DNA of 64,000 bases from a virus, in the IMG/VR virus record IMGVR_UViG_3300029605_000149, positions 7,564 to 71,563 of that record. One strand, 5' to 3'. The notes beneath the pieces are model-generated. The model saw only the letters and a list, made by a program, of their open reading frames with translations, was not told the origin of the DNA and did no database searches. The position numbers and the translations under genes were made by a program. This document shows positions 1 through 64,000 of this stretch, one piece after another. Position 1 is the first letter of the stretch; every line of letters begins with the position of its first letter.

Positions 1-6
1 GGTATA

Positions 7-621
7 TTGTTTCAATATTGTGCCGATAAAGCTAAGCAAGGATGTGGACAATCATATTTTGGTTACAATCCGTTTGGTAGATTTAATGATAATGTAAAAA
101 TTTTATTGGGAAAATTATTATCGGACAGAGTTTTGGTATCGGCAAAAAATACCATTATTGATGATTACATAAATATGTGCTATCAAACACAAACGAAAAT
201 CAGGCTTAAATACACATCAATAAAAAAGATTGAAGAAGCACATAACGCACTTGTTACCAAAATTTTAAAAAAAGGACAAAGGTCGGCAAAAAGTATAGTG
301 TCAGCAAACACAAGATACAACAATTTGCGAAAATTACTTCCTAAAAAGTTTGAGTGGTTAATGACGGAAGAAAGGTTAGCATTAGAAAGTGAAATGCAAG
401 GTAATTGCGTTGTTTCATACGCAAATAAAGTAAAAAAAGATAAATGTCAAATATATTCTTATGTGGATTCGCAGGGGTTAAGACACACAATAGAATTTAA
501 CATATCACGAAATAAATACCATTGTGTACAACTGCTTTCCAAATACAACGAAGATCCGTCAGAAGAAGCTTTGCAATTTGTAGCAAAACTTCTTGACAGC
601 CCTGAAAACACGATTAAATAG
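7..621 (+). CDS. hypothetical protein, 5' end possibly truncated by window edge
   Basis: ORF of 204 aa from the six-frame track; no recognisable motif. Confidence 0.4.
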   Translation: MFQYCADKAKQGCGQSYFGYNPFGRFNDNVKILLGKLLSDRVLVSAKNTIIDDYINMCYQTQTKIRLKYTSIKKIEEAHNALVTKILKKGQRSAKSIVSANTRYNNLRKLLPKKFEWLMTEERLALESEMQGNCVVSYANKVKKDKCQIYSYVDSQGLRHTIEFNISRNKYHCVQLLSKYNEDPSEEALQFVAKLLDSPENTIK

Positions 622-789
622 CCGATATTTACAAAGATAATAAGGAAAACTTAAAAACTATATTCATTGTAATAGTTTTTGAAAATTAGGAAGTTTAAAT
701 TCACTAAATAATGTGATAAACAAAAAACTATTTAGAACATAATAGCTTTTACAAAATACAAGTCATGAAGACACAAAGAAGGGCAATTT

Positions 790-1557
790 GTGAAAAATAA
801 TAAAGCTAATAAATCAAAATTGAAAAGTATAGCAACAATATCAATTGCATCACTACTCATTCTTGTCGGTATATCATTAGCTATTATTCCGATTCTCGGA
901 AGAATACTTAATCAGCAATCCGCTAATACGCAGATTGAGTCGTATCAGCAAAGCGTATCAGATATGACTAAAGATGATATTGCGTCCGCAAAAGAGGCGG
1001 CTGATGAATACAATTCTTCAGGGAATACAGGCAATTTTTATAATGCTGTAGTTAAAGACGGAATTGTTGGTTACATAAACATACCGGCAATTGATGTTAA
1101 TTTGCCTATATACGATAACACAAAAGATGAAACACTTGAACTCGGAGCAGGATTGCTTGAAAAATCATCTCTACCAACGGGCAAGAATGGTACGCATAGC
1201 GTTATAACAGGGCATAGCGGTCTGACAATGAGTAAGATGTTTTCTGATTTGCCTGAACTTACAACAGAAGATTGTTTTTATATCTATTTTCTTGACGAAA
1301 AAATTAAGTACCAGATATATAGCATTGAAACAGTAAAACCCTCAGAGGTAACAAATCATCTTAGCTATAATCGTTCAGAAGGTTATTGTACATTGATGAC
1401 TTGCACTCCTATTGGTGTTAATACACATAGATTACTTGTACATGGTAAGAGGGTAGAGGAAAGTGAGAACGAAAGCGTTAATGCTAAATCTACATCACAG
1501 AGTAATAGTTCATCAACGAAAACTACCTCAAATATTATTAAAAAAAAACGACTTTGA
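790..1557 (+). CDS. sortase (class C-like transpeptidase)
   Basis: N-terminal TM anchor; catalytic His in ITGHSG and Cys in TLMTCTP (TLxTC sortase signature). Confidence 0.85.
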   Translation: MKNNKANKSKLKSIATISIASLLILVGISLAIIPILGRILNQQSANTQIESYQQSVSDMTKDDIASAKEAADEYNSSGNTGNFYNAVVKDGIVGYINIPAIDVNLPIYDNTKDETLELGAGLLEKSSLPTGKNGTHSVITGHSGLTMSKMFSDLPELTTEDCFYIYFLDEKIKYQIYSIETVKPSEVTNHLSYNRSEGYCTLMTCTPIGVNTHRLLVHGKRVEESENESVNAKSTSQSNSSSTKTTSNIIKKKRL

Positions 1558-1850
1558 TTGATGGGCAAACAGATAACGCAATGAAAAAATATTTGCCGAT
1601 TGGGTTGTGTACGATCTTTGTGATAGGCATAACAACGAAAATAATACGGCACTTTTGCAAAAAGTCACAAAAATAGCGGTAATAAGCCCAAGATTAGCTT
1701 GCATGGCGTTTTTAACACTTAGAATATAAAATTCCTCATCTAAAGGATAAAATTGCAATACAGGCTAAAATAAAGAAAACAGAAAAATTATGCAGTCAGC
1801 AAAAAATGCTGATTTTTTCAAAAAATATTTAAAAAAGGAGATACCCAAAA

Positions 1851-2234
1851 ATGGAAGAAAAAAGAATCAATACAATAGTGACAGAAGAAAGCATTGTAGA
1901 ATCATTACACAAACAGCTCGATAACAACGAATTTTCAATGCTCGAAAAGGCACTTAAAGCATTTGGACAATCAAAAAGCGATGTGTCGGACATTGATATT
2001 CTGATTGATTGCACATCTGAAGAATTACAGAGTGTGAATTATTGCGAACTCACGGAAAAGTTTTCAAAGCTCACAATTCCGATTAAACAGGAAGTTGAGT
2101 CAGAAGGCGAGATATACGAGTGTGTATCAAGCTATTCGCTATTTGGTGTTGTGTACCATCTTGAAGGTACATACAGCCTTACAGCGGAACTCAATCCGGT
2201 TCCAAAGGAAATATTCATGAGTTTTTATAAGTAA
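1851..2234 (+). CDS. hypothetical protein
   Basis: 127-aa ORF with RBS-like AAGGAG upstream. Confidence 0.4.
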   Translation: MEEKRINTIVTEESIVESLHKQLDNNEFSMLEKALKAFGQSKSDVSDIDILIDCTSEELQSVNYCELTEKFSKLTIPIKQEVESEGEIYECVSSYSLFGVVYHLEGTYSLTAELNPVPKEIFMSFYK

Positions 2235-2302
2235 GATTGGTGTTCTAAACCGTACACCCTTAAATCTGAAAAGTCCCATGAACAGCGGACATTTTTATCC
2301 CC

Positions 2303-2341
2303 TAAACAAGATATATAAACAAGATATATAAACAAGTATAT
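2303..2341. repeat. three tandem 13-bp iterons (TAAACAAGATATA x2 plus imperfect TAAACAAGTATAT), candidate plasmid origin
   Basis: Direct tandem repeats read in sequence about 100 bp upstream of the Rep_3 gene. Confidence 0.6.
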
Positions 2342-2437
2342 TCTATCTTCTATCATATAATAGGTAGTTAGATATAGTATAGGGAAAATAGTAGCTGAAT
2401 AACGGATGGAAAAACCTTTTTTGAAAGGATAAATATT

Positions 2438-3634
2438 ATGTGTGAGAAAAATATAAAACCGGCTGATAAAAACGAATCTACATTGGAAGCCGCAAAGTTA
2501 TCAACTGAAAATATGATTTCAAGATCACAACCTCTTTATAACACAGTTGAAGGTGTTTTATCTGCAAAAGCTTATAAACTATTTGACATATACCTTTCGT
2601 GTATAAATCCGCAGAAAGATGATACCTGTGATGTGATTATTCGCAAAACAGACATTAGTGACATGCTCGGACTCAAAAGATTTAAGACTTCTGATTTGAT
2701 AATTACAGCAAACGAACTTGGCGATTTAAAGTTTTGTTGCAGAAATGTTAGTAAAGATTATTTGAGACTCAATTTGTTTAGTTTTGTACATGCTTTTCAT
2801 AACGATAACGGAGAGGTGTTCTTACATGTTAAGTGTTCGGAAGAAGCAAAAAGATTGTTTTTTAATCTTGAAACGGTTGGATATATCAAGTATCAACTAA
2901 AAAACACTTTAGCTTTATCGACTAAATATGAAATACGAATGTACTTGTATTTACAAAAACAGAAGCATTTAAAAAAGTGGAATACTAAGTTCAATGATTT
3001 AAAAAAAGTGTTATTCCTTGAAGAAGCAGAGAATATGAGTTCTTACGACAGTTATAAGGAATTTAATCGCAGGGTTTTATCTCCGTCAATTAAAAGCATA
3101 AACGAAAAAACTGATTTAAAGGTTGAGTATAGCTACAAGGCAGTTCGAGGCAAAGGTTCTGCATCGGGAGTTCTTACTTTTACGATACTGTCTATCGGAG
3201 GTATGGTATTACTTGAAAATATCAAAAGTAACGACAGTAAATACGAAGAATCTTCTGAACGAATCAAACAGCAAATTGGATACGATATGATAGTTGATAC
3301 GAATAATGTTGTTTATGTGGACCAGATAGTTCGCATAATGTGCGATATTGATATGGCAGATGATGTGAAAAGTGCAATTAAAATCAACAGCATAAGCGTA
3401 CCGATAAGTCAGTTGCAGGCAAAATTTAAAGCAATAACAGAAGAAGAAGTACTGTATGTTTGTGAAAAGTACAGGGCAGAAAGCAAAAAAGTCAAAAATG
3501 TAAGGTCATACATAACGAGTTGTTTATACAATGCAGCGGAAAATCTTAAACTTGATAAATTAAAACCAAAAGATGATTTTGATGATTTTGATGATTTTGT
3601 GAGCAATTTTCATTCACTTGATGATTATGAATAG
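2438..3634 (+). CDS. Rep_3 family plasmid replication initiator
   Basis: Matches Rep_3 pattern: YEIRMYLYL (ysiRlYelL), then LEEAENMSSYDSYKEFNRRVLSPSIKSINEKTDLKVEY...KGSASGVLTFTI winged-helix region; iterons upstream. Confidence 0.75.
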   Translation: MCEKNIKPADKNESTLEAAKLSTENMISRSQPLYNTVEGVLSAKAYKLFDIYLSCINPQKDDTCDVIIRKTDISDMLGLKRFKTSDLIITANELGDLKFCCRNVSKDYLRLNLFSFVHAFHNDNGEVFLHVKCSEEAKRLFFNLETVGYIKYQLKNTLALSTKYEIRMYLYLQKQKHLKKWNTKFNDLKKVLFLEEAENMSSYDSYKEFNRRVLSPSIKSINEKTDLKVEYSYKAVRGKGSASGVLTFTILSIGGMVLLENIKSNDSKYEESSERIKQQIGYDMIVDTNNVVYVDQIVRIMCDIDMADDVKSAIKINSISVPISQLQAKFKAITEEEVLYVCEKYRAESKKVKNVRSYITSCLYNAAENLKLDKLKPKDDFDDFDDFVSNFHSLDDYE

Positions 3635-3800
3635 CAAAACAAAAGCAATCTAAATTCATCACAAATCGTCAGAAATAGGGTAAATAGACGGTTTTATTGC
3701 TTGATAATATAAATTTACTACTAAACAATAAAACTTAATACAGCTAAAATCTAAGCAAAACAGAAACATGACTCACAATGTTTAACAAGGAGGAACTCAA

Positions 3801-4034
3801 ATGGAAAATATATATCTACCGAGGGAATTGTTTACCGAGGAATTCAAAGATTACTCGAATGAAGCTAAGCTTGCGTTTTCAATCCTACTTACTGATTCTG
3901 AGATGTTGTCAAATGCGATTTCCGTAACAGATTTAATGTCAGTCGCTCGACTCATTGACGCTTTAGGAAAAGATCGTTTGCAAAACTTGAAGAAAAAACT
4001 TTCAGAGGAAATTCGTATTAGGGGTGTATCGTAG
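3801..4034 (+). CDS. hypothetical small protein
   Basis: 77-aa ORF with GGAGGA RBS. Confidence 0.35.
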   Translation: MENIYLPRELFTEEFKDYSNEAKLAFSILLTDSEMLSNAISVTDLMSVARLIDALGKDRLQNLKKKLSEEIRIRGVS

Positions 4035-4669
4035 TGAGTGTTATTGTTTTTACACCAAGTTTAAGCAAAAGAAAAGAATTGTTAAAAATAATAACTCACG
4101 CTCATAAGCAATGGAAGTTTAGAATTGCATTAGCTGTGTTTCTGTTTGTTCTTTCGGCGGCAGTTATAGTAGGAACGGCAATTCTGTTGCTTATGAATCC
4201 AACAACAATAGAGGGAATTTTGGCTTTCAGTGGTGCCGGTATTTGTTTTTCTTCTATTCCGTTCTTTATTGCTCTTTCGGTAAAAAACACAGCAAAATAC
4301 AAGTGCGGTTTCCCGTACAGCAGTTATGCTAATGCATCACTTTTACTAAACGATGACTCTTTGGAATATGTGTTTTGGCGAGTAGGACCGCATGAACCCG
4401 CTGCTTATAGCAGTACAAGAGCTGTATACCGAGATGAGGACAAGTTTACATTTACAATAAACAAGTCTGATATTGCAAGTTTGTGCGTTCGGAATGAAAT
4501 TTGTTACATAAAAGGTGACGGCATTTTGCAGATGCCTGAATGGGCTGTAGCAAACAATATTACGACGGAAAATTGCAAAGAGTTTTCGTTCATACCTGCA
4601 TTTCCGGAAAATAATTTTTCAAAAAGAATTAAAGATTGGAGAAGTTACAATGTCAGAACAGAAGATTGA
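4034..4669 (+). CDS. hypothetical membrane protein
   Basis: Two to three hydrophobic helices at N-terminus; translationally coupled to neighbours. Confidence 0.45.
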   Translation: MSVIVFTPSLSKRKELLKIITHAHKQWKFRIALAVFLFVLSAAVIVGTAILLLMNPTTIEGILAFSGAGICFSSIPFFIALSVKNTAKYKCGFPYSSYANASLLLNDDSLEYVFWRVGPHEPAAYSSTRAVYRDEDKFTFTINKSDIASLCVRNEICYIKGDGILQMPEWAVANNITTENCKEFSFIPAFPENNFSKRIKDWRSYNVRTED

Positions 4670-5078
4670 CGGCAACACTATAAAGAGATGCTTATCGGAA
4701 CAAATCGGAGCATATGAAACTGATTGTCTTATATATGCGATTGCAAAAAAGAATCCCGAAGAAAGGGTGGTTGAACTACCCTTTGAATACGATGCCGAGG
4801 AACGACAGACAATTTCATACAGCGAACTTGTTAATATGCTTGCAAAAGCAATTATTCCTACCAATTTAAAAGTGAATTTTGATATGTCTAAGTCATTTCC
4901 TGATTTAGATGAAGCTACAACAATTAACTTTAATTGCGGATACAGCGTATTCGAAATGGTGTATGAAATTAACGGCGAGGTATATGGAGTACTGACTACT
5001 GCTGTTAATAATACGATTACCGAAATGATATATGACGGTCAGTTCAGCACGGATACGGAAGAGGTGTTGAACACTTGA
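4650..5078 (+). CDS. hypothetical protein
   Basis: 142-aa ORF overlapping neighbours in operon fashion. Confidence 0.45.
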   Translation: MSEQKIDGNTIKRCLSEQIGAYETDCLIYAIAKKNPEERVVELPFEYDAEERQTISYSELVNMLAKAIIPTNLKVNFDMSKSFPDLDEATTINFNCGYSVFEMVYEINGEVYGVLTTAVNNTITEMIYDGQFSTDTEEVLNT

Positions 5079-5839
5079 GTATATTGCAGTTAATAATAAC
5101 AGGCGGATTTGTGATTGTGGGTATATTAGTATCTTTTGCTCCGATTGTGAAAGTTGCAAAGCAAAAAGCAAATCAGATATCTACATCAGATGAATTAAGA
5201 ACTTTGCAAAGAAATAAAGAAAAGTTGGAAGCAGAATCGTCTGAAGGAGAGAAAACCAAATATGACGAATTGTATGATGCCATAAGCAGTTATAACGAAT
5301 TGATATACAAAAACGGACAGGATACTTTTACGGGAGAATTACCGTTACCGCAGAGTGAAAACTTACAGTTGTATCTCGAAGATGAAGAACTAAAGACAAT
5401 TGCACAAATTACAATACAAGGGCATTATTTTACTCGTATAAGATCGAAAGAGAAAGAAAAAAAGGAACAGAAATATGCAGTTAGTATGGAAGTGAATAGG
5501 GCTACACTTGCAAACTGTTTTATTCCGGTCAAAAATACTTCAATGCCTGTTGGCGGTGAAAACACTCTGAGTGTCTTATATGGCAGACCGAGAAAGGGAC
5601 TCGGTTTAGACAATAAATTTAATATATCAAAAGGTGATGTAATCACTCTTGAAACAATATGGGATACAATCTCATATGAAATAGATGATTTAGTGCTTAT
5701 TTCAGCTGATGACATAGAGTCGCTGAAAATAGTTCCGGGCAAGGACATAATAGTGCTGATGATTGCAGAACCACAAAATAAAACACGACATTGTATATTT
5801 GCATCACGAATCGAGGGCAATGATGATTCTGATGATTGA
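5075..5839 (+). CDS. hypothetical membrane-anchored protein
   Basis: N-terminal TM helix, coiled-coil rich. Confidence 0.45.
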   Translation: MSILQLIITGGFVIVGILVSFAPIVKVAKQKANQISTSDELRTLQRNKEKLEAESSEGEKTKYDELYDAISSYNELIYKNGQDTFTGELPLPQSENLQLYLEDEELKTIAQITIQGHYFTRIRSKEKEKKEQKYAVSMEVNRATLANCFIPVKNTSMPVGGENTLSVLYGRPRKGLGLDNKFNISKGDVITLETIWDTISYEIDDLVLISADDIESLKIVPGKDIIVLMIAEPQNKTRHCIFASRIEGNDDSDD

Positions 5840-6004
5840 ATATAAAAGCTGAAAGGGACGGCAAAAAATAATAAAAACACAAGTAACTGAGGACTTGTGC
5901 AGATACAGGATAACTGTATTTGCGTAGGTCCTCTTTTGTTATTTTGGAGGTGAACAAACATACAAAATTAACTTAGTTGGAAGTCTAATAGCAAAAAAAT
6001 TAAT

Positions 6005-6337
6005 TTGAAAGGATATGATTTTATGAATAATCTCAATGCTATTATCAGTTCACTAATTCCCGTTGCCGCTGCAAGCGGTGCAACAAGCTACTTTACATCG
6101 GTGCAGAATAAGGTTGTATCGTTCCTTAATTCCTGCTTGCCTTTTGTATGGATTATCGTTGCTCTTGCCTTAATTGGCGTTGGTCTCATGTGCATCATCG
6201 GTAGTGAAAGAAGTAAAGAGGCAGCTAAATCTAAGGCTGTATATGTTGTTATCGGTTGCGGTGTTGTACTCGGTGCAATGTATCTTGCCAAGGGTGTTGC
6301 AGATTTACTTACGATGGGCAACTTCACAGTCAGCTAA
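6005..6337 (+). CDS. small two-helix membrane protein, possible T4SS pilin-like (VirB2/TrbC-like) subunit
   Basis: 110 aa, two hydrophobic helices separated by a short charged loop; position at start of T4SS cluster. Confidence 0.4.
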   Translation: MKGYDFMNNLNAIISSLIPVAAASGATSYFTSVQNKVVSFLNSCLPFVWIIVALALIGVGLMCIIGSERSKEAAKSKAVYVVIGCGVVLGAMYLAKGVADLLTMGNFTVS

Positions 6338-6379
6338 ATCAAGAAAATACATACTGAAATTTGATGTGAGGTTATTATT

Positions 6380-7291
6380 ATGAAAAACAAAAAGTTGGTA
6401 TCGAAAATAGGAGCGATTGCTCTTTGTGCAGTAATGGCAGCTGGTTCAGTTGTTTCAATAAACGCTGCTGTTGTTGATGATTCAGAGGTAGGTTCACTCG
6501 GATACGGTAGAAAAGTTATATCGTTGGATTCAACAGGACAAACCGTACTTTGCAAAAAAGGATATAAGTTTCCAAACTCCAATATTACTGTGTCAAAAGA
6601 TTTTAAAATGGCACAGATTAAGCTCGGAAAAGGCGAAACATTTAAGTATACTCTTTACAGCAATGTAGGATGCGACAGAGACAAGGTAAGAGTAGAAGCC
6701 TGTGCCTATAAATCAATCATCAATTTGAAGAAGAAGGCTGAATGGTCTAATTTGGATACTGCCGGCAATCTAACTACGGATGTATCGACTCTTGGACGGG
6801 TAAATTCCAAAAAGTGGAAATCTACTGTACAGATTAAGGGTAATAAAAAGTGTACCTACAATTTGATCGCTTATGATTTATATTCTTTCAATGCCAATTA
6901 TCCATCTGACCGGCAGTCATCATTTAGGGGAAGAAGCTATAAAGATGCTTATGTTCTTAACATGAATTACCCTGTTGTTGCTGTAAGTGTGTATAACGCA
7001 CCGTCATCTGTTGCCTTAAAAAGAAACGACAATAAAAGTTCGATTTCAGGCAAAACTGTAACACTAAAAAAAGGACAGACATTTTCCGTGTATGAATCAA
7101 CACCGAAAGGATCATACGCCAATGCTAAAAATGTTATTTACAGTTCATCAAACAAAAAGGTGGCAACAGTTACCAAAAACAGCACATTCAGCGGTGCCGC
7201 AAAAATTAAAGCTGTTAAAAAAGGTACCTCGAAAATTACCGTAAAGCTGTACAACGGTAAAACCGCATGGGTTAAAGTTAATGTCAAGTAA
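6380..7291 (+). CDS. secreted protein with signal peptide and C-terminal Ig-like (Big_2-like) domain
   Basis: Signal peptide MKNKKLVSKIGAIALCAVMAAGSVVSINA; C-terminal KKGTSKITVKLYNGKTAWVKVNV resembles Big_2. Confidence 0.5.
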   Translation: MKNKKLVSKIGAIALCAVMAAGSVVSINAAVVDDSEVGSLGYGRKVISLDSTGQTVLCKKGYKFPNSNITVSKDFKMAQIKLGKGETFKYTLYSNVGCDRDKVRVEACAYKSIINLKKKAEWSNLDTAGNLTTDVSTLGRVNSKKWKSTVQIKGNKKCTYNLIAYDLYSFNANYPSDRQSSFRGRSYKDAYVLNMNYPVVAVSVYNAPSSVALKRNDNKSSISGKTVTLKKGQTFSVYESTPKGSYANAKNVIYSSSNKKVATVTKNSTFSGAAKIKAVKKGTSKITVKLYNGKTAWVKVNVK

Positions 7292-7333
7292 CTTAACCGA
7301 GATGAAATATTAAAAATATCCACTTGTTTCGAT

Positions 7334-9550
7334 ATGTTTTCGGGGCAAGTGGATGATGAAAAATCAGAAAGGAGGTTGATCTTATTGTCATTTATTGAAT
7401 GGATGGTTTCCAATATGGAATATTGTGACATGGGAGCTATGTTTGGACTTGGACGAACAATCCTTTGGTGGCTAACGAATATTCTTGTATGGGCGGCATC
7501 CGTAATTGAGAGTTTATACAATAACATTTTCAAAGTCTTTTCTGTCATATATTCAAGCGGTGTTTCGAGCTTTATAGGTCGTTGGATAGGCTTTTTGTGG
7601 ATTCCGATTGCCATTGCCATTATCATACTTGGTTACAACCTTATCATGGGCGAGGACAGCGACGGTTCATTAAGAATGAAAACCTTTATGCGAAATCTTT
7701 GCTTGCTGGTTATTGTTGTTGCAAGTATTCCGATTCTTTTCACCGGGGTAAGTGGTAACAGCGATTCAAGTTTTGCCGTAAAGCTATTTCAGGGAAGTGG
7801 TAACAACAACAGCATAACAAATGGTGTCAGTCAAATGGCTGGAAATATGGGCACAACATCGAACACAAGTAGAACGGTTGTTGAGAACATATATGATTTG
7901 CAGTTTATTTTTAATCAGGCTCGAAATAAAGGCAATTTTACAAAAAATTGGAGCAGTATGATAGATGACGGAACAATACGAAAAAATTCATTTTATGACA
8001 CATCCGGAAACATAGTAAACGGTGACGCTGTTATGAATATAACACCGTGGGATACCATTGTATCTGATGATGCTGATGATAATGATAAGTATGATAAAGA
8101 CCTCAAAATGGAAGATTGTTATGTTAATGGGTACGATTATTGTGTATTTTCATCAGATACCAACAACAAGACATCTTTTGCCTCTGTAGCAAGTACCCGA
8201 CGAGTTCCTTATTGGACTCCCGACAACATTATCAATATTATCAATCAACGAGGTAACCAACCGGTTTCCACAGTAAGTTTGTCCGATAAAATGGATCTTG
8301 AGGCGAGAATATTCTTTTTTCAAACAATACACAACAATGTATGGCAGATAGATTCTGACGATAACGGCACAACCAATTTTGTTTTTGTTGACAATAACGG
8401 AAAAACAAAGACAAGTATGTGGTTCGTTGATGTCGGAAGTACATATCCGTTCAGATATCATGTAGAATGGGGCAGAATGATAATTTCGCTCATTATGTCC
8501 ATTATAGTTTTATATCTAACAAGCTATAAAATCGTAAAACTTATCTATGAAGTTACCGTCAATCAACTTTTGGTATTGTTTTTTGGTGCGATTGATTTAT
8601 CAAACGGACAAAGAGCAAAGGAAGTCATGAAATCTACTTGTTCGTTACTTGCATCAATGTTTTTTGCAGTAATACTTGTACAGTTCTATTATTTGCTTAC
8701 ATCAGCAGTTAACGGTTTGACATTTGTAAGCAATAGTTCAACCAATGGATGGATTCAGACTCTAATCAATGTGTTTATCGGTATGGCTACAATCAAAGGA
8801 CCGTCTGTTCTTGAAAAAATTCTTGGAATTAACGGCGGTCTTGGTGATGAGTGGCGTGAAACAGGTATGCTTAACCGTACTGCTGTTAAACCCGTTGCAA
8901 GAGCAACAGGTAAAGTTGTTAAGGGTGCTGCGATACTCGCAGGTGCAGGAGCTGTTTACGGCATTACAAAAGCTAAGGGTAAGCATGATGAACGCAAGGA
9001 CAGAGAAAATGAGAGAAATAATGACAGAATTCATGGCAGTAGTACCGGCGAGGTCAACAGTTCCGGTGATTCTTCTCAGTTCAAAATGGCTCAGTCTAAA
9101 AAGTCTCAAAATTCAACCGCAAATGTAAATAACAATAAAGACGCATCAGGTAATTCAGCCGCTAATAATGATGTTGCAAGACAGGGCAGAGATATTAGTG
9201 AGGCTATTCAGAGAGACAATATTCAGCAGGACAAAGCTGAAAAATTTGCAACTGATAATGGTGTCGTTAAAAAGTCCACACCTGAACAGAGGACAACTCA
9301 GCAAGCTGATAAGTACAGAGGTGCTATCCACAATGCCGCACTTGCCGAACAGGTTAAAGGACAGGCTAAAGGTGGTATGAGCGATAAAGACGCTCTGACT
9401 AAAGCTTATGAAGGTTCAGGATTCAGCAAAGATGATGCGTTACGCTTAGCTAACAGAGATCTTGAAAATAATTCTTTTGCCGAAAAGAAAGAAAGCTTTG
9501 CAAACAGTATTTCAGCAGCGGCTAAAGAAAAATACAGGATTCACCGTTAA
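7334..9550 (+). CDS. polytopic membrane protein, VirB6/TrbL-like conjugal transfer protein with low-complexity hydrophilic tail
   Basis: Multiple TM segments at N-terminus and mid-protein, long S/N/K-rich C-terminal tail; located between pilin-like gene and VirB4. Confidence 0.5.
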   Translation: MFSGQVDDEKSERRLILLSFIEWMVSNMEYCDMGAMFGLGRTILWWLTNILVWAASVIESLYNNIFKVFSVIYSSGVSSFIGRWIGFLWIPIAIAIIILGYNLIMGEDSDGSLRMKTFMRNLCLLVIVVASIPILFTGVSGNSDSSFAVKLFQGSGNNNSITNGVSQMAGNMGTTSNTSRTVVENIYDLQFIFNQARNKGNFTKNWSSMIDDGTIRKNSFYDTSGNIVNGDAVMNITPWDTIVSDDADDNDKYDKDLKMEDCYVNGYDYCVFSSDTNNKTSFASVASTRRVPYWTPDNIINIINQRGNQPVSTVSLSDKMDLEARIFFFQTIHNNVWQIDSDDNGTTNFVFVDNNGKTKTSMWFVDVGSTYPFRYHVEWGRMIISLIMSIIVLYLTSYKIVKLIYEVTVNQLLVLFFGAIDLSNGQRAKEVMKSTCSLLASMFFAVILVQFYYLLTSAVNGLTFVSNSSTNGWIQTLINVFIGMATIKGPSVLEKILGINGGLGDEWRETGMLNRTAVKPVARATGKVVKGAAILAGAGAVYGITKAKGKHDERKDRENERNNDRIHGSSTGEVNSSGDSSQFKMAQSKKSQNSTANVNNNKDASGNSAANNDVARQGRDISEAIQRDNIQQDKAEKFATDNGVVKKSTPEQRTTQQADKYRGAIHNAALAEQVKGQAKGGMSDKDALTKAYEGSGFSKDDALRLANRDLENNSFAEKKESFANSISAAAKEKYRIHR

Positions 9551-9654
9551 GTTATGCGTCAAGTGCCGATGCATATGCAGATGCAGCCGAACAGCATTTA
9601 CAGGCTCTCGGATTCAGTGCAAGCGAAGCCTCTAAGATTAACGAATCTACAGGA

Positions 9655-10134
9655 TTGTCTAAGAATGTAATGCTTGAAGATAATCAGGAGTTAATCCGTA
9701 ATGAAGCAAATGCTTTGTACAGTTCAGGAGCTGTAGCTACTGATGAAGAGGCTGTACAACAGGCTATTGTAAATTACAGTTCTGACAGTTCGGGCAATTA
9801 TGACAATAGATACGGAAGTCTTGATAATGCTGCATCTACAATACTTGCAAACGGTAGTCTTGAAGAAGGTATTGTAAGAGGCAGAACAGCAAACAATATT
9901 GCAAGAGAACAGGCTCAAATCAATACTCGTTCAGACGGTCTCAGAAACGGCAGAGATAATTTTGAACTCAGTCCGGGACTTAAAACCGCTACATATGTAG
10001 GTCTTGGCTACATGAAGGGCAGAAGCTTAGAAACAATAGCTAAAGCCGGATACGAAAGCGGCAGAAAAAAGGCTCGCAAACAGGAAATCAAAAGGCAGAA
10101 AAAGTCACCTGATAAAACTAAAAAAATCAAGTGA
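9655..10134 (+). CDS. low-complexity ORF, likely frameshifted continuation of the VirB6-like tail (frame is open from 9526)
   Basis: Same S/A/N/G-rich composition as the upstream tail; frame open back to 9526, overlapping the upstream stop at 9548-9550. Confidence 0.35.
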   Translation: MSKNVMLEDNQELIRNEANALYSSGAVATDEEAVQQAIVNYSSDSSGNYDNRYGSLDNAASTILANGSLEEGIVRGRTANNIAREQAQINTRSDGLRNGRDNFELSPGLKTATYVGLGYMKGRSLETIAKAGYESGRKKARKQEIKRQKKSPDKTKKIK

Positions 10135-10198
10135 TAAAATGCCGTAGTCGGATATGTGCTGATTTACTGCACATATCCGACACATGTGATGAAAGAAG

Positions 10199-10576
10199 GT
10201 GAAAGTAGTGGACAACCAGTTTGTTATGATTTCAGAAATTAAGACAGAAACTCAAATTTTTAAATTCATAAATTTAAAAACATTATTTATTACAATAGGC
10301 TTTACATTATTTGGCTATCTCACAAGCGGAGCCGTACACGAGATGCTGTCTTTTGTGTATATAGTTTTTAATGGAGTTGTTGGATTTGTATTGTCAATGC
10401 AAAGCCCGTTCAATAAAGGAAAATTAGTGTATCAAAGTGTATTTTTATTTATACGAAATTTTTGTCACAAAAAAGTTGTTTATCATGCTTTGTCGGACTG
10501 CGAATATAACGAGGCTGACAAAGTGCTTGAGAGCAAATTTATGTACAACGATAAATTTATAAAGGAGGGATATTAG
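10199..10576 (+). CDS. small membrane protein (VirB3-like position)
   Basis: 125 aa with two TM helices, stop overlaps start of VirB4-like gene. Confidence 0.4.
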   Translation: MKVVDNQFVMISEIKTETQIFKFINLKTLFITIGFTLFGYLTSGAVHEMLSFVYIVFNGVVGFVLSMQSPFNKGKLVYQSVFLFIRNFCHKKVVYHALSDCEYNEADKVLESKFMYNDKFIKEGY

Positions 10577-12621
10577 TGGCAAGTAAGCATAAAGAAGCTG
10601 TTAAAAGGCAAAGAGAAGTTGCTTATGTACAAAAGAAAGAAGATAAAAAGACTGCCTTAGAAACAAAAAGTATAAATGATATCATACCGATTGTTGACAC
10701 ATTTAAAGGATGTTTTAAGCTCAAAGACGGTACCTTCATGGATATCGTACAAGTCAAATGTAAAGACCTTGTTAATGCATCCGAAAGTGATGTCAACTTT
10801 GATATGTACTCTCTTACAAAACTGTACAGAGCTTATACCGATGATTTAAAAATCATTTCTCTTAATTTCCCCACAAATACGAAATCACAACAGATTTATT
10901 TTCAGCACAAAATCAATCATACAGCTAACCCATTACTCAAAAACATACTCAATGAAAAATATGAAAAACTCGTTGATGATGAACTTCACAGCACAAATCG
11001 TGAGCATTACATTATGTACTTCGGTAAAACATATGAGAGGTTACTTAACAATCTCAATACTATTACCGCTTCATTGGGAACATCACTTGTTGAGTTATGT
11101 TCTATGTCTAAGAAAATACAGATGTTGTTCTCTGTCACTAATATGGCGTCGGTTGTATTTTATGACGACACCGCCGATAGAAGAATAAATCCGCCAAATA
11201 AAGAAGAACTTGTCGAAAAGTACGGATATAATCCGTATTTGTTGCAAGCTATACAGCCTATGGGCGGTATCAAGTTCTCAAATGATGATTATATCCGCAC
11301 CGGCGATGGATATGTGACCTGCTTGTATGTGTATGGCTATCCGAAAATTGTTGACAGACATTGGCTTAACACACTTTGCAACAACCGTGGTACTGTGACG
11401 ACCATTGATGTTACAACAGTTGATTCATACAATGTAAAAAAAGACCTAAGAAAGTCAATTGCGGAATATCGAGGAAGAGAGAGAACTGCAAAGAACACAC
11501 TTGACGCTATGGATGCCGCTGATAAAAGAGATGAACTCTCGACTCTTGTAAGAGATGTAAATTATGGTGAAGTAATCAAGAGAATGACTACACGAGTATT
11601 CCTTGCTGACACCAATTACGAAAATCTTATGAAAACCGTAAGATACTATAAGAAAAATGTATTCGAGGATAACGAGTATCAAGTAGCAATCAACCTCAAT
11701 GAAATGCAATATGAGTGGACATCAATGTTTAAATCATATTCTATGCAAAGTGCAGATTACTATTCAAGGCGAACAGGAAAAGCAATAGCTTCCTCGACGC
11801 TTGCCGGCGGTGATGCTTTTCATTTTACTTCTCTTAACGATGAATTTGGCTCCGATTTCGGACATACTCTCTCAAATGGTTATGACGGCAGAGTGTTGCT
11901 TGATATGTTTGAAGCAGGACAGTCAAGGTCATCATATAACTTTCTTTTGGTTGGCTTATCGGGTGTTGGTAAATCAACTCTTCTGAAAAAGATAATGGTT
12001 GACAGAGCAGCAAGAGGAGATTATCTGAGGGTAATTGATGTTGCAGGTGATTTCACTCAGGTGTGTCATTCTCTCGGCGGTAAGGTTGTATATCTTGACG
12101 GTAGTGACGGTGGCAGACTTAATCCTTTGCAGATTAATAAGGCAGATGATACTGATGCAGGTTCATATGATATGAATATCACCAAAATGGCTAATATATA
12201 CAGCTTTCTTGCTCCTGAAGCCTCTGATATTGAAAAGCGTATGTTCAAGAATATCTTGCACCAATTGTACAAACAGTTTGGAATTACTAAAGACACACCA
12301 AACCTTACAGAATTGCCGGCAAAGGCATATCCCCGTATGGAAGATATACTACCGATAATTGATTGGTACCTCAGTCAAATACAGCATGGCGAATTGCAGG
12401 AAGGTGCAATGTCTAAAGAGGAAATGCAGAATGAAGAAATGCGAACAATACTCTTGCACATCAAGCTTGTTATCGTAGATGTCATTCAGTCAAATGCAAA
12501 TATATTTAACAGCTATTCGGATATTGATAATCTTATTGACACGCAGGTTGTTGTTTATAATTTAAAAAAGCTTGATAAGAAAAATGATAACGAAGTGTTT
12601 GTCGCTTTTCGCACAAATTAA
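10576..12621 (+). CDS. VirB4/TrbE-family conjugative ATPase, N-terminal 675 codons; truncated by prophage insertion (last 6 codons plus stop are phage-end sequence)
   Basis: Walker A LLVGLSGVGKSTLLKK at about residue 455; Walker B and C-terminal motifs are found 32 kb downstream at 44612-45139 in the same codon phase. Confidence 0.75.
   Translation: MASKHKEAVKRQREVAYVQKKEDKKTALETKSINDIIPIVDTFKGCFKLKDGTFMDIVQVKCKDLVNASESDVNFDMYSLTKLYRAYTDDLKIISLNFPTNTKSQQIYFQHKINHTANPLLKNILNEKYEKLVDDELHSTNREHYIMYFGKTYERLLNNLNTITASLGTSLVELCSMSKKIQMLFSVTNMASVVFYDDTADRRINPPNKEELVEKYGYNPYLLQAIQPMGGIKFSNDDYIRTGDGYVTCLYVYGYPKIVDRHWLNTLCNNRGTVTTIDVTTVDSYNVKKDLRKSIAEYRGRERTAKNTLDAMDAADKRDELSTLVRDVNYGEVIKRMTTRVFLADTNYENLMKTVRYYKKNVFEDNEYQVAINLNEMQYEWTSMFKSYSMQSADYYSRRTGKAIASSTLAGGDAFHFTSLNDEFGSDFGHTLSNGYDGRVLLDMFEAGQSRSSYNFLLVGLSGVGKSTLLKKIMVDRAARGDYLRVIDVAGDFTQVCHSLGGKVVYLDGSDGGRLNPLQINKADDTDAGSYDMNITKMANIYSFLAPEASDIEKRMFKNILHQLYKQFGITKDTPNLTELPAKAYPRMEDILPIIDWYLSQIQHGELQEGAMSKEEMQNEEMRTILLHIKLVIVDVIQSNANIFNSYSDIDNLIDTQVVVYNLKKLDKKNDNEVFVAFRTN
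12595..12599. repeat. target-site duplication GTGTT (left copy)
   Basis: Identical 5 bp flank both ends of the inserted element; host codons gaa-gtg-ttt are shared. Confidence 0.6.
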
Positions 12622-12649
12622 AAAAACTTTTCGCACTAAATGAAAAAAA
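12600..12649 (+). repeat. phage right-end: terminal TGTCGC followed by two tandem 22-bp repeats TTTTCGCAC(A/T)AAT(T/G)AAAAAA(C/A), candidate transposase binding sites
   Basis: Read directly; other terminus (reverse complement of 44599-44611) is TGTAAGTTTTCGG, giving inverted repeat TGT-N3-TTTTCG. Confidence 0.5.
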
Positions 12650-12702
12650 TTGAATTAATCATTTTTGCATATTGTTGCAGAAATGTTTCCTACAAATAAA
12701 AA

Positions 12703-12737
12703 ACACCTTGCAGAGATTTCACTCATCTGCAAGGTGT
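12703..12737 (-). terminator. rho-independent terminator at end of phage late operon (overlaps last codons of XRE gene)
   Basis: ACACCTTGCAGA / TCTGCAAGGTGT 12-bp stem, followed on minus strand by T-run (12690-12702). Confidence 0.6.
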
Positions 12738-13000
12738 TTTGTGTTTTTATTATGCTTTTTTCTGTCCACGATAAGGTATTTACCGGTTTTCTTGATTTTA
12801 TTTGGTTGATATTCAAGAATATCGGATATATCACATTCAAGAACTTCACAAATTCTATCAAGGTGTTCTAAATTTATCCTGTCACACATTTCATTGTAGA
12901 TATCACAAATGGTAGAAGGACGAATACCAGTTTTTCTTGCAAGTTCCGCTTGCGACATACGATACTTACCTAATATTGTGGACAAATTGATCTTTACCAT
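12719..13000 (-). CDS. XRE-family HTH transcriptional regulator
   Basis: SQAELARKTGIRPSTICDI helix-turn-helix; 93 aa. Confidence 0.7.
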   Translation of the reverse strand: MVKINLSTILGKYRMSQAELARKTGIRPSTICDIYNEMCDRINLEHLDRICEVLECDISDILEYQPNKIKKTGKYLIVDRKKHNKNTKHLADE

Positions 13001-13054
13001 AATAACGCCCCGATGATTATTATATCAGTAAGCGTTAATTATTGCTCATACTTG

Positions 13055-13840
13055 TTAATTCATAACAAAGTTCGTTATGATAACTTCTTTGAACTCCACA
13101 CAATTATCGGGGGTTGCAGGGAGTAGATTTTGCCTACTTACGCACTTTATATTGTAACCTTTATACAAGTCACGAATGAAATCGCAATCGTTATAGGATA
13201 GGATAAAACGCCCTTTAATCCCCTTTAAAACGGCATTTAAACGGATATGGTCATCCTTATTAAACTTACTGTAATTGCGGTTATAGTAGCGTTCCGAGGC
13301 TACATATGGCGGATCTACATAGAACAAGGCAGATTCTCTGTCATATGTTTTTATGAGGTCTTCAAAGTCTCTATTTTCAACGATTACACTTTTTAATCGC
13401 TCCTTGTATTTCGGGAGTTCAGAAACAATGTTATCAATCGTTTTAGGCGCAGTTGCGAACGAATAGCGATTACTGCCGAAACTGCATTTGATTAAGTAAA
13501 GATACCTTGCCGCTCTTTGCAGGTCAGTAAGCTCAACCTGATTCTCAATCTCATAGCGATATTGCGAAAACAACTCACGAGATTGTAACCAGTCAACTTC
13601 TTTTTGAAGTGCTGAACAGTTGTTTTTTATTTGCTTATAAAGGTTAATCAGGTCACCGTCAATGTCGTTAAATACCTCAATTTGACCTTTGATTTTATCC
13701 TTACCGAATAAGACCCAGCCTGCACCGCCACACACCTCTATGTAGCGGTTACAGTCACCGGGAATAAGTGAAATAATCTGATTTTTAAGATGACTTTTGC
13801 CACCAATCCAGCCGATAAAGCTACGCATTTTTACCTCCAT
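13055..13840 (-). CDS. dam: DNA adenine methyltransferase (Dam/MethyltransfD12 family), orphan
   Basis: IGWIGGKS, EVCGGAGWV, NDIDGDLINLY and DPPY motifs; no adjacent restriction endonuclease. Confidence 0.9.
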   Translation of the reverse strand: MEVKMRSFIGWIGGKSHLKNQIISLIPGDCNRYIEVCGGAGWVLFGKDKIKGQIEVFNDIDGDLINLYKQIKNNCSALQKEVDWLQSRELFSQYRYEIENQVELTDLQRAARYLYLIKCSFGSNRYSFATAPKTIDNIVSELPKYKERLKSVIVENRDFEDLIKTYDRESALFYVDPPYVASERYYNRNYSKFNKDDHIRLNAVLKGIKGRFILSYNDCDFIRDLYKGYNIKCVSRQNLLPATPDNCVEFKEVIITNFVMN

Positions 13841-13878
13841 AATAACTTTTTTTAGGGGCGTTATTATGGATCAAAAAA

Positions 13879-14808
13879 TCACTTTAAAAACTTGCGGTCA
13901 ACAAATACAATGCTGTTGCTCTTTGGGTAGGCAATTTCTGCCATTCCTGCATTTTTACCCCTTTCTACAATGTAACGCACGGTTACTCTTGTACCTTTAG
14001 GGATTATGCCAAATTTAACTTTCTTGTCGGGGTGTGTATAAATATTAGCGGTTGCGTTTGCTGTCATTTTTGGGTATTTTGATAATGATGAATTATTATT
14101 GATTCTCGTATTCTGTACAAATCCCGTTTTGTTTTTGTACTTAATTTTACTCCAACCATAGCCATCATCATAAATATGTGTAATGCTTGAATTTTTAGGC
14201 ATTATACAAATATTTTTGCAATCACCATAGGCATACGCTTTTGATTTGAGTTTACTCTCCGTTGTAATCTTATTATGAGCGACAGATGCGTTTGCTTTAT
14301 ATGTAACGCCAAAAGCTGTGCATAAGCCTTTACAAATAGCTTCGCCGAGTTTTGTGGTATTGTTGATAATCCACTTTGCAAGATTTGAACTGTCATGAAA
14401 TTCACATTCACAATATACGCATTTGGCGTGTGTTGAATTAATCTCAGCAAGTTCATTTTTTGAAATGCCTCTACCTACACCTGTGAGCTTTACAAGTTCG
14501 TTGTAAACCGGCTGTGCGTACTTGAGATTTTCCGCAGAACGGTTATAAACAAATACATTTGTACCCTTGCCGCCACCAGCGTTTGTATGGATACAAACAT
14601 GGACATCAGCTCCAAAGTTATTACTTTCAGAAATTGATGTGTACATATTCTGACCTTTCGGAGCACGCTTTACAGTAAATCCGCAACGCTTCAAGGCGGT
14701 TTCTGCTGCAATTGCAATCTTATTGCATTGTTCCATTTCTGTGGTATTGCCGTATGCGTATGAATTTGCATACTGATTTGACGGGCTGAGATAGATTTTC
14801 TTTGCCAT
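13879..14808 (-). CDS. endolysin, N-acetylmuramoyl-L-alanine amidase with C-terminal cell-wall-binding domain
   Basis: Amidase_3-like motif VHVCIHTNAGGGKGTNVFVY; adjacent to holin. Confidence 0.8.
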   Translation of the reverse strand: MAKKIYLSPSNQYANSYAYGNTTEMEQCNKIAIAAETALKRCGFTVKRAPKGQNMYTSISESNNFGADVHVCIHTNAGGGKGTNVFVYNRSAENLKYAQPVYNELVKLTGVGRGISKNELAEINSTHAKCVYCECEFHDSSNLAKWIINNTTKLGEAICKGLCTAFGVTYKANASVAHNKITTESKLKSKAYAYGDCKNICIMPKNSSITHIYDDGYGWSKIKYKNKTGFVQNTRINNNSSLSKYPKMTANATANIYTHPDKKVKFGIIPKGTRVTVRYIVERGKNAGMAEIAYPKSNSIVFVDRKFLK

Positions 14809-14829
14809 TACTATTCCTCGCTTTCATTG

Positions 14830-15030
14830 TTATTCGTTTCTGTTGGCATCAACCATGCCTTCGCCGATGATATATGCAATCATCGTACCTGCGGACATAA
14901 TAATTGATGTAACCTGTGCAGTTTCGGTTTCTGTTACTCCAAATCCCATAAGGAGTGCTGTAACAAAACCGATTACCGCTGCCCAAAATTTCCTGCTTGT
15001 TAATTTCTGTTTCCAGTTGATTTTCTTCAT
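14830..15030 (-). CDS. holin
   Basis: 66 aa, two TM helices, charged C-terminus, immediately upstream of endolysin. Confidence 0.7.
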   Translation of the reverse strand: MKKINWKQKLTSRKFWAAVIGFVTALLMGFGVTETETAQVTSIIMSAGTMIAYIIGEGMVDANRNE

Positions 15031-15284
15031 TATGTTTCCTCGCTTTCTTCTATCATCGGATCATCTACAGTAGGGTTATCACCCCACACAGCGATGACCG
15101 CATTATAGTAATCGTCAGACTAAGACTCCTTAATGAGTGCTCTGCCTGACGGACTGTTTTCATATGCATTGCGGATATTGTTCGTGTAAAATTTCTCACC
15201 ATCAATATCAAAGTATTGTTTTTTATGATTGACACGCTGTCCTTTGTGAGCATATCAAGTGTGATTTTTTTCTTTAAGTTCCAT
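15030..15284 (-). pseudogene. protein-like reading frame with two in-frame stops (TGA, TAG) ending in TAATG overlap with holin start
   Basis: Frame reads MELKEKNHT*YAHKGQRVNHKKQYFDIDGEKFYTNNIRNAYENSPSGRALIKES*SDDYYNAVIAVWGDNPTVDDPMIEESEET; strong RBS AAAGGAGA before ATG at 15284. Confidence 0.3.
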
Positions 15285-15336
15285 TTTTAAATTCTCCTTT
15301 ATTTAATTTTGTACAAGCAAATCACATTTAAAAATT

Positions 15337-17355
15337 TTACTGTCCGGTGGTAAAGTCTTTAAAATAATCGTAATAATCAACTACGCAACGACAAAAAAGT
15401 CTTTCATTTGCTTTTGCCATACCAGCGTATAAAGGTGCTGTCGGGTGATTATAAGACTGCCCCGTCTTATAAATGCTGTCTTTTGCATAAAAAGCGTCAT
15501 CCTTAATGTTTATGAAAGGTATATTGTAATGATTTGCAATATTTTTTATGGCAGCAGTAAAACTATCCTCCGTAGCGTTATATAAATACGCCATAGACAT
15601 TAGCACAATTTTTGACTTTGGAGCGTGTTCTTTGATTTGTTCGATAATTTTTCCGTAATTGCCGTAAAAAGTGTCAGGATAATCGGAATAGGACTCATGA
15701 TTTGTGATGTCTTCGATTGTGCCTAAGTACGAAGCTCCGAGAGAAATTTCGTCATTAATACCTAAGACACACAGATATAACTCTTGTGGTTTCTCCGCAA
15801 GCATTTTGGCAAGTCCATGAGAATTGGTAAGCCATGTTCGGGTTGTAAGACCACCTACGGACAAATTTATGCAGGTGGCGCCGTACTTTCTCGCTAAAAT
15901 CTGACCCCACGATTTTTGGAAATAATCTGCTACAGTATATCCTTTACTCTGTGAAGGGTCAGCAACATAAATTTCACCGCTTGCATATGAATCACCTATA
16001 ACTGCAAATTTTTCAAAAAATCCAAAATCAATCGGAATTTTTTCCTCATGATTTTCAAAATCTGATTTCGATACGCTTTCAAAAATGTAGCAATTCTTTT
16101 TAATAAGGAATCCTGTTCCTGTGCCTTGTAGTCTTGTGCCGTCAGCAATCCCCGAAAAATCATAATCAAATCGCATAATAGCACCAGGCACGATTGCGGA
16201 TAAATCAACAGTTATAGTGCCAGCTTCTTCGGTAACTCTTACACCTTTGACAAGATTTGCTGTAGCACCTGTATCGTCTGTTGTGTAGATATATAATAAA
16301 TTTGTATCATCGCCCTTATAATGTCGATTAAAATTACTGATAAGTAAACGAGCATCGGTGTGATTCATGCCAACTATCTGTACATTGGAAACGATTTTGT
16401 CTGCTTTTCCAGTCAATTCAAAACTCGAAATCTTGTTTGCTATATTTGAATCCATTTCTTCTTTGGCTTTGTCAAGCAGATAATCGAGTCTTGTATTTCC
16501 ATAACACCATTCAGAGCAAAGTACATAACTTTTGTCAAACTGCACATCAGTATTATAAGGAATTTCATCCCAATTTACTGTCATCGTAATAGTCTTATCT
16601 AAATTTGAGTAAGTTGCATACCCCGTTATGTCAGAATCAACATTGGCATATAGTTTCGCAGTCGATAATGCACCGTTTTCAACTAAATAAAGTACGATAG
16701 TGTTTTTTGTGGATGTTCGCTTGACGTAACCTATAGCAATAGTGCTCCCATCTGTAACACGAATGTCTTTAATCGCATACATCCATTCATAGGGATATGA
16801 TTCAAAGACCTGTAAGCCCAGATTTGTTAAATGACACTTCAACTCGTTTATTAAGTTATTTATAATAGCTGTAAGAACTTTGTTCTGTACAGGATTAACG
16901 CTCTTAGCATCCAGTGCAGTATCGGTAAGCACAGCTCCACTCTCGGTCAGAGCAATGACACGGGACAATATGTCTAATAATTCGGGATAATAGTCAGAGG
17001 TAGTGATGTCACCGTCATAATCGCTGTGGGTGTTAATTACAAACGGTTGAGTAGAGTAGGTGTGAGTGCCGTCTGTAAGCACAATTTTAGCTATAGTCCT
17101 GCCGGCAGATGAAAGCATAGCTTTATCTGTAGTTACAGTAACAATATTTTTTGCTACTGTAGCATTTACAGCAAAATAGTTACTGCCGCTTTTACCTTTG
17201 CATACAGCTGTTGCACCAGTTGCATCGTAAGCCTCGCCATCAGCGGTAAGGTTAATTTTAATCTGTCTGCCAATGTCATATTGCCCTGCTGAGATTACTA
17301 TGGGAGTAGCCTGACAGTTTAAATCAAGCGTAATTTTAGCAACATATTCATTCAT
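15337..17355 (-). CDS. tail fibre / receptor-binding protein with C-terminal SGNH (GDSL) hydrolase domain
   Basis: GDSYASG (block I) and GINDE (block III) motifs in C-terminal third; position after Tal. Confidence 0.7.
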   Translation of the reverse strand: MNEYVAKITLDLNCQATPIVISAGQYDIGRQIKINLTADGEAYDATGATAVCKGKSGSNYFAVNATVAKNIVTVTTDKAMLSSAGRTIAKIVLTDGTHTYSTQPFVINTHSDYDGDITTSDYYPELLDILSRVIALTESGAVLTDTALDAKSVNPVQNKVLTAIINNLINELKCHLTNLGLQVFESYPYEWMYAIKDIRVTDGSTIAIGYVKRTSTKNTIVLYLVENGALSTAKLYANVDSDITGYATYSNLDKTITMTVNWDEIPYNTDVQFDKSYVLCSEWCYGNTRLDYLLDKAKEEMDSNIANKISSFELTGKADKIVSNVQIVGMNHTDARLLISNFNRHYKGDDTNLLYIYTTDDTGATANLVKGVRVTEEAGTITVDLSAIVPGAIMRFDYDFSGIADGTRLQGTGTGFLIKKNCYIFESVSKSDFENHEEKIPIDFGFFEKFAVIGDSYASGEIYVADPSQSKGYTVADYFQKSWGQILARKYGATCINLSVGGLTTRTWLTNSHGLAKMLAEKPQELYLCVLGINDEISLGASYLGTIEDITNHESYSDYPDTFYGNYGKIIEQIKEHAPKSKIVLMSMAYLYNATEDSFTAAIKNIANHYNIPFINIKDDAFYAKDSIYKTGQSYNHPTAPLYAGMAKANERLFCRCVVDYYDYFKDFTTGQ

Positions 17356-17620
17356 CGGCGTGCTCCTTTTCCGTTGTTGTAGCTTCGCCTGTGAGTTCTG
17401 CGATTACCTGTGATTTGATATCCACAAGCACTGATGACATTATGCCGTCAATAAGGCTTGCCGGGAAGCCGTATTTACTTACAATTGCATTAACGGCGGC
17501 AATAAGTTCAGACCGTGCTGATTGTAATGCTAATGGACTAAGTTTCGTCTGCATTTTTATCCTCCTTTGAGTGAATTTCTTCAGACCGTTCTGCCGGTCT
17601 TGATTTATCCGTTTCGGCAA
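17348..17620 (-). CDS. hypothetical tail-associated protein
   Basis: 90-aa ORF coupled between Tal and fibre. Confidence 0.4.
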   Translation of the reverse strand: MPKRINQDRQNGLKKFTQRRIKMQTKLSPLALQSARSELIAAVNAIVSKYGFPASLIDGIMSSVLVDIKSQVIAELTGEATTTEKEHADE

Positions 17621-17660
17621 TTTCCTTCGTATTGATTATGTAATCCATTTTAATTACCTC

Positions 17661-19463
17661 CTAAGCAGTTAACGATTGAAGAATGCCATTTTTGAAGGTC
17701 ATTTTAAACTCTTTCCAAGTTGCTGCTGTACCATTGCTGTTAAATGATGTTACATAATAACCCGAAAAAGTGTCTGTAATAGAGCCGCCTTTAAAGCCCC
17801 AATCATTCAAAATAGCGTTGTGTAAATAATGATTCCGCAAGTTAAGGTCACAACCTGTGTGTAACTGATTGGCTTCAAGCGAACCGATTTTTTGAGCGGC
17901 ATATGTAAAAATAAGAGTGTATGAAGAATCAGTTGATTTCATACGATAACACCAATCCATAAATGCCGAACCGTTTTCAAGGTTAAACGAAAGGTCACGC
18001 TTTGAAGTATCAGAAGCATAACAACCGGTACCTATGTAACCTACCTTAGTGCCTTTGTAGTAAAAATTTTGACCTACCGAATTTAACGACATTAGCTTTT
18101 TGCCGTTATTATCAAAAATATCATGTCCTGTTGATGACAAGCTCATCAGCTTTGTGTTCTGGAAATTGTACACATTTAGCTGTGAATTTTCAAATTTTAT
18201 GTAATTTGAAATTTTGTTCCAAGCAATTTTGATGTCATCGGCAGATTGTTGGAGAAGAGTACCCCACCTGTCCGAACCGACAACCTTGTTTACTTCAAAA
18301 AATAATCCCTCGGCGGTTTGTGTAATCACCGAACTGTTGAGCGAACTTGCCCACGAATCGGACACATGAAGAACGGTTGTGTCTAAGTCCTGTTTAATCT
18401 CATTTACCTTGTTATGGTCGTGCAAAGTTTGTGCATCAAGAGCAGTAACCTTGTTTTGCAAGGTCTGCAACTTCCCTGTTACTTTGGCGGGCACAGTTGA
18501 TAAAGTAACCGTGTTAAGTGTTGGATCTGCAGGGTACTCTTTAATCTCTACAATGCGGTGGTCAATCCTTGTCTTGCGTTTACGGTCAATCAGAGTAACC
18601 ACATCGTATAAATCAAAGGCAAGCACATCACCGTATGTGTCGGGCAATGTTTTTGCAAGGTCAATAACCTTAGCTGTGTAGGATTGCTCCGGCACAGCAA
18701 GCACGGCAAGTTTTGCTTTTGCATCGTCAAGCAAAGTTTGCTTGTTTGTATAGCGTTCGTCTCGCCATATAGCTGATATGACCTTGTCGGTATAGCTATG
18801 ATTTTCAATGTAATTTTTGCCATTGTTTAGGCTGGCTATACTTAAATTATCTTTACCGTATGGATAAAGTCTTGTAACCAAACTTGTGGTACTGCCTTTG
18901 TAAGTCATATCGCTCAAATTAAGCTCATCGGTAAAGTAAGTGCCTGTCGGCTCGGTGTTGTTGTACGGCTTGATGCAGTAAATAACCTTGTTAATTGTGT
19001 CAAAACGATAGCGAGTGTTATACGCCGTCGAGTTTTGGCAATAATCGAGGATGTCAAGCGTGGTTACATCAGTCAGCTCAAGCGTTCGGCGAGCTGACAC
19101 AAGGTCGGCATCAACTATAGTCCAACCTGTTCCTTTTAAAATCTCCGAACATACGCTTGCAAAGCTAACGGTGCTTTTGTTGTAAGTAGGGTAAACATTA
19201 TAATTAAGTCCCGTGAGGTCAAGCTCACAGGTTATCGTGCTTACTGTTTTACGCTCGTTAATGCCGTTGATAAGATAACGCTGTCCGTCATACTCGACCG
19301 TACCATACAAAACAAAGTATCTGTACAACTCATGGTCAGGCGATATATCAAACTGTAATGACATCAAACCGTCCTCTGAACGAGTACGAAAAAAGGTATT
19401 ATCAATGTCACGATACACCTTAATATCATCACCGTAAAATACCTTTAAAAACATCTTAAACAC
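17661..19463 (-). CDS. tail-associated lysin-like (Tal) / prophage tail endopeptidase family protein
   Basis: 600 aa immediately after Dit in canonical siphovirus order. Confidence 0.6.
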   Translation of the reverse strand: MFKMFLKVFYGDDIKVYRDIDNTFFRTRSEDGLMSLQFDISPDHELYRYFVLYGTVEYDGQRYLINGINERKTVSTITCELDLTGLNYNVYPTYNKSTVSFASVCSEILKGTGWTIVDADLVSARRTLELTDVTTLDILDYCQNSTAYNTRYRFDTINKVIYCIKPYNNTEPTGTYFTDELNLSDMTYKGSTTSLVTRLYPYGKDNLSIASLNNGKNYIENHSYTDKVISAIWRDERYTNKQTLLDDAKAKLAVLAVPEQSYTAKVIDLAKTLPDTYGDVLAFDLYDVVTLIDRKRKTRIDHRIVEIKEYPADPTLNTVTLSTVPAKVTGKLQTLQNKVTALDAQTLHDHNKVNEIKQDLDTTVLHVSDSWASSLNSSVITQTAEGLFFEVNKVVGSDRWGTLLQQSADDIKIAWNKISNYIKFENSQLNVYNFQNTKLMSLSSTGHDIFDNNGKKLMSLNSVGQNFYYKGTKVGYIGTGCYASDTSKRDLSFNLENGSAFMDWCYRMKSTDSSYTLIFTYAAQKIGSLEANQLHTGCDLNLRNHYLHNAILNDWGFKGGSITDTFSGYYVTSFNSNGTAATWKEFKMTFKNGILQSLTA

Positions 19464-19471
19464 CTCCTAAA

Positions 19472-20284
19472 CTAAATGTAAATCGGTGTATAGGACACAG
19501 AAATTTCAACATCTGACTCCGTTGAAGAAACAATATTTTTTCCCGGGTTCAACACGGGGAAGTCAATCAAGTCAGAATCATTAAACTTATTTTTACCGTC
19601 CGCCGTTATAAGCCCTGCTACGCTGTCAATTACAACCGTCATACCCGATGTGACAGATTTAATTGTTACATCTGCCAATTTAACTTTGTTTCGAGTGTTT
19701 GCTATGCTGTTGTATTTGGCGGTAACAACAGGCAAGGTAGGTGTATTAGATTCGCAGATAATGTATCCGTTTGGTTTTACGCTTTGAGTTATTACAGCTT
19801 TATGTCTTACAGTATTAAATGTATATGTAACATCATGCTCACCACTGCTATCAAAAGTTGCGGCGGCAATACTGTTGACAATTGCCGTGTATATAAATCC
19901 ATCAGGAAGAGCAATTTCAACTACTTTGCCAACAAGCAAGCCCTCAAATACAGTTATATTTTCGGTTGCTATTGCAAGGCGGTCGGAAACTGTCAAACCT
20001 TTTGCATAGTCACCAAGATAGTGAGGGTAAAAAGTCAAAGTTAAAGTCAAAGTTCTTGTGCCGGGAACGGAAGAAAACAGTAACGGAGCTGTTAAGATAC
20101 TGCGAGAGGCAGATAAATTGTTGGTAACGGTTGTACCGCTGACCGAATAGCTTTGTAAACGGGCATTGTATGCGGAAATATCAACGCCGTTTATTGTCAT
20201 TTCGTTAAGCATTTTATCTGTCCTCCCATGCAAGTTCTTCAGAAACATACGGCGTGAGTGCCACAGCTGTTTCTCGACCGTCAA
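19472..20284 (-). CDS. distal tail protein (Dit, siphovirus tail component)
   Basis: 270 aa directly downstream of tape measure. Confidence 0.55.
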   Translation of the reverse strand: MTVEKQLWHSRRMFLKNLHGRTDKMLNEMTINGVDISAYNARLQSYSVSGTTVTNNLSASRSILTAPLLFSSVPGTRTLTLTLTFYPHYLGDYAKGLTVSDRLAIATENITVFEGLLVGKVVEIALPDGFIYTAIVNSIAAATFDSSGEHDVTYTFNTVRHKAVITQSVKPNGYIICESNTPTLPVVTAKYNSIANTRNKVKLADVTIKSVTSGMTVVIDSVAGLITADGKNKFNDSDLIDFPVLNPGKNIVSSTESDVEISVSYTPIYI

Positions 20285-23200
20285 TATTAATTGAGGTGTG
20301 AATATCGCCTTTAAGGCTGTACTTACGCTCGTTATCCTCGCTCATCAGCTCGACATTGTGGTTGACATCAGCGGTAAATTTGGATCTAAGCATTGACTGT
20401 CCTGCAGACACAGCCGCCCTCATCTTGCTGACTAAACCGTCAGCTGAAACACCTGCCTGCATACGCTCGGTAAATGTGGATGCCACCGTGTCAGCCTGCT
20501 TATAAAGTTTGGGAGCTTCGGCATCAAGTCCGTTTTCACCGCCTTCGAGTGTGTAGCCGAAAATCTTTTTAAACACTTTTGAGGGGGAGTGTTCATCAAA
20601 CATTTTCCTGAAAATATTGATAACACTGCCTGAAATTTCTGAGGCCTTAGAATAAAGCGAATCCTGTTTTTCTGATAAACCAGTTTCCGCTCCTTCCATA
20701 GCATCTATAAAGCTTTGTTTAGTGTCTTCATCAAGGTTATCAAACGCTCCTAAAAATGCAGAATTTATTCCTTTAGCTTTTGTATCTGTTTCTCCGGTAT
20801 ATTGTTCATACAAACCCATTAAAGATAGAAATGCAACCAACTGATCTTGGTATTTTTCATCAGATAAAGCCTTACCTTGTTTGTTTCTTATTTCACCGAG
20901 TTCTTTGCTGTACCTTGCATTTTCTTCTTCTTCGGCTTTTTCTTTGATTCTAAGTGCAGTGCCTGCCATAAGAGATTTTTGAGTATCAGTTAAATTTTTG
21001 TTGCTTATTTTATAAAGCTCAGTATTATAATTACTTGCTATATCAATAAGTTTTTGTTTATGCGTTTGCTCGGCATCACTTTCATCTTGATTTAATCCTT
21101 TTAAATCTTCAGTTGTACTCTTCAACGCTTCTGCACGATTATAATAACCGTCTTTAATAATTTTAAGAGTATCCCCAGCCTCCTTATTGGCTGCACTAAC
21201 GGCTTGCTGATAGCTCGCTTCTGCGGCTTTAACATCAGCATCATGTTCCTTTTGTGAGTAATCACTATCTGTTTTCAACCTCAAATCAAGCAGAGCTACT
21301 TCTTCTGTATATTGCTCGTATGCTTTATCAATTACCGCTGTACGAGTTTCTTCGGCAGAGTTGGTGAGTTTTTGTGCTCTTTGCGTATATTCTTCAAGCG
21401 ACAAATCAGACGCCTCGTTGAGAGCCTTAGCCTGAGTTGTAACAACCCCTTGCTTTGCTTCTTCAATCGCAAGTTCTTGATCCGCAAGTTCGTGCATTTT
21501 GGCGAAAAGGTCTTCAAGTCTTTGAATTTCACCGCCGGTTAATTCTTTTCGATTTTCCGAGGCAGTTTTACAAATCTCTGTAATTTCGGATTGAACATTG
21601 TCCATATTTTCGGACAACTTTTGTTTTTCATCATCGGAAATAAGGATGCTTTCATTGAAGTTATCAAAGATACTGCCCGAGTTTTTAATATCGTTCATAA
21701 AATCGCCGAATTTTGAACCAATATCCTCATATGACGAACCAAGGTTATCATTTGCCGACTGTAAATTAGCCTCCGCACTTGCAAGATCGTCCGTTGATTG
21801 AGTTGCATCACCGTTAGCGGCAGAAAACGCAATAATGCCTGCTGTCAAGGCTGTAATACCTGTCAAGATAAGCACGGCAGGATTAAGTGACATTGCCATA
21901 TTCCACGCATATTGTGCAGCTGTTGCGAGCGTGATTTCACCTGTTAATGCACCGACTGCAATTTGTTTAAGCGTTATAGTGCCGAGTGATGCCGCCTCTG
22001 CAAGACTTTCAGCCGTGACTGATGCGGCGTGTTGAGTTACAAGAGCGGTTATTGACGAGATGATTTTCCAAGCCTTCCATGCCGTGATTGCTGTAGTAAC
22101 AATGGGCAACAGTATATTGAGGTTGTCGGCAATCAAGTCAATAGCTTTTGCAAGCGGTGGTATAACAACCTTTGCAATGTTAGTAATAGTTTTGCCGAGG
22201 TTAATCAATATGGTTTTAACTGTATTGATAGCTTTTTTAAGACCGCCATTTTCAAAGGATTTTTTGATAGTGTTAATTGCCTCTTTAACGGGGGCTTGCA
22301 GTTCTTTTGGCAAGAGCTTAACTAAGTTTTTAGTTAAAGCATCTACGATACTTTTTGCCGCAGACAGTAGATCGGGAGCACGGTCACTTATGCCTTTAAC
22401 CAATGTTTTTACGATGTTTATAGCAGCTTTAACAAGTTTTGATGAGTTATTTGCAATCCCGTTAACGAATGCCTGTAAAAAGGACATTGCGGCATCAATC
22501 ATTTTCGGAGCGGCTTCAACTGCTTTTGTTGCAAGCTCACCGAAAATAGAGCCAGCTTCTTCAATCATTCCCGACAAGCCACCTTCGGTAAATGCCGTGG
22601 TTAACCTATTGACATAGTTCTGAGCTTCCTTTGCGGCATCGGTCAGAGGTTCGGACATACTTTCGTATATTTCTATACCCAAGCCTTCAAGTCCTGATTT
22701 AAGAATCGTAATCTGTCCCTGCAGATTGTTCTGCATCGTTTCAGCCATTGCCTTAGCTGAGCCGTCTGCATTATCAATATTTTTTACAAGTGTATTAAAA
22801 TCCTTATCACTCGCATTGATGATAGCAAGCATACCCGACATAGCCTCTTTGCCGAAGAGAGTACTTGCGGCGGCTGTTTGTTCTGTTTCAGATAAACCGC
22901 TAAACTTTGTTCTAAGCTCTTTGATGACATCAATTAAAGGTAATGCTTCGCCGTTGGCATCGGTCATGCTTATTTTGTACTCATCCATTACCTTTTGCAT
23001 TTCTTTAGTCGGAGAAGCAAGGTTAGATAAGGCTGTTTTAAGGCTTGTGCCTGCCATACTGCCCTTAACACTTGCATTAGCCATAAGTCCGAGTGCAACA
23101 GACACATCTTCAACGCTATAATTCATCGCACCTGCCAAAGGTGCTACATATTTAAAACTTTCGCCGAGCATTGAAACATTGGTGTTTGCAGAACTTGAGG

Positions 23201-23696
23201 TTTTTGCAAGTACATCGGCAAAGTGCGTACTATCAGAAGCTTTAAGTCCAAATGCTGTAATTGCATCGGTGACAATATCTGAGGTTGTCGCAAGGTCAAG
23301 ACCGTCTGCAGCGGCAAGTGACATTATACCGTCAATACCGTTAAGCATTGATTTAGTATTCCAACCAGCCATTGCCATATATTGTAAAGCCTCGGCGGAT
23401 TCAGATGCAGAAAACTTAGTTTTAGCTCCCATTTCTTTGGCTTTGTCTGTAAGGCTTTGCAGGTCTTTTCCGCTTGCACCGCTGATAGCCGAAACCTTGG
23501 ACATAGCCGCCTCGAAAGATGAACCGACAGTTGCCGCTGCTGTTGCTCCTGCTCCAAGAGTTGTAGCTATACCAGCAAGCGTTGTTGTTATTGCAGACAC
23601 ACCTGTTTTGGCAAGTCCTTTTAATTTATCAATACCTATTCTAAAACCACCGGTATCAATTTTGGTGTCAATTTTAATAGAGCCATCGTATGCCAA
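20214..23696 (-). CDS. tail tape measure protein
   Basis: 1160 aa, Ala/Gly/Ser/Thr-rich N-terminus with TM-like segments, long coiled-coil region. Confidence 0.9.
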   Translation of the reverse strand: MAYDGSIKIDTKIDTGGFRIGIDKLKGLAKTGVSAITTTLAGIATTLGAGATAAATVGSSFEAAMSKVSAISGASGKDLQSLTDKAKEMGAKTKFSASESAEALQYMAMAGWNTKSMLNGIDGIMSLAAADGLDLATTSDIVTDAITAFGLKASDSTHFADVLAKTSSSANTNVSMLGESFKYVAPLAGAMNYSVEDVSVALGLMANASVKGSMAGTSLKTALSNLASPTKEMQKVMDEYKISMTDANGEALPLIDVIKELRTKFSGLSETEQTAAASTLFGKEAMSGMLAIINASDKDFNTLVKNIDNADGSAKAMAETMQNNLQGQITILKSGLEGLGIEIYESMSEPLTDAAKEAQNYVNRLTTAFTEGGLSGMIEEAGSIFGELATKAVEAAPKMIDAAMSFLQAFVNGIANNSSKLVKAAINIVKTLVKGISDRAPDLLSAAKSIVDALTKNLVKLLPKELQAPVKEAINTIKKSFENGGLKKAINTVKTILINLGKTITNIAKVVIPPLAKAIDLIADNLNILLPIVTTAITAWKAWKIISSITALVTQHAASVTAESLAEAASLGTITLKQIAVGALTGEITLATAAQYAWNMAMSLNPAVLILTGITALTAGIIAFSAANGDATQSTDDLASAEANLQSANDNLGSSYEDIGSKFGDFMNDIKNSGSIFDNFNESILISDDEKQKLSENMDNVQSEITEICKTASENRKELTGGEIQRLEDLFAKMHELADQELAIEEAKQGVVTTQAKALNEASDLSLEEYTQRAQKLTNSAEETRTAVIDKAYEQYTEEVALLDLRLKTDSDYSQKEHDADVKAAEASYQQAVSAANKEAGDTLKIIKDGYYNRAEALKSTTEDLKGLNQDESDAEQTHKQKLIDIASNYNTELYKISNKNLTDTQKSLMAGTALRIKEKAEEEENARYSKELGEIRNKQGKALSDEKYQDQLVAFLSLMGLYEQYTGETDTKAKGINSAFLGAFDNLDEDTKQSFIDAMEGAETGLSEKQDSLYSKASEISGSVINIFRKMFDEHSPSKVFKKIFGYTLEGGENGLDAEAPKLYKQADTVASTFTERMQAGVSADGLVSKMRAAVSAGQSMLRSKFTADVNHNVELMSEDNERKYSLKGDIHTSINIDGRETAVALTPYVSEELAWEDR

Positions 23697-23916
23697 TATC
23701 TCACATCCTTTACTGTGAGGTCATCGGCATCCAATGGCTCTACTTGACCTGATTATTTTTTATCGTTTAATACGATTTCAAATAGCTTTTTACAGTTACG
23801 CCCTTTACAGTATGTAAAAATGCCCTTACACCTTGACGATTTGTCAAAGTAATATAAGGGCATTTCGTAACCGCAAAAAGGGCATTTAATTTTTTGTTTG
23901 TTTTTCAATTTATCAC

Positions 23917-24261
23917 CTACGATAAATCATATTGATTTTTACTTGTTAATTTTGTTTTAACACTTAAATCTAATTCATTTTTCGGTACTTTAGAAGTGAA
24001 TTCAAACTCAGCGTAACCGCTGGTTTCGCCTTCAAATTTATATACATATGTATTTATATAATAATCATCAGTTTCGTCTTTTGATTCTGATATCTTAGTA
24101 CCTTTTCCGCCAACAATTTCTTCAACTTTAAATATAGTCATTCCCATATTTATTTGGTCAAACTCATCTTTGCTGATTCCTGACGGGTCGTTTTTAGCTC
24201 CACAGGCTGTGCAAGTCAATGCTAACAATGCAATAGTTATAAAGGATAGAATCTTTTTCAT
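23917..24261 (-). CDS. small secreted lipoprotein (moron; possible superinfection-exclusion type)
   Basis: Signal peptide MKKILSFITIALLALTCTAC with Cys; inserted between tail chaperones and tape measure. Confidence 0.55.
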   Translation of the reverse strand: MKKILSFITIALLALTCTACGAKNDPSGISKDEFDQINMGMTIFKVEEIVGGKGTKISESKDETDDYYINTYVYKFEGETSGYAEFEFTSKVPKNELDLSVKTKLTSKNQYDLS

Positions 24262-24305
24262 AGCTGTACCACCTCAATAAATTTTATATACACATTATAC
24301 AAAAT

Positions 24306-24896
24306 CTATATAAGTTCGTCAACTGATTTTCCTGATAACAAAGCCTCTTCAATCGCATTATACTTTTCCTGCACCGACAGCGGCAGAGGCAGGGCATAGA
24401 GTTTTTTCATTCGCTGATAAAAATTGCGGTCTGCCGTTGACATTTTAGGGGTAATCGGCATACTGCGATAACCTAAAATTTTTGTAAACATACAATCGGC
24501 ACGCAATGACATAAACAATGCTCTGAACTTCCACCAATGCAAATTTGCATCGTTGAGGTCAATGCCGTACTGCTCTAAAAATGCCGCATAGATATAGCCG
24601 TCATCAAAATCGTAATCAAATACAGCTTTATCATTGCCACCGCCTGAATGCTTTTCGGGTGGTTTTCCACAGCGATAAAAGTTTAAAATAGCCTCGACTG
24701 TTTCTTCGTTCATCGGGCAAGGTGTTCTGAATACAAGCTTCTGAATTTCTGCGAGTATTTCAGCCGATAGTGTATCATCAATTTGATTAGTAAGTATAAG
24801 CTCGAATTTAATCCACACTCTAAAGTCGGTGTTGATTTTATAATCTACACCCGACACGGTTATTGTATCGGGTGTTATGTCACAAAGCAGATTCAT
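24306..24896 (-). CDS. tail assembly chaperone-like protein (gpT-like position)
   Basis: Position between gpG-like ORF and tape measure; start overlaps upstream stop. Confidence 0.4.
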   Translation of the reverse strand: MNLLCDITPDTITVSGVDYKINTDFRVWIKFELILTNQIDDTLSAEILAEIQKLVFRTPCPMNEETVEAILNFYRCGKPPEKHSGGGNDKAVFDYDFDDGYIYAAFLEQYGIDLNDANLHWWKFRALFMSLRADCMFTKILGYRSMPITPKMSTADRNFYQRMKKLYALPLPLSVQEKYNAIEEALLSGKSVDELI

Positions 24897-25294
24897 TACT
24901 TTGTCGCCGGTTTAAGTGTCTTTTTGTAATGATTGTACTGCTTATGCTTTTTGCCTCTGTGATTGTTAATCGCATTTGCTTTGCCTTTATACATACTACC
25001 GAGCTTTGAGCCGAAAGCATTAACAGCCTTGATAACATCCTCGTAAGCATTAAGGCAGGTTGTAAGGTTTACGGTTTCGCCGAAAACCTTTTTAGCTGTA
25101 CCGTCACCAAAAACCTCATCAAAAAAGTTAAAAACAGCCGTACACTGAGCACGGATAAGCTCTGACTGGCGTTTGCCTTCGGGATGTAAATCGTCCATTG
25201 CTTTTGCGACATTATCGTGAGCGTGCTCGTAACGCTCCATTGCAAGTGCATCGGCAACATCAATATCGGGTAAATTTACTCCGTTAATAACCAT
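24896..25294 (-). CDS. tail assembly chaperone (gpG-like)
   Basis: 132 aa acidic protein following major tail protein. Confidence 0.45.
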   Translation of the reverse strand: MVINGVNLPDIDVADALAMERYEHAHDNVAKAMDDLHPEGKRQSELIRAQCTAVFNFFDEVFGDGTAKKVFGETVNLTTCLNAYEDVIKAVNAFGSKLGSMYKGKANAINNHRGKKHKQYNHYKKTLKPATK

Positions 25295-25296
25295 AC

Positions 25297-25806
25297 TTAT
25301 GCCACCTCCGTAGTTGCTGTAAATGTCTTTGTCGCTGTGTCAAAAGTACCCTCAACAGGATCTCCCTTAGCCAAAAAGTTACCGCTGCATCCCATTTCGC
25401 CGTCATCATTTGTAAAACTTGCAACCTCAACCGCAACACGGATTTTGCGTGCGTGATAAGTGGTTTTGTTACTCTCTCCACTCACCGGCTGGTCAAGGTC
25501 AACAATTACATAATCTGTTTCGGCGTCTGCTCCTACAAGCTGTTTTTCACCGATATTGATAATGTAATTGATTGCGTCCTGCTCACGGATCTGGTCAACC
25601 TCAAATGCCGTTGTCCAATCGTAACCGCTGATTGATTTTGTAGCAGACTTATCACAAACATATTTGCGACTCTTTGTCTGTGCGGCAGGTGACTCATCAA
25701 GAGTTTTTGCACCTACGCCCAAAAGCGAAAAATTCGGCGACTTGTTTGTGCCGCCGCAGTCAAGATAATTTGCCTGCATACGCCTCTGTCTAATTACTTC
25801 ATTCAT
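25297..25806 (-). CDS. major tail protein
   Basis: 169 aa, position and composition typical of siphovirus major tail proteins. Confidence 0.65.
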   Translation of the reverse strand: MNEVIRQRRMQANYLDCGGTNKSPNFSLLGVGAKTLDESPAAQTKSRKYVCDKSATKSISGYDWTTAFEVDQIREQDAINYIINIGEKQLVGADAETDYVIVDLDQPVSGESNKTTYHARKIRVAVEVASFTNDDGEMGCSGNFLAKGDPVEGTFDTATKTFTATTEVA

Positions 25807-26243
25807 TATTTGTTACCTCCAATTTTAGTATATTTAAGCTGGCACTGTATTTGATAGCGTGCCGATTTTGTGTCATTGTCGATTGCATAACCCGATGACA
25901 GCACCTTAACAGATAAGGGGGTTAAACCCTCGGGCAATTTCGGCAGTTTGCCGTTTAAGTCCTGTTCTGCAATCCACTCTTGTAATCTTTCATAAAATTC
26001 AAGATTTGCCATATTGATTGATTCATCAGGACTGTAATTTTCACGGCTTGCAAAGATAAAGAGGTACTGGCATTTAGCAGAGCCGTCAATGTACTGCTTT
26101 AGTACAGTTTTGCACGGCACAACCTCAATGCTGTACTGTTCGGGGTCTTCGCCGAGATAGTCAACATTAAGGTCATTATCAACCTCTAATACATCGCAAT
26201 CGGCAAACCACCTAAACAATGATTTAATGATTGATGTTTCCAT
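25806..26243 (-). CDS. tail completion / tail terminator-like protein
   Basis: Gene order within head-tail joining module. Confidence 0.4.
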   Translation of the reverse strand: METSIIKSLFRWFADCDVLEVDNDLNVDYLGEDPEQYSIEVVPCKTVLKQYIDGSAKCQYLFIFASRENYSPDESINMANLEFYERLQEWIAEQDLNGKLPKLPEGLTPLSVKVLSSGYAIDNDTKSARYQIQCQLKYTKIGGNK

Positions 26244-26599
26244 TATTTTCCTCCGCTTTTTTCTTTGGCGGTCTTGATGATGTCATCAAGATGGTCTGCT
26301 TTCATACGCTCGAACCAAAACTTTCCTCTTAAACCGTCGCTCGCTGTACCTTGCTTACCTCTGCCTGCATTAAGGTAGTAGTTGGTGTGGGCATATACAA
26401 TATCGTACATTACCTCACCACTACCTATCTTTGTGCCACGAATACCGCTCTTGATAAGATTGCCGGTTTTAAAAGGTACATATGGAGTAGAACGGCGAAG
26501 GACTTCGCTGTCCACAATTTTTTGAACCTTGCCACTCGGCTCAAGACCACGGTCTTTAAGCATAGTATCAGTAGTATTAAAAAGCAGTTTAATAATCAT
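26243..26599 (-). CDS. HK97 gp10-like head-tail joining protein
   Basis: 118 aa in connector module. Confidence 0.45.
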   Translation of the reverse strand: MIIKLLFNTTDTMLKDRGLEPSGKVQKIVDSEVLRRSTPYVPFKTGNLIKSGIRGTKIGSGEVMYDIVYAHTNYYLNAGRGKQGTASDGLRGKFWFERMKADHLDDIIKTAKEKSGGK

Positions 26600-27003
26600 T
26601 TAACCACCAATTTAATGTGTTTTGAAAAGGCACTTGCCGACAGATTTTCGGTGACCTGCGTAATCTGCTGACCGCCTGCGTCAAGGATATCCTTAACAGT
26701 AATTACATCAAGGTCAACCAAGCCTTTTACAACATAATCTCCCTTTTTTAGGGAGTAGCAATTGTCACTTTCATCAAGCGGTAAAGACTTGTATGTTGAC
26801 GGGTCAACATAGTGAGTAGTCTGCAAAACGCTGTTAGGGATACGGATTACATACTCATCAGATGCAGACACATTTTTGTCAGCAACAATAATCTGATCCC
26901 TACCGTGGTAATTAACTCCGTCCAAAACATTTGCAAACCAAAAGGTTTCACGACCCTGCTTTTTAGAGCAAAACACGGTAATGCGTGTGTTGTTTGTGAG
27001 CAT
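26596..27003 (-). CDS. head closure / head-tail adaptor protein
   Basis: Gene order. Confidence 0.4.
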   Translation of the reverse strand: MLTNNTRITVFCSKKQGRETFWFANVLDGVNYHGRDQIIVADKNVSASDEYVIRIPNSVLQTTHYVDPSTYKSLPLDESDNCYSLKKGDYVVKGLVDLDVITVKDILDAGGQQITQVTENLSASAFSKHIKLVVK

Positions 27004-27362
27004 TATCTCACCCCCTGATATAAAAGACCAGTACCGCTTAATTCCTGTTTGATAGCTTTGTACATTGCTCTTTTCTCACGGTCTGCAAGCTCATCGGCAT
27101 TGTAATCCTTGTATGTAACGCTGTAACCGTCCGTGGATTCGGACTTAATACCTTGAGGGATATTTGCCACATCTTCACGGATTTCGGCAACCGCCTCAGC
27201 AGCGGCACAGACTGCATTCTTTACCTGCTCCGTCACTTCGGGAATTTTTCCCATAATAACATAGTTTAAAAAGCGTTCCGCCTTGCGTGCATAGCGGTTA
27301 AATTCTTCGGCGGCTAAAGTACCGCCGAAAGAATCCTTGTAATAAGCATAATCCGCATACAT
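27003..27362 (-). CDS. head-tail connector protein (gp6-like)
   Basis: 119 aa immediately after capsid gene. Confidence 0.5.
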   Translation of the reverse strand: MYADYAYYKDSFGGTLAAEEFNRYARKAERFLNYVIMGKIPEVTEQVKNAVCAAAEAVAEIREDVANIPQGIKSESTDGYSVTYKDYNADELADREKRAMYKAIKQELSGTGLLYQGVR

Positions 27363-27364
27363 TT

Positions 27365-28351
27365 TTAAGATACCTTAATGTTACGGAAAACACCGCACTT
27401 TGTTGTGTTTTTGAGAGCAACAGCGGCAACCATTTCAACCTCAGCCTTTTTAACCGCACCGGGGGCAGTAAGGTCAGGCATATATGTTTTGACGATTGAC
27501 GAACCGCTGAGGGAAACACCGTGAAAAGCATCAAGACCAAGCTGTACCGCATAAAGGTCGGTAAGACCTGTCACCTTTGAGCTTGATGCACCTGTTTCGT
27601 AAATCGGCACGCAAGGCACAGTCTTTGAACCGTCAAAGTAGTTACCCATATCGTAAAAAATGATACCGTCATAACCCTGAGCAGTTTTACCGAAAGCGTC
27701 CTCGGCTCTTGTGAGGTATCCTGCACGCTGAGCAACGCTCTTGAGTTTTGCGATAATCTTGCTGTTGCCGAGCAGGAAAGTAGGCTTGCCGTCAATACCG
27801 CCGATAAACTCATTGAGCATATCAATCATAAGCTGATAGTTGCTTGTAACAAGTGCAGAGGTTGAGAGGTCAACTACTGTCTTATCAGAGCCAGCGTTGT
27901 ACTCTGTGCTTGTACCCTTGAGCAGAGTTGTAAGACCGTCAAAGTCAACCGATTTATTAGTCTTTGAGCCGTTGATGCAACAGTTCTGAAAATGGTTTCT
28001 TGTGGCAAGAGTTTTCTGTTCGAGCTGAAACGCAATTTCGTTTGTTGTTGCTTCCTGAATAACACGGTCAACCTCACTTGCACCGCCGAAGATTTTAAGA
28101 TCAACGGTTTTCTTAACTTTCTTTGCTTCATTGGCTGTGTATTCGCTGTTAATTTCTCTGCCTGCCGCTGTTGACGGTGTCTGGAGCTGTAAATAACCGT
28201 ATGTCATAGTAGAACCACCAACACCCGGTGAAACGCAATCATCAAATGTGAGTTCGTCCATAAACTGTGAGCCACGGCGAAGAGTATCAATAACCTCCTG
28301 TGTAACTTTGTCGGCTCTGCCAACGCTTGCTTCTGCTAATGTGATAGGCAT
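27365..28351 (-). CDS. major capsid protein
   Basis: 328 aa following scaffold gene. Confidence 0.7.
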   Translation of the reverse strand: MPITLAEASVGRADKVTQEVIDTLRRGSQFMDELTFDDCVSPGVGGSTMTYGYLQLQTPSTAAGREINSEYTANEAKKVKKTVDLKIFGGASEVDRVIQEATTNEIAFQLEQKTLATRNHFQNCCINGSKTNKSVDFDGLTTLLKGTSTEYNAGSDKTVVDLSTSALVTSNYQLMIDMLNEFIGGIDGKPTFLLGNSKIIAKLKSVAQRAGYLTRAEDAFGKTAQGYDGIIFYDMGNYFDGSKTVPCVPIYETGASSSKVTGLTDLYAVQLGLDAFHGVSLSGSSIVKTYMPDLTAPGAVKKAEVEMVAAVALKNTTKCGVFRNIKVS

Positions 28352-28363
28352 TTTGTTTCCTCC

Positions 28364-28903
28364 TTATTTCTTGTAAAAATCTTCAACGGCGGATTTGATG
28401 TTAGAGCCTGATTTTGCTTTTGCTCCGCCTGTGGGTCCGCCGAGGTCAAGTTTCTTTTTTGGTTTTTCCTCTGACTTAAAGAGGAAAGGCTTTGACTGTT
28501 TCAGCTCTGCAAGCTGTTCGTCAAGTCCCGCGATACTGCCGTCCTCAGCCTGAGATACCTTTGACATATCAATGTTAGCCTTTACCGACACGAGGTCAGC
28601 CGCACCTGCGTTATTGATGGCAGATTCAACCGCCTGCTCAAACTTGTAGTCATTGAGCTTTTTGTCGCCGTCAAGCTGTGCCTGCTTAACCTTGTTCTGC
28701 CAATCGGGGTCATAACCTTCAAGATTAGCGTTTGCAGTTTCGAGCTTTTTTGACACATCGTCATACTTGTCCTTTTCGACATACTGACCGCCTGCAAGGT
28801 TGCCGAGCTTAACATCTGCCGCATTGTTTACCTTTTCTGCAAACTGTTCAAAGGTTAATGCCTCGTCACCAAACAGGGCTTTTAAAATTTCCATTAAGTC
28901 CAT
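28364..28903 (-). CDS. capsid scaffolding protein
   Basis: 179 aa, highly charged coiled-coil, between MuF-like and capsid genes. Confidence 0.7.
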   Translation of the reverse strand: MDLMEILKALFGDEALTFEQFAEKVNNAADVKLGNLAGGQYVEKDKYDDVSKKLETANANLEGYDPDWQNKVKQAQLDGDKKLNDYKFEQAVESAINNAGAADLVSVKANIDMSKVSQAEDGSIAGLDEQLAELKQSKPFLFKSEEKPKKKLDLGGPTGGAKAKSGSNIKSAVEDFYKK

Positions 28904-29133
28904 TTCTTTGCTCCTTTCAAATTATTAGCAATTGTGTGTACTCAAAAATTTGAGCAATATTAAAAGCCCCCGAAATTCGGGAGCTTATAACCATAATCGG
29001 TAAATTTAAGGGTAAAAGTAAAAGGGATGTTTCAAACACCCCTTTAATACCCTTTTAAATTCGTTTAATTTTGTTTTTATTCAATCAACTATGTAACTTT
29101 ACCTTTTGGCAGTAAAAACCAATATAGTCAAAT

Positions 29134-29238
29134 TTAAGCTAACTTTTGTTTCCAAAGCGGTACATAAGTACCTTTATAAAAATCTTCAAGATGATCATTA
29201 AAATAATCTCTTTCAATTTCATACTCTTCTGGAGACAT
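29134..29238 (-). CDS. small 34-aa ORF between MuF-like gene and scaffold gene
   Basis: GGAGAGAGA RBS 4 nt before ATG; MSPEEYEIERDYFNDHLEDFYKGTYVPLWKQKLA; not in ORF track (<60 aa). Confidence 0.25.
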   Translation of the reverse strand: MSPEEYEIERDYFNDHLEDFYKGTYVPLWKQKLA

Positions 29239-29287
29239 ATTCTCTCTCCAATATGGAGCTTCTTTCAATGTACCTGTAGCCCAATTA

Positions 29288-31078
29288 TTACTCAATTTCA
29301 ATCAATCCCTTCGTAAACTTTTTAAGCAATCCATCAACAATAATTTCTTCTCGTTTTCTTGTTCGTTCACCTGCCGTTATTATACCATTCTTATATTGCA
29401 AATTCAACTCCGAAATTTCATCAGGAAATAGTCTGTCAAATAGAGCGTAATTGGGAGCAGCTTGTGTTTTTTCAGCAACATATATGATACCGTCAATACG
29501 AACCGCAACAAACATTTCTATATTATCTGTTGTCAAAAGTGTTCTCATGTCGGTTTCAGAAAAATACCCATCAGTATTATGATTATGTACAAAAGCAAAT
29601 TTCTGATTTGGATGTTCCTTGATAAATTTTCTAAATTCGTCAAATCCAACAGAAAAACTGTTTCCTTCCTCCGAATAAGCATATACTCCATTTGATAAAT
29701 CAACCAGTATCATATGCTCTAAACCATTTTTTGAACCTAATTCAGCAACTTTTTTACTCGCAGAAGATAATCCATCAATTATAGCTTGATCATATCCATC
29801 AATATTAATACGAAAACTTGCTTTGCTATTAAACTTCAAAACCCTGCCTGTATTTCTAATAGCACTATTTGCCGCCGCACTAATCTTTTGCTTTTTATTT
29901 CTCCACACCGCTTTTTGAGCCGTACTTCTGCCAAATCCGTAAGCCTGAGAGCGTGAATTATCTTTGAGTAATCCCGTCTTATTACAAAAGCTATTCAGTT
30001 CTGACTCCTGCCGTTTCAACTTGCTTGAATAGTGACTGAAATTTTTTTCTAACTTTTGTAATAGCTGTTCATCGGAAAGATTATTCAAAGCCTCATCACA
30101 AGCGGCAAGTGTTCTTTTTGTTGCCCTGATTTTGCGTTCGTAGGCTCTTTGCTGTTGTTCTGCCTCGTATAGCGTGTGCATTGAGCCGTCAGGGTATTCA
30201 ATTTTTTTAGCATTAAGTTCTTCAAGGTCTTTCTCCGAATACATTCGGGTACTGCCCTCAAAATACGGATACCAATCGTGGCGGCAGTTCCAGCCCTTAA
30301 AGCCGTCACCCGTGCCATAGCCGATATCAGACAAAGACAAGTAGCCTTTTTGACCGCTTAAACTCACAATTCGACCCTGCCAAGCGGCGTGGCTCGGTCT
30401 TGCTCCTGCGTGAGCGGTAATTTCCATAAGGTCACAGCCAAGCTCCTGTGCGTTTGCAAGGCATATCTGACCTGTGGTCTGTCCTATGCCTGTCATAACA
30501 TTGCGGCGAACCGCAACATCAAGCCTGTCACGGTGTCCCGAGGGGTAGATTACAAACGCTCCGTCTTGAGCAACCTGTCTGATTGCGTCGGCAATTGCCT
30601 GTTGCGGAGTAAACGCACCGCTTGACGCTTTTAATTCGGCAAGACTGCAAGCATTGATAAAGCTCGTTTGCGATGACACAGCTGTGGTCAGAGTAAGATT
30701 GCTAAGATTGCCCTGCGTTTTCTTAAAACCTGCCTCAAGTAATTGCATTTGTACATCAGACACCTTGAGTGACTTTGGATTCATACCGTTCTGACGGTAA
30801 ATTTCGTTATCATACTCCGTAGCGGTCACACCTGCATCTTCAAAAAGTTTTTTTAGTTCTGATTCTGTTTTGTCACTATACTTAGCGACACTTGACAGCA
30901 CTTCAGAGTGAAGAATGCCGAGCTCCTGCATATGCTGTGCCTGCCATATGCCCGTGTCGGTCATTGTACCCGTTTTGGCAATTCTTCGGGCAATGTCACG
31001 GACGATTTGTTCTTCAAGTTGCGAGTAAAGATTGATGATATTATCGGCACAATGGGCAAGCTGTTCGGGGGTGAGCAT
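29288..31078 (-). CDS. MuF-like (SPP1 gp7 family) head morphogenesis protein with 300-aa C-terminal extension
   Basis: KGWNCRHDWYPY motif typical of Mu F/gp7 family about residue 265. Confidence 0.8.
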   Translation of the reverse strand: MLTPEQLAHCADNIINLYSQLEEQIVRDIARRIAKTGTMTDTGIWQAQHMQELGILHSEVLSSVAKYSDKTESELKKLFEDAGVTATEYDNEIYRQNGMNPKSLKVSDVQMQLLEAGFKKTQGNLSNLTLTTAVSSQTSFINACSLAELKASSGAFTPQQAIADAIRQVAQDGAFVIYPSGHRDRLDVAVRRNVMTGIGQTTGQICLANAQELGCDLMEITAHAGARPSHAAWQGRIVSLSGQKGYLSLSDIGYGTGDGFKGWNCRHDWYPYFEGSTRMYSEKDLEELNAKKIEYPDGSMHTLYEAEQQQRAYERKIRATKRTLAACDEALNNLSDEQLLQKLEKNFSHYSSKLKRQESELNSFCNKTGLLKDNSRSQAYGFGRSTAQKAVWRNKKQKISAAANSAIRNTGRVLKFNSKASFRINIDGYDQAIIDGLSSASKKVAELGSKNGLEHMILVDLSNGVYAYSEEGNSFSVGFDEFRKFIKEHPNQKFAFVHNHNTDGYFSETDMRTLLTTDNIEMFVAVRIDGIIYVAEKTQAAPNYALFDRLFPDEISELNLQYKNGIITAGERTRKREEIIVDGLLKKFTKGLIEIE

Positions 31079-32496
31079 TAAGTGCCACCGCCTTCATCAA
31101 AAAAACTTTGTACACCGCTTTCGGGTAACATTTCTGCCGCCTGTTTATCATCAACTCCATACCGCCATTTGAGGTAGTCGGTCTTTTTGCGGATACCGCT
31201 GTTGACCTCATTGAGCTGTATAGCCTGCTCTTTGTCCTTATCTTCAAGCACGCCGTCGCCCCAATTAAAGCTAACTTCGTACTCTCCGCTTGGAGCAAGA
31301 TTACAGGCATCAGCCATAGCATTGCACGCATATATGTAGTCCTCAAGTACAGCCTCAAGCGAGTGCTGCATATCAGACACAGCTGTATAGCTACGCTGTT
31401 TTGATGCTTTGATTTCTTCCGCTGTCTTATCTACATTTTGTGGGTTTGACAATGTGCCGTAAGCAAGGGAGCAGTTAAACTCAATCTGTCTTTTTATTTC
31501 GTTTAGTCCATTTGAGTAGTTATCATCACGCAAAGTCGGGTTAAAAACTTCATAAAAAGACTTATCTTTGTTATCGTCTGCATCAATGTTAAATTTGCGA
31601 AACAATCTATCACGGGTTGACGGTGTTCCGAGCGTATCTTCGCCCGGTCGCTGTCGAAGAACTTCTTCGCCGGCATCAACTGCAAGCTCGCCGCCTTCAA
31701 ACTCCCACAAATATCTGTCCCACTGCAAGTCAGCCTCATTAAGCAGCTTAATTGCTCGGCTGTAAACAGACACACCTAAGGGACTGCCACTTTCGATGTT
31801 ATTAGCAAAAGGTACAGACCAAAAAGCAAATAAAGGACGGTCAACATCATTGATAACTATGTATGGGTCAATTCTCGACCACATATCGCTGTCAAGATTT
31901 TCAGGATTTATTTCCGCCCCGATGTTGTCGGGACTGGATGAAACAAAAAAGTGACTTTCGATTGTGTGTGATTTGTTTTCGTAGCTGTAAGTCTGCTTTT
32001 CAACTCTTGTGTAATAGTTCTTGCCTTTGACCTCTTGATTAAAAAACACGGCAGCGGTTATTATGCCGTTGCTGTAATTAAGAGGGATAAACTTGTCCTG
32101 CGTGATGCAATCGGGGAGGATTACACCATTACGAACATACGGTTTAAACATTATGCCGCCGACCGCACAACCTGCCTCAAGCCTTACTCTGAGCTGTTCA
32201 AGCAATCTTTCATACTGTTCTTGTAAATAATCCGCACGCTCTGAACCCGTTATTTCGCTCTCAAATTCAATCATAATTAACCGTGCAAATTCGGACGCTA
32301 TCGTTGCACCGAGGTTAAGTGTCTTGTTGTGGCAATCTTTGCTCCAAGACGGCTCATCGGCATATATTTCAAGCCATACTTCCATAGCCTCTTCCATATT
32401 ATCAAATTGATAATTGCTCGTAGCGTTTTCGGGGTCAAGTTTGTTTACAATACTCCTTAACCAACTTAAAAACACATATTTAGCACGCCTTTTCAA
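31078..32496 (-). CDS. portal protein
   Basis: 472 aa between TerL and MuF-like gene. Confidence 0.8.
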   Translation of the reverse strand: MKRRAKYVFLSWLRSIVNKLDPENATSNYQFDNMEEAMEVWLEIYADEPSWSKDCHNKTLNLGATIASEFARLIMIEFESEITGSERADYLQEQYERLLEQLRVRLEAGCAVGGIMFKPYVRNGVILPDCITQDKFIPLNYSNGIITAAVFFNQEVKGKNYYTRVEKQTYSYENKSHTIESHFFVSSSPDNIGAEINPENLDSDMWSRIDPYIVINDVDRPLFAFWSVPFANNIESGSPLGVSVYSRAIKLLNEADLQWDRYLWEFEGGELAVDAGEEVLRQRPGEDTLGTPSTRDRLFRKFNIDADDNKDKSFYEVFNPTLRDDNYSNGLNEIKRQIEFNCSLAYGTLSNPQNVDKTAEEIKASKQRSYTAVSDMQHSLEAVLEDYIYACNAMADACNLAPSGEYEVSFNWGDGVLEDKDKEQAIQLNEVNSGIRKKTDYLKWRYGVDDKQAAEMLPESGVQSFFDEGGGT

Positions 32497-32511
32497 CTGC
32501 TCACCTCCTTA

Positions 32512-33786
32512 TTATTTGTATTTAAACTCACGCTTTAGGACTGTATAAGCAAAATAGCGTATATCGTCCATTGCGTGGTCATTTTCTTTTACCACTTTAT
32601 CAACTTCGGCTTTTTCATCCCAGCGGTACATTCCGAACTCCTCTTGTGATGCCTTGCACTTAACGCCGATTTTAATTCTGCCGTCGGTCAGCATTTGGCT
32701 TGTAGTTCGGATACCGTTTATAACATCATTTTTCGCCGACTTAACAAAAAACTTGCCGTGTCTTTTGATCGTAGCTTTAAAGCTGGCGGCGGACGGGTCA
32801 ATTATCACACGCTCTATATAGCGGTCACCTGCGAGCTTATCAAGCTCTGCGTAATGCTCTTCATCGGTGCGTTGATAGCCTTCCTTGCGACTATTGTAGT
32901 AATATTCGTCAACTCTAATAGCTTCGTTGTCGGTCACACACCAAAGTCCCATTGAGCAAGGGTTAATAGTTCCATAGTCCATTGATATGTACCATGTGCC
33001 TACAAGCTCATCGGGATTGCCATCCCACAACTTATCCTTAATATGGTCATTGTAATCTTGGTAAACAAGACCCTCGGCAATAACCCACTCACCAAGGATA
33101 AAGCGGCGGTAAAATGTGCCTTGGTAAAGGCTGTAATACCGCTGTTTTACCTTGTCTGATAATGATAGGTTATCGTCCATTAAAAATTTAAGTCGCAAAG
33201 CGTGCTTTTCAGGAGCCTTTAAAACCCACTCACGATAAAACCAATGGTTAGGGTTATCGGGGTTGCAATTGAACCAAAACCTTGCACCCTCAACAGAGCA
33301 ACGGGCAAGAGCCTGCTCAACAAATGACCTCGGCATCAGAGCAACCTCATCGAAGAGGACGCCTGCAAGCGTAACGCCCTGAATTAAGTCCTGTGAGCTT
33401 TCGTCTTTACCGCCGAAAATGTAAAATGTGTTAGATTTGCCGTCTTTGCTGATTATCAGCAAGTTTTCCGACCGTTTATCCTTGATGTCATAGCGGTGTT
33501 TGAGCATATTGATGAGAGGCTTAATAACATTTCGCCTGCAAGAGCCTACGGTTTTGCCGCATATAGCAAAGTTACAGTCCGAGAACATCGCCATTGCCCA
33601 AAAGATAAAAGATATACTCATGCTTACAGTTTTTCCCGAACGAACAGATCCGTCTGCAATTATCGCATCATATTTATCCTTTATCCCGTCAACTTTCCAC
33701 CAGCTAAGTACTTTTAGCTGCTTTCTCGAAAAAGGCTTAAATTTCATCTTTAAAAGCCTCCTTGCCTGCACCTTCGAGTGCCTCAA
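32512..33786 (-). CDS. terminase large subunit
   Basis: Walker A ADGSVRSGKT near N-terminus, 424 aa. Confidence 0.85.
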   Translation of the reverse strand: MRHSKVQARRLLKMKFKPFSRKQLKVLSWWKVDGIKDKYDAIIADGSVRSGKTVSMSISFIFWAMAMFSDCNFAICGKTVGSCRRNVIKPLINMLKHRYDIKDKRSENLLIISKDGKSNTFYIFGGKDESSQDLIQGVTLAGVLFDEVALMPRSFVEQALARCSVEGARFWFNCNPDNPNHWFYREWVLKAPEKHALRLKFLMDDNLSLSDKVKQRYYSLYQGTFYRRFILGEWVIAEGLVYQDYNDHIKDKLWDGNPDELVGTWYISMDYGTINPCSMGLWCVTDNEAIRVDEYYYNSRKEGYQRTDEEHYAELDKLAGDRYIERVIIDPSAASFKATIKRHGKFFVKSAKNDVINGIRTTSQMLTDGRIKIGVKCKASQEEFGMYRWDEKAEVDKVVKENDHAMDDIRYFAYTVLKREFKYK

Positions 33787-34072
33787 TCAATCCGTCGTCA
33801 ACGGTTTCTACTGTTTCGGGCTTGAAGTAATCCGCATACAGCTTAACAGCCCGTGTGTCGCCGTTCTGACATTTTTTAATCAGTGCCTGCCGAATTGCCG
33901 TCAGCTCATCATTTTCATATTTTGCAATTAAAGCATTTAACTTTTTGCGAAATTCCCTTGATTTTACAACTCCATAGGACAGAGCAAGTGATTTTAAATC
34001 TTCAACAATGTTAAATTCCTGCTTTGTGTTTGTATCCTTGAGCAATTGTTCAAGTTGTGACAGCCTATTCAT
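33737..34072 (-). CDS. hypothetical protein
   Basis: 111-aa ORF. Confidence 0.4.
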   Translation of the reverse strand: MNRLSQLEQLLKDTNTKQEFNIVEDLKSLALSYGVVKSREFRKKLNALIAKYENDELTAIRQALIKKCQNGDTRAVKLYADYFKPETVETVDDGLIEALEGAGKEAFKDEI

Positions 34073-34320
34073 TTTGCACCTTCTTTCTTTTTTGCATAAA
34101 AATAAACACCCGTTAAAAGGTGTTTAAAAGCATTTTAATGTATATAAAAACAGCGGTTTGTGGTGTTAATTTTAATGTCAGCCATATGAACTAATTACTG
34201 GAGGGATTATCCATGAACGAACAAACCGCTGTTTTTAACTTGGGTATAGCTTCGCCATCCGCAACCTGAGGTTATCGGTGACTTCGCCGTATGTCAGCCG
34301 TTGCATCGGGCGGAGACGAA

Positions 34321-34830
34321 TCAATCCGCCGTCTGTTCGGGCATTTGTTCGGTAAACGATACTGTAAGCTCAGTCGGCTCACTTGCAAGGGTAATTTTGA
34401 CCGTTGCTTTCTTGTATCGTTTCTGTACTTTCACAATTTTATCTTTATTCTCAGCCAAAAATCCGCTGACTGTTTCGTAACCGTCATCAGTGAATTTAAG
34501 CACCGAGGGAGTTTTCAAAAGTTCGCTCAAAGTCAAAATAAACTCTGATTCTGTGTCCGTAAGAGGGATAGGGCTTGTGCCACCTCCGAGCAATCTAATA
34601 ATGTTCGGAATGCCCTTAAACACATAATATTTTGACCACTCGTAATCCATACGAACGAAAACATAGCCGTCAAAAAGTATATGCGGTTGGGTTATCCACT
34701 TGCCTTTTGAGCGTATCAGTTTGTTTTCAATCGGCACAATGGCATCATAACCACGATGTCGGAGCTGTTCCGCAACAGCATGTTCTTGTCCTGTGTTTAC
34801 ATACAAAACATACCACTTGATGTTCATCAT
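34321..34830 (-). CDS. NusG/RfaH-like transcription elongation factor paralog (NGN plus KOW-like)
   Basis: KWYVLYVNTGQEHAVAEQL...IVP...KGKWITQPHILFDGYVFVRMDY mirrors NusG/RfaH NGN motif; C-terminal VSGF...IVKV...KATVKITL resembles KOW. Confidence 0.75.
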   Translation of the reverse strand: MMNIKWYVLYVNTGQEHAVAEQLRHRGYDAIVPIENKLIRSKGKWITQPHILFDGYVFVRMDYEWSKYYVFKGIPNIIRLLGGGTSPIPLTDTESEFILTLSELLKTPSVLKFTDDGYETVSGFLAENKDKIVKVQKRYKKATVKITLASEPTELTVSFTEQMPEQTAD

Positions 34831-35381
34831 CCTTGCTCCTTTGCTTTGAGCTTGTTGATTTCATCCATAAGCTCGTTGTAGAGCCGTGGGTTACTTTTCT
34901 TGATAGTGTCATAAAGCAGGCTCTGATTTTCCTCGAGGGCAAGACGCTTGTCTGACTTGACATCCGTGTCGGTCTTACGCTTGTATGTTACTGCTCTCGC
35001 AAGGGCAGTAGCCTGTCTTAAAAGGTCTTCGGCAGACACTTTATCGAATTGTCCTTCGTCAAGTTTTGATATGGCATCAAAAACCTTTTGTGATGCCATT
35101 CTCAAAATAGCCTCTGCAGGGTCAATTTCAGGATAACGCTCGGTTTCGGTGAGTATCATTCTGAAATTTTCCTGTGCGATTCGTAACTGCTGAGCGTTCG
35201 CCAAAAACCTTGATGCGTAACGGCTAACTGCTGCCTGTGACAGCTGTTCGCCGTTATCAGCAAGGTATGACACAATTTCACGATAGGTCTGTCCGCTGAC
35301 AAGCATCTGATCTACGGTGTCCTTGAGGTCAGGAGGCAATTTGTCGATTTTTCCGCAAGCTCTGCGGTTGTTTCTGCCCAT
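34827..35381 (-). CDS. Mu gp27-like (DUF3486) putative terminase small subunit
   Basis: N-terminus MGRNNRRACGKIDKLPPDLKDTVDQMLVSGQTYREIVSYL matches the gp27 family opening. Confidence 0.6.
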   Translation of the reverse strand: MGRNNRRACGKIDKLPPDLKDTVDQMLVSGQTYREIVSYLADNGEQLSQAAVSRYASRFLANAQQLRIAQENFRMILTETERYPEIDPAEAILRMASQKVFDAISKLDEGQFDKVSAEDLLRQATALARAVTYKRKTDTDVKSDKRLALEENQSLLYDTIKKSNPRLYNELMDEINKLKAKEQG

Positions 35382-35383
35382 AG

Positions 35384-35716
35384 CTAAACCTCAATCGAGT
35401 TATCGGTAACAGAACCTTCGAGGAGCTTAATGCCCTTTGATGAGAGTTTTGCCTCAAGTTCTTCATACGGAACATCTGCGATGTCGGCAGGTTCTTTTGT
35501 TTTGATATGACGGAGCAAAATGTATTCCGACAAAAAGAGGTAATTAACCGATGACAAAAAGTCATGCTCCGAAACATTCCCGATTGCGTACTTAACATCG
35601 GACAGTTTTTCATAATTCACATGAAGTATGTTAATAGTTCTCAAAATCTGTCCGTTGTTCTGAACAAAGTTTCTTGCCTTGATTTTCTGCATATATGCCT
35701 CAGCATCGTTAGTCAT
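35384..35716 (-). CDS. hypothetical protein
   Basis: 110-aa ORF. Confidence 0.4.
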   Translation of the reverse strand: MTNDAEAYMQKIKARNFVQNNGQILRTINILHVNYEKLSDVKYAIGNVSEHDFLSSVNYLFLSEYILLRHIKTKEPADIADVPYEELEAKLSSKGIKLLEGSVTDNSIEV

Positions 35717-36050
35717 TATTATTACCTCCTCTTAAAAGCTCCAAAATGAGCTTGTTTTGTGTCTTTATTTCGTCCTTAACTTCGTTGATAGAGTTGTAGT
35801 AATCTTTTTTGGTCAAACAGTTTTCCTTTATTTGCTCAACATCAGTTTGCAACTTACCGATAGATTTGTTGACATCGGTTTTAATATCTTTTAATTCATC
35901 TTTCGTAACATATGACAGCTGAATTTCTTTGATTTCCTTGTCGTGTCTATCCGCTTCGTTAATTGTCCTTTTAAGAAAAAAACTGATAATAGCAATAGCT
36001 CCCGAAATGATAAGACCGAAGAGCCACCAAGTGTCTGACGCAAAGTTCAT
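35709..36050 (-). CDS. membrane-anchored coiled-coil protein (likely starts at internal Met, MNFASD)
   Basis: RBS GGAG 9 nt before ATG at 36050; the upstream ATG of the ORF-track call (36080) lies inside a hairpin. Confidence 0.4.
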   Translation of the reverse strand: MNFASDTWWLFGLIISGAIAIISFFLKRTINEADRHDKEIKEIQLSYVTKDELKDIKTDVNKSIGKLQTDVEQIKENCLTKKDYYNSINEVKDEIKTQNKLILELLRGGNNND

Positions 36051-36070
36051 AAAAACTACTCCAAAAAAAT

Positions 36071-36105
36071 AAGGTATCATTAAGTCTGTAACTTAATAAT
36101 ACCTT
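36071..36105 (-). promoter_or_regulatory. 15-bp dyad (AAGGTATCATTAAGT N5 ACTTAATAATACCTT), then T7 on minus strand: intrinsic terminator or Mor-type activator site
   Basis: Read in sequence directly downstream of Mor-like gene stop and upstream of the next RBS. Confidence 0.5.
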
Positions 36106-36154
36106 ATAAAACCGTACTCCCGTAGAGGAAGAATATCCTATTTTTTCTTCATTG

Positions 36155-36490
36155 TTATATATCATCAAAAATACTTAACTGACCGTCAAGATTACCGTTT
36201 GAGCATATGATTCTCACATACCTTTCAGACAAATCATACTCTCTTGCGAGCTGACTGCTGTTGTATCCATTGTACTTCGCCTTGATTTCAGCATTGCGTT
36301 CAAGTTTTTGTAACTCGCTGTATTTTTGGATATATATTGTATCTCCACCAAATGTTTGACAGAGTTTAATATAGCTTTCAATTCCTATTATCTCCGCTAT
36401 ATCCCTTTGAGTGCCTACCAAATCATCAAGATTTATTTTCACCAGCCTTCCTCCTTTGAGCACTGTCAATGTACTTTTTAAGTTTTTCAA
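36155..36490 (-). CDS. mor: Mor-family middle transcription activator
   Basis: CQTFGGDTIYIQK...RNAEIKAKYNGYNSSQLAREYDLSERYVRIIC matches Mor/C family C-terminal HTH. Confidence 0.75.
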   Translation of the reverse strand: MKNLKSTLTVLKGGRLVKINLDDLVGTQRDIAEIIGIESYIKLCQTFGGDTIYIQKYSELQKLERNAEIKAKYNGYNSSQLAREYDLSERYVRIICSNGNLDGQLSIFDDI

Positions 36491-36938
36491 TCAAGGTTAT
36501 GCCCTGATTATATGTCAGCCACCTAAAAGGCTGCTTTGATGTACAGTCAATTTTTAACTCTTTCTTTATAATACCGCAGAGTCTGTCGCCGAGTTTAGCT
36601 GTGGTAGGCTCGGTATCGTATTTTTCAAGCTGGTACATCAACTGCCACACTTTGCGTTTCTGACCGTCTGACATTTTTCCTCTGCCGCTGTCCTCGTATC
36701 TTTTCTTCTTATACGGTTTCGGCGGCTCTGTGAGGCTCTGCAATTTCAGCCTTTCGGCAAGTTCTGCGACAACTGTTCGGTATTCGTTTTCATCAAGAGT
36801 GCGTATGCTCTCCTTTTGAGTAAGGCGATAAACAATCGTGTGCAGCATATCGTTTTTGTTGCCCGATTCCAACACACCGAGCCGTGCAGCCATTGCGTAT
36901 ATTCTTTGTGTCTGCTGTGGCTTTAACAAATCAATCAC
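36426..36938 (-). CDS. possible GemA-like (Mu gp16) regulatory protein
   Basis: 170 aa; position before mor as in Mu; weak family resemblance only. Confidence 0.35.
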   Translation of the reverse strand: MIDLLKPQQTQRIYAMAARLGVLESGNKNDMLHTIVYRLTQKESIRTLDENEYRTVVAELAERLKLQSLTEPPKPYKKKRYEDSGRGKMSDGQKRKVWQLMYQLEKYDTEPTTAKLGDRLCGIIKKELKIDCTSKQPFRWLTYNQGITLIEKLKKYIDSAQRRKAGENKS

Positions 36939-36939
36939 C

Positions 36940-37641
36940 TCAGCTTAAAGATATCTTTGTGCTGTCCTCAACCACAAAACTGCTCTGTATCTTCATTAGG
37001 ATATCGTCAATATGGCTTTCATCCATTCCGTTAACGGTGAGCAGATTTTTAAAATCCTGCCATACTGCCGCCTCCGAAATAAGGTAAGCATACTCTCTGG
37101 CATCATCTTCCGAGATGTTTGTAAACTTCAAAATGTTGTTTACATCCTTATCGTAGTTAATGCCCTTGCATTTCTTAACAAGCTGTTTGCGTTCGTCATC
37201 AGACACGCCGTTCATCTGTTCAATAACCTCTTTGACGGTGCATCTTACAAAATTGCCTTTCCACAAACCGATGAGCATTCTTTTTGCCGGAGCAGAGAGG
37301 GAGTATTCTGTCTTTTCCGTGACTGCATCTTTGTACGCTTTGCCAAAAATTGAGAGCAAAAATGAGTTGTATGTAATTTTGAGAGATTCCGAAGTTACCG
37401 CTGTAAGCTCTGATTCTGTGCCTTCGTAATGGATGCTTTTGTACTTTGTGTTTTCAAGATCTGCCGAACACTGCATAACAATTTCTGCCTCAAGTTTATC
37501 CTTGCGTGCCTTGAGCTTGCTCATATCTGCTTTAATGCCTGCAAGCTCATCAATCTGCTTTTTTAAATCAGTCATCTGTTTTATCCACCTTTGCAAGTAA
37601 TTTTTCGGCACATTTGCGGCAGATGATAACATTATCTGCAA
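36940..37641 (-). CDS. hypothetical early protein with N-terminal coiled coil
   Basis: 233-aa ORF. Confidence 0.4.
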   Translation of the reverse strand: MQIMLSSAANVPKNYLQRWIKQMTDLKKQIDELAGIKADMSKLKARKDKLEAEIVMQCSADLENTKYKSIHYEGTESELTAVTSESLKITYNSFLLSIFGKAYKDAVTEKTEYSLSAPAKRMLIGLWKGNFVRCTVKEVIEQMNGVSDDERKQLVKKCKGINYDKDVNNILKFTNISEDDAREYAYLISEAAVWQDFKNLLTVNGMDESHIDDILMKIQSSFVVEDSTKISLS

Positions 37642-37945
37642 TGATTACATTTTCAACTGTACCGCAAAAGCGACAACAGGGAGCGGACGGTTTAATTGTA
37701 ACAGTGCCGTCTGTACTTGTTTCAATGTCAACAGCATTGCCCGGAAACAATCCTGCTTCGCCTCTTATCTGCTTTGGCAGAGTAATAGAGCCGTTTTTAC
37801 AAATTCTCTTTGATGTTTTCATAATTGACCTCCTGTTCAATATATATTGCTTAACATTGCCTATCCTCACTCTGCATTTACACGGACTTGTGACCGTTCC
37901 CGTTGGCGGAAGTTGCATTAAGGTGAGCGGATTATCTCCGCTCAT
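37568..37945 (-). CDS. AbrB/SpoVT-like DNA-binding domain fused to C-terminal zinc ribbon
   Basis: KNGSITLPKQIRGEAGLFPGNAVDIE AbrB-like looped-hinge motif; CCRFCG...CRKC Cys pairs. Confidence 0.45.
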   Translation of the reverse strand: MSGDNPLTLMQLPPTGTVTSPCKCRVRIGNVKQYILNRRSIMKTSKRICKNGSITLPKQIRGEAGLFPGNAVDIETSTDGTVTIKPSAPCCRFCGTVENVIIADNVIICRKCAEKLLAKVDKTDD

Positions 37946-38228
37946 TAACCTCTTTTATTGCACATATAAAGCCTTCTAAAGTTCTATCTGCAAAAGTTTT
38001 GCCCATATTTTTTTCGAGTTTTTTTATAACATCAATTGTTAATGTCCCTATTTTTCCAAGAATATCGATAGCATTTCCTGTTACAACAGAGTCGGTTGTT
38101 TTGTCAGAATTTTCAACCGAAATTATTACTACCTTTTTTTCACAAACAGCGGTTTTGGCTTTTTTAGCAAACGAATCTATTATCGCACCACTCAATTCAT
38201 TTCCGAATTCAACTGTGTAATCTTCCAT
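37932..38228 (-). CDS. hypothetical protein
   Basis: 98-aa ORF. Confidence 0.35.
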   Translation of the reverse strand: MEDYTVEFGNELSGAIIDSFAKKAKTAVCEKKVVIISVENSDKTTDSVVTGNAIDILGKIGTLTIDVIKKLEKNMGKTFADRTLEGFICAIKEVNERR

Positions 38229-38245
38229 TTTTATCCCTCCGAAAT

Positions 38246-38632
38246 TTAATATAGTTCAATACTTTTGTTATTAGCAATAAAATGTTTTTTCATTTTCTCA
38301 AAGTTTGTCCAATATGGTAAATACACATCATAGCCAAACTTCTCTTTGAGTTCCTGCTTAGCTTTCTTGCTACGAGCTCCGTAAAGTTTGCAATCTTTTT
38401 CGGTAACTACCGACTGTCTCTTACAGCAACAAAATCTCCTGCGTTCTTCGCAGTCCTCCATAAGCCACTTGCCACGAAATTCATCGTTGATATAAACTAC
38501 GATAGCATTTTGAAATCGTGATTTTTGAGTGAGGTTCAGAGATACTTTATATCCGTCAATTTTGAGATGTACATACGGACTCCATACAGAAGTAAGGGCT
38601 TCGTCAACCTTTTTCCACTCTTCTGCGGTCAT
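38246..38632 (-). CDS. hypothetical protein
   Basis: 128-aa ORF. Confidence 0.35.
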   Translation of the reverse strand: MTAEEWKKVDEALTSVWSPYVHLKIDGYKVSLNLTQKSRFQNAIVVYINDEFRGKWLMEDCEERRRFCCCKRQSVVTEKDCKLYGARSKKAKQELKEKFGYDVYLPYWTNFEKMKKHFIANNKSIELY

Positions 38633-38840
38633 TGTTACCCCTCCTTTTACTCTTTTTTACCTTTCGGCTTTCGCCACGGATCATCCAACCGACCCATACA
38701 AGCAGGAGCACCATAGGCACAAAGCAAATTTCTCCGCCTGCTGTAAAGCTCCTTGTACCCATTTGACCGAATGCGGCGGTCATTACTACTCCCGTGCTGA
38801 ACCCTGCGGCGAGCAGTAACACGATTTTTCTTAACGACAT
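38604..38840 (-). CDS. small membrane protein with basic C-terminus
   Basis: 78 aa, two TM helices. Confidence 0.35.
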   Translation of the reverse strand: MSLRKIVLLLAAGFSTGVVMTAAFGQMGTRSFTAGGEICFVPMVLLLVWVGWMIRGESRKVKKSKRRGNNDRRRVEKG

Positions 38841-38862
38841 TTAAAATCCCTCCGAATATTAT

Positions 38863-39774
38863 TTAAAACACCTTGATACGCATAGCTTTTGCCATTGCTA
38901 TTAAGCCCTCATAGGTGATGTTTCCGTTGTCAACGGCATTTCCAAAAACATTGCTTGCTCCTCTGATGCCCTGTTCAGACCTTGATACACCAAGCAAAAA
39001 GTTCACTGCTCGTTCGTCCGACTTAATCGCCGGGAACAGTAACTCAATGTCACTGCTCTTAATTGTCGAAGTGTGTCTTACTTCGGTAAGTTTTGTGCGA
39101 TTGCGAATCTGAGCAAAGGCTTCTTTGCTTTTACCCGTGTTTGTGACAGTTTCGATGTTGCCTACAAGGCAGATGCCGAGTAACGGGTTGCTGTCAAAAA
39201 ATGCTCTGATAGCCTCAATGGTCTTAATCGGCAGGTGCTGTGCCTCATCAATGATGAGCACCTTGCGTTCGCCTTCAAAGCTGTCTGCAAGCCTCAGCCA
39301 CATTTCATCCTTTCGCCCTGATGCCGTGATTTTCTGTGTTCTGCAAAGTAGTTTTAAAAATGCACTTAAAGTTACTAAACAGGGGTTTACGGACACATAA
39401 ATTGCTGTTGCAGGATAATCTTCGGCATACTTTTTGCACGCCATTGTTTTTCCTATGCCTGCATCGCCACACTCAATTGCAAGACCGCCCTTAAGATGAC
39501 ACAAGCGGATTGTATCATAAACCTCTGAGCTTATGCTTGTAGGCTTGTAGCTGTTAAGCACCTGAGCTGATTTGAGATTTTCTGCAGCGGCTTTGGTTTC
39601 AAATGTTTCAGTTAAAAACTTTTCAAAATCACTTAAATTACCGTTATAACGATTGTTCAAGTAGGTTGACAAAGTCGCTGCTGACTTTCCGAGAGCTTTT
39701 GCGGCTTTGGTTTGAGAGCCACATTCTTCAATAAAGTTCCTTAATTTCTCCTGTAATTCAGGGTTGGCTGACAT
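38863..39774 (-). CDS. MuB-like transposition ATPase (AAA+ with N-terminal HTH)
   Basis: HTH QTKAAKALGKSAATLSTYL; Walker A GDAGIGKT; Walker B LIIDEAQHL; directly downstream of transposase. Confidence 0.8.
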   Translation of the reverse strand: MSANPELQEKLRNFIEECGSQTKAAKALGKSAATLSTYLNNRYNGNLSDFEKFLTETFETKAAAENLKSAQVLNSYKPTSISSEVYDTIRLCHLKGGLAIECGDAGIGKTMACKKYAEDYPATAIYVSVNPCLVTLSAFLKLLCRTQKITASGRKDEMWLRLADSFEGERKVLIIDEAQHLPIKTIEAIRAFFDSNPLLGICLVGNIETVTNTGKSKEAFAQIRNRTKLTEVRHTSTIKSSDIELLFPAIKSDERAVNFLLGVSRSEQGIRGASNVFGNAVDNGNITYEGLIAMAKAMRIKVF

Positions 39775-39777
39775 TAT

Positions 39778-41736
39778 TTATTCCTCCTTCTGTCGTTGTT
39801 CAAGATTTCTTATCATTTTTGCCTTATCTATCGTTACGATATTCGACTGACCAACTGCCATAGGCAACTGCTCTGCCGTTTCATCGGCACGGTGTACTGA
39901 TATAACCTTCGGATTGATTTCTTCGGCATTTGCTTTGTTTTCCTCAGCGGTTGCAAGCACAAGATTGAGTGCTGTTTCTTTGCCAAATGCTGTAATCTGA
40001 CTTGCCTTGAGTTCCTGTTTGGTGAGCTTTTCAAGGCTCTTAACTTTACGGAGTGCCTGAGCAACTGCATCTTTAGATGCTCCGTAGGCAAGGACTGCTT
40101 CATTGTCTGTTGGAGCGGTCATTATGTAGTTATCATCAAGGTCATATATTCTTACGGTTGATATATCTTCCGGGTCATATCGACAGTAAACCGATTCTCC
40201 AAAATGATTTAAAATAAGGTCATCATTGTAGTAATCAATTTTCTCGCATGCAACAGTAAGATGTACTCCACGCCTGCCGACTTTCTGACTTCTTGTGCTT
40301 CTCATTAACATTAAGTTAAGGTCAAGTTCTGCGGCGACTCGTTTTTCTTTAAGTTGTTCTCTGTAAACCTGCATTCGGCTTTTACCGCTGTCTGAGCTTA
40401 CCGCTCCGCTATATGGTTTTTCATTCATATAGTAGGTTAAAATGTCCTCAACTGCCTGAGTGAATTCATAATCCGTGGGTATGTTGTCGGTGTCCTTGAT
40501 TACCTTTTTAAGTCGTTCCGGTCGTTCGACTACATTACCGCCTGTATAAGTCGGAAACAGTCTTGAAAGTCGGTCTTTAACATCTCGAAATCGTCTTTCA
40601 ATGATCTTTGCCTTCGCATTTCGTACGATAGCATTTGTCATTTTTATGCCGAGTCTTTCAAACACAGGAGGTGGAGCAAATTTATCTTTTGTACTCTTCT
40701 TTTGCCTGTGACCTAAACCACCTACGTCGAAGGTAAGAAACTCACGACCATTATCAACATAAATGTTCTGCGGTATGCCGTATTTTACAATACCTTTCCT
40801 CAAGGCAATCAGTGTAGCTTGCGATGACGGTGCGTCTGTTACATAACACCCGGTGAATATTCCGCTGCGAGCGTCAAAAAATGCTGTGAGATAAAGCCTG
40901 TGCAGGTTACCTTTTTCACCTTTTGTCTGTACGTCAAAAGTATGATTGTCGGCAATCCACCATTCATTACTTACCATATCTTCATAGGTACGTCTGATAT
41001 ACGGAGCACACCTGTCCCTAAAGGCTTTCATACCTTGCCGTCCCATAATTTCAACAGGCTTAGGTATTGCCGTTTGTACTTTCCTGTAAAACGATGCATA
41101 AGCAGGGAGAGGTAACAGCTGTGGAGCTTCTCGCTTAATCCACATTTCGGTGTATTCATAGCACGCCTGTATAGGGTGCTGTGCCTCATCAAGATAAAAA
41201 CTTAAAAAGCATTGCCACACTTCTTCAGGAATTGACGATGTACCTTTTTTCCAACTTCCACGATTGTCAAGCAGTCCTGCAAGATCATCGGCTTTTAAAG
41301 CCTTTTTTTTCCGGTACAAAATTCCCTTCGATATGTTAAGGTCGGGATTAGCGACCTTTTGCAGTTGTACAAATTTTTCGGTTGCAGGTACTTTCTGTAA
41401 CTTTGATGTTGCACAATACTCATCCCAAGCATTAAGTATCCTTATCCATTCGGCAATCTCTTCACGCTGTACCGCCGAAAATTCATCAAATTCCTTGTGG
41501 GGTCGCTCCGTCTTGCGTTCGGGGAGCAAATCCTCAGGAATTGCTATTGCGTGCGATTTGTAGTATTTAAGCTGTTCCGAGTGGGATAGTTCATTTAAAG
41601 GTATCAAATATTTTTTGCGGTTGTTTTGGTTTATTGTTTCATCACCCTGAAGACTTCCATTGTTTATGAGCATTTTTACATATCGTTCAGAGCAACCTTT
41701 TATCCCAGCAACTTCCTTTGCCGTTAGATAAATCAA
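39778..41736 (-). CDS. MuA-like DDE transposase (rve/Mu transposase family)
   Basis: N-terminal HTH; catalytic triad candidates in WWIADNHTFD, IYVDNGREF and KIIERRFRD; 652 aa. Confidence 0.85.
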   Translation of the reverse strand: MIYLTAKEVAGIKGCSERYVKMLINNGSLQGDETINQNNRKKYLIPLNELSHSEQLKYYKSHAIAIPEDLLPERKTERPHKEFDEFSAVQREEIAEWIRILNAWDEYCATSKLQKVPATEKFVQLQKVANPDLNISKGILYRKKKALKADDLAGLLDNRGSWKKGTSSIPEEVWQCFLSFYLDEAQHPIQACYEYTEMWIKREAPQLLPLPAYASFYRKVQTAIPKPVEIMGRQGMKAFRDRCAPYIRRTYEDMVSNEWWIADNHTFDVQTKGEKGNLHRLYLTAFFDARSGIFTGCYVTDAPSSQATLIALRKGIVKYGIPQNIYVDNGREFLTFDVGGLGHRQKKSTKDKFAPPPVFERLGIKMTNAIVRNAKAKIIERRFRDVKDRLSRLFPTYTGGNVVERPERLKKVIKDTDNIPTDYEFTQAVEDILTYYMNEKPYSGAVSSDSGKSRMQVYREQLKEKRVAAELDLNLMLMRSTRSQKVGRRGVHLTVACEKIDYYNDDLILNHFGESVYCRYDPEDISTVRIYDLDDNYIMTAPTDNEAVLAYGASKDAVAQALRKVKSLEKLTKQELKASQITAFGKETALNLVLATAEENKANAEEINPKVISVHRADETAEQLPMAVGQSNIVTIDKAKMIRNLEQRQKEE

Positions 41737-41814
41737 AAAATCACATCCTTTTGACCTGCCATCATCAGAGCAGGGAGGTCATTTCCTGCTGACCGCCTTG
41801 CGGCGGTTTCGGCT

Positions 41815-42060
41815 TTAACTGAGTTGAGCGGCCGGATTGTTAATACCATTTCTCACTAAAATAGTATTAAGTTCTGAAAACTCATCCCAAGTAATTGCTT
41901 TCAGCTTATAAGCCATTTCGGCTTTTCCATATGTTTGGTATGTTAAGTTAAGAGAATGACTGTTCAAAGCGTATCTCGCTTCTCTGTGTAGTTTTTCTAA
42001 AATGTCACTCATAATTATCCTCCTTGATTTTTTTGATAGAATTATTGAAGCTAAATTCAA
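41815..42060 (-). CDS. hypothetical early protein
   Basis: 81-aa ORF. Confidence 0.4.
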   Translation of the reverse strand: MNLASIILSKKSRRIIMSDILEKLHREARYALNSHSLNLTYQTYGKAEMAYKLKAITWDEFSELNTILVRNGINNPAAQLS

Positions 42061-42509
42061 CCTCTATATTCAGGACTATAAAAACGATGATATAACTCAA
42101 ACTCTTCTACAAGTGAATTATCAATATACACTTTTGCTTTATGTTTGTAGATAACCACACTTGCAATTTCTCCGATATGGTAAAGTGCCAAATCCGGAAG
42201 ATAATACTTTTTTCCGTTGATGTGCAAACCGTATCTTGATACCCTTTGTTTTAATACCGTAGGTTTTACTATACCTAATATTTTCGTCCGCTGATTTTTC
42301 ACTTTGATATCAGCGGATTTTTTTAGTTTTACAACTTCGTCAGGTGATAATCCTGTTTCCTCGTATTCGCAAAGTTTTTGCAGTACTTCTCGTGTCTGAC
42401 CTACCGACAATTCAGCCGGAATGAGATGTTTGCTTTCTTCTCCAACATAAACAGTAGTTTGACACAGCTTTTTTGTTAATCTGTCCATAAGTCCTCCTTG
42501 ATGTGACAT
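42057..42509 (-). CDS. hypothetical early protein
   Basis: 150-aa ORF. Confidence 0.4.
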   Translation of the reverse strand: MSHQGGLMDRLTKKLCQTTVYVGEESKHLIPAELSVGQTREVLQKLCEYEETGLSPDEVVKLKKSADIKVKNQRTKILGIVKPTVLKQRVSRYGLHINGKKYYLPDLALYHIGEIASVVIYKHKAKVYIDNSLVEEFELYHRFYSPEYRG

Positions 42510-42651
42510 TCCTTATTTGTGTAGTGCGTACATTCTTCAACTGTGCAATCTCGTGGCTGTCCCGTATCAAGAATGTAATAACAAATCGAATAGCCTTTGT
42601 TGTTACTATGGTTTAATGGTCTGCGGTGTCCGCACCCTTTACAGCGAGGGT

Positions 42652-42861
42652 TCACTTTATTACACAAAATGCTCTCTCCATAAATTCTTTGGCAGCGGCA
42701 TTTCTGCTTGCAAAGTAACTGCCGCTGTAAGGATCTCCGTCGCTGTCCAGCCACCACACAACCCACGGTTCAACTGCATTTGGATTGTGAGCCATTACAA
42801 CACGATTGTTTATGTTTCCGATTATTTCATACCTGTTAATTGTTTTGCCTATCATAATCAA
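42652..42861 (-). CDS. hypothetical small protein
   Basis: 69-aa ORF coupled to ner-like gene; overlaps an alternative Cys-rich ORF (42476-42766). Confidence 0.3.
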   Translation of the reverse strand: MIMIGKTINRYEIIGNINNRVVMAHNPNAVEPWVVWWLDSDGDPYSGSYFASRNAAAKEFMERAFCVIK

Positions 42862-43085
42862 TCTCCTTTTCTTGCAAAATTTATTTCCTTATCTACCAGT
42901 GTGTTTACTGATACCTTTAATGCTTTAGAAAGACCATATAAAATAGCGATGTTCATATTCTTTTGTCTTTGTCCCTGTTCAATAAGATTGTAGTAACTCT
43001 CAGATATTCCCATACTTTTAGATATATCTAATTGAGTTAGCCCCTTTTTATTTCTCAAATCAATGAGATAAACACGCTTTTTCAT
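42858..43085 (-). CDS. Ner/Cro-like XRE HTH regulator, first gene of early operon
   Basis: KGLTQLDISKSMGISESYYNLIEQG HTH; divergent from repressor. Confidence 0.7.
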   Translation of the reverse strand: MKKRVYLIDLRNKKGLTQLDISKSMGISESYYNLIEQGQRQKNMNIAILYGLSKALKVSVNTLVDKEINFARKGD

Positions 43086-43238
43086 TTAATCACCGTCCTT
43101 AACTTTGCATATTGTCAAGTTTCAAGTATATAATACGCCTTTATTTACTATTTGTCAAGTTTTTTCTTGACATTTTGCAAAGTTTAATTTACTTTACTAA
43201 TAGTAAAGTTTATAATAATAACAATAGGGGCTGAGCTT
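43086..43238. promoter_or_regulatory. divergent early/repressor control region with operator-like repeats
   Basis: TTGTCAAGTTT twice (43117, 43153), partial inverted copy CTTGACA, TTGACA -35, and 19-bp perfect palindrome ACTTTACTA-A-TAGTAAAGT at about 43188-43206. Confidence 0.5.
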
Positions 43239-44177
43239 ATGACTAAACTAAAAGAATTACGAAAAGAACACAAATTATCAATGAAAGAATTAGGAAAAAT
43301 TCTCGGTCTTTCTGAAAGTACCATTTCTCTTTATGAGGCAGGAAAAAGAGAACCGGATATAAAAACACTTATAAAAATGGCTGATTATTTTAAAGTGAGT
43401 GTTGATGTCCTAATTGGCAGAAATGAAACAAACGAAGATGACATACTTGATACCGAACACGGAGAAGGGACTCTTGACGGTCATAGTTTATGTATGTTTA
43501 ATTTTGAAAAGATGTGTAAAGAACTGGATGAACATAGCTTAGACATAATTCATTCTGTTTTATATGCTTTAAGAAGGATTCAATATAATGATGCCTTGTT
43601 TGCTAAAGATAAACAGTATGTATTTACTGCGGTAACTGAGCTTATAGGAAGAATTGAAAGATATGTTGATGATTTCCGCACAGCAATGGATTCCAAAATG
43701 ATATTTGATTATAGTTACCATAATAAGAGGTTTATTAACGGTGAAGTTGCCGTGTTAAAAAGAGTTGTGAGCCTTATTACACCTGAGCAAAAGCCGATTG
43801 TTGAAGGTACAATTGTAATTCCCTTTTATGAAACTCCGGTTTCAGCAGGCACTGGTTCATGGCTTGGTGATGATATTGTAGCCGAATGGCTTACTGTCCC
43901 ACGAAATGATCTGACCACTTCGGCTGATTTTGCGTTAAAAATATCAGGTGATAGTATGCAACCGAAGTTTTCAAACGGTGAAACTGTGCTTGTAAAACAA
44001 ACATCAAGTGTATTTGAAGGTGAAATCGGGGTTTTCGTACTTAACGGTGAATCGTATATTAAAAAATTAGGAAAAAAGGAGCTTGTTTCACTTAATCCAG
44101 CCTATAAGCCTATACCTTTACACGGATTTGATGATGTTCGTTGTGTAGGTAAGGTGCTTGGTGCACTTAATATGTAA
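43239..44177 (+). CDS. CI/LexA-like phage repressor (XRE HTH plus S24 peptidase)
   Basis: N-terminal LSMKELGKILGLSESTISLYEAG HTH; C-terminal GDSMQPKF Ser and downstream Lys of S24 self-cleavage dyad. Confidence 0.85.
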   Translation: MTKLKELRKEHKLSMKELGKILGLSESTISLYEAGKREPDIKTLIKMADYFKVSVDVLIGRNETNEDDILDTEHGEGTLDGHSLCMFNFEKMCKELDEHSLDIIHSVLYALRRIQYNDALFAKDKQYVFTAVTELIGRIERYVDDFRTAMDSKMIFDYSYHNKRFINGEVAVLKRVVSLITPEQKPIVEGTIVIPFYETPVSAGTGSWLGDDIVAEWLTVPRNDLTTSADFALKISGDSMQPKFSNGETVLVKQTSSVFEGEIGVFVLNGESYIKKLGKKELVSLNPAYKPIPLHGFDDVRCVGKVLGALNM

Positions 44178-44417
44178 AAATATTCATTTAATTGTATTTT
44201 TTTACATAACTCAACTTGTCTGATTTTTTCAACATTAAAAAGGTCAATATGTTAAAAGTATAGATTTCATCGGAATAGGAAGTCACTTCCCTTTAAAATT
44301 AAAATACTTCCTATTGTTTAAATGTTTTAATCGTATAGATAAAAGTATATTAAAATCCTATTTATGCCGATTTAAAGCCCTTTTAAACACTTTTAAAAGG
44401 TTATTTTTAAAAAATTA

Positions 44418-44462
44418 AAGCCGAGCAGATTCACAATTTTTTCGTGATTTGCTCGGCTTTTT
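44418..44462 (+). terminator. stem-loop AAGCCGAGCA...TGCTCGGCTT followed by T-run
   Basis: 10-bp perfect stem read in sequence, T5 after. Confidence 0.5.
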
Positions 44463-44464
44463 CG

Positions 44465-44486
44465 TTTTCGCACTAAATAAAAAAAC
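44465..44486 (+). repeat. third copy of the 22-bp end repeat (TTTTCGCACTAAATAAAAAAAC), inverted relative to this terminus
   Basis: Near-identical to copies at 12606-12649. Confidence 0.5.
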
Positions 44487-44611
44487 AAGCTGTTTTTTCA
44501 AAGTGTAATTTCTTTTTACACCTAAAAAACGGCTTGTTTTCTACATTTTCAGATTTTTAACTTTTTTTAACGGCTTTTTACGGTTTTTCCTATTCTCTCC
44601 GAAAACTTACA

Positions 44612-44616
44612 GTGTT
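44612..44616. repeat. target-site duplication GTGTT (right copy)
   Basis: Matches 12595-12599. Confidence 0.6.
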
Positions 44617-45139
44617 TAAAGCACAGGTATTCTCAGCGTTATCGCTCTGTTGGGCAAATGCCGTAAAGGTGGGTACTATAACAAATAAAATGGTTAACAG
44701 CGGTCAAATTGACCTTATAGATGCGAAACACTTTTTGCTATTGATTGATGAGTCGCACAGAACAATTAACCGTAAAAATCCTCAAGCTGTTGAACAGGTG
44801 CTTAACTATGTACGACAGGGCAGAAAATTTTACGCTGGGCTTGGATTTGCCTCTCAGGACATAAACGACTTTATTCCAGCAGGAGTTAATGCTGACTCTC
44901 AGCAAATGATAAATACACTCTTTGCACAGTGTCAGTATAAATTCCTTCTTAAACAAGATAGTAAAGCATTGCCGAGCATAGACAGTGCTTTCGGCGGAAG
45001 TCTCACACAATCTGAACTTGCTATGATTCCGACTCTAAATCGAGGCGAAGTTATACTGAATATTTCAGGTGATAAAAATGTTGCGTTTAAAGTTGAGGCA
45101 AGCGACGATGAACTGGCTGTGTTTGGCGGTGGTACATAA
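44612..45139 (+). CDS. VirB4/TrbE-family ATPase C-terminal fragment (separated from N-terminal part by prophage)
   Basis: Walker B HFLLLIDESH, GRKFYAGLGFASQ; in phase with 10576-12599 when 12600-44616 is removed. Confidence 0.75.
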   Translation: MFKAQVFSALSLCWANAVKVGTITNKMVNSGQIDLIDAKHFLLLIDESHRTINRKNPQAVEQVLNYVRQGRKFYAGLGFASQDINDFIPAGVNADSQQMINTLFAQCQYKFLLKQDSKALPSIDSAFGGSLTQSELAMIPTLNRGEVILNISGDKNVAFKVEASDDELAVFGGGT

Positions 45140-45151
45140 TAGGAGGATGTT

Positions 45152-46402
45152 ATGGATGACTATAATGATGCGGAACAATTAGCAGGTGTTGGTGGTTCTG
45201 CTTTAAGAGGTGCCGGGAAAATAGCAAATGCGGCAACAAGACGATTGCGGGAAAAGGCTATTAAAAAGGCGAAAAAGGAAAGTGCCGCTGCAATCAGAAA
45301 AGTTGCACATTTGGTTAAAATGGTTATAGCAGGTCTTATATCAATTTTAGGTCCTATCGGAATTATTGTGCTGAGTTTCGTAGTCATCATTTTTATGGCG
45401 TTTGGTGCGACAGCCGGAAGCAGTTCGAGTGCAAACGGAGTTTCTGTAGGCGGATCATCTCAATTTGTTCCACGATTAACCGCACCATCCACAAGCAGCA
45501 GATACTATTACAGTACAGATAATCCGTTTTATCCGGCATACGGTATGCCAAACTGTACGGCATATGCCTTCGGTAGAATTTACGAACTTAACGGTTCAAG
45601 ACCTAACCTATGCACAGGTAATGCAGAAATGTGGTATGACTATAACAAAAGCCATAACTATTACCCATACGGAAGCACGCCAAAACTTGGTGCTGTTGCA
45701 GTTTGGGTTCATCCGGGCGGAGGTCATGTTGCGGTTGTCGAAAAAATTGAAAACAATACAGTTACATATTCTAACTCAGCGTATAACGGTACTAATTTTT
45801 ATCTTAGTACTGCACCATTATCCGATCCGGGCAATGTTGGAGCAACTGATTGGACTTTACAGGGATATATATACGCATATACACCGCCTATCAGCAATAC
45901 AAGTTCCGGAATTGTTAATAATCTTTCTGCACCTCAGTTTGAAAGACAATTTGCCACATTTTTTGAAGCTAAGGGATTTAATAAGGCAATGATTTGTGGA
46001 ATGCTCGGTAATATTTTTAGGGAAACCAGCTATTTGCCTTCAAACTATTTTGCGGGCTATGTGCCTGATGCGTTTGGAGCAGTCGGAAATTCCGGTGGCA
46101 TATGCATGTGGTACGGAGATAACTGTACAAGATTTAAGCGAGACTGTCCGAATTGGGGAGTTGATGTAACTGCTCAGTTTGAGTATCTATATCAAACACT
46201 AATTAAAGACGGACAGGGAAGTTACAATGACAAATATTACTATTGGTGTACAGGATGTTTGTCAAGAATGCAAGCTGTTCCAAACACGAAAGACGGAGCT
46301 AGACAGGCGGCACGGATATTTCACGATTATTACGAACGGTCGGCAACCGGATCAGCAGACAGAATGGAATTTGCCGCAACGACTTGGGATAATTTAAGCT
46401 GA
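45152..46402 (+). CDS. CHAP-domain peptidoglycan hydrolase (VirB1-like lytic factor of T4SS)
   Basis: N-terminal TM; NCTAYAFGR (Cys) ... GGGHVAVV (His) CHAP signature; second C-terminal domain. Confidence 0.7.
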   Translation: MDDYNDAEQLAGVGGSALRGAGKIANAATRRLREKAIKKAKKESAAAIRKVAHLVKMVIAGLISILGPIGIIVLSFVVIIFMAFGATAGSSSSANGVSVGGSSQFVPRLTAPSTSSRYYYSTDNPFYPAYGMPNCTAYAFGRIYELNGSRPNLCTGNAEMWYDYNKSHNYYPYGSTPKLGAVAVWVHPGGGHVAVVEKIENNTVTYSNSAYNGTNFYLSTAPLSDPGNVGATDWTLQGYIYAYTPPISNTSSGIVNNLSAPQFERQFATFFEAKGFNKAMICGMLGNIFRETSYLPSNYFAGYVPDAFGAVGNSGGICMWYGDNCTRFKRDCPNWGVDVTAQFEYLYQTLIKDGQGSYNDKYYYWCTGCLSRMQAVPNTKDGARQAARIFHDYYERSATGSADRMEFAATTWDNLS

Positions 46403-46424
46403 GTTATTTTTTAAGGAGCCAAAA

Positions 46425-47048
46425 ATGAAAGAACGAATCAGAGAAAATATTACAAATCCGATTATAGTTATATTGCTGATAGCTTTTGCTGTCAGCGGTG
46501 TAATTATATATGGCATATCAAGTAATATGGCAGAGCAAAAATCTGAGATTGTCAATAGCCTTGATATATCAAGCGTATCAAGAGATAAAGACGGCAAACT
46601 TATTGTCAAACTGACCGATTATGAAGCAAGTCAGGATGAAGCCTATAAAAAGGCGGAAATGACTTTGCAAAAAGCGGCAAACGGCGAAACAGAGAATACA
46701 GATAAGATTAAGAACTATTTTGAATCAAGATATAACTATGAAGGTAAAGAAAAAGATAATCTTGATTCAATAGTGAAATCCATTGAAAAGGATTGTTCTT
46801 CTGATTTCCTTGATAACATTAGATCTGATATTGAAAAATCAAATAGCGATGGAAGTAAATGCGAAATAAAGCGTATTTATGTTACCGGAACGGATATTAA
46901 GGAGTTGAATGCTTACTCGACCAATATCTATTACATTTTTGATGTACAAATCAATGACACAGAAAGCTTGTATAAAATTACAATGGTAGTGTCAGGCGGT
47001 ACTTGGGTGATAGATAAAGCAGAGAAAATATCCGATTTGGAGGATTGA
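46425..47048 (+). CDS. membrane-anchored hypothetical protein
   Basis: N-terminal TM helix. Confidence 0.4.
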   Translation: MKERIRENITNPIIVILLIAFAVSGVIIYGISSNMAEQKSEIVNSLDISSVSRDKDGKLIVKLTDYEASQDEAYKKAEMTLQKAANGETENTDKIKNYFESRYNYEGKEKDNLDSIVKSIEKDCSSDFLDNIRSDIEKSNSDGSKCEIKRIYVTGTDIKELNAYSTNIYYIFDVQINDTESLYKITMVVSGGTWVIDKAEKISDLED

Positions 47049-47680
47049 TTATGAGAGAAAGATTTGAAAAATTGCACGATATTCTGTACGCACATTATAA
47101 CGGTGTTTTGATTACATTATTAGCTTGTGTTATGGTAATTGGCACGGCAATTGTAATCACTATACAGCCTATGCAAACATTAATATCCTGTCAAAACATC
47201 ATAAATGAAGTTGGAGAGGATAAAGTTGCCGGTTATCAAAAATCAACAGGTCCTTCTGATTTATTTGATAATCAAAAAGAAACGACCTATAAGGACACAA
47301 ATGAGTATAAAGAAAAACAGTCTGAAATTGATTGGATGAACAAAAGAATAAGTGAAATTGATAACCACCTTATGACAACACTTACTCGTGCAGTTTCTGA
47401 TTTTGCAGACGCATATACAAGCTATTCTCTTGTACAGAATCCGGCTAACAAGGAAGCACTAAGTCAATATACTACCGATGATTTTTATAAAGATTTATGC
47501 GACAGAAAAGTAAAAAAAGATAATTACTTAGCTTATAATTGTTGGTTTGCTGATTTTGACAAAGACACGGTACATATATTTTGCGAGACAAGAGACGGTT
47601 TGAGCTATACGGTATCTCTCGTCGAAACAGATACAACCGGTTGGAGAGTTAACGGGTTTGACATTTTAGACAAAGATTAA
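47045..47680 (+). CDS. membrane-anchored hypothetical protein
   Basis: N-terminal TM helix. Confidence 0.4.
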   Translation: MIMRERFEKLHDILYAHYNGVLITLLACVMVIGTAIVITIQPMQTLISCQNIINEVGEDKVAGYQKSTGPSDLFDNQKETTYKDTNEYKEKQSEIDWMNKRISEIDNHLMTTLTRAVSDFADAYTSYSLVQNPANKEALSQYTTDDFYKDLCDRKVKKDNYLAYNCWFADFDKDTVHIFCETRDGLSYTVSLVETDTTGWRVNGFDILDKD

Positions 47681-47691
47681 GGAGAAAAAAT

Positions 47692-48234
47692 ATGTTTAAA
47701 AACTTATTTAAGAATACGGTTGAAAATTCTTTCGTAAAAAATGAAAATCATACATTTGAGAGCGAAAATGACATCGAAAAATACAATAACAGAGGTCATT
47801 ATAACAACAATTACAAAAGCAATCGGCAAAATCAAAACCCCGAAAAAGATAATAAAAACTGTTATGACGGCGTTGATGAGAGTAACAACGGTGGAAAGAA
47901 GGTTAAAAAAGAGCCGTATTATCTCAAAATGTATATCAACAACATTAACTACAGCAAAGAAGCAAAAGCTGTTATGAATCCTGTGTTAGTTGAAGTTCTG
48001 TACAGGGTTGAGCCGACAACAGAGGACGGCAAAGGTCAGATTATTGACTTAAACGATAATGTAAAAAGCGAAATTGCCCAAAGCCTCAGAATCTCTGTAA
48101 GACAGGTCAAAGAACAGATTAGTAATTTAGTTGAAAGCGGTATTCTGCTATACAGTCAGAAGCAGATATATAAGCTTAATTATCGCTATTTTGCTAAGGG
48201 GTATTTTTATCGTTGGCGGAGGTATGATGAGTAA
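47692..48234 (+). CDS. hypothetical basic protein with C-terminal HTH-like segment
   Basis: 180 aa, Asn-rich, AQSLRISVRQVKEQISNL HTH-like. Confidence 0.35.
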   Translation: MFKNLFKNTVENSFVKNENHTFESENDIEKYNNRGHYNNNYKSNRQNQNPEKDNKNCYDGVDESNNGGKKVKKEPYYLKMYINNINYSKEAKAVMNPVLVEVLYRVEPTTEDGKGQIIDLNDNVKSEIAQSLRISVRQVKEQISNLVESGILLYSQKQIYKLNYRYFAKGYFYRWRRYDE

Positions 48235-48827
48235 TGCTTGTTGAGGTTACCGACGGCAGACGAACCACATATAGGTATCGTCATAAGCTTTCGTATTTCG
48301 GCTTGAAACCAAAAGGCAGAAAATGGACTCTTACTACATCCGATAATGATATAGTTGACTATATTAACTCGTTTTGCCACAGAAAGCACCTTACAGTTAA
48401 TATTATTGAAAACAAATATATACGCAGCAGTAAGTACAGAAGTGTATATTTTCACGCTTATCCAAGTGATACAGGAGTATATCGCTGTGTGTACTGCGGT
48501 AAAAGAATGAGTAAAGATAAAATAACTGTTGATCATGTTATTCCGATTCAAAAGGTCCAACAATCTGACTTTTATAAAAATCTTTTGGTCACTTGCGGAA
48601 TAGATAGCGTTAATGATCCAAAAAATCTTGCTCCAGCCTGCGAAAAATGCAATAAGAAAAAAGCGGGTTCATTTTCGCTTAAATACTATTTTCTTGCCAA
48701 ATCCGGAAAACAACCACACGGAATTGCTTTCAGAAGATTTATAAAATTTATATGTGTATTGTGCATCACATTTGATGTACTGTGGATAATTTTTTTAATA
48801 CTAATGAAAATACAAATACTTTCCTAA
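48234..48827 (+). CDS. HNH endonuclease domain protein
   Basis: CVYCGKR...DHVIPI...N...C..CN HNH motif. Confidence 0.65.
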   Translation: MLVEVTDGRRTTYRYRHKLSYFGLKPKGRKWTLTTSDNDIVDYINSFCHRKHLTVNIIENKYIRSSKYRSVYFHAYPSDTGVYRCVYCGKRMSKDKITVDHVIPIQKVQQSDFYKNLLVTCGIDSVNDPKNLAPACEKCNKKKAGSFSLKYYFLAKSGKQPHGIAFRRFIKFICVLCITFDVLWIIFLILMKIQILS

Positions 48828-49729
48828 AAGGGGGAATTGATTTGTCAGAAGCTAATACTATGAAAAAAGCTATAAAAGGAAATACAGCGATTATAGGAAT
48901 GCTTGCAGTAATTGTTTTTGGATATGCTTTTTTCTTTCTTTCACCTCGCATTTTTCTGCCGAGTGAAGATAGTTTGCTTTATACCAACCTAAGGACACCG
49001 GTAGTAATAAATTCAGATCATAGTGTAACAATCGAAAACTGGATTTATTCTCAAAAAGAGAAGCAAATGCAGATAATATTAAGCTTTGATAATACAGCAA
49101 TTGACGCATCGGAAGAATATATCTTTCAAGCTGTATCAAGAAATGTTGTAAAAGAAAGTAAAGAAGTTGAATATGAAGTTACATATCAATCAAGCAGTTT
49201 TGTTAATGTTATGCTGTACAATATTCCTGATGACTTTAATGAGCTTGCACTTAATGTAGGTTATGTTGCAGATGACGATATTCTTACCGATGAGTCTGCC
49301 AAAAAAGGTGAAAACAAAAATGCGGCTTATACTACAGTTTACACTAATAAATATAAGGTCGAAAATGCAGATAAAATTGAGCCGTTATCTGTTGTAGAAA
49401 TGTACATAAACAAGCTTAATGATGAAATAGACGGTTATGAAAGCGATATTGAAAATCTCACCCAAAAAATTTCAGATGCAGAAGAATCCCAAAAGGAAAT
49501 TCTAACAAAGGTTGATCAGCTTAATAAGGACAAAGAGTATATGACTGTCAACGAAGTAAAAAAGATTGACGAACAAATTTCTGCATACGAAACAAGCTAC
49601 AAAAGTTATACGGATAAAATATCCGGATATGAGGAGTCTATTGATGAAAAGAATGACGATATTTCTACAGCCAAGGCTAAAATCAAAGAACTCGAAAATA
49701 TTATCAAAGAGAAAGGAAGTAGCAAGTAA
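48782..49729 (+). CDS. membrane-anchored protein with C-terminal coiled coil
   Basis: TM helix IIGMLAVIVFGYAFFFL. Confidence 0.4.
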   Translation: MDNFFNTNENTNTFLKGGIDLSEANTMKKAIKGNTAIIGMLAVIVFGYAFFFLSPRIFLPSEDSLLYTNLRTPVVINSDHSVTIENWIYSQKEKQMQIILSFDNTAIDASEEYIFQAVSRNVVKESKEVEYEVTYQSSSFVNVMLYNIPDDFNELALNVGYVADDDILTDESAKKGENKNAAYTTVYTNKYKVENADKIEPLSVVEMYINKLNDEIDGYESDIENLTQKISDAEESQKEILTKVDQLNKDKEYMTVNEVKKIDEQISAYETSYKSYTDKISGYEESIDEKNDDISTAKAKIKELENIIKEKGSSK

Positions 49730-51384
49730 TGAAAATATGCTATATAGGAACACATGATGAGTCAAGCAGGGCACTTGAAGAGTTTTGTAAAAGATATGAT
49801 TGTACTTTTGAATATGATGAAAGTGCAGAATCTTCTGAAAGTCTTGTGTCGGCATTAAAGAGTGCGTTCAAATACAATCTTATAGTTGTTAATCTCGATT
49901 GTTTGCATAACAAAAAAATTGATGACGACTTTCTTTATGATTGCTTTGAGCAGTATAAAAAAGTTAAATCGGAACTAATACTATATAGAAATATACCACC
50001 AAAATTCAAAGACATAGGCTATCCAATAATTTCCGATGTGAATGCCGACAGAAAAAGTCTTGAAAAGTGGTTTGCGGCATACGGATTTAAACTTCTTCCT
50101 AAAAAAGCGGAAGAAAACCTATTTTCATCCTTAATAACAAGTGATACTCCTAATCAAAAGGTATCAAATAATTTTTTTGACGATATAAAAATCATAAAGG
50201 AAGAAGATGAAAACGCACAAACAGTAAAACAGAATAAACAAACTGATTCTTCAACAATAAATCGCAGTAAGCCTCAGACACTTGAATCTCTTGTCTTGCC
50301 TGATTTTAAAAAAGCAGAAACAAAATCAGATGATAAGGCAAATAAACCTCGTGTGATGAGCATTGAAGAAAAAGAGAAAAGTGTAGAGAAGATTGAACGG
50401 TTTAAAAAGTCCGATATATCAAAAGATTCTAAAAAAACTTCTGAAGAAAAAAGTGAGGAAAAAGTTAAAACTAAGCCTGTAACACTTTCAGACTCATTAG
50501 ATTCTATTGATCAGATATTTGGAAAAATGCCTGTTCAGCTAGAAAATATAAAGAAATTAAATGATGATACTACACAGGAAAAGCCAATATCTAACTCTCA
50601 GGATAAACAGCAGAGGGTTGAAAATATTCAACCTACTACGCTTACAATGAATACAGAACCTATTGAAAATACTTCTTTCCCTCAGAAACAGAACTCTGAA
50701 TTTGCTACATACACTCAAGTCAAACCAGAGTCTTTCGATAATAAAAAGGATTTTGATATTCCTATTCAAAAACGAACGATTGGTGTTATCGGTTCACTTG
50801 ATAGAATTGGAACCACAACGCAAGCAATACAGATTACAAGATTTTTAAGTAATATTGGACAAAGTGTATGTTATGTTCAAGATAACAACAGCAATTTTCT
50901 TGACATGTTGATAAAATATTATTATGATGTAAATGTAGATACAGGAAGTGAATGTATACTGTATGATGGCTTGTATCTTAATAGGAAGAAAAATCTTGTT
51001 TATGACAAAGAATATGAAGTAGAGGTGTATGATTATGGATGCCCTGTAAATATACCGTCGGATTTTTTTGAAAAGAATATCCGTATTGTTGTATGTGGGG
51101 GATCCCCTGATGAAATTGACAGGCTTACTGCAATGATTTCTCAATTATATTCAGATGATAAGATATACTATGTATTCTCATTTGTTGCCAATCATGACAA
51201 ACAAAATGTGCTTGATATAATGAGCGAAAGAAAATCTAAGTGCTATTTTGCTCCTTATTCACCTGATTGCTTTGCTCAAATATCTGATGAGAATGCCGAT
51301 ATGTATTATGATATACTCGGAATAGAGAAACCCAAGAAAAAGAAGGGCTTGTTTAGAAGGGGAAACAAAGATGCCAAAGTATAA
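49729..51384 (+). CDS. hypothetical protein, C-terminal degenerate ParA/MinD-like (TadZ/CpaE-like) fold
   Basis: RTIGVIGSLDRIGTTTQAIQITRFL resembles deviant Walker A with Lys lost; Lys/Glu-rich linker. Confidence 0.35.
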   Translation: MKICYIGTHDESSRALEEFCKRYDCTFEYDESAESSESLVSALKSAFKYNLIVVNLDCLHNKKIDDDFLYDCFEQYKKVKSELILYRNIPPKFKDIGYPIISDVNADRKSLEKWFAAYGFKLLPKKAEENLFSSLITSDTPNQKVSNNFFDDIKIIKEEDENAQTVKQNKQTDSSTINRSKPQTLESLVLPDFKKAETKSDDKANKPRVMSIEEKEKSVEKIERFKKSDISKDSKKTSEEKSEEKVKTKPVTLSDSLDSIDQIFGKMPVQLENIKKLNDDTTQEKPISNSQDKQQRVENIQPTTLTMNTEPIENTSFPQKQNSEFATYTQVKPESFDNKKDFDIPIQKRTIGVIGSLDRIGTTTQAIQITRFLSNIGQSVCYVQDNNSNFLDMLIKYYYDVNVDTGSECILYDGLYLNRKKNLVYDKEYEVEVYDYGCPVNIPSDFFEKNIRIVVCGGSPDEIDRLTAMISQLYSDDKIYYVFSFVANHDKQNVLDIMSERKSKCYFAPYSPDCFAQISDENADMYYDILGIEKPKKKKGLFRRGNKDAKV

Positions 51385-52465
51385 TAATAATGCCGGATTC
51401 AAAGGATACGATAATAAAGATAATTCTGATAAAAGAACTAAGGTGTCTCCAAAGATGATTTTAGTAATCGGTGTCGGTGCCTTTATTGTCGTGTTCATTG
51501 TAATAATTCTTATTATATCAATGAGTGGTAATCCTGACTATGATATTAAACAATCAACAACACAGACAACAACTGAAGAAAGCCTTAATTATGATGATGT
51601 TTTTGGGCATGATGAAGATGAGGATGACACATCGGAATCAGAACTTGATAATTTATATGTAGGAACAATGTCGCCTGTGCCGCAAATGACAAATTCGGAT
51701 TCAAACAAAAATTCTTCCAAAAGCAGTTCACCATCATCTTCCTCAGAAAAAGATGAGAAAAACAGCAATTCATCTAAGTCATCAAAATCTACGAAAAGCA
51801 GTTCTTCAAATGCAAGCTCGAATAATGCTCAGTCACATTATAATGACGGAAATAATTACAGCAATAACAGTAATAACAACAATTCGGGCAATAATGTCAC
51901 ATACTCAAGTAATATAAGCAACAAGAGTAGCAGTCAGAGTCATTATGAATACAAAGATAAAACCGTATCGGTCACAAGTGTAAGCATTTCCCGCAGCAGT
52001 ATATCGCTGACTGTGGGGGAGAGTGCTAATCTTAGTGCAAGTGCATACCCCGGTAATGCGACAGATAAAAGCATTACTTGGTCAAGCACTAACAACTCTA
52101 TAGCCTCTGTCAGTAATGGCAGAGTTAGTGCAAAGTCTGCCGGTACTTGCACAATTGCAGCAGGCACAAATAACGGTGTTAAAGCTTATTGTACGGTTAC
52201 AGTCAAGAATAAAGCTGTGACACCAACTCCTGTCGATAATTGCAGACTTAATGTAACTTCAACAACACTTTATAAAAAGCAACAAAGTACAATACGCTTG
52301 GAAGGAGCTAAAAAATGCAGTTGGGAGATTAGTAATCCTTATGTTGTAACGGTTGTGAAAGAATCAAGAAATTATATTATAGTTAAGGCAAAAAAGACAG
52401 GACTCACAAATGTTGTAGCAACATATAATGGAAAAACTTACAAATGTAAGGTAGAAGTAAAGTAA
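51371..52465 (+). CDS. membrane-anchored Ser/Asn-rich surface protein with Big_2 Ig-like domains
   Basis: TM helix, S/N low complexity, then VSVTSVSISRSSISLTVGESANLSASAYPGNATDKSITWSS Big_2 pattern. Confidence 0.55.
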   Translation: MPKYNNNAGFKGYDNKDNSDKRTKVSPKMILVIGVGAFIVVFIVIILIISMSGNPDYDIKQSTTQTTTEESLNYDDVFGHDEDEDDTSESELDNLYVGTMSPVPQMTNSDSNKNSSKSSSPSSSSEKDEKNSNSSKSSKSTKSSSSNASSNNAQSHYNDGNNYSNNSNNNNSGNNVTYSSNISNKSSSQSHYEYKDKTVSVTSVSISRSSISLTVGESANLSASAYPGNATDKSITWSSTNNSIASVSNGRVSAKSAGTCTIAAGTNNGVKAYCTVTVKNKAVTPTPVDNCRLNVTSTTLYKKQQSTIRLEGAKKCSWEISNPYVVTVVKESRNYIIVKAKKTGLTNVVATYNGKTYKCKVEVK

Positions 52466-52479
52466 AAAGGAGAATTTAT

Positions 52480-53505
52480 ATGTATGGTTTAATTATATTA
52501 TTGGCAATATTAGCATTGGTGATAGCTGTTGTATCAACTAATATCCGCATTGTTCCTCAAACTGAGGCATGGGTAATTGAAAGACTTGGAAGTTATCAGA
52601 CAACTTGGCAGGCAGGACTACACATTAAGATTCCTTTCATTGACAGGATTGTCATAAGGGCAAACCTTAAAGAAAAAGTTTTCGATTTTCCTCCTCAGCC
52701 GGTAATCACAAAAGATAATGTAACGATTATGATTGATACAGTAGTATATTCACAGGTTACAGACGCTAAGCTTTATGCTTATGGTACAGACAATCCTACA
52801 AGAGCAATCGAAAATCTTACAGCGACAACTTTGCGTAATATAATAGGTGATATGGAGCTTGACAGTACACTCACTTCAAGAGATGAAATTAACAAAAAGA
52901 TGTGTCTTATACTTGATGAGGCTACTGATCCTTGGGGAATTAAGGTAATTCGTGTTGAAGTCAAGTCTATTGATCCGCCAAAAGAAATCAAAGATGCTAT
53001 GGAAAGACAAATGAAAGCAGAGCGTGACCGCCGTGCAAAGATTATCGAAGCTGAGGGTAATAAGGAAAGTGCAATTAAGATAGCCGAAGGTAATAAGACG
53101 GCAAGAATACTTAATGCTCAAGCTGATAAAGAAGCTATAGTTCTTGCCGCCGAAGCGGAAAAAGAACGACTTATAAAAGAAGCCGAAGGTAAGGCTCAGG
53201 CTTTACTTAGAACTCAGGAAGCCGAAGGTAAGGCTCTTGAAATATTAACGAACGCAAATCCATCTGATAAGATACTTACTTTGAAGGGCTATGAAGCACT
53301 CGTTCGTGTAGCTGACGGAAATGCAACCAAGTTAATAATTCCTACGGAACTTTCTAATGTTACAAGTCTTGTTTCTGCTATTACTGAGAGTGCAGAAACT
53401 GCAAAAAAGAAAGCCACTAAAAAGCCTATTATCAAGGAAAATCCTCAGAAATCATTGTTTGATGATGTAGAGGCAGATGTAAAGGCGATTAGTTCAGAGA
53501 AATAA
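52480..53505 (+). CDS. SPFH/band-7 (stomatin/prohibitin-like) membrane protein
   Basis: N-terminal TM then IVPQTEAWVIERLG...DNVTIMIDTVVYSQV SPFH core, C-terminal coiled coil. Confidence 0.85.
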   Translation: MYGLIILLAILALVIAVVSTNIRIVPQTEAWVIERLGSYQTTWQAGLHIKIPFIDRIVIRANLKEKVFDFPPQPVITKDNVTIMIDTVVYSQVTDAKLYAYGTDNPTRAIENLTATTLRNIIGDMELDSTLTSRDEINKKMCLILDEATDPWGIKVIRVEVKSIDPPKEIKDAMERQMKAERDRRAKIIEAEGNKESAIKIAEGNKTARILNAQADKEAIVLAAEAEKERLIKEAEGKAQALLRTQEAEGKALEILTNANPSDKILTLKGYEALVRVADGNATKLIIPTELSNVTSLVSAITESAETAKKKATKKPIIKENPQKSLFDDVEADVKAISSEK

Positions 53506-53527
53506 TTTCCGAAAGGGGAAAAGCACA

Positions 53528-54163
53528 ATGAAAAAAACACTCACAATTTTAATCGCACTTACTATGCTCTTATCTGTTTCTGCCTGTGGCAACAGCGAGT
53601 CACAACAGCCGACTGATTCGACAATCAGTTCATCACAAGTGTCGCAGACAGAAGGCAGTTCGGAAACTGTTGCACAATCATCAAACACAAAGTTATCGGG
53701 CACTTATAAAGTTCCACTTAGAAATATATATGTGGATATACCGAACTACAAGGAACTTGAAAAAGCATACACAGAATTGTTTATTGTTCATGATTCAAGA
53801 TATGTTACATTTACATCTGCAAGACTAAGTAAGGCGGATTCTGCAAAAGATGCGCACAATGTTGCTTTTAAAGAAATGATTCCAAATATGCAGAATTATG
53901 CAGGCGGAATTAACGATATAACAATTACCAAAGACGAAGAGACCACAATCAACGGAATAGATATGTATTTGTTCGAGGGTACTATTAACTACGGAACAGA
54001 TACAAAGTTTGACGGATATGCAAAAGGCTGCGCATTCGTTCTTGATGGGATTCCGTGCGAGATTGTCGGTTCGGTAATTGATAAGTCACAAAGTCAGGAA
54101 CTTATTGCTGAAATCAGTGAGATTGTAGATGAAATGACACAAACAGTTCGTTCAGAAGAGTAA
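53528..54163 (+). CDS. lipoprotein
   Basis: Signal peptide with lipobox LSVSAC. Confidence 0.6.
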   Translation: MKKTLTILIALTMLLSVSACGNSESQQPTDSTISSSQVSQTEGSSETVAQSSNTKLSGTYKVPLRNIYVDIPNYKELEKAYTELFIVHDSRYVTFTSARLSKADSAKDAHNVAFKEMIPNMQNYAGGINDITITKDEETTINGIDMYLFEGTINYGTDTKFDGYAKGCAFVLDGIPCEIVGSVIDKSQSQELIAEISEIVDEMTQTVRSEE

Positions 54164-54175
54164 GGAAGTTTTCGT

Positions 54176-54367
54176 ATGAGAAATATTGACAATCAAAATA
54201 AATTAGATCGAGATGTCAACGAGTGTAACGAATATAACGAGAAATACGGCAAACATCTAAGTTACGGATACTATACAGCTTATAAGGCAAATCGTTGGTT
54301 AGAACAGGAATGGCTTGATATTCTTTCGCAACGAAGAAGAAAACAAATTAAAGAAAGCATGAAATAA
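54176..54367 (+). CDS. hypothetical small protein
   Basis: 63-aa ORF. Confidence 0.3.
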   Translation: MRNIDNQNKLDRDVNECNEYNEKYGKHLSYGYYTAYKANRWLEQEWLDILSQRRRKQIKESMK

Positions 54368-54539
54368 TATGCAGGGCTATCATTTCGCAATTGAGATTGT
54401 GAGATGATAGCCTTTTTGTATTTGAGAGCAACAAAATCAATAATTACAATTCTGCAAAATTGATATAATATAATTGTGAATAGTAATATTTACAAGAAGT
54501 GCTTGTTTAAATTATGTAATTGAAAGGAAAAAGAAAAAT

Positions 54540-54788
54540 ATGAAAATGCATAAACTAAAAACTGAAAGGCAATACTGCGATAATATCCTGTATGAAGTAA
54601 AAAGTTTTGAAATTCGGAAAAACGATGAAAATTTTGAGGTGGGGGATAAGATTATATATATCCCCGTTGTTAACGGTATTGAAGTAGAACATAAAATCAG
54701 CAACGCTATTTTTGAAATCACATATTTACTTAAAGAGATTGAAGGTCTGAAAGACGGATATGTGGCATTTACCGTTAGAAGATATTAA
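54540..54788 (+). CDS. DUF3850/ASCH-like small protein
   Basis: KSFEIRKNDENFEVGDKIIY resembles the conserved ASCH-like DUF3850 core. Confidence 0.5.
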   Translation: MKMHKLKTERQYCDNILYEVKSFEIRKNDENFEVGDKIIYIPVVNGIEVEHKISNAIFEITYLLKEIEGLKDGYVAFTVRRY

Positions 54789-54814
54789 TAGAAGATATTA
54801 AACTAGGAGCCAAA

Positions 54815-55639
54815 ATGCATAAAAAGAAGAAATCTGTCGGTGATAATAAGAAAAGCATAATTGCAGTATTATTTATTGGTGCAGGATGTGCATTAGCAGC
54901 GGCAATTGCTTGTTCGTTTTTTTTGTCCAATTTATCCAATAATAATGGAGAGTCGGAATTTGAAAAAGCCAGAAGTATTACTGCAACAACATCATCAGTT
55001 CCGAGTAGTTCCGATGATAATTCCGATAATGTAAAATCTTCATCAGATAATCAAAAATCAAAGAGTACTGATAATTATGTTAATGACAATGATAGCAGTA
55101 AAATGACCGTTGATTCTCAAAAGCTGTATGAAGATAGTGTTGCATACAACCGAAAATTGAAATCAAATCAGAGCAACTTACTGACAAATGAGGAGTCATA
55201 CACATATTCAGCGTTAAAGTTAACTGATTATGGTATTACAAACGGCGTGTATGCTTACATAACTGCTGATTCAATTGGTCTTAATGTTCCTGTATACCTT
55301 GGTGCAAACAATAGTAATATGGCATATGGTGCGGCTCATCTATGCTATACTTCGTTGCCAACCGGCGGAAAGGATTCTAATGTGGTTTTGTCGGGACATA
55401 CAGGATATATCGGCAGATGGATTTTTGACAGCATTCCTTCGCTTAAAACAGGAGATACGGTAACTGTAAAAAACTACTGGGGCGATGTAAAATACAAAGT
55501 TGTCAGTAAAGTCACAAGATCTCCAAATGATGGACAAGATATGTACATAGATAAAGGAAAAGATAAATTAACATTAATAACCTGCGTATCGGATGGTAAA
55601 GGTGGATTTAATCGGTGCGTAGTAATTTGTGAAAGGTAA
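54815..55639 (+). CDS. sortase
   Basis: N-terminal TM; His in VLSGHTG; catalytic Cys in LTLITCVS (TLxTC). Confidence 0.85.
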   Translation: MHKKKKSVGDNKKSIIAVLFIGAGCALAAAIACSFFLSNLSNNNGESEFEKARSITATTSSVPSSSDDNSDNVKSSSDNQKSKSTDNYVNDNDSSKMTVDSQKLYEDSVAYNRKLKSNQSNLLTNEESYTYSALKLTDYGITNGVYAYITADSIGLNVPVYLGANNSNMAYGAAHLCYTSLPTGGKDSNVVLSGHTGYIGRWIFDSIPSLKTGDTVTVKNYWGDVKYKVVSKVTRSPNDGQDMYIDKGKDKLTLITCVSDGKGGFNRCVVICER

Positions 55640-55654
55640 AAAACGAGGTTAAAT

Positions 55655-56353
55655 ATGAATAATAATGATTATACAGTAGTACCGCTAAAAAAAGCGGTAG
55701 TAAATAAATATATTAATTTTGCAAAAAAACAATATGACGAAGATAATATCAAAAATCAGAAATTCATTAAGAATTTTAAATGGAAACTACTGGCGGTTCT
55801 GCTTTCAATTTTTCCTATGTCCTGCCTATCGGCAGCGGTAATTATGATGTTAATATGGAGTAATGACCTTGCATCACTTATTGCATTATCAGTACTTGCA
55901 ATAACTATAGTAAGTGTTGGAATATATTTGATTTCAAATGAGTTGTTATCATTACTGAAACGAAAAAAAGAAATTATAGCTAATAACAATAGTTTCTCAG
56001 ATTATTATGAGAATGAAGAGTGGATTAGTGATGAAGTGGGTATTGACGAGTATGTTAACATTCACCGAATAATCCAGTTGAGTCTGATGACAGACAACAG
56101 AGTTAAAAACAGAAACTTTGAACAGTTGATATTTGAAAAAATGGTAGGAAATCAAGCTGTTTTTAGATTGTATTACAGTTCTGAGGACCAACATAAATAT
56201 AACTATCTTTATATGTTAGAATCAGAAGTTCGGGATGATGTAGAAAAGGTAGAAATAGATCTCAATCGTAACAGAATAAGAATTCCTTGCAGAAATGACA
56301 GTTATTTAAAGGGAATCAATATAACAAAGAAAGAAATTTTTCAAACTGCATAG
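55655..56353 (+). CDS. hypothetical membrane protein
   Basis: Two TM helices. Confidence 0.4.
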   Translation: MNNNDYTVVPLKKAVVNKYINFAKKQYDEDNIKNQKFIKNFKWKLLAVLLSIFPMSCLSAAVIMMLIWSNDLASLIALSVLAITIVSVGIYLISNELLSLLKRKKEIIANNNSFSDYYENEEWISDEVGIDEYVNIHRIIQLSLMTDNRVKNRNFEQLIFEKMVGNQAVFRLYYSSEDQHKYNYLYMLESEVRDDVEKVEIDLNRNRIRIPCRNDSYLKGINITKKEIFQTA

Positions 56354-56367
56354 AAACACAAAAGCGG

Positions 56368-56400
56368 GTATGTGATTAAGACACATACCCGCTTTTAGTG
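56368..56400 (+). terminator. rho-independent terminator
   Basis: AAGCGGGTATGTG / CACATACCCGCTT 13-bp stem then TTTT. Confidence 0.65.
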
Positions 56401-57145
56401 AGAAAAGTATTAAGAAAAAAGTTTATTAAATTGTCAGTATTAAAGAAGCATGCATCATAATACGAGCAACTCGTATTAATTTAGATTTGAACTCGTTTAT
56501 TTCTAAATGAGCTACCCGTATATATGTGCATTGCTAAGTTAAATGCTTTATTATATTATATCACTAATATGTTGTAATGTCAATTAGAATATGAATAAAT
56601 TGAATAATTGAAGAATTGTCAGGTAGGAGAGAGTGCTATTTATTCAGTATTTGTATATGCACATAATCCTAATTTCACGCAGGGGGGAATATACACATAT
56701 GGGTATAAGCCTAAAAGTCGCTATAAATTGTCAGTTTTTGATTTTATGGTTGTTCGTCAGACTATTCCTCGCTTTTTCATTCAGAAGATTTTGCTTATCC
56801 TTGTTCAAATAAACTGCATATCGCTAAGACTCTTAATGTCGTATAACTTAAATAGTCACAATTTAAAAGGTATATACCTTTTTGTGGCGATGTTATCTTT
56901 ACTTATTCAATACTTATTCAATAAACACTCAAAATGTAAAATTGCAAATTCCTGTATCAATAAATGATTTTAAACATTTGAATATTTAATTCAATATTTA
57001 TTCGGACATTCTTCAATAATTAAACTCCTATATTTGTTTGGATGGTACCATACGGTACCGTCTAACGAATTATAAATATAAATGTTTGATTATAACAAAT
57101 TGACCTTCATTATTCATTTGAATGTTCATAATATTCAAATGTGCC

Positions 57146-57174
57146 TTGACATTATAAAAAACTACTGATATAAT
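57146..57174 (+). promoter_or_regulatory. consensus sigma-A-type promoter TTGACA-17-TATAAT
   Basis: Exact hexamers and 17-bp spacer read in sequence. Confidence 0.5.
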
Positions 57175-57399
57175 GTAATTACTGAAATGTGATATTTGAT
57201 GATACCAAATTTCATTGACTTTTTAAAAGTAGTTAGGTCAGAAAGTTCAAATCTTCTGAAGTATAAAAATTGACAGGATAAATTCTCATATACTTCTTCC
57301 CTCTCGGAGGAGTGCAGAGACTATTATTAACACCTGCGTGAAATCTATGTTTTGTGAAGTAATAAACCCAAAAACATCTATTTGAGAAAGGAAAATAAT

Positions 57400-57447
57400 T
57401 ATGACTACAAAAGATGAGATTATTAAACATGATATTAAAAAGGAGTA
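57400..57447 (+). CDS. 15-codon upstream ORF (MTTKDEIIKHDIKKE), candidate leader peptide
   Basis: Own RBS AAAGGA; its stop overlaps the RBS (GGAG) of the downstream gene. Confidence 0.35.
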
Positions 57448-57454
57448 AGGAATT

Positions 57455-58144
57455 ATGGCAAATTTCACACTGCGACCAATGACTGTTTCCGAACGCAAGT
57501 ACAGTTATGTACAAAGCCCTCAAATTCAAGGGCAGACCGGCAATATCGGTTATTTACGTGGTGATTTCGGCTCTAACGGCAACTGGTTTTACACCACTTG
57601 GTTTGATACCCGTTCACAATGGAAAAGTGATGAGTTTAAGCAAGACTTGGACGATGTAATCAACGCCTTGCGTTCACATAATTACGGATTACTCCGAGAC
57701 CGTGCCACTATGTACTCGGTTTGTCGGGAAAATAAGGACAGCGAAATGAAAGGTAACTACACAACTGAGTTCGGCTTTCGAGCAGATTCTGAGAAGTATG
57801 CATTCCTGCTTCGTTGTATACCTGTTCAAGGTGACTATAACTTCTACTGCTTTTGTTATGTGAGAAAATGGCTGGATAAGCATATAGAGGAAGCTAATCG
57901 GGACATTCGCTTTATTGACAGTCACTATAAAGAACTGTTCCGTATTCCGGACGGTGAGTACATCATTGTAACCGATCGTTACGGTAAGATGAAAAGCTAT
58001 CCATGCCGCTATATTGACGACTATCATTTGGAGGTCGGACGCAATCTCTTTCATATTTGCGAGTTTGCTGAGCGTATGGAGCAAGACTGCTGTACCTACC
58101 GCCCCGAAAGTGCCGCTGGATCCAAAAACTATGACGAAAGGTGA
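57455..58144 (+). CDS. hypothetical Cys/His-rich cytoplasmic protein, compositionally distinct (GC-richer) from surroundings
   Basis: 229 aa; visibly higher GC than flanks; stop overlaps next start (GGTGAATGTATATG). Confidence 0.5.
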   Translation: MANFTLRPMTVSERKYSYVQSPQIQGQTGNIGYLRGDFGSNGNWFYTTWFDTRSQWKSDEFKQDLDDVINALRSHNYGLLRDRATMYSVCRENKDSEMKGNYTTEFGFRADSEKYAFLLRCIPVQGDYNFYCFCYVRKWLDKHIEEANRDIRFIDSHYKELFRIPDGEYIIVTDRYGKMKSYPCRYIDDYHLEVGRNLFHICEFAERMEQDCCTYRPESAAGSKNYDER

Positions 58145-58768
58145 ATGTATATGAAAAAAGAAGATTTTTATAATACAAATAAAGATATGAATAACTTAAC
58201 CACTATGCTGATAGATTTACTTCTTAAAAGATTGCTTGAAGAGAGATACTCAGAGTTTTATACAGAAAGTCTTTCTGAAAGCAAACGGTATTACCATAAT
58301 CCGTTATTGGTCACTAAATATCTTAGATTTGAGTCAGTAATTAAGAGAGGAACCGCTTTATTGATTTTTATTGATTTATTGTTAGAAGTATTTGCTTTAT
58401 TAACCGGGGTTCTCTCTCCCACTTTTGCTTTAATCAGTTGTTGTGTGTTAATTATTTTGCTGTATCTTTGCCTTATTGCTACGATTGATTATGATAAGAA
58501 GAACCGTAAAATTGAATCGTTTATCATTTCCAAAAACTCAGACGGTTCGTTTGTCATAGCCGTTTTATATCGGCATAGGGAACAATTTGCAATTTACAGA
58601 ATAGAAAGTATTACCAATCTGAAAATTGAAAACAAGACAATAATCATTAAATTAAAAGGTTATTTCTTGTATAGTGATGATGAGAAATTTAATGATAACG
58701 GCAAAATAACATTGCCGGCTGTCTATGATGATGAATTAATTGATGATATAAATAAACTAAAGGGATGA
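58145..58768 (+). CDS. hypothetical membrane protein
   Basis: Two to three TM helices mid-protein; translationally coupled to upstream gene. Confidence 0.45.
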   Translation: MYMKKEDFYNTNKDMNNLTTMLIDLLLKRLLEERYSEFYTESLSESKRYYHNPLLVTKYLRFESVIKRGTALLIFIDLLLEVFALLTGVLSPTFALISCCVLIILLYLCLIATIDYDKKNRKIESFIISKNSDGSFVIAVLYRHREQFAIYRIESITNLKIENKTIIIKLKGYFLYSDDEKFNDNGKITLPAVYDDELIDDINKLKG

Positions 58769-58775
58769 TTATAAC

Positions 58776-59861
58776 ATGAAAAGTGAAACCGGATATGACG
58801 CCTATTTTGCAGGACAGCTCGACCTTGCCCCTATCGTTTTGAGGAAATACATAATTAACATGATTGCTATTGAAGGCAAGTCTATGGATACGGTTGTGAG
58901 TTATTTTGGCGATATTTTTTGGCTGTTTAGATATTTAGTTGCTTTAAAAGGTATTGAGATTACATATAAAGGTGATATTCTTTTACCGCATACACACGGA
59001 AATAATGACTACAACGAGATAATTAAGGCTGTATCTGATGTTATAGACACTGATTTCATTAGGAGTATCAGCCGTGATGATATTAAACAGTTTGTTATGT
59101 ATATGGCAAGGCGAAAAGTTAAAGCCAGCACACGAAACAGAAGATTATCAGCAATAAGAAGCTTTTTTGAATTTTGTTGCAATGATGTTCAAATTATTGA
59201 CTCCTCCCCTTGTCAAACTATTACCAATTCAAAAAAGGAAAAAAAGTTACCAAAGTACCTTACTCTTGAAGAATCAGAGAAACTCCTTGCAAGCGTTAAA
59301 GAAGGAAAAAATTATGACCGTAACTACTGCATGCTTACTCTGTTTCTTAATTGTGGTCTGCGTCTTACTGAACTTGTCGATATTGATATTTCGGACATCC
59401 AGAACAATACTCTTCGTATTATGGGTAAGGGTGCCAAGGAGCGTATCCTGCATTTGAATGAATCTTGCATGGTAGCACTTGAAAATTGGTTACAGGTAAG
59501 ATTATCAAATAAGTATTTTGTAAAAGATAAAAATGCTCTTTTTATTTCGGCGAACGAAGGTACTAGATTATCTCGCCGTGCTGTACAGCTTGTAGTATCC
59601 GAAACGCTCAAAGCAGCCGGACTTGACGGCAAAGGGTATTCGACTCATAAGCTTAGACATACAGCTGCAACTCTGATGTATCAATACGGTGATGTGGATG
59701 TCTTAACACTCAAGGAAGTGTTAGGACACGAAGAATTAAGCACAACGCAAATCTATACGCATATTGATAACAAACAAGTGCGTGAAGCACTTGAAAAAAA
59801 TCCCCTTGCACATAAAAATGTAGATTATATAGATGTTAACAATGATAAAAAAGGAGAATAA
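58776..59861 (+). CDS. tyrosine site-specific recombinase (XerC/D-like)
   Basis: C-terminal R...HKLRHTAAT...LGHEELSTTQIYTHI catalytic signature. Confidence 0.85.
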   Translation: MKSETGYDAYFAGQLDLAPIVLRKYIINMIAIEGKSMDTVVSYFGDIFWLFRYLVALKGIEITYKGDILLPHTHGNNDYNEIIKAVSDVIDTDFIRSISRDDIKQFVMYMARRKVKASTRNRRLSAIRSFFEFCCNDVQIIDSSPCQTITNSKKEKKLPKYLTLEESEKLLASVKEGKNYDRNYCMLTLFLNCGLRLTELVDIDISDIQNNTLRIMGKGAKERILHLNESCMVALENWLQVRLSNKYFVKDKNALFISANEGTRLSRRAVQLVVSETLKAAGLDGKGYSTHKLRHTAATLMYQYGDVDVLTLKEVLGHEELSTTQIYTHIDNKQVREALEKNPLAHKNVDYIDVNNDKKGE

Positions 59862-60618
59862 TATGAAAACTATATCTTTTTACAACATTAAAGGTGGAGT
59901 TGCAAAAACGACAAGTACTCTTGCGTTTGCACAAATACTTCACAACGATTACGGTAAGCGTGTGCTTGTATTTGATATTGACAAGCAGGCAAACTCAACC
60001 AAAACACTCGGCTGTTATGATGCAGACGGTCTTTCCTCTGCTGATTTACTTGTATCTAAGAAGAATATTGTCCGTGATGTTATCAAGCACAGCGAGTATG
60101 GTATTGATGTAATACCGGCAAATTACAACCTCATCAAGGCAAATAAGGATGTACTGTACGATGCTCTCCGTCCTCAGCAAACACGATTCAAGGCTCAGCT
60201 TGAGGAAGTTCAGAATGATTATGATTATTGTATTATTGATCATTCTATTGAAGATAATATGGCAGTTGTCAACGGTCTTGTTATTACTGACGATGTGCTT
60301 GTACCAATAAAGTTTGATAGATATGGTCTTGACGGTATGGAGTACGCTCTTGAAACGATTGAAAGTGTAAAGGTATTTAATCCTAATATTCAGCTCAAGG
60401 GTTGTTTTTTGACGATGTATGTTCGTTCCAATCTTTACAAGCAGGGCGAAATCAGCCTGAAAGATGCACTCGGACTAAAATTTCTTAAAACTACAATTTC
60501 TCAAACAGTTAAAGTCGGCGAAAGTACCTTTGATAAGCCTCTTTTGTCGTATGCACCTAAATGTAAAGCGGCTGATGATTATAAAAAACTCGTAGCAGAA
60601 TATCTTTCACTTGATTAA
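59833..60618 (+). CDS. parA: ParA/Soj-family partition ATPase
   Basis: Deviant Walker A IKGGVAKTTST. Confidence 0.85.
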   Translation: MLTMIKKENNMKTISFYNIKGGVAKTTSTLAFAQILHNDYGKRVLVFDIDKQANSTKTLGCYDADGLSSADLLVSKKNIVRDVIKHSEYGIDVIPANYNLIKANKDVLYDALRPQQTRFKAQLEEVQNDYDYCIIDHSIEDNMAVVNGLVITDDVLVPIKFDRYGLDGMEYALETIESVKVFNPNIQLKGCFLTMYVRSNLYKQGEISLKDALGLKFLKTTISQTVKVGESTFDKPLLSYAPKCKAADDYKKLVAEYLSLD

Positions 60619-60638
60619 ATAGCAGGAGGTAATTATTT

Positions 60639-61685
60639 ATGGCTTTTAAACTTGATTCTATTTTTAATTCTAAAACTCTTTCTCAGGCAAATGATTCATA
60701 TAAAGTACAATACATAGAAAGAAGCAAGATTATTCCGAATGAACACAATAAGGAAATTTATTCAACTGACAAAACTCTTTTACTATCCTATGGTATTGAA
60801 GATAAAGGCTTACTCGAACCTTTAATCGTCAAAAAAGATGACGAAGGTACATATACATTGTTGAGTGGTCACCGTAGATTAGCTGCTATTGAAATAATTT
60901 GCAAGCGAAATCCTGATAAGGCATCAGATTTTGAAGTTTTACCATGTATTATAAGAAATGACGACGATGACGAGGAAATTCTCATTGATGCCAATTTTTA
61001 TAATCGTGAAAAAACTGATGCTGAAAAAGCCAAAGAACTTGCAAAGAAAAAGGAAAAACTTGAACAAAGAAAAGCTAACGGTGAAAAAATTAACGGACAG
61101 TTAATTAAACTCATAGCTGAAGATATGAATATAAGTGTTCATCAAGCCAAAAAACTTAATTCAATCAACTTGAATGCTACAGATTCTGTTAAAGATGCGT
61201 TTGATGCAGGAGAGATTACAGTAGAAACCGCTTATCATTTGTCAAAAGCTGATGAGAAAACACAAGATGATTTTATCCAAAATGCAAGAGATAACGATAA
61301 GCCGATTGCTACACATGAGGTAAAAGAAGCAGTCGCAGCGGCAAAGCCTAAAATGTCTGTAATGCCAAAGACTCCAATATCAGATAACGAAAATGCCTCA
61401 AAGCCTACTGTTGGCACTATGTCTGACAATGACGAATATCTTTCATCAGAAGATGACAAACTGAAAAATGTACTTGATGAATGTCAAAAAAAGTTTGTTT
61501 CAGATACAGTTATTCCCGAAGCATCAATTTCAGAGGTAGACGATCTTTGCAAAGAAATTGCAAAAATAATGAGATTGTTTGCATCTGAAAAAGAAATTAC
61601 CTTAAATAAAAACGAGGTTTCGGAAATCAGAAATATATTTGAAAAGGTGCTTTCAAGGCTAACAAATCAGTCAGACACCGTTTGA
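60639..61685 (+). CDS. parB: ParB-like partition protein
   Basis: ParB N-terminal box LLSGHRRLAA; follows parA. Confidence 0.8.
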   Translation: MAFKLDSIFNSKTLSQANDSYKVQYIERSKIIPNEHNKEIYSTDKTLLLSYGIEDKGLLEPLIVKKDDEGTYTLLSGHRRLAAIEIICKRNPDKASDFEVLPCIIRNDDDDEEILIDANFYNREKTDAEKAKELAKKKEKLEQRKANGEKINGQLIKLIAEDMNISVHQAKKLNSINLNATDSVKDAFDAGEITVETAYHLSKADEKTQDDFIQNARDNDKPIATHEVKEAVAAAKPKMSVMPKTPISDNENASKPTVGTMSDNDEYLSSEDDKLKNVLDECQKKFVSDTVIPEASISEVDDLCKEIAKIMRLFASEKEITLNKNEVSEIRNIFEKVLSRLTNQSDTV

Positions 61686-61814
61686 CAAAAAATTAAGAAC
61701 ACTATATAATGTAAAATAGTGATAATAATGCATTTACACTATCCTTTTACACAGCGGTACTACTTTTCATTGTTGTACCGCTGAATGTGTTCTTGTTGGA
61801 CGGAGAGATTGAAT

Positions 61815-62828
61815 ATGAAAAATGAGAAAAAAATCAAGGTGTCCGAAGCTGTAAGATTATTTGCCCATGTTACCGGTAAAGATCCTAATGCTTTTTACAA
61901 ACAAATTGAGCGTAACAGATATACTACACTCGAAACTATAGACGGTGTACAATATTTAAGTTTAGATGAATTATATGCAAATCTTCCTATTAATGAGGAT
62001 GGGGAACATCTCTTGCCGGTTAATACTGTGGCAAAAAATAAAAATATCAATGTTTATGAACTTAAAATGCATATTAACAAAGGGACAATTCCTGCTAAAA
62101 TAATTGGATATCGCACTTACATCAATCCAAAAGATGTTGACTTTTTAATACACTTGCATGATGTCGCTAATTCGCCCGACTATATATCTGTCAAAAAATT
62201 TGCTATTGAAAACAACTTGAATCCATATACTATAATTGCATATGCTACCAAGGGTAAGTTTAAAACTGCTGTAAAAGCTAAAAATCAATGGTTTGTGTCA
62301 AAAGATGATCCTTTTATTAAAGAAATATTAGATATGTCATTACCTGAGGGATATGTATCTATAGAAGAGTACGCTAATCTTCATAATATAGACAGGATGA
62401 AAGTAGTTAATGATGTACGCAGAGGATTATATAAAACAAGTATACTAATCAATCTTCCGGCTAGAAAAGAAAAATGGTTTCTTCATAAAGATGATGTGAG
62501 TGTAATAGATTCATTAACTGAAGTATCAGATGAAAATTTTCTTACCGTTGATGAACTCTCAGAAAAGTTTAATATGAAGAAATCAACGATATTACACAAG
62601 ATTCATAATGGACAGTATCCATCTGCAAAAAAGATTGGTAGCAAGTGGTATGTTAATAGCGAAGAAGTAAAGCCGTTGTATTATGGGCTTGTACGAATTA
62701 AAACATATTCTGATAACCATAATGTATCAGTTGGTATTATCAGGAAAAGAATACATGACGGACTTGTCGAATCTGCCATAAGAGTTGATGGTGTGTGGTA
62801 CCTTGATGACAATGAAATACTTACATAA
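61815..62828 (+). CDS. protein with four to five tandem excisionase/MerR-type HTH (HTH_17-like) repeats
   Basis: Repeated pattern (L)SVDEL...nm...TI...I..G.lp..KIG..WYV..dev; likely start MKNEKK with GGAGAG RBS. Confidence 0.5.
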   Translation: MKNEKKIKVSEAVRLFAHVTGKDPNAFYKQIERNRYTTLETIDGVQYLSLDELYANLPINEDGEHLLPVNTVAKNKNINVYELKMHINKGTIPAKIIGYRTYINPKDVDFLIHLHDVANSPDYISVKKFAIENNLNPYTIIAYATKGKFKTAVKAKNQWFVSKDDPFIKEILDMSLPEGYVSIEEYANLHNIDRMKVVNDVRRGLYKTSILINLPARKEKWFLHKDDVSVIDSLTEVSDENFLTVDELSEKFNMKKSTILHKIHNGQYPSAKKIGSKWYVNSEEVKPLYYGLVRIKTYSDNHNVSVGIIRKRIHDGLVESAIRVDGVWYLDDNEILT

Positions 62829-62901
62829 TTTAACATAGCCTAAGCTATGTAAATACCTAAAAAAAGCTTTCACAAAATTTTGATGAAAGCTTTTTTAAGT
62901 A

Positions 62902-62930
62902 TTGACAAAATAAGTAATAATGGCTATAAT
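62902..62930 (+). promoter_or_regulatory. consensus promoter TTGACA-17-TATAAT
   Basis: Exact hexamers; downstream GTAATTA shared with the promoter at 57146. Confidence 0.5.
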
Positions 62931-63175
62931 GTAATTATAGAAATAGATTGCTATATATGTCGGAATTATTTAGATACTGACTACGGCTCATAACCGGATT
63001 CCGACTTTCTCTTTTTTAAAACATACACAAAACAAACCGTGCAAACACATGGGGATTGCTTAAGACCATTACAACGAAAGTGAAGATCGCTTTGGAATTA
63101 AGAAACTCTGTGTCATCGTGTATGTTTCTTCTGACACAGAGTATGTTTGAGTTTTTAAGAAATTATAATGAATAA

Positions 63176-63787
63176 ATGGTATTAAAGTATAAAGATGGTG
63201 ATTTGATGAATGAGAAAAAAATCGTTCTTAACGAAGCTCAAAAAATGTTAGTAGAAAAAAATCTATCTATTGTTCAGATAGTTATCAATAAGTTTATGCG
63301 TAACATTCAAGGAGATAATATCACTCCTGATTATAGCAAAGAAGATGCAATTCAGGATGGTTATTTGGCACTTTGCAAGGCAGCATTTACTTTTGATTAT
63401 GGAAAAAATATTCCGTTTGAAGGATATGCAACTACTGTTGTACATAATTATGTTTATTCTCAGATGCAGAAGTATTTCAAAAAGAAAGAAAGTTCTTTAG
63501 ATGATATTTTAAATGCTTTTGTTAGAGAAGAATGTGATGAATTATTCTGCTGTGAAACTAAAGAATTTCTTGCAACTGTTAATCGCCTAATCAACGAAAG
63601 AGAACATACTTACAATGCTAAAGTTCCTCATGCATATGATGTATTTAAAATGAGAACTGTACATGGATTAAAAAATAAAGATATTGCTCAAATACTGAAC
63701 ATAAGCGTATCTGATGTGTCATATAAATATACTCTTGCTAAATCAGACATCAGACGCTATGCTTCGATAGCAAATATTGCTTGCTAA
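63176..63787 (+). CDS. sigma-70 family RNA polymerase sigma factor (regions 2 and 4)
   Basis: Region 2-like DAIQDGYLALCKAAFTFD...FEGYATTVVHNYV; region 4 HTH NKDIAQILNISVSDVS. Confidence 0.75.
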   Translation: MVLKYKDGDLMNEKKIVLNEAQKMLVEKNLSIVQIVINKFMRNIQGDNITPDYSKEDAIQDGYLALCKAAFTFDYGKNIPFEGYATTVVHNYVYSQMQKYFKKKESSLDDILNAFVREECDELFCCETKEFLATVNRLINEREHTYNAKVPHAYDVFKMRTVHGLKNKDIAQILNISVSDVSYKYTLAKSDIRRYASIANIAC

Positions 63788-63796
63788 TATTTTACA

Positions 63797-63830
63797 GGGT
63801 ACCAAATGGTACCATGTTTTTTTTTATATA
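63797..63830 (+). terminator. rho-independent terminator
   Basis: GGTACCA / TGGTACC stem followed by T9. Confidence 0.55.
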
Positions 63831-64000
63831 TAAATCGAAAAAACACTTGAAAACGAAGAGGTAATATGATAATATATAGGTGTTGACAATGTACAGTCGT
63901 TTCCTTTGGATAGGTTAGAATTCGTCAATCTGTAAAACGATTAGATTGCAGAAAAGGATAATACTCAAAGGTAGTATGTACCGCTGCAATATTGCCGGTC

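What the first reader, a model, noticed from the sequence alone, without database searches (positions are those of the whole stretch)
57146..58768. Compositionally foreign two-gene cassette behind a consensus promoter and a 15-codon leader ORF
A perfect TTGACA-17-TATAAT promoter (57146-57174) precedes a 225-nt leader. The leader contains a uORF (MTTKDEIIKHDIKKE) with its own RBS, and its stop overlaps the GGAG of the main gene. That arrangement is typical of translational-attenuation control of inducible cargo genes. The 229-aa product is Cys/His-rich and visibly GC-richer than all neighbours. It is translationally coupled (TGAATGTATATG) to a 207-aa membrane protein of normal composition. No family is recognisable to me. 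This may be an uncharacterised accessory, defence or resistance-type cassette sitting just upstream of the recombinase.
Basis: partly seen in the sequence, partly recalled or inferred. Interest (0 to 1): 0.55.

Follow-up and report, generated by a model that had tools for sequence, protein, structure and literature searches.

The report
Borrowed conjugative-element gene behind deletion scar
The GC-rich gene is a stand-alone copy of a very common but unnamed protein family of gut-bacterial conjugative elements, dropped into a variable slot at the head of a maintenance operon in a Ruminococcus bromii mobile element, and the "leader ORF" in front of it is the leftover of deleted genes, not a regulatory device.

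Summary

- **Promoter and operon.** The perfect promoter at 57146-57174 is conserved. It heads one tight operon: leader, variable accessory slot, gene 2 (205-aa two-TM protein), Xer-like recombinase, ParA, ParB.
- **What is foreign.** Only gene 1 (229 aa, GC 0.44 against a 0.35 backbone) is foreign. Gene 2 is a low-GC backbone gene.
- **The uORF.** The 15-codon uORF is a deletion scar. Sister elements carry a 91-183-92-aa gene array at that spot. The uORF joins the first 4 codons of the 91-aa gene to an internal piece of the 92-aa gene. One variant has a different 19-codon scar, and others have no uORF. No RBS-sequestering RNA structure exists, so translational attenuation is not supported.
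- **Gene 1 family.** It is huge (about 2,600 clusters at 50% identity) and matches no Pfam, NCBIfam, PHROG or PADLOC model. Its normal home is ICEs of Lachnospiraceae and Oscillospiraceae. In 75 of 80 such loci it lies just upstream of the giant SNF2/methylase polyvalent protein.
- **Fusions.** Its two modules occur fused to ArdA, DUF3846, YodL, DUF3849, DUF4313, DUF4314 and LPD25.
- **Likely role.** An establishment or anti-defence effector. This is inferred; the biochemistry is unknown.

The parts
57044..57059 (.). GGTACC-ATAC-GGTACC near-palindrome about 90 bp upstream of the -35. Candidate operator or centromere-like site.
   Evidence: Read directly. In L020 it is the perfect 16-bp palindrome GGTACCGTACGGTACC, conserved against a ~78% identity background. 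The function is inferred.
57116..57140 (.). 9-bp inverted repeat CATTTGAAT / ATTCAAATG ending 5 bp before the -35. Candidate repressor operator.
   Evidence: Sequence. A related 13-nt arm pair, 56974-56986 / 57130-57142, is 100% complementary (I17). The function is inferred.
57146..57174 (+). Consensus sigma-70/SigA-type promoter, TTGACA-17-TATAAT, with a TG extended -10.
   Evidence: 12/12; 4 perfect sites in the window against 0.02 expected. Hexamers, TG and spacer length are unchanged in L017, L019 and L020. A perfect TTGACA-N17-TATAAT lies within 260 nt upstream of the leader block in all 12 metagenome loci that hold that much upstream sequence.
57175..57400 (+). 5' untranslated leader of ~220 nt. 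It contains a block (about 57305-57365, CTCGGAGGAG...CACCTGCGTGAAATCTATGTTTTGTGAAGTAA) that is nearly invariant across sister elements.
   Evidence: Alignment. The exact 32-mer was found in 14 metagenome contigs. No Rfam family matches. Folding is no better than shuffles. The role of the block is unexplained.
57401..57448 (+). 15-codon uORF (MTTKDEIIKHDIKKE*). It is a deletion scar: the start of a lost 91-aa gene fused to an internal fragment of a lost 92-aa gene.
   Evidence: L019, L110 and L114 keep the 91-183-92-aa array at this RBS and ATG. L017, L018, L101 and L109 have a different 19-codon scar (MTTTDEIIKHDIKFITMID*). L020 has a 175-aa gene instead.
57455..58144 (+). Gene 1, 229 aa: a horizontally acquired solo copy of an unnamed two-module family. 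The N module is ~1-138 and the C module ~150-217. The family is associated with ICE polyvalent proteins.
   Evidence: GC. Family size. Synteny with the polyvalent protein in 75 of 80 loci. Fusions to ArdA, DUF3846, YodL, DUF3849, DUF4313, DUF4314 and LPD25. AF2 model pLDDT 79.7. No known family.
58151..58768 (+). Gene 2, 205 aa (207 aa if started at 58145): a low-GC backbone protein with an N-terminal helix, two TM helices (~63-85 and 90-117) and a C-terminal beta-rich domain.
   Evidence: Hydropathy. AF2 secondary structure (pLDDT only 60). The family is small, 59 proteins. It is present in all sister elements whether or not gene 1 is there, and in a different ICE behind an RNase_T-family gene.
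58776..59861 (+). Xer-like tyrosine recombinase, starting 7 nt after gene 2 in the same operon.
   Evidence: Pfam Phage_integrase 6e-37. NCBIfam XerC 206 bits and XerD 192 bits, both below the equivalog cut-offs.
59863..60618 (+). ParA-type partition ATPase, next gene in the operon, one base after the recombinase stop (59861).
   Evidence: Pfam AAA_31 and CbiA. Gene calls in L001-L006.
60639..61685 (+). ParB-like protein, last gene before the next consensus promoter at 61682.
   Evidence: Pfam ParB_N. Next promoter.

Best explanation
**Setting (shown).** The region is the 5' end of a maintenance operon of a conjugative element integrated in Ruminococcus bromii.
- A conserved consensus promoter (57146-57174) and a conserved ~220-nt leader run without a terminator through a variable accessory-gene slot.
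- They continue into gene 2 (2-TM protein), an Xer-like recombinase, ParA and ParB.
- Palindromes next to the -35 suggest the promoter is repressed by an element-encoded protein. This is inferred.

**The slot is eroding by deletion (shown).**
- The fullest version holds four genes: 91, 183, 92 and 229 aa.
- In the window's version the first three have been deleted at short sequence identities.
- What remains is a 15-codon chimeric ORF that keeps the first gene's RBS and ATG and ends in the old intergenic spacer on gene 1's Shine-Dalgarno.
- The uORF is therefore a scar. At most it passes ribosomes on to gene 1 by termination-reinitiation (inferred).

**Gene 1 is the only imported gene (shown).**
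- It comes from the GC-richer ICEs of Lachnospiraceae and Oscillospiraceae.
- There, the family sits in a fixed module: adhesin, three small genes, gene 1, a 68-aa gene, then the giant SNF2/methylase polyvalent protein.
- Its two modules (N ~1-138, C ~150-217) also occur, shuffled and duplicated, inside polyvalent proteins next to ArdA, YodL, DUF3846, DUF3849, DUF4313, DUF4314 and LPD25.

**Function (inferred, not shown).** Gene 1 most likely encodes a cytoplasmic, probably non-catalytic, binding protein. It would act for the mobile element early after entry into a new host, in establishment or anti-defence.
For: **Operon**
- Intergenic gaps are 6, 7, 1 and 20 nt, with no convincing terminator between 57174 and 61685.
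- The promoter is more than chance and is conserved.

**Scar**
- blastn breakpoints are.
- Census of 14 independent metagenome loci:
  - 8 have the window-type scar with intact gene 1.
  - 2 have the 19-codon scar with internally deleted gene 1.
  - 4 have the full array.
- There is no RNA structure beyond shuffles and no Rfam hit.

**Import**
- Gene 1 has GC 0.441 and GC3 0.465, against a backbone of 0.347.
- The other slot genes and gene 2 have GC 0.28-0.36.
- Homologues have GC 0.48-0.53, matching their own loci.
- A phage-labelled contig matches gene 1 alone at 80% DNA identity.

**Family context**
- Counts among 80 genome loci:
  - polyvalent protein downstream on the same strand: 75
  - 68-aa gene: 76
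  - adhesin: 67
- The ParA-ParB to polyvalent layout is seen.
- Fusions are shown.
- Iyer et al. 2017 (PMC5512222) describe solo versions of polyvalent-protein domains and an early-invasion role.
- PMC12084326 reports monodomain relatives in variable regions of Faecalibacterium ICEs.

**Host.** RefSeq names for both proteins are 'hypothetical protein [Ruminococcus bromii]'.
Against: - No biochemical function is shown.
- Guilt by association with ArdA and polyvalent proteins does not prove an anti-defence role. YodL, a frequent partner, is thought to act on the cytoskeleton instead (PMC5512222).
- The relaxase and oriT of the window's element were not located, so it is unknown whether gene 1 lies in a leading region here.
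- The window's element carries no polyvalent protein within the 64 kb.
- Some sister elements have lost or truncated gene 1 (L017, L020), so it is dispensable for the element.
- Transcription from the promoter and the operon's extent are predicted, not measured.
Confidence: 0.6

Rival explanations
1. Translational attenuation. Ribosome stalling on the 15-codon leader peptide would remodel the mRNA and expose gene 1's RBS, making the cargo inducible as in erm and cat genes.
For: The uORF has a usable RBS, and its stop overlaps gene 1's Shine-Dalgarno region. The uORF is identical in the 6 near-identical loci L001-L006 and in 8 metagenome loci.
Against: - The uORF is a chimera of two deleted genes.
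- It is absent from L019, L020, L110 and L114, and different in L017, L018, L101 and L109.
- The loci that share it are ~99% identical overall, so they give no independent evidence of conservation.
- No alternative hairpins exist: local folds are -4.6 to -10.4 kcal/mol, z -0.09 to -0.52.
- The downstream gene belongs to no resistance family.
Confidence: 0.04
2. Gene 1 and gene 2 form a two-component defence or abortive-infection system, with a cytoplasmic sensor and a membrane effector, carried as cargo.
For: The two genes are tightly spaced, 6 nt apart. Gene 2 is a 2-TM protein with allelic mosaicism and a short, weak PADLOC match to an AbiEii model (19 bits, E = 1.3e-4).
Against: - The two genes do not travel together. 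Gene 2 follows a 92-aa gene in L020 and an RNase_T-family gene in L014-16, with no gene 1.
- In the 80 genome loci gene 1 keeps a fixed neighbourhood (68-aa gene in 76, polyvalent protein in 75), and tblastn with gene 2 finds no copy in any of them.
- Gene 1 has no PADLOC hit.
- Gene 1's fusion partners (ArdA, LPD25, YodL) are counter-defence or establishment domains of invading elements.
- The two genes differ in composition, so they have different origins.
Confidence: 0.05
3. Gene 1 is a cytoskeleton- or toxin-binding protein of the CbeA/YeeU/YfjZ (type IV antitoxin) kind. It would modulate host cell division or shape rather than immunity.
Against: - There is no sequence match to any Pfam family, including the CbeA antitoxin family.
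- No CbtA-like toxin gene is adjacent.
- Foldseek finds nothing.
Confidence: 0.1
4. The slot is an integron-like cassette array serviced by the adjacent tyrosine recombinase, and gene 1 is a cassette.
For: Gene content between a fixed promoter and leader and a tyrosine recombinase is variable. The recombinase has a weak integron-integrase NCBIfam hit (95 bits).
Against: - The variants differ by nested deletions with junctions inside coding sequence, not by whole cassettes.
- Genes are 6-23 nt apart, with no attC-like inverted repeats at the boundaries.
- The recombinase matches XerC and XerD far better (206 and 192 bits) than integron integrase.
- It lies downstream and co-oriented, and is followed by parAB.
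Confidence: 0.03

Closest known systems
Solo ('monodomain') relatives of polyvalent-protein domains in Firmicutes conjugative elements (Iyer et al. 2017, PMC5512222; Faecalibacterium ICEs, PMC12084326)
   Same: - Small proteins encoded in variable regions of ICEs.
- Their domains recur inside giant multidomain polyvalent proteins.
- Gene 1's modules are found fused to ArdA, YodL, DUF3846, DUF3849, DUF4313, DUF4314 and LPD25.
- The solo gene sits next to the SNF2/methylase polyvalent protein in 75 of 80 loci.
   Different: - The family matches none of the LPD or other Pfam models, so it is an undescribed family.
- In the window it has left its usual ICE module. It sits alone in a lower-GC element, at the head of a xer-parAB operon.
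Leading-region anti-defence islands of conjugative plasmids (Samuel et al. 2024, PMC11541004)
   Same: Tightly packed, variable sets of small uncharacterised genes on conjugative elements, associated with ArdA-type functions and strong promoters.
   Different: - oriT and the relaxase were not located here, so a leading-region position is unproven.
- The promoter is an ordinary double-stranded consensus promoter, not a single-strand promoter.
- No anti-defence activity has been tested.
erm/cat-type leader-peptide translational attenuators
   Same: A short ORF with its own RBS immediately upstream of, and overlapping the RBS region of, an accessory gene.
   Different: - The peptide is not conserved.
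- No alternative stem-loops exist.
- The downstream gene is not a resistance determinant.
- The ORF's origin as a deletion scar is traceable.
YfjZ / YeeU (CbeA-family) antitoxins of E. coli cryptic prophages
   Different: - No sequence similarity.
- No partner toxin.
- A different size, with an extra C module.
- The similarity is within the range of generic alpha/beta sandwiches.

Membership tests
Leader-peptide translational attenuation (erm/cat type) | Leader peptide conserved among related elements | tested here: not met
   It is absent from L019, L020, L110 and L114. A different 19-codon version is in L017, L018, L101 and L109. It is identical only in ~99%-identical copies.
Leader-peptide translational attenuation (erm/cat type) | Alternative mRNA hairpins that sequester the RBS of the regulated gene | tested here: not met
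   Folds of 57375-57480, 57395-57470, 57300-57400 and 57181-57460 are no more stable than shuffles: z -0.52, -0.09, -0.23 and +0.97.
Leader-peptide translational attenuation (erm/cat type) | Regulated gene is a resistance determinant (rRNA methylase, acetyltransferase, efflux) | tested here: not met
   No Pfam or NCBIfam hit for gene 1.
Leader-peptide translational attenuation (erm/cat type) | Induction by a ribosome-targeting drug | not testable with these tools
   Needs reporter assays.
Polyvalent-protein-associated domains of conjugative elements (sensu Iyer et al. 2017) | The domain occurs inside multidomain polyvalent proteins with other such domains | tested here: met
   - P0208: ArdA + gene-1 domain (46% identity, residues 140-368) + DUF3846 + YodL.
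- P0304 and P0320: DUF3849 (plus DUF4314 in P0320) + C module + two N modules.
- P0199: DUF4314 + gene 1.
- P0204: DUF4313 + gene 1.
- Sister-clade hits carry PF12960, PF14192, PF14190, PF18840 (LPD25) and PF07275.
Polyvalent-protein-associated domains of conjugative elements (sensu Iyer et al. 2017) | Solo versions encoded in the same elements, near the polyvalent gene | tested here: met
   In 75 of 80 genome loci the polyvalent protein lies downstream on the same strand, at a median offset of 1.7 kb. See also L007-L013.
Polyvalent-protein-associated domains of conjugative elements (sensu Iyer et al. 2017) | Match to one of the named families (LPD1-40, ArdC-N, YodL and others) in Pfam | tested here: not met
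   No Pfam hit at E <= 0.1 for the window protein. No recurrent hit among 38 members at E <= 1.
Polyvalent-protein-associated domains of conjugative elements (sensu Iyer et al. 2017) | Acts early in the recipient after transfer | not testable with these tools
   Needs conjugation and expression experiments.
ArdA-type anti-restriction DNA mimics | Sequence match to ArdA (PF07275) and a strongly acidic surface | tested here: not met
   No PF07275 hit in gene 1. pI is 6.0, with 35 D+E against 32 K+R. ArdA appears only as a fusion partner.
Known anti-phage defence systems (PADLOC-DB 2.0) | Match of either protein to a defence-system model, with the system's partner genes present | tested here: not met
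   Gene 1 has no hit. Gene 2 has only a 57-residue, 19-bit match to one AbiEii model, with no AbiEi partner.
CbeA/YeeU/YfjZ type IV antitoxins | Fold match | tested here: inconclusive
CbeA/YeeU/YfjZ type IV antitoxins | Sequence family membership and an adjacent CbtA-like toxin | tested here: not met
   No Pfam hit for gene 1 or for its neighbours, gene 2 and the 232-aa protein.
Integron cassette array | attC-like recombination sites bounding each cassette, and an IntI-type integrase divergent from the array | tested here: not met
   - Genes are 6-23 nt apart with no boundary hairpins.
- Variant junctions lie inside coding sequence.
- The recombinase scores XerC 206 bits against integron integrase 95 bits, and is co-oriented downstream.

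The most novel reading that the evidence does not exclude
The gene-1 family would be a new, very widespread class of establishment or anti-defence effector of gut Clostridia conjugative elements.
- It is a two-module binding protein, absent from Pfam, with ~2,600 clusters at 50% identity and single 90% clusters of more than 10,000 sequences.
- It would neutralise a recipient defence or hijack a host structure such as the MreB/FtsZ cytoskeleton, in line with its YodL partners and YfjZ-like N module.
- Its capture by an R. bromii element under a consensus promoter would be a natural 'minimal' test case of the solo protein.
Probability: 0.3. Interest if true: 0.6.

Novelty: new member of a known kind. 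Interest (0 to 1): 0.35.

Why it matters
- **A gap in the databases.** A protein family found in thousands of human-gut ICEs, including elements in Clostridioides difficile and Ruminococcus bromii records, has no name, no Pfam model and no known function.
- **Where it acts.** It sits at the heart of the module that conjugative elements use to establish themselves in new hosts. Knowing what it does would help explain gene flow among gut Firmicutes.
- **A usable test case.** The window offers a clean natural experiment. The same element backbone exists with the gene intact, with it internally deleted, and without it.
- **A caution for sequence reading.** A short ORF with a good RBS overlapping the next gene's Shine-Dalgarno looked like an attenuator. 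Comparison with sister elements showed it to be the stump of deleted genes.

Tried and rejected
**Leader and RNA**
- Rfam at permissive E-values over 56300-59000 gave nothing relevant to the leader.
- RNA folding of the leader and uORF gave no structure beyond shuffles.
- ARAGORN found no tRNA or tmRNA.

**Gene 1 and gene 2 sequence searches**
- Pfam, NCBIfam, PHROGs and PADLOC gave no family.
- PDB sequence profiles for both proteins gave nothing.

**Structure**
- Foldseek against PDB and BFVD gave nothing at E <= 0.001.
- afdb50 was not available.
- The AF2 model of gene 2 has pLDDT 60, too poor for a fold search.

**DNA similarity**
- Megablast of 56300-59900 found no plasmid.
- It found one phage-labelled 4.2-kb contig that matches gene 1 only.

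**Ideas tested and dropped**
- Gene 2 and the upstream 232-aa 2-TM protein are not paralogues.
- The other slot genes (91, 183, 92, 175 aa) did not come from the ICE module. They share no similarity with it and are low in GC.
- An integron-like cassette array (see rivals).
- The divergent small RNA as an antisense regulator of the leader. The shared 11-mer (AGTTCAAATCT) is identical in the two transcripts, not complementary, and the repeat finder reported no direct repeat (the arrangement that would let the two transcripts pair) between the sRNA region and the leader.
- An obligatory zinc site formed by the conserved Cys and His.

**Literature.** No paper mentions the partner DUFs together, or R. 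bromii ICEs.
Full report

Yes. The + strand carries TTGACA-17-TATAAT at 57146-57174 with a TG extended -10 (12/12 matches). A search for the exact pattern finds 4 sites in the 64-kb window against 0.02 expected from dinucleotide shuffles. All four lie between 56.5 and 63 kb, in front of plausible transcription units.

The other features also check out:
- The uORF is at 57401-57448 (MTTKDEIIKHDIKKE*), with an AAAGGA Shine-Dalgarno 8 nt upstream.
- Its TAA follows directly on the AAGGAG (57440-57445) that serves gene 1, whose ATG is at 57455.
- Gene 1 (57455-58144, 229 aa) has GC 0.441 and GC3 0.465. The element backbone averages 0.347 (sd 0.034), and no 690-nt backbone window reaches gene 1's value.
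- Gene 1's stop abuts ATG 58145. ATG 58151 is better spaced from the GGTGA Shine-Dalgarno and is the start usually called, giving 205 aa.

Two small corrections apply. The protein is Cys-rich (8 Cys) but not His-rich (5 His). The Mu-like prophage elsewhere in the window has comparable GC.

**2. What is the surrounding element?**

The window is a conjugative-element backbone:
- Rep_3 initiator at 2438-3634
- TraG-like P-loop ATPase at 10576-12621
- CHAP/lysozyme protein at 45152-46402
- sortase at 54815-55639

It is interrupted at about 13-43 kb by a Mu-like prophage with a Mu transposase, terminase, portal and tape measure.

The exact gene-1 protein is on record in 2,750 blocks of the assembly collection, on contigs up to 2.4 Mb and always in the same synteny. 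RefSeq names both proteins 'hypothetical protein [Ruminococcus bromii]'. The element is therefore a prevalent integrated element of a common human-gut species.

Downstream of gene 1 the genes are packed with gaps of 6, 7, 1 and 20 nt. The order is gene 2, an Xer-like tyrosine recombinase, ParA and ParB, with no convincing terminator. The promoter thus heads a maintenance operon, not a two-gene cassette.

**3. The uORF is a deletion scar.**

Gene 2 homologues led to sister elements with the same backbone. blastn against them and inspection of the junctions show that the stretch between the leader and gene 2 is a variable slot:

| Variant | Loci | Slot content |
|---|---|---|
| Full array | L019, L110, L114 (partial: L103, L104) | 91-aa, 183-aa, 92-aa genes, then gene 1 |
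| 175-aa type | L020 | 175-aa gene and the 92-aa gene, no gene 1 |
| 19-codon scar | L017, L018, L101, L109 | short ORF MTTTDEIIKHDIKFITMID*, then gene 1 with an in-frame internal deletion (82 aa; window 57648-58079 missing) |
| Window type | window, L001-L006 and 8 metagenome loci | 15-codon ORF, then intact gene 1 |

The window uORF can be read off the full array:
- ATGACTACAAAA is the start of the 91-aa gene, with the same RBS.
- GATGAGATTATTAAACATGATATTAA is an internal piece of the 92-aa gene (…S-T-[A/D]-EIIKHDIKF…).
- The frame then runs into the old 92-aa/gene-1 spacer, AAAAAGGAGTAA.

A census of 14 independent metagenome contigs that contain an invariant 32-mer of the leader gave 8 window-type, 2 with the 19-codon scar, and 4 full arrays. 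The peptide is therefore not conserved.

The RNA around it also lacks the structure that attenuation needs. Folds of 57375-57480, 57395-57470, 57300-57400 and the whole leader have z-scores of -0.52, -0.09, -0.23 and +0.97 against shuffles. No Rfam family matches.

What the scar may still do, by inference, is load ribosomes that terminate on gene 1's Shine-Dalgarno and reinitiate 6 nt downstream.

**4. Only gene 1 is foreign; gene 2 is backbone.**

- The other slot genes and gene 2 have GC 0.28-0.36.
- Gene 2 belongs to a small family of 59 proteins at 68-99% identity.
- Gene 2 is present in every sister element whether or not gene 1 is there.
- In a different ICE-like element (L014-16) it follows an RNase_T-family gene.
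- tblastn with gene 2 found no copy in any of the 80 genome loci that carry gene-1 homologues, where gene 1 keeps a different, fixed set of neighbours.

The two genes are therefore not a functional pair.

Gene 2 has an N-terminal helix, two TM helices (~63-85 and 90-117) and a beta-rich C-terminal domain followed by a helix. The model is poor (pLDDT 60) and nothing matches it. Its alleles are mosaics of two TM types and two C-domain types.

**5. What gene 1 is.**

The family is very large:
- more than 2,834 clusters at 90% identity
- 2,588 representatives at 50% identity with E <= 0.001
- single clusters of 10,016 and 7,207 sequences

It has no Pfam, NCBIfam, PHROG or PADLOC model, and sources call it 'hypothetical protein'. 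Homologues occur in Lachnospiraceae, Oscillospiraceae, Ruminococcaceae and a Clostridioides difficile record, often in several copies per genome. Their GC is 0.48-0.53, equal to that of their loci. The window copy therefore looks like a partly ameliorated import.

The synteny is strongly conserved. Counts among the 80 genome loci:

| Neighbour of the gene-1 homologue | Loci (of 80) |
|---|---|
| Giant SNF2 / LPD25 / methylase polyvalent protein, downstream, same strand (median 1.7 kb) | 75 |
| 68-aa gene immediately after | 76 |
| ~1,400-aa adhesin, upstream | 67 |
| Each of three small genes (100, 90 and 201 aa) | 57-61 |

The whole module lies after ParA-ParB.

The protein consists of two modules that shuffle independently. 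In P0320 and P0304 the order is DUF3849 (plus DUF4314 in P0320), then the C module, then two N modules. In the window protein the order is N then C. Fusions recur with:
- ArdA + DUF3846 + YodL (P0208; 46% identity over the whole gene-1 length)
- DUF4314 (P0199)
- DUF4313 (P0204)
- in a sister clade, PF12960, PF14192, PF14190, LPD25 and ArdA

This is the behaviour Iyer et al. (PMC5512222) describe for domains of 'polyvalent proteins' and their solo versions. They argue that these act together early in invasion. PMC12084326 reports the same kind of monodomain relatives in variable regions of Faecalibacterium ICEs.

**6. Structure.**

AlphaFold2 on a 38-sequence alignment gives a usable model (pLDDT 79.7, pTM 0.72). 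It shows an alpha/beta N module, a low-confidence linker (~150-168) and a small beta-rich C module ending in a helix.
- Longin, roadblock and PAS-like domains score at the same level.
- Foldseek finds nothing significant in PDB or BFVD.

Six Cys/His positions are invariant among close relatives. Several are replaced in divergent members, so a universal metal site is doubtful.

**7. Most likely mechanism.**

Shown:
- a conserved strong promoter
- a conserved leader
- a tight operon
- a decaying accessory slot
- a single imported gene whose family belongs to the ICE polyvalent-protein module

Inferred:
- The promoter is probably controlled by an element-encoded DNA-binding protein. A 9-bp inverted repeat abuts the -35, and a 16-bp palindrome lies 90 bp upstream and is conserved in L020.
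- Gene 1's product is probably a cytoplasmic binding protein that serves the element during establishment in a new host, as an anti-defence or host-manipulation factor.

I give the overall account 0.6. The architectural and evolutionary part is near 0.9, and the functional class about 0.5. Rivals are scored as follows:

| Rival | Confidence |
|---|---|
| Attenuation | 0.04 |
| Two-gene defence system | 0.05 |
| Integron-like cassette | 0.03 |
| CbeA-like cytoskeleton or toxin binder | 0.1 |

**8. Novelty and verdict.**

The finding is an ordinary kind of thing: an accessory gene of a conjugative element in a variable slot. It involves an undescribed but extremely common family, so I class it as a 'new member of a known kind'. 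The regulatory idea that made it attractive does not survive comparison with sister elements. Interest is 0.35. If the family proves to be a new anti-defence or establishment effector (probability ~0.3), it would deserve about 0.6.

Noticed in passing
window 56359-56583 (- strand): A second perfect consensus promoter (56583..56555, -) fires away from the gene-1 promoter. It leads into a ~190-nt transcript ending at a 15-bp GC-rich terminator hairpin (56397..56359). The transcript folds at -59 kcal/mol, z = -8.1 against shuffles. Its first ~80 nt are almost invariant, and much of the next ~40 nt as well, in L020, where flanking DNA is ~78% identical. No Rfam family, no tRNA or tmRNA, no convincing ORF. 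It is a candidate small RNA of the element.
   Followed up: partly
window 56555-62930: All four perfect TTGACA-N17-TATAAT sites of the window (0.02 expected) cluster here: 56555 (-), 57146 (+), 61682 (+, before the 347-aa HTH_17 protein) and 62902 (+, before a sigma-70-family factor at 63176-63787). The element seems to use consensus promoters for its regulatory and maintenance genes.
   Followed up: partly
window 57305-57365: This block of the 5' leader (CTCGGAGGAG...TAACACCTGCGTGAAATCTATGTTTTGTGAAGTAA) is nearly 100% conserved in L020 against a ~78% background, and ends exactly where the variable slot begins. It has no significant RNA structure and no known motif. Its function is unexplained.
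   Followed up: partly
window ~13000-43000 (- strand): A Mu-like transposable prophage is inserted in the conjugative backbone. It carries a Mu transposase (39778-41736), terminase (32512-33786), SPP1-type portal (31078-32496), minor capsid protein 2 (29288-31078), tape measure (20214-23696) and a BppU/GDSL tail protein (15337-17355). GC is ~0.41 against 0.35.
   Followed up: no
window 58151-58768 and alignment A3: Gene 2 alleles are mosaics. Two sequence types of the TM region and two types of the C-terminal domain occur in all combinations among otherwise similar elements. This suggests recombination or diversifying selection on this membrane protein.
   Followed up: no
L017/L018 5746-5994; L101, L109: In some sister elements gene 1 carries an in-frame internal deletion (residues ~65-208 lost, 82 aa left). 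L020 lacks gene 1 altogether. The gene is dispensable for the element.
   Followed up: yes
proteins P0007, P0012, P0020 and others (alignment A1, columns 230-320): About a third of the close homologues are ~312 aa. They carry a conserved ~80-residue C-terminal extension (PLPPMCYS.LPSTGE.I.I.R..KGYT...GVSKAQEQAMLAGSMFGWD.PAAKPKNYDENG) that also has no Pfam match. The window copy lacks it.
   Followed up: no
phage record MT839472.1, positions 989-1647: A 4.2-kb 'Bacteriophage sp.' contig from human faeces matches gene 1 alone at 80% DNA identity (window 57441-58099). Neither the leader nor gene 2 matches. This fits gene 1 moving as a single-gene module.
   Followed up: no
L014-L016 5111-6618: In a different ICE-like element (SSB, ParA, ParB, and a 2,745- or 2,824-aa polyvalent protein), a gene 2 homologue with 79% DNA identity follows a 288-aa RNase_T-family gene, with no recombinase after it. 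Gene 2 is therefore itself exchanged between elements.
   Followed up: partly
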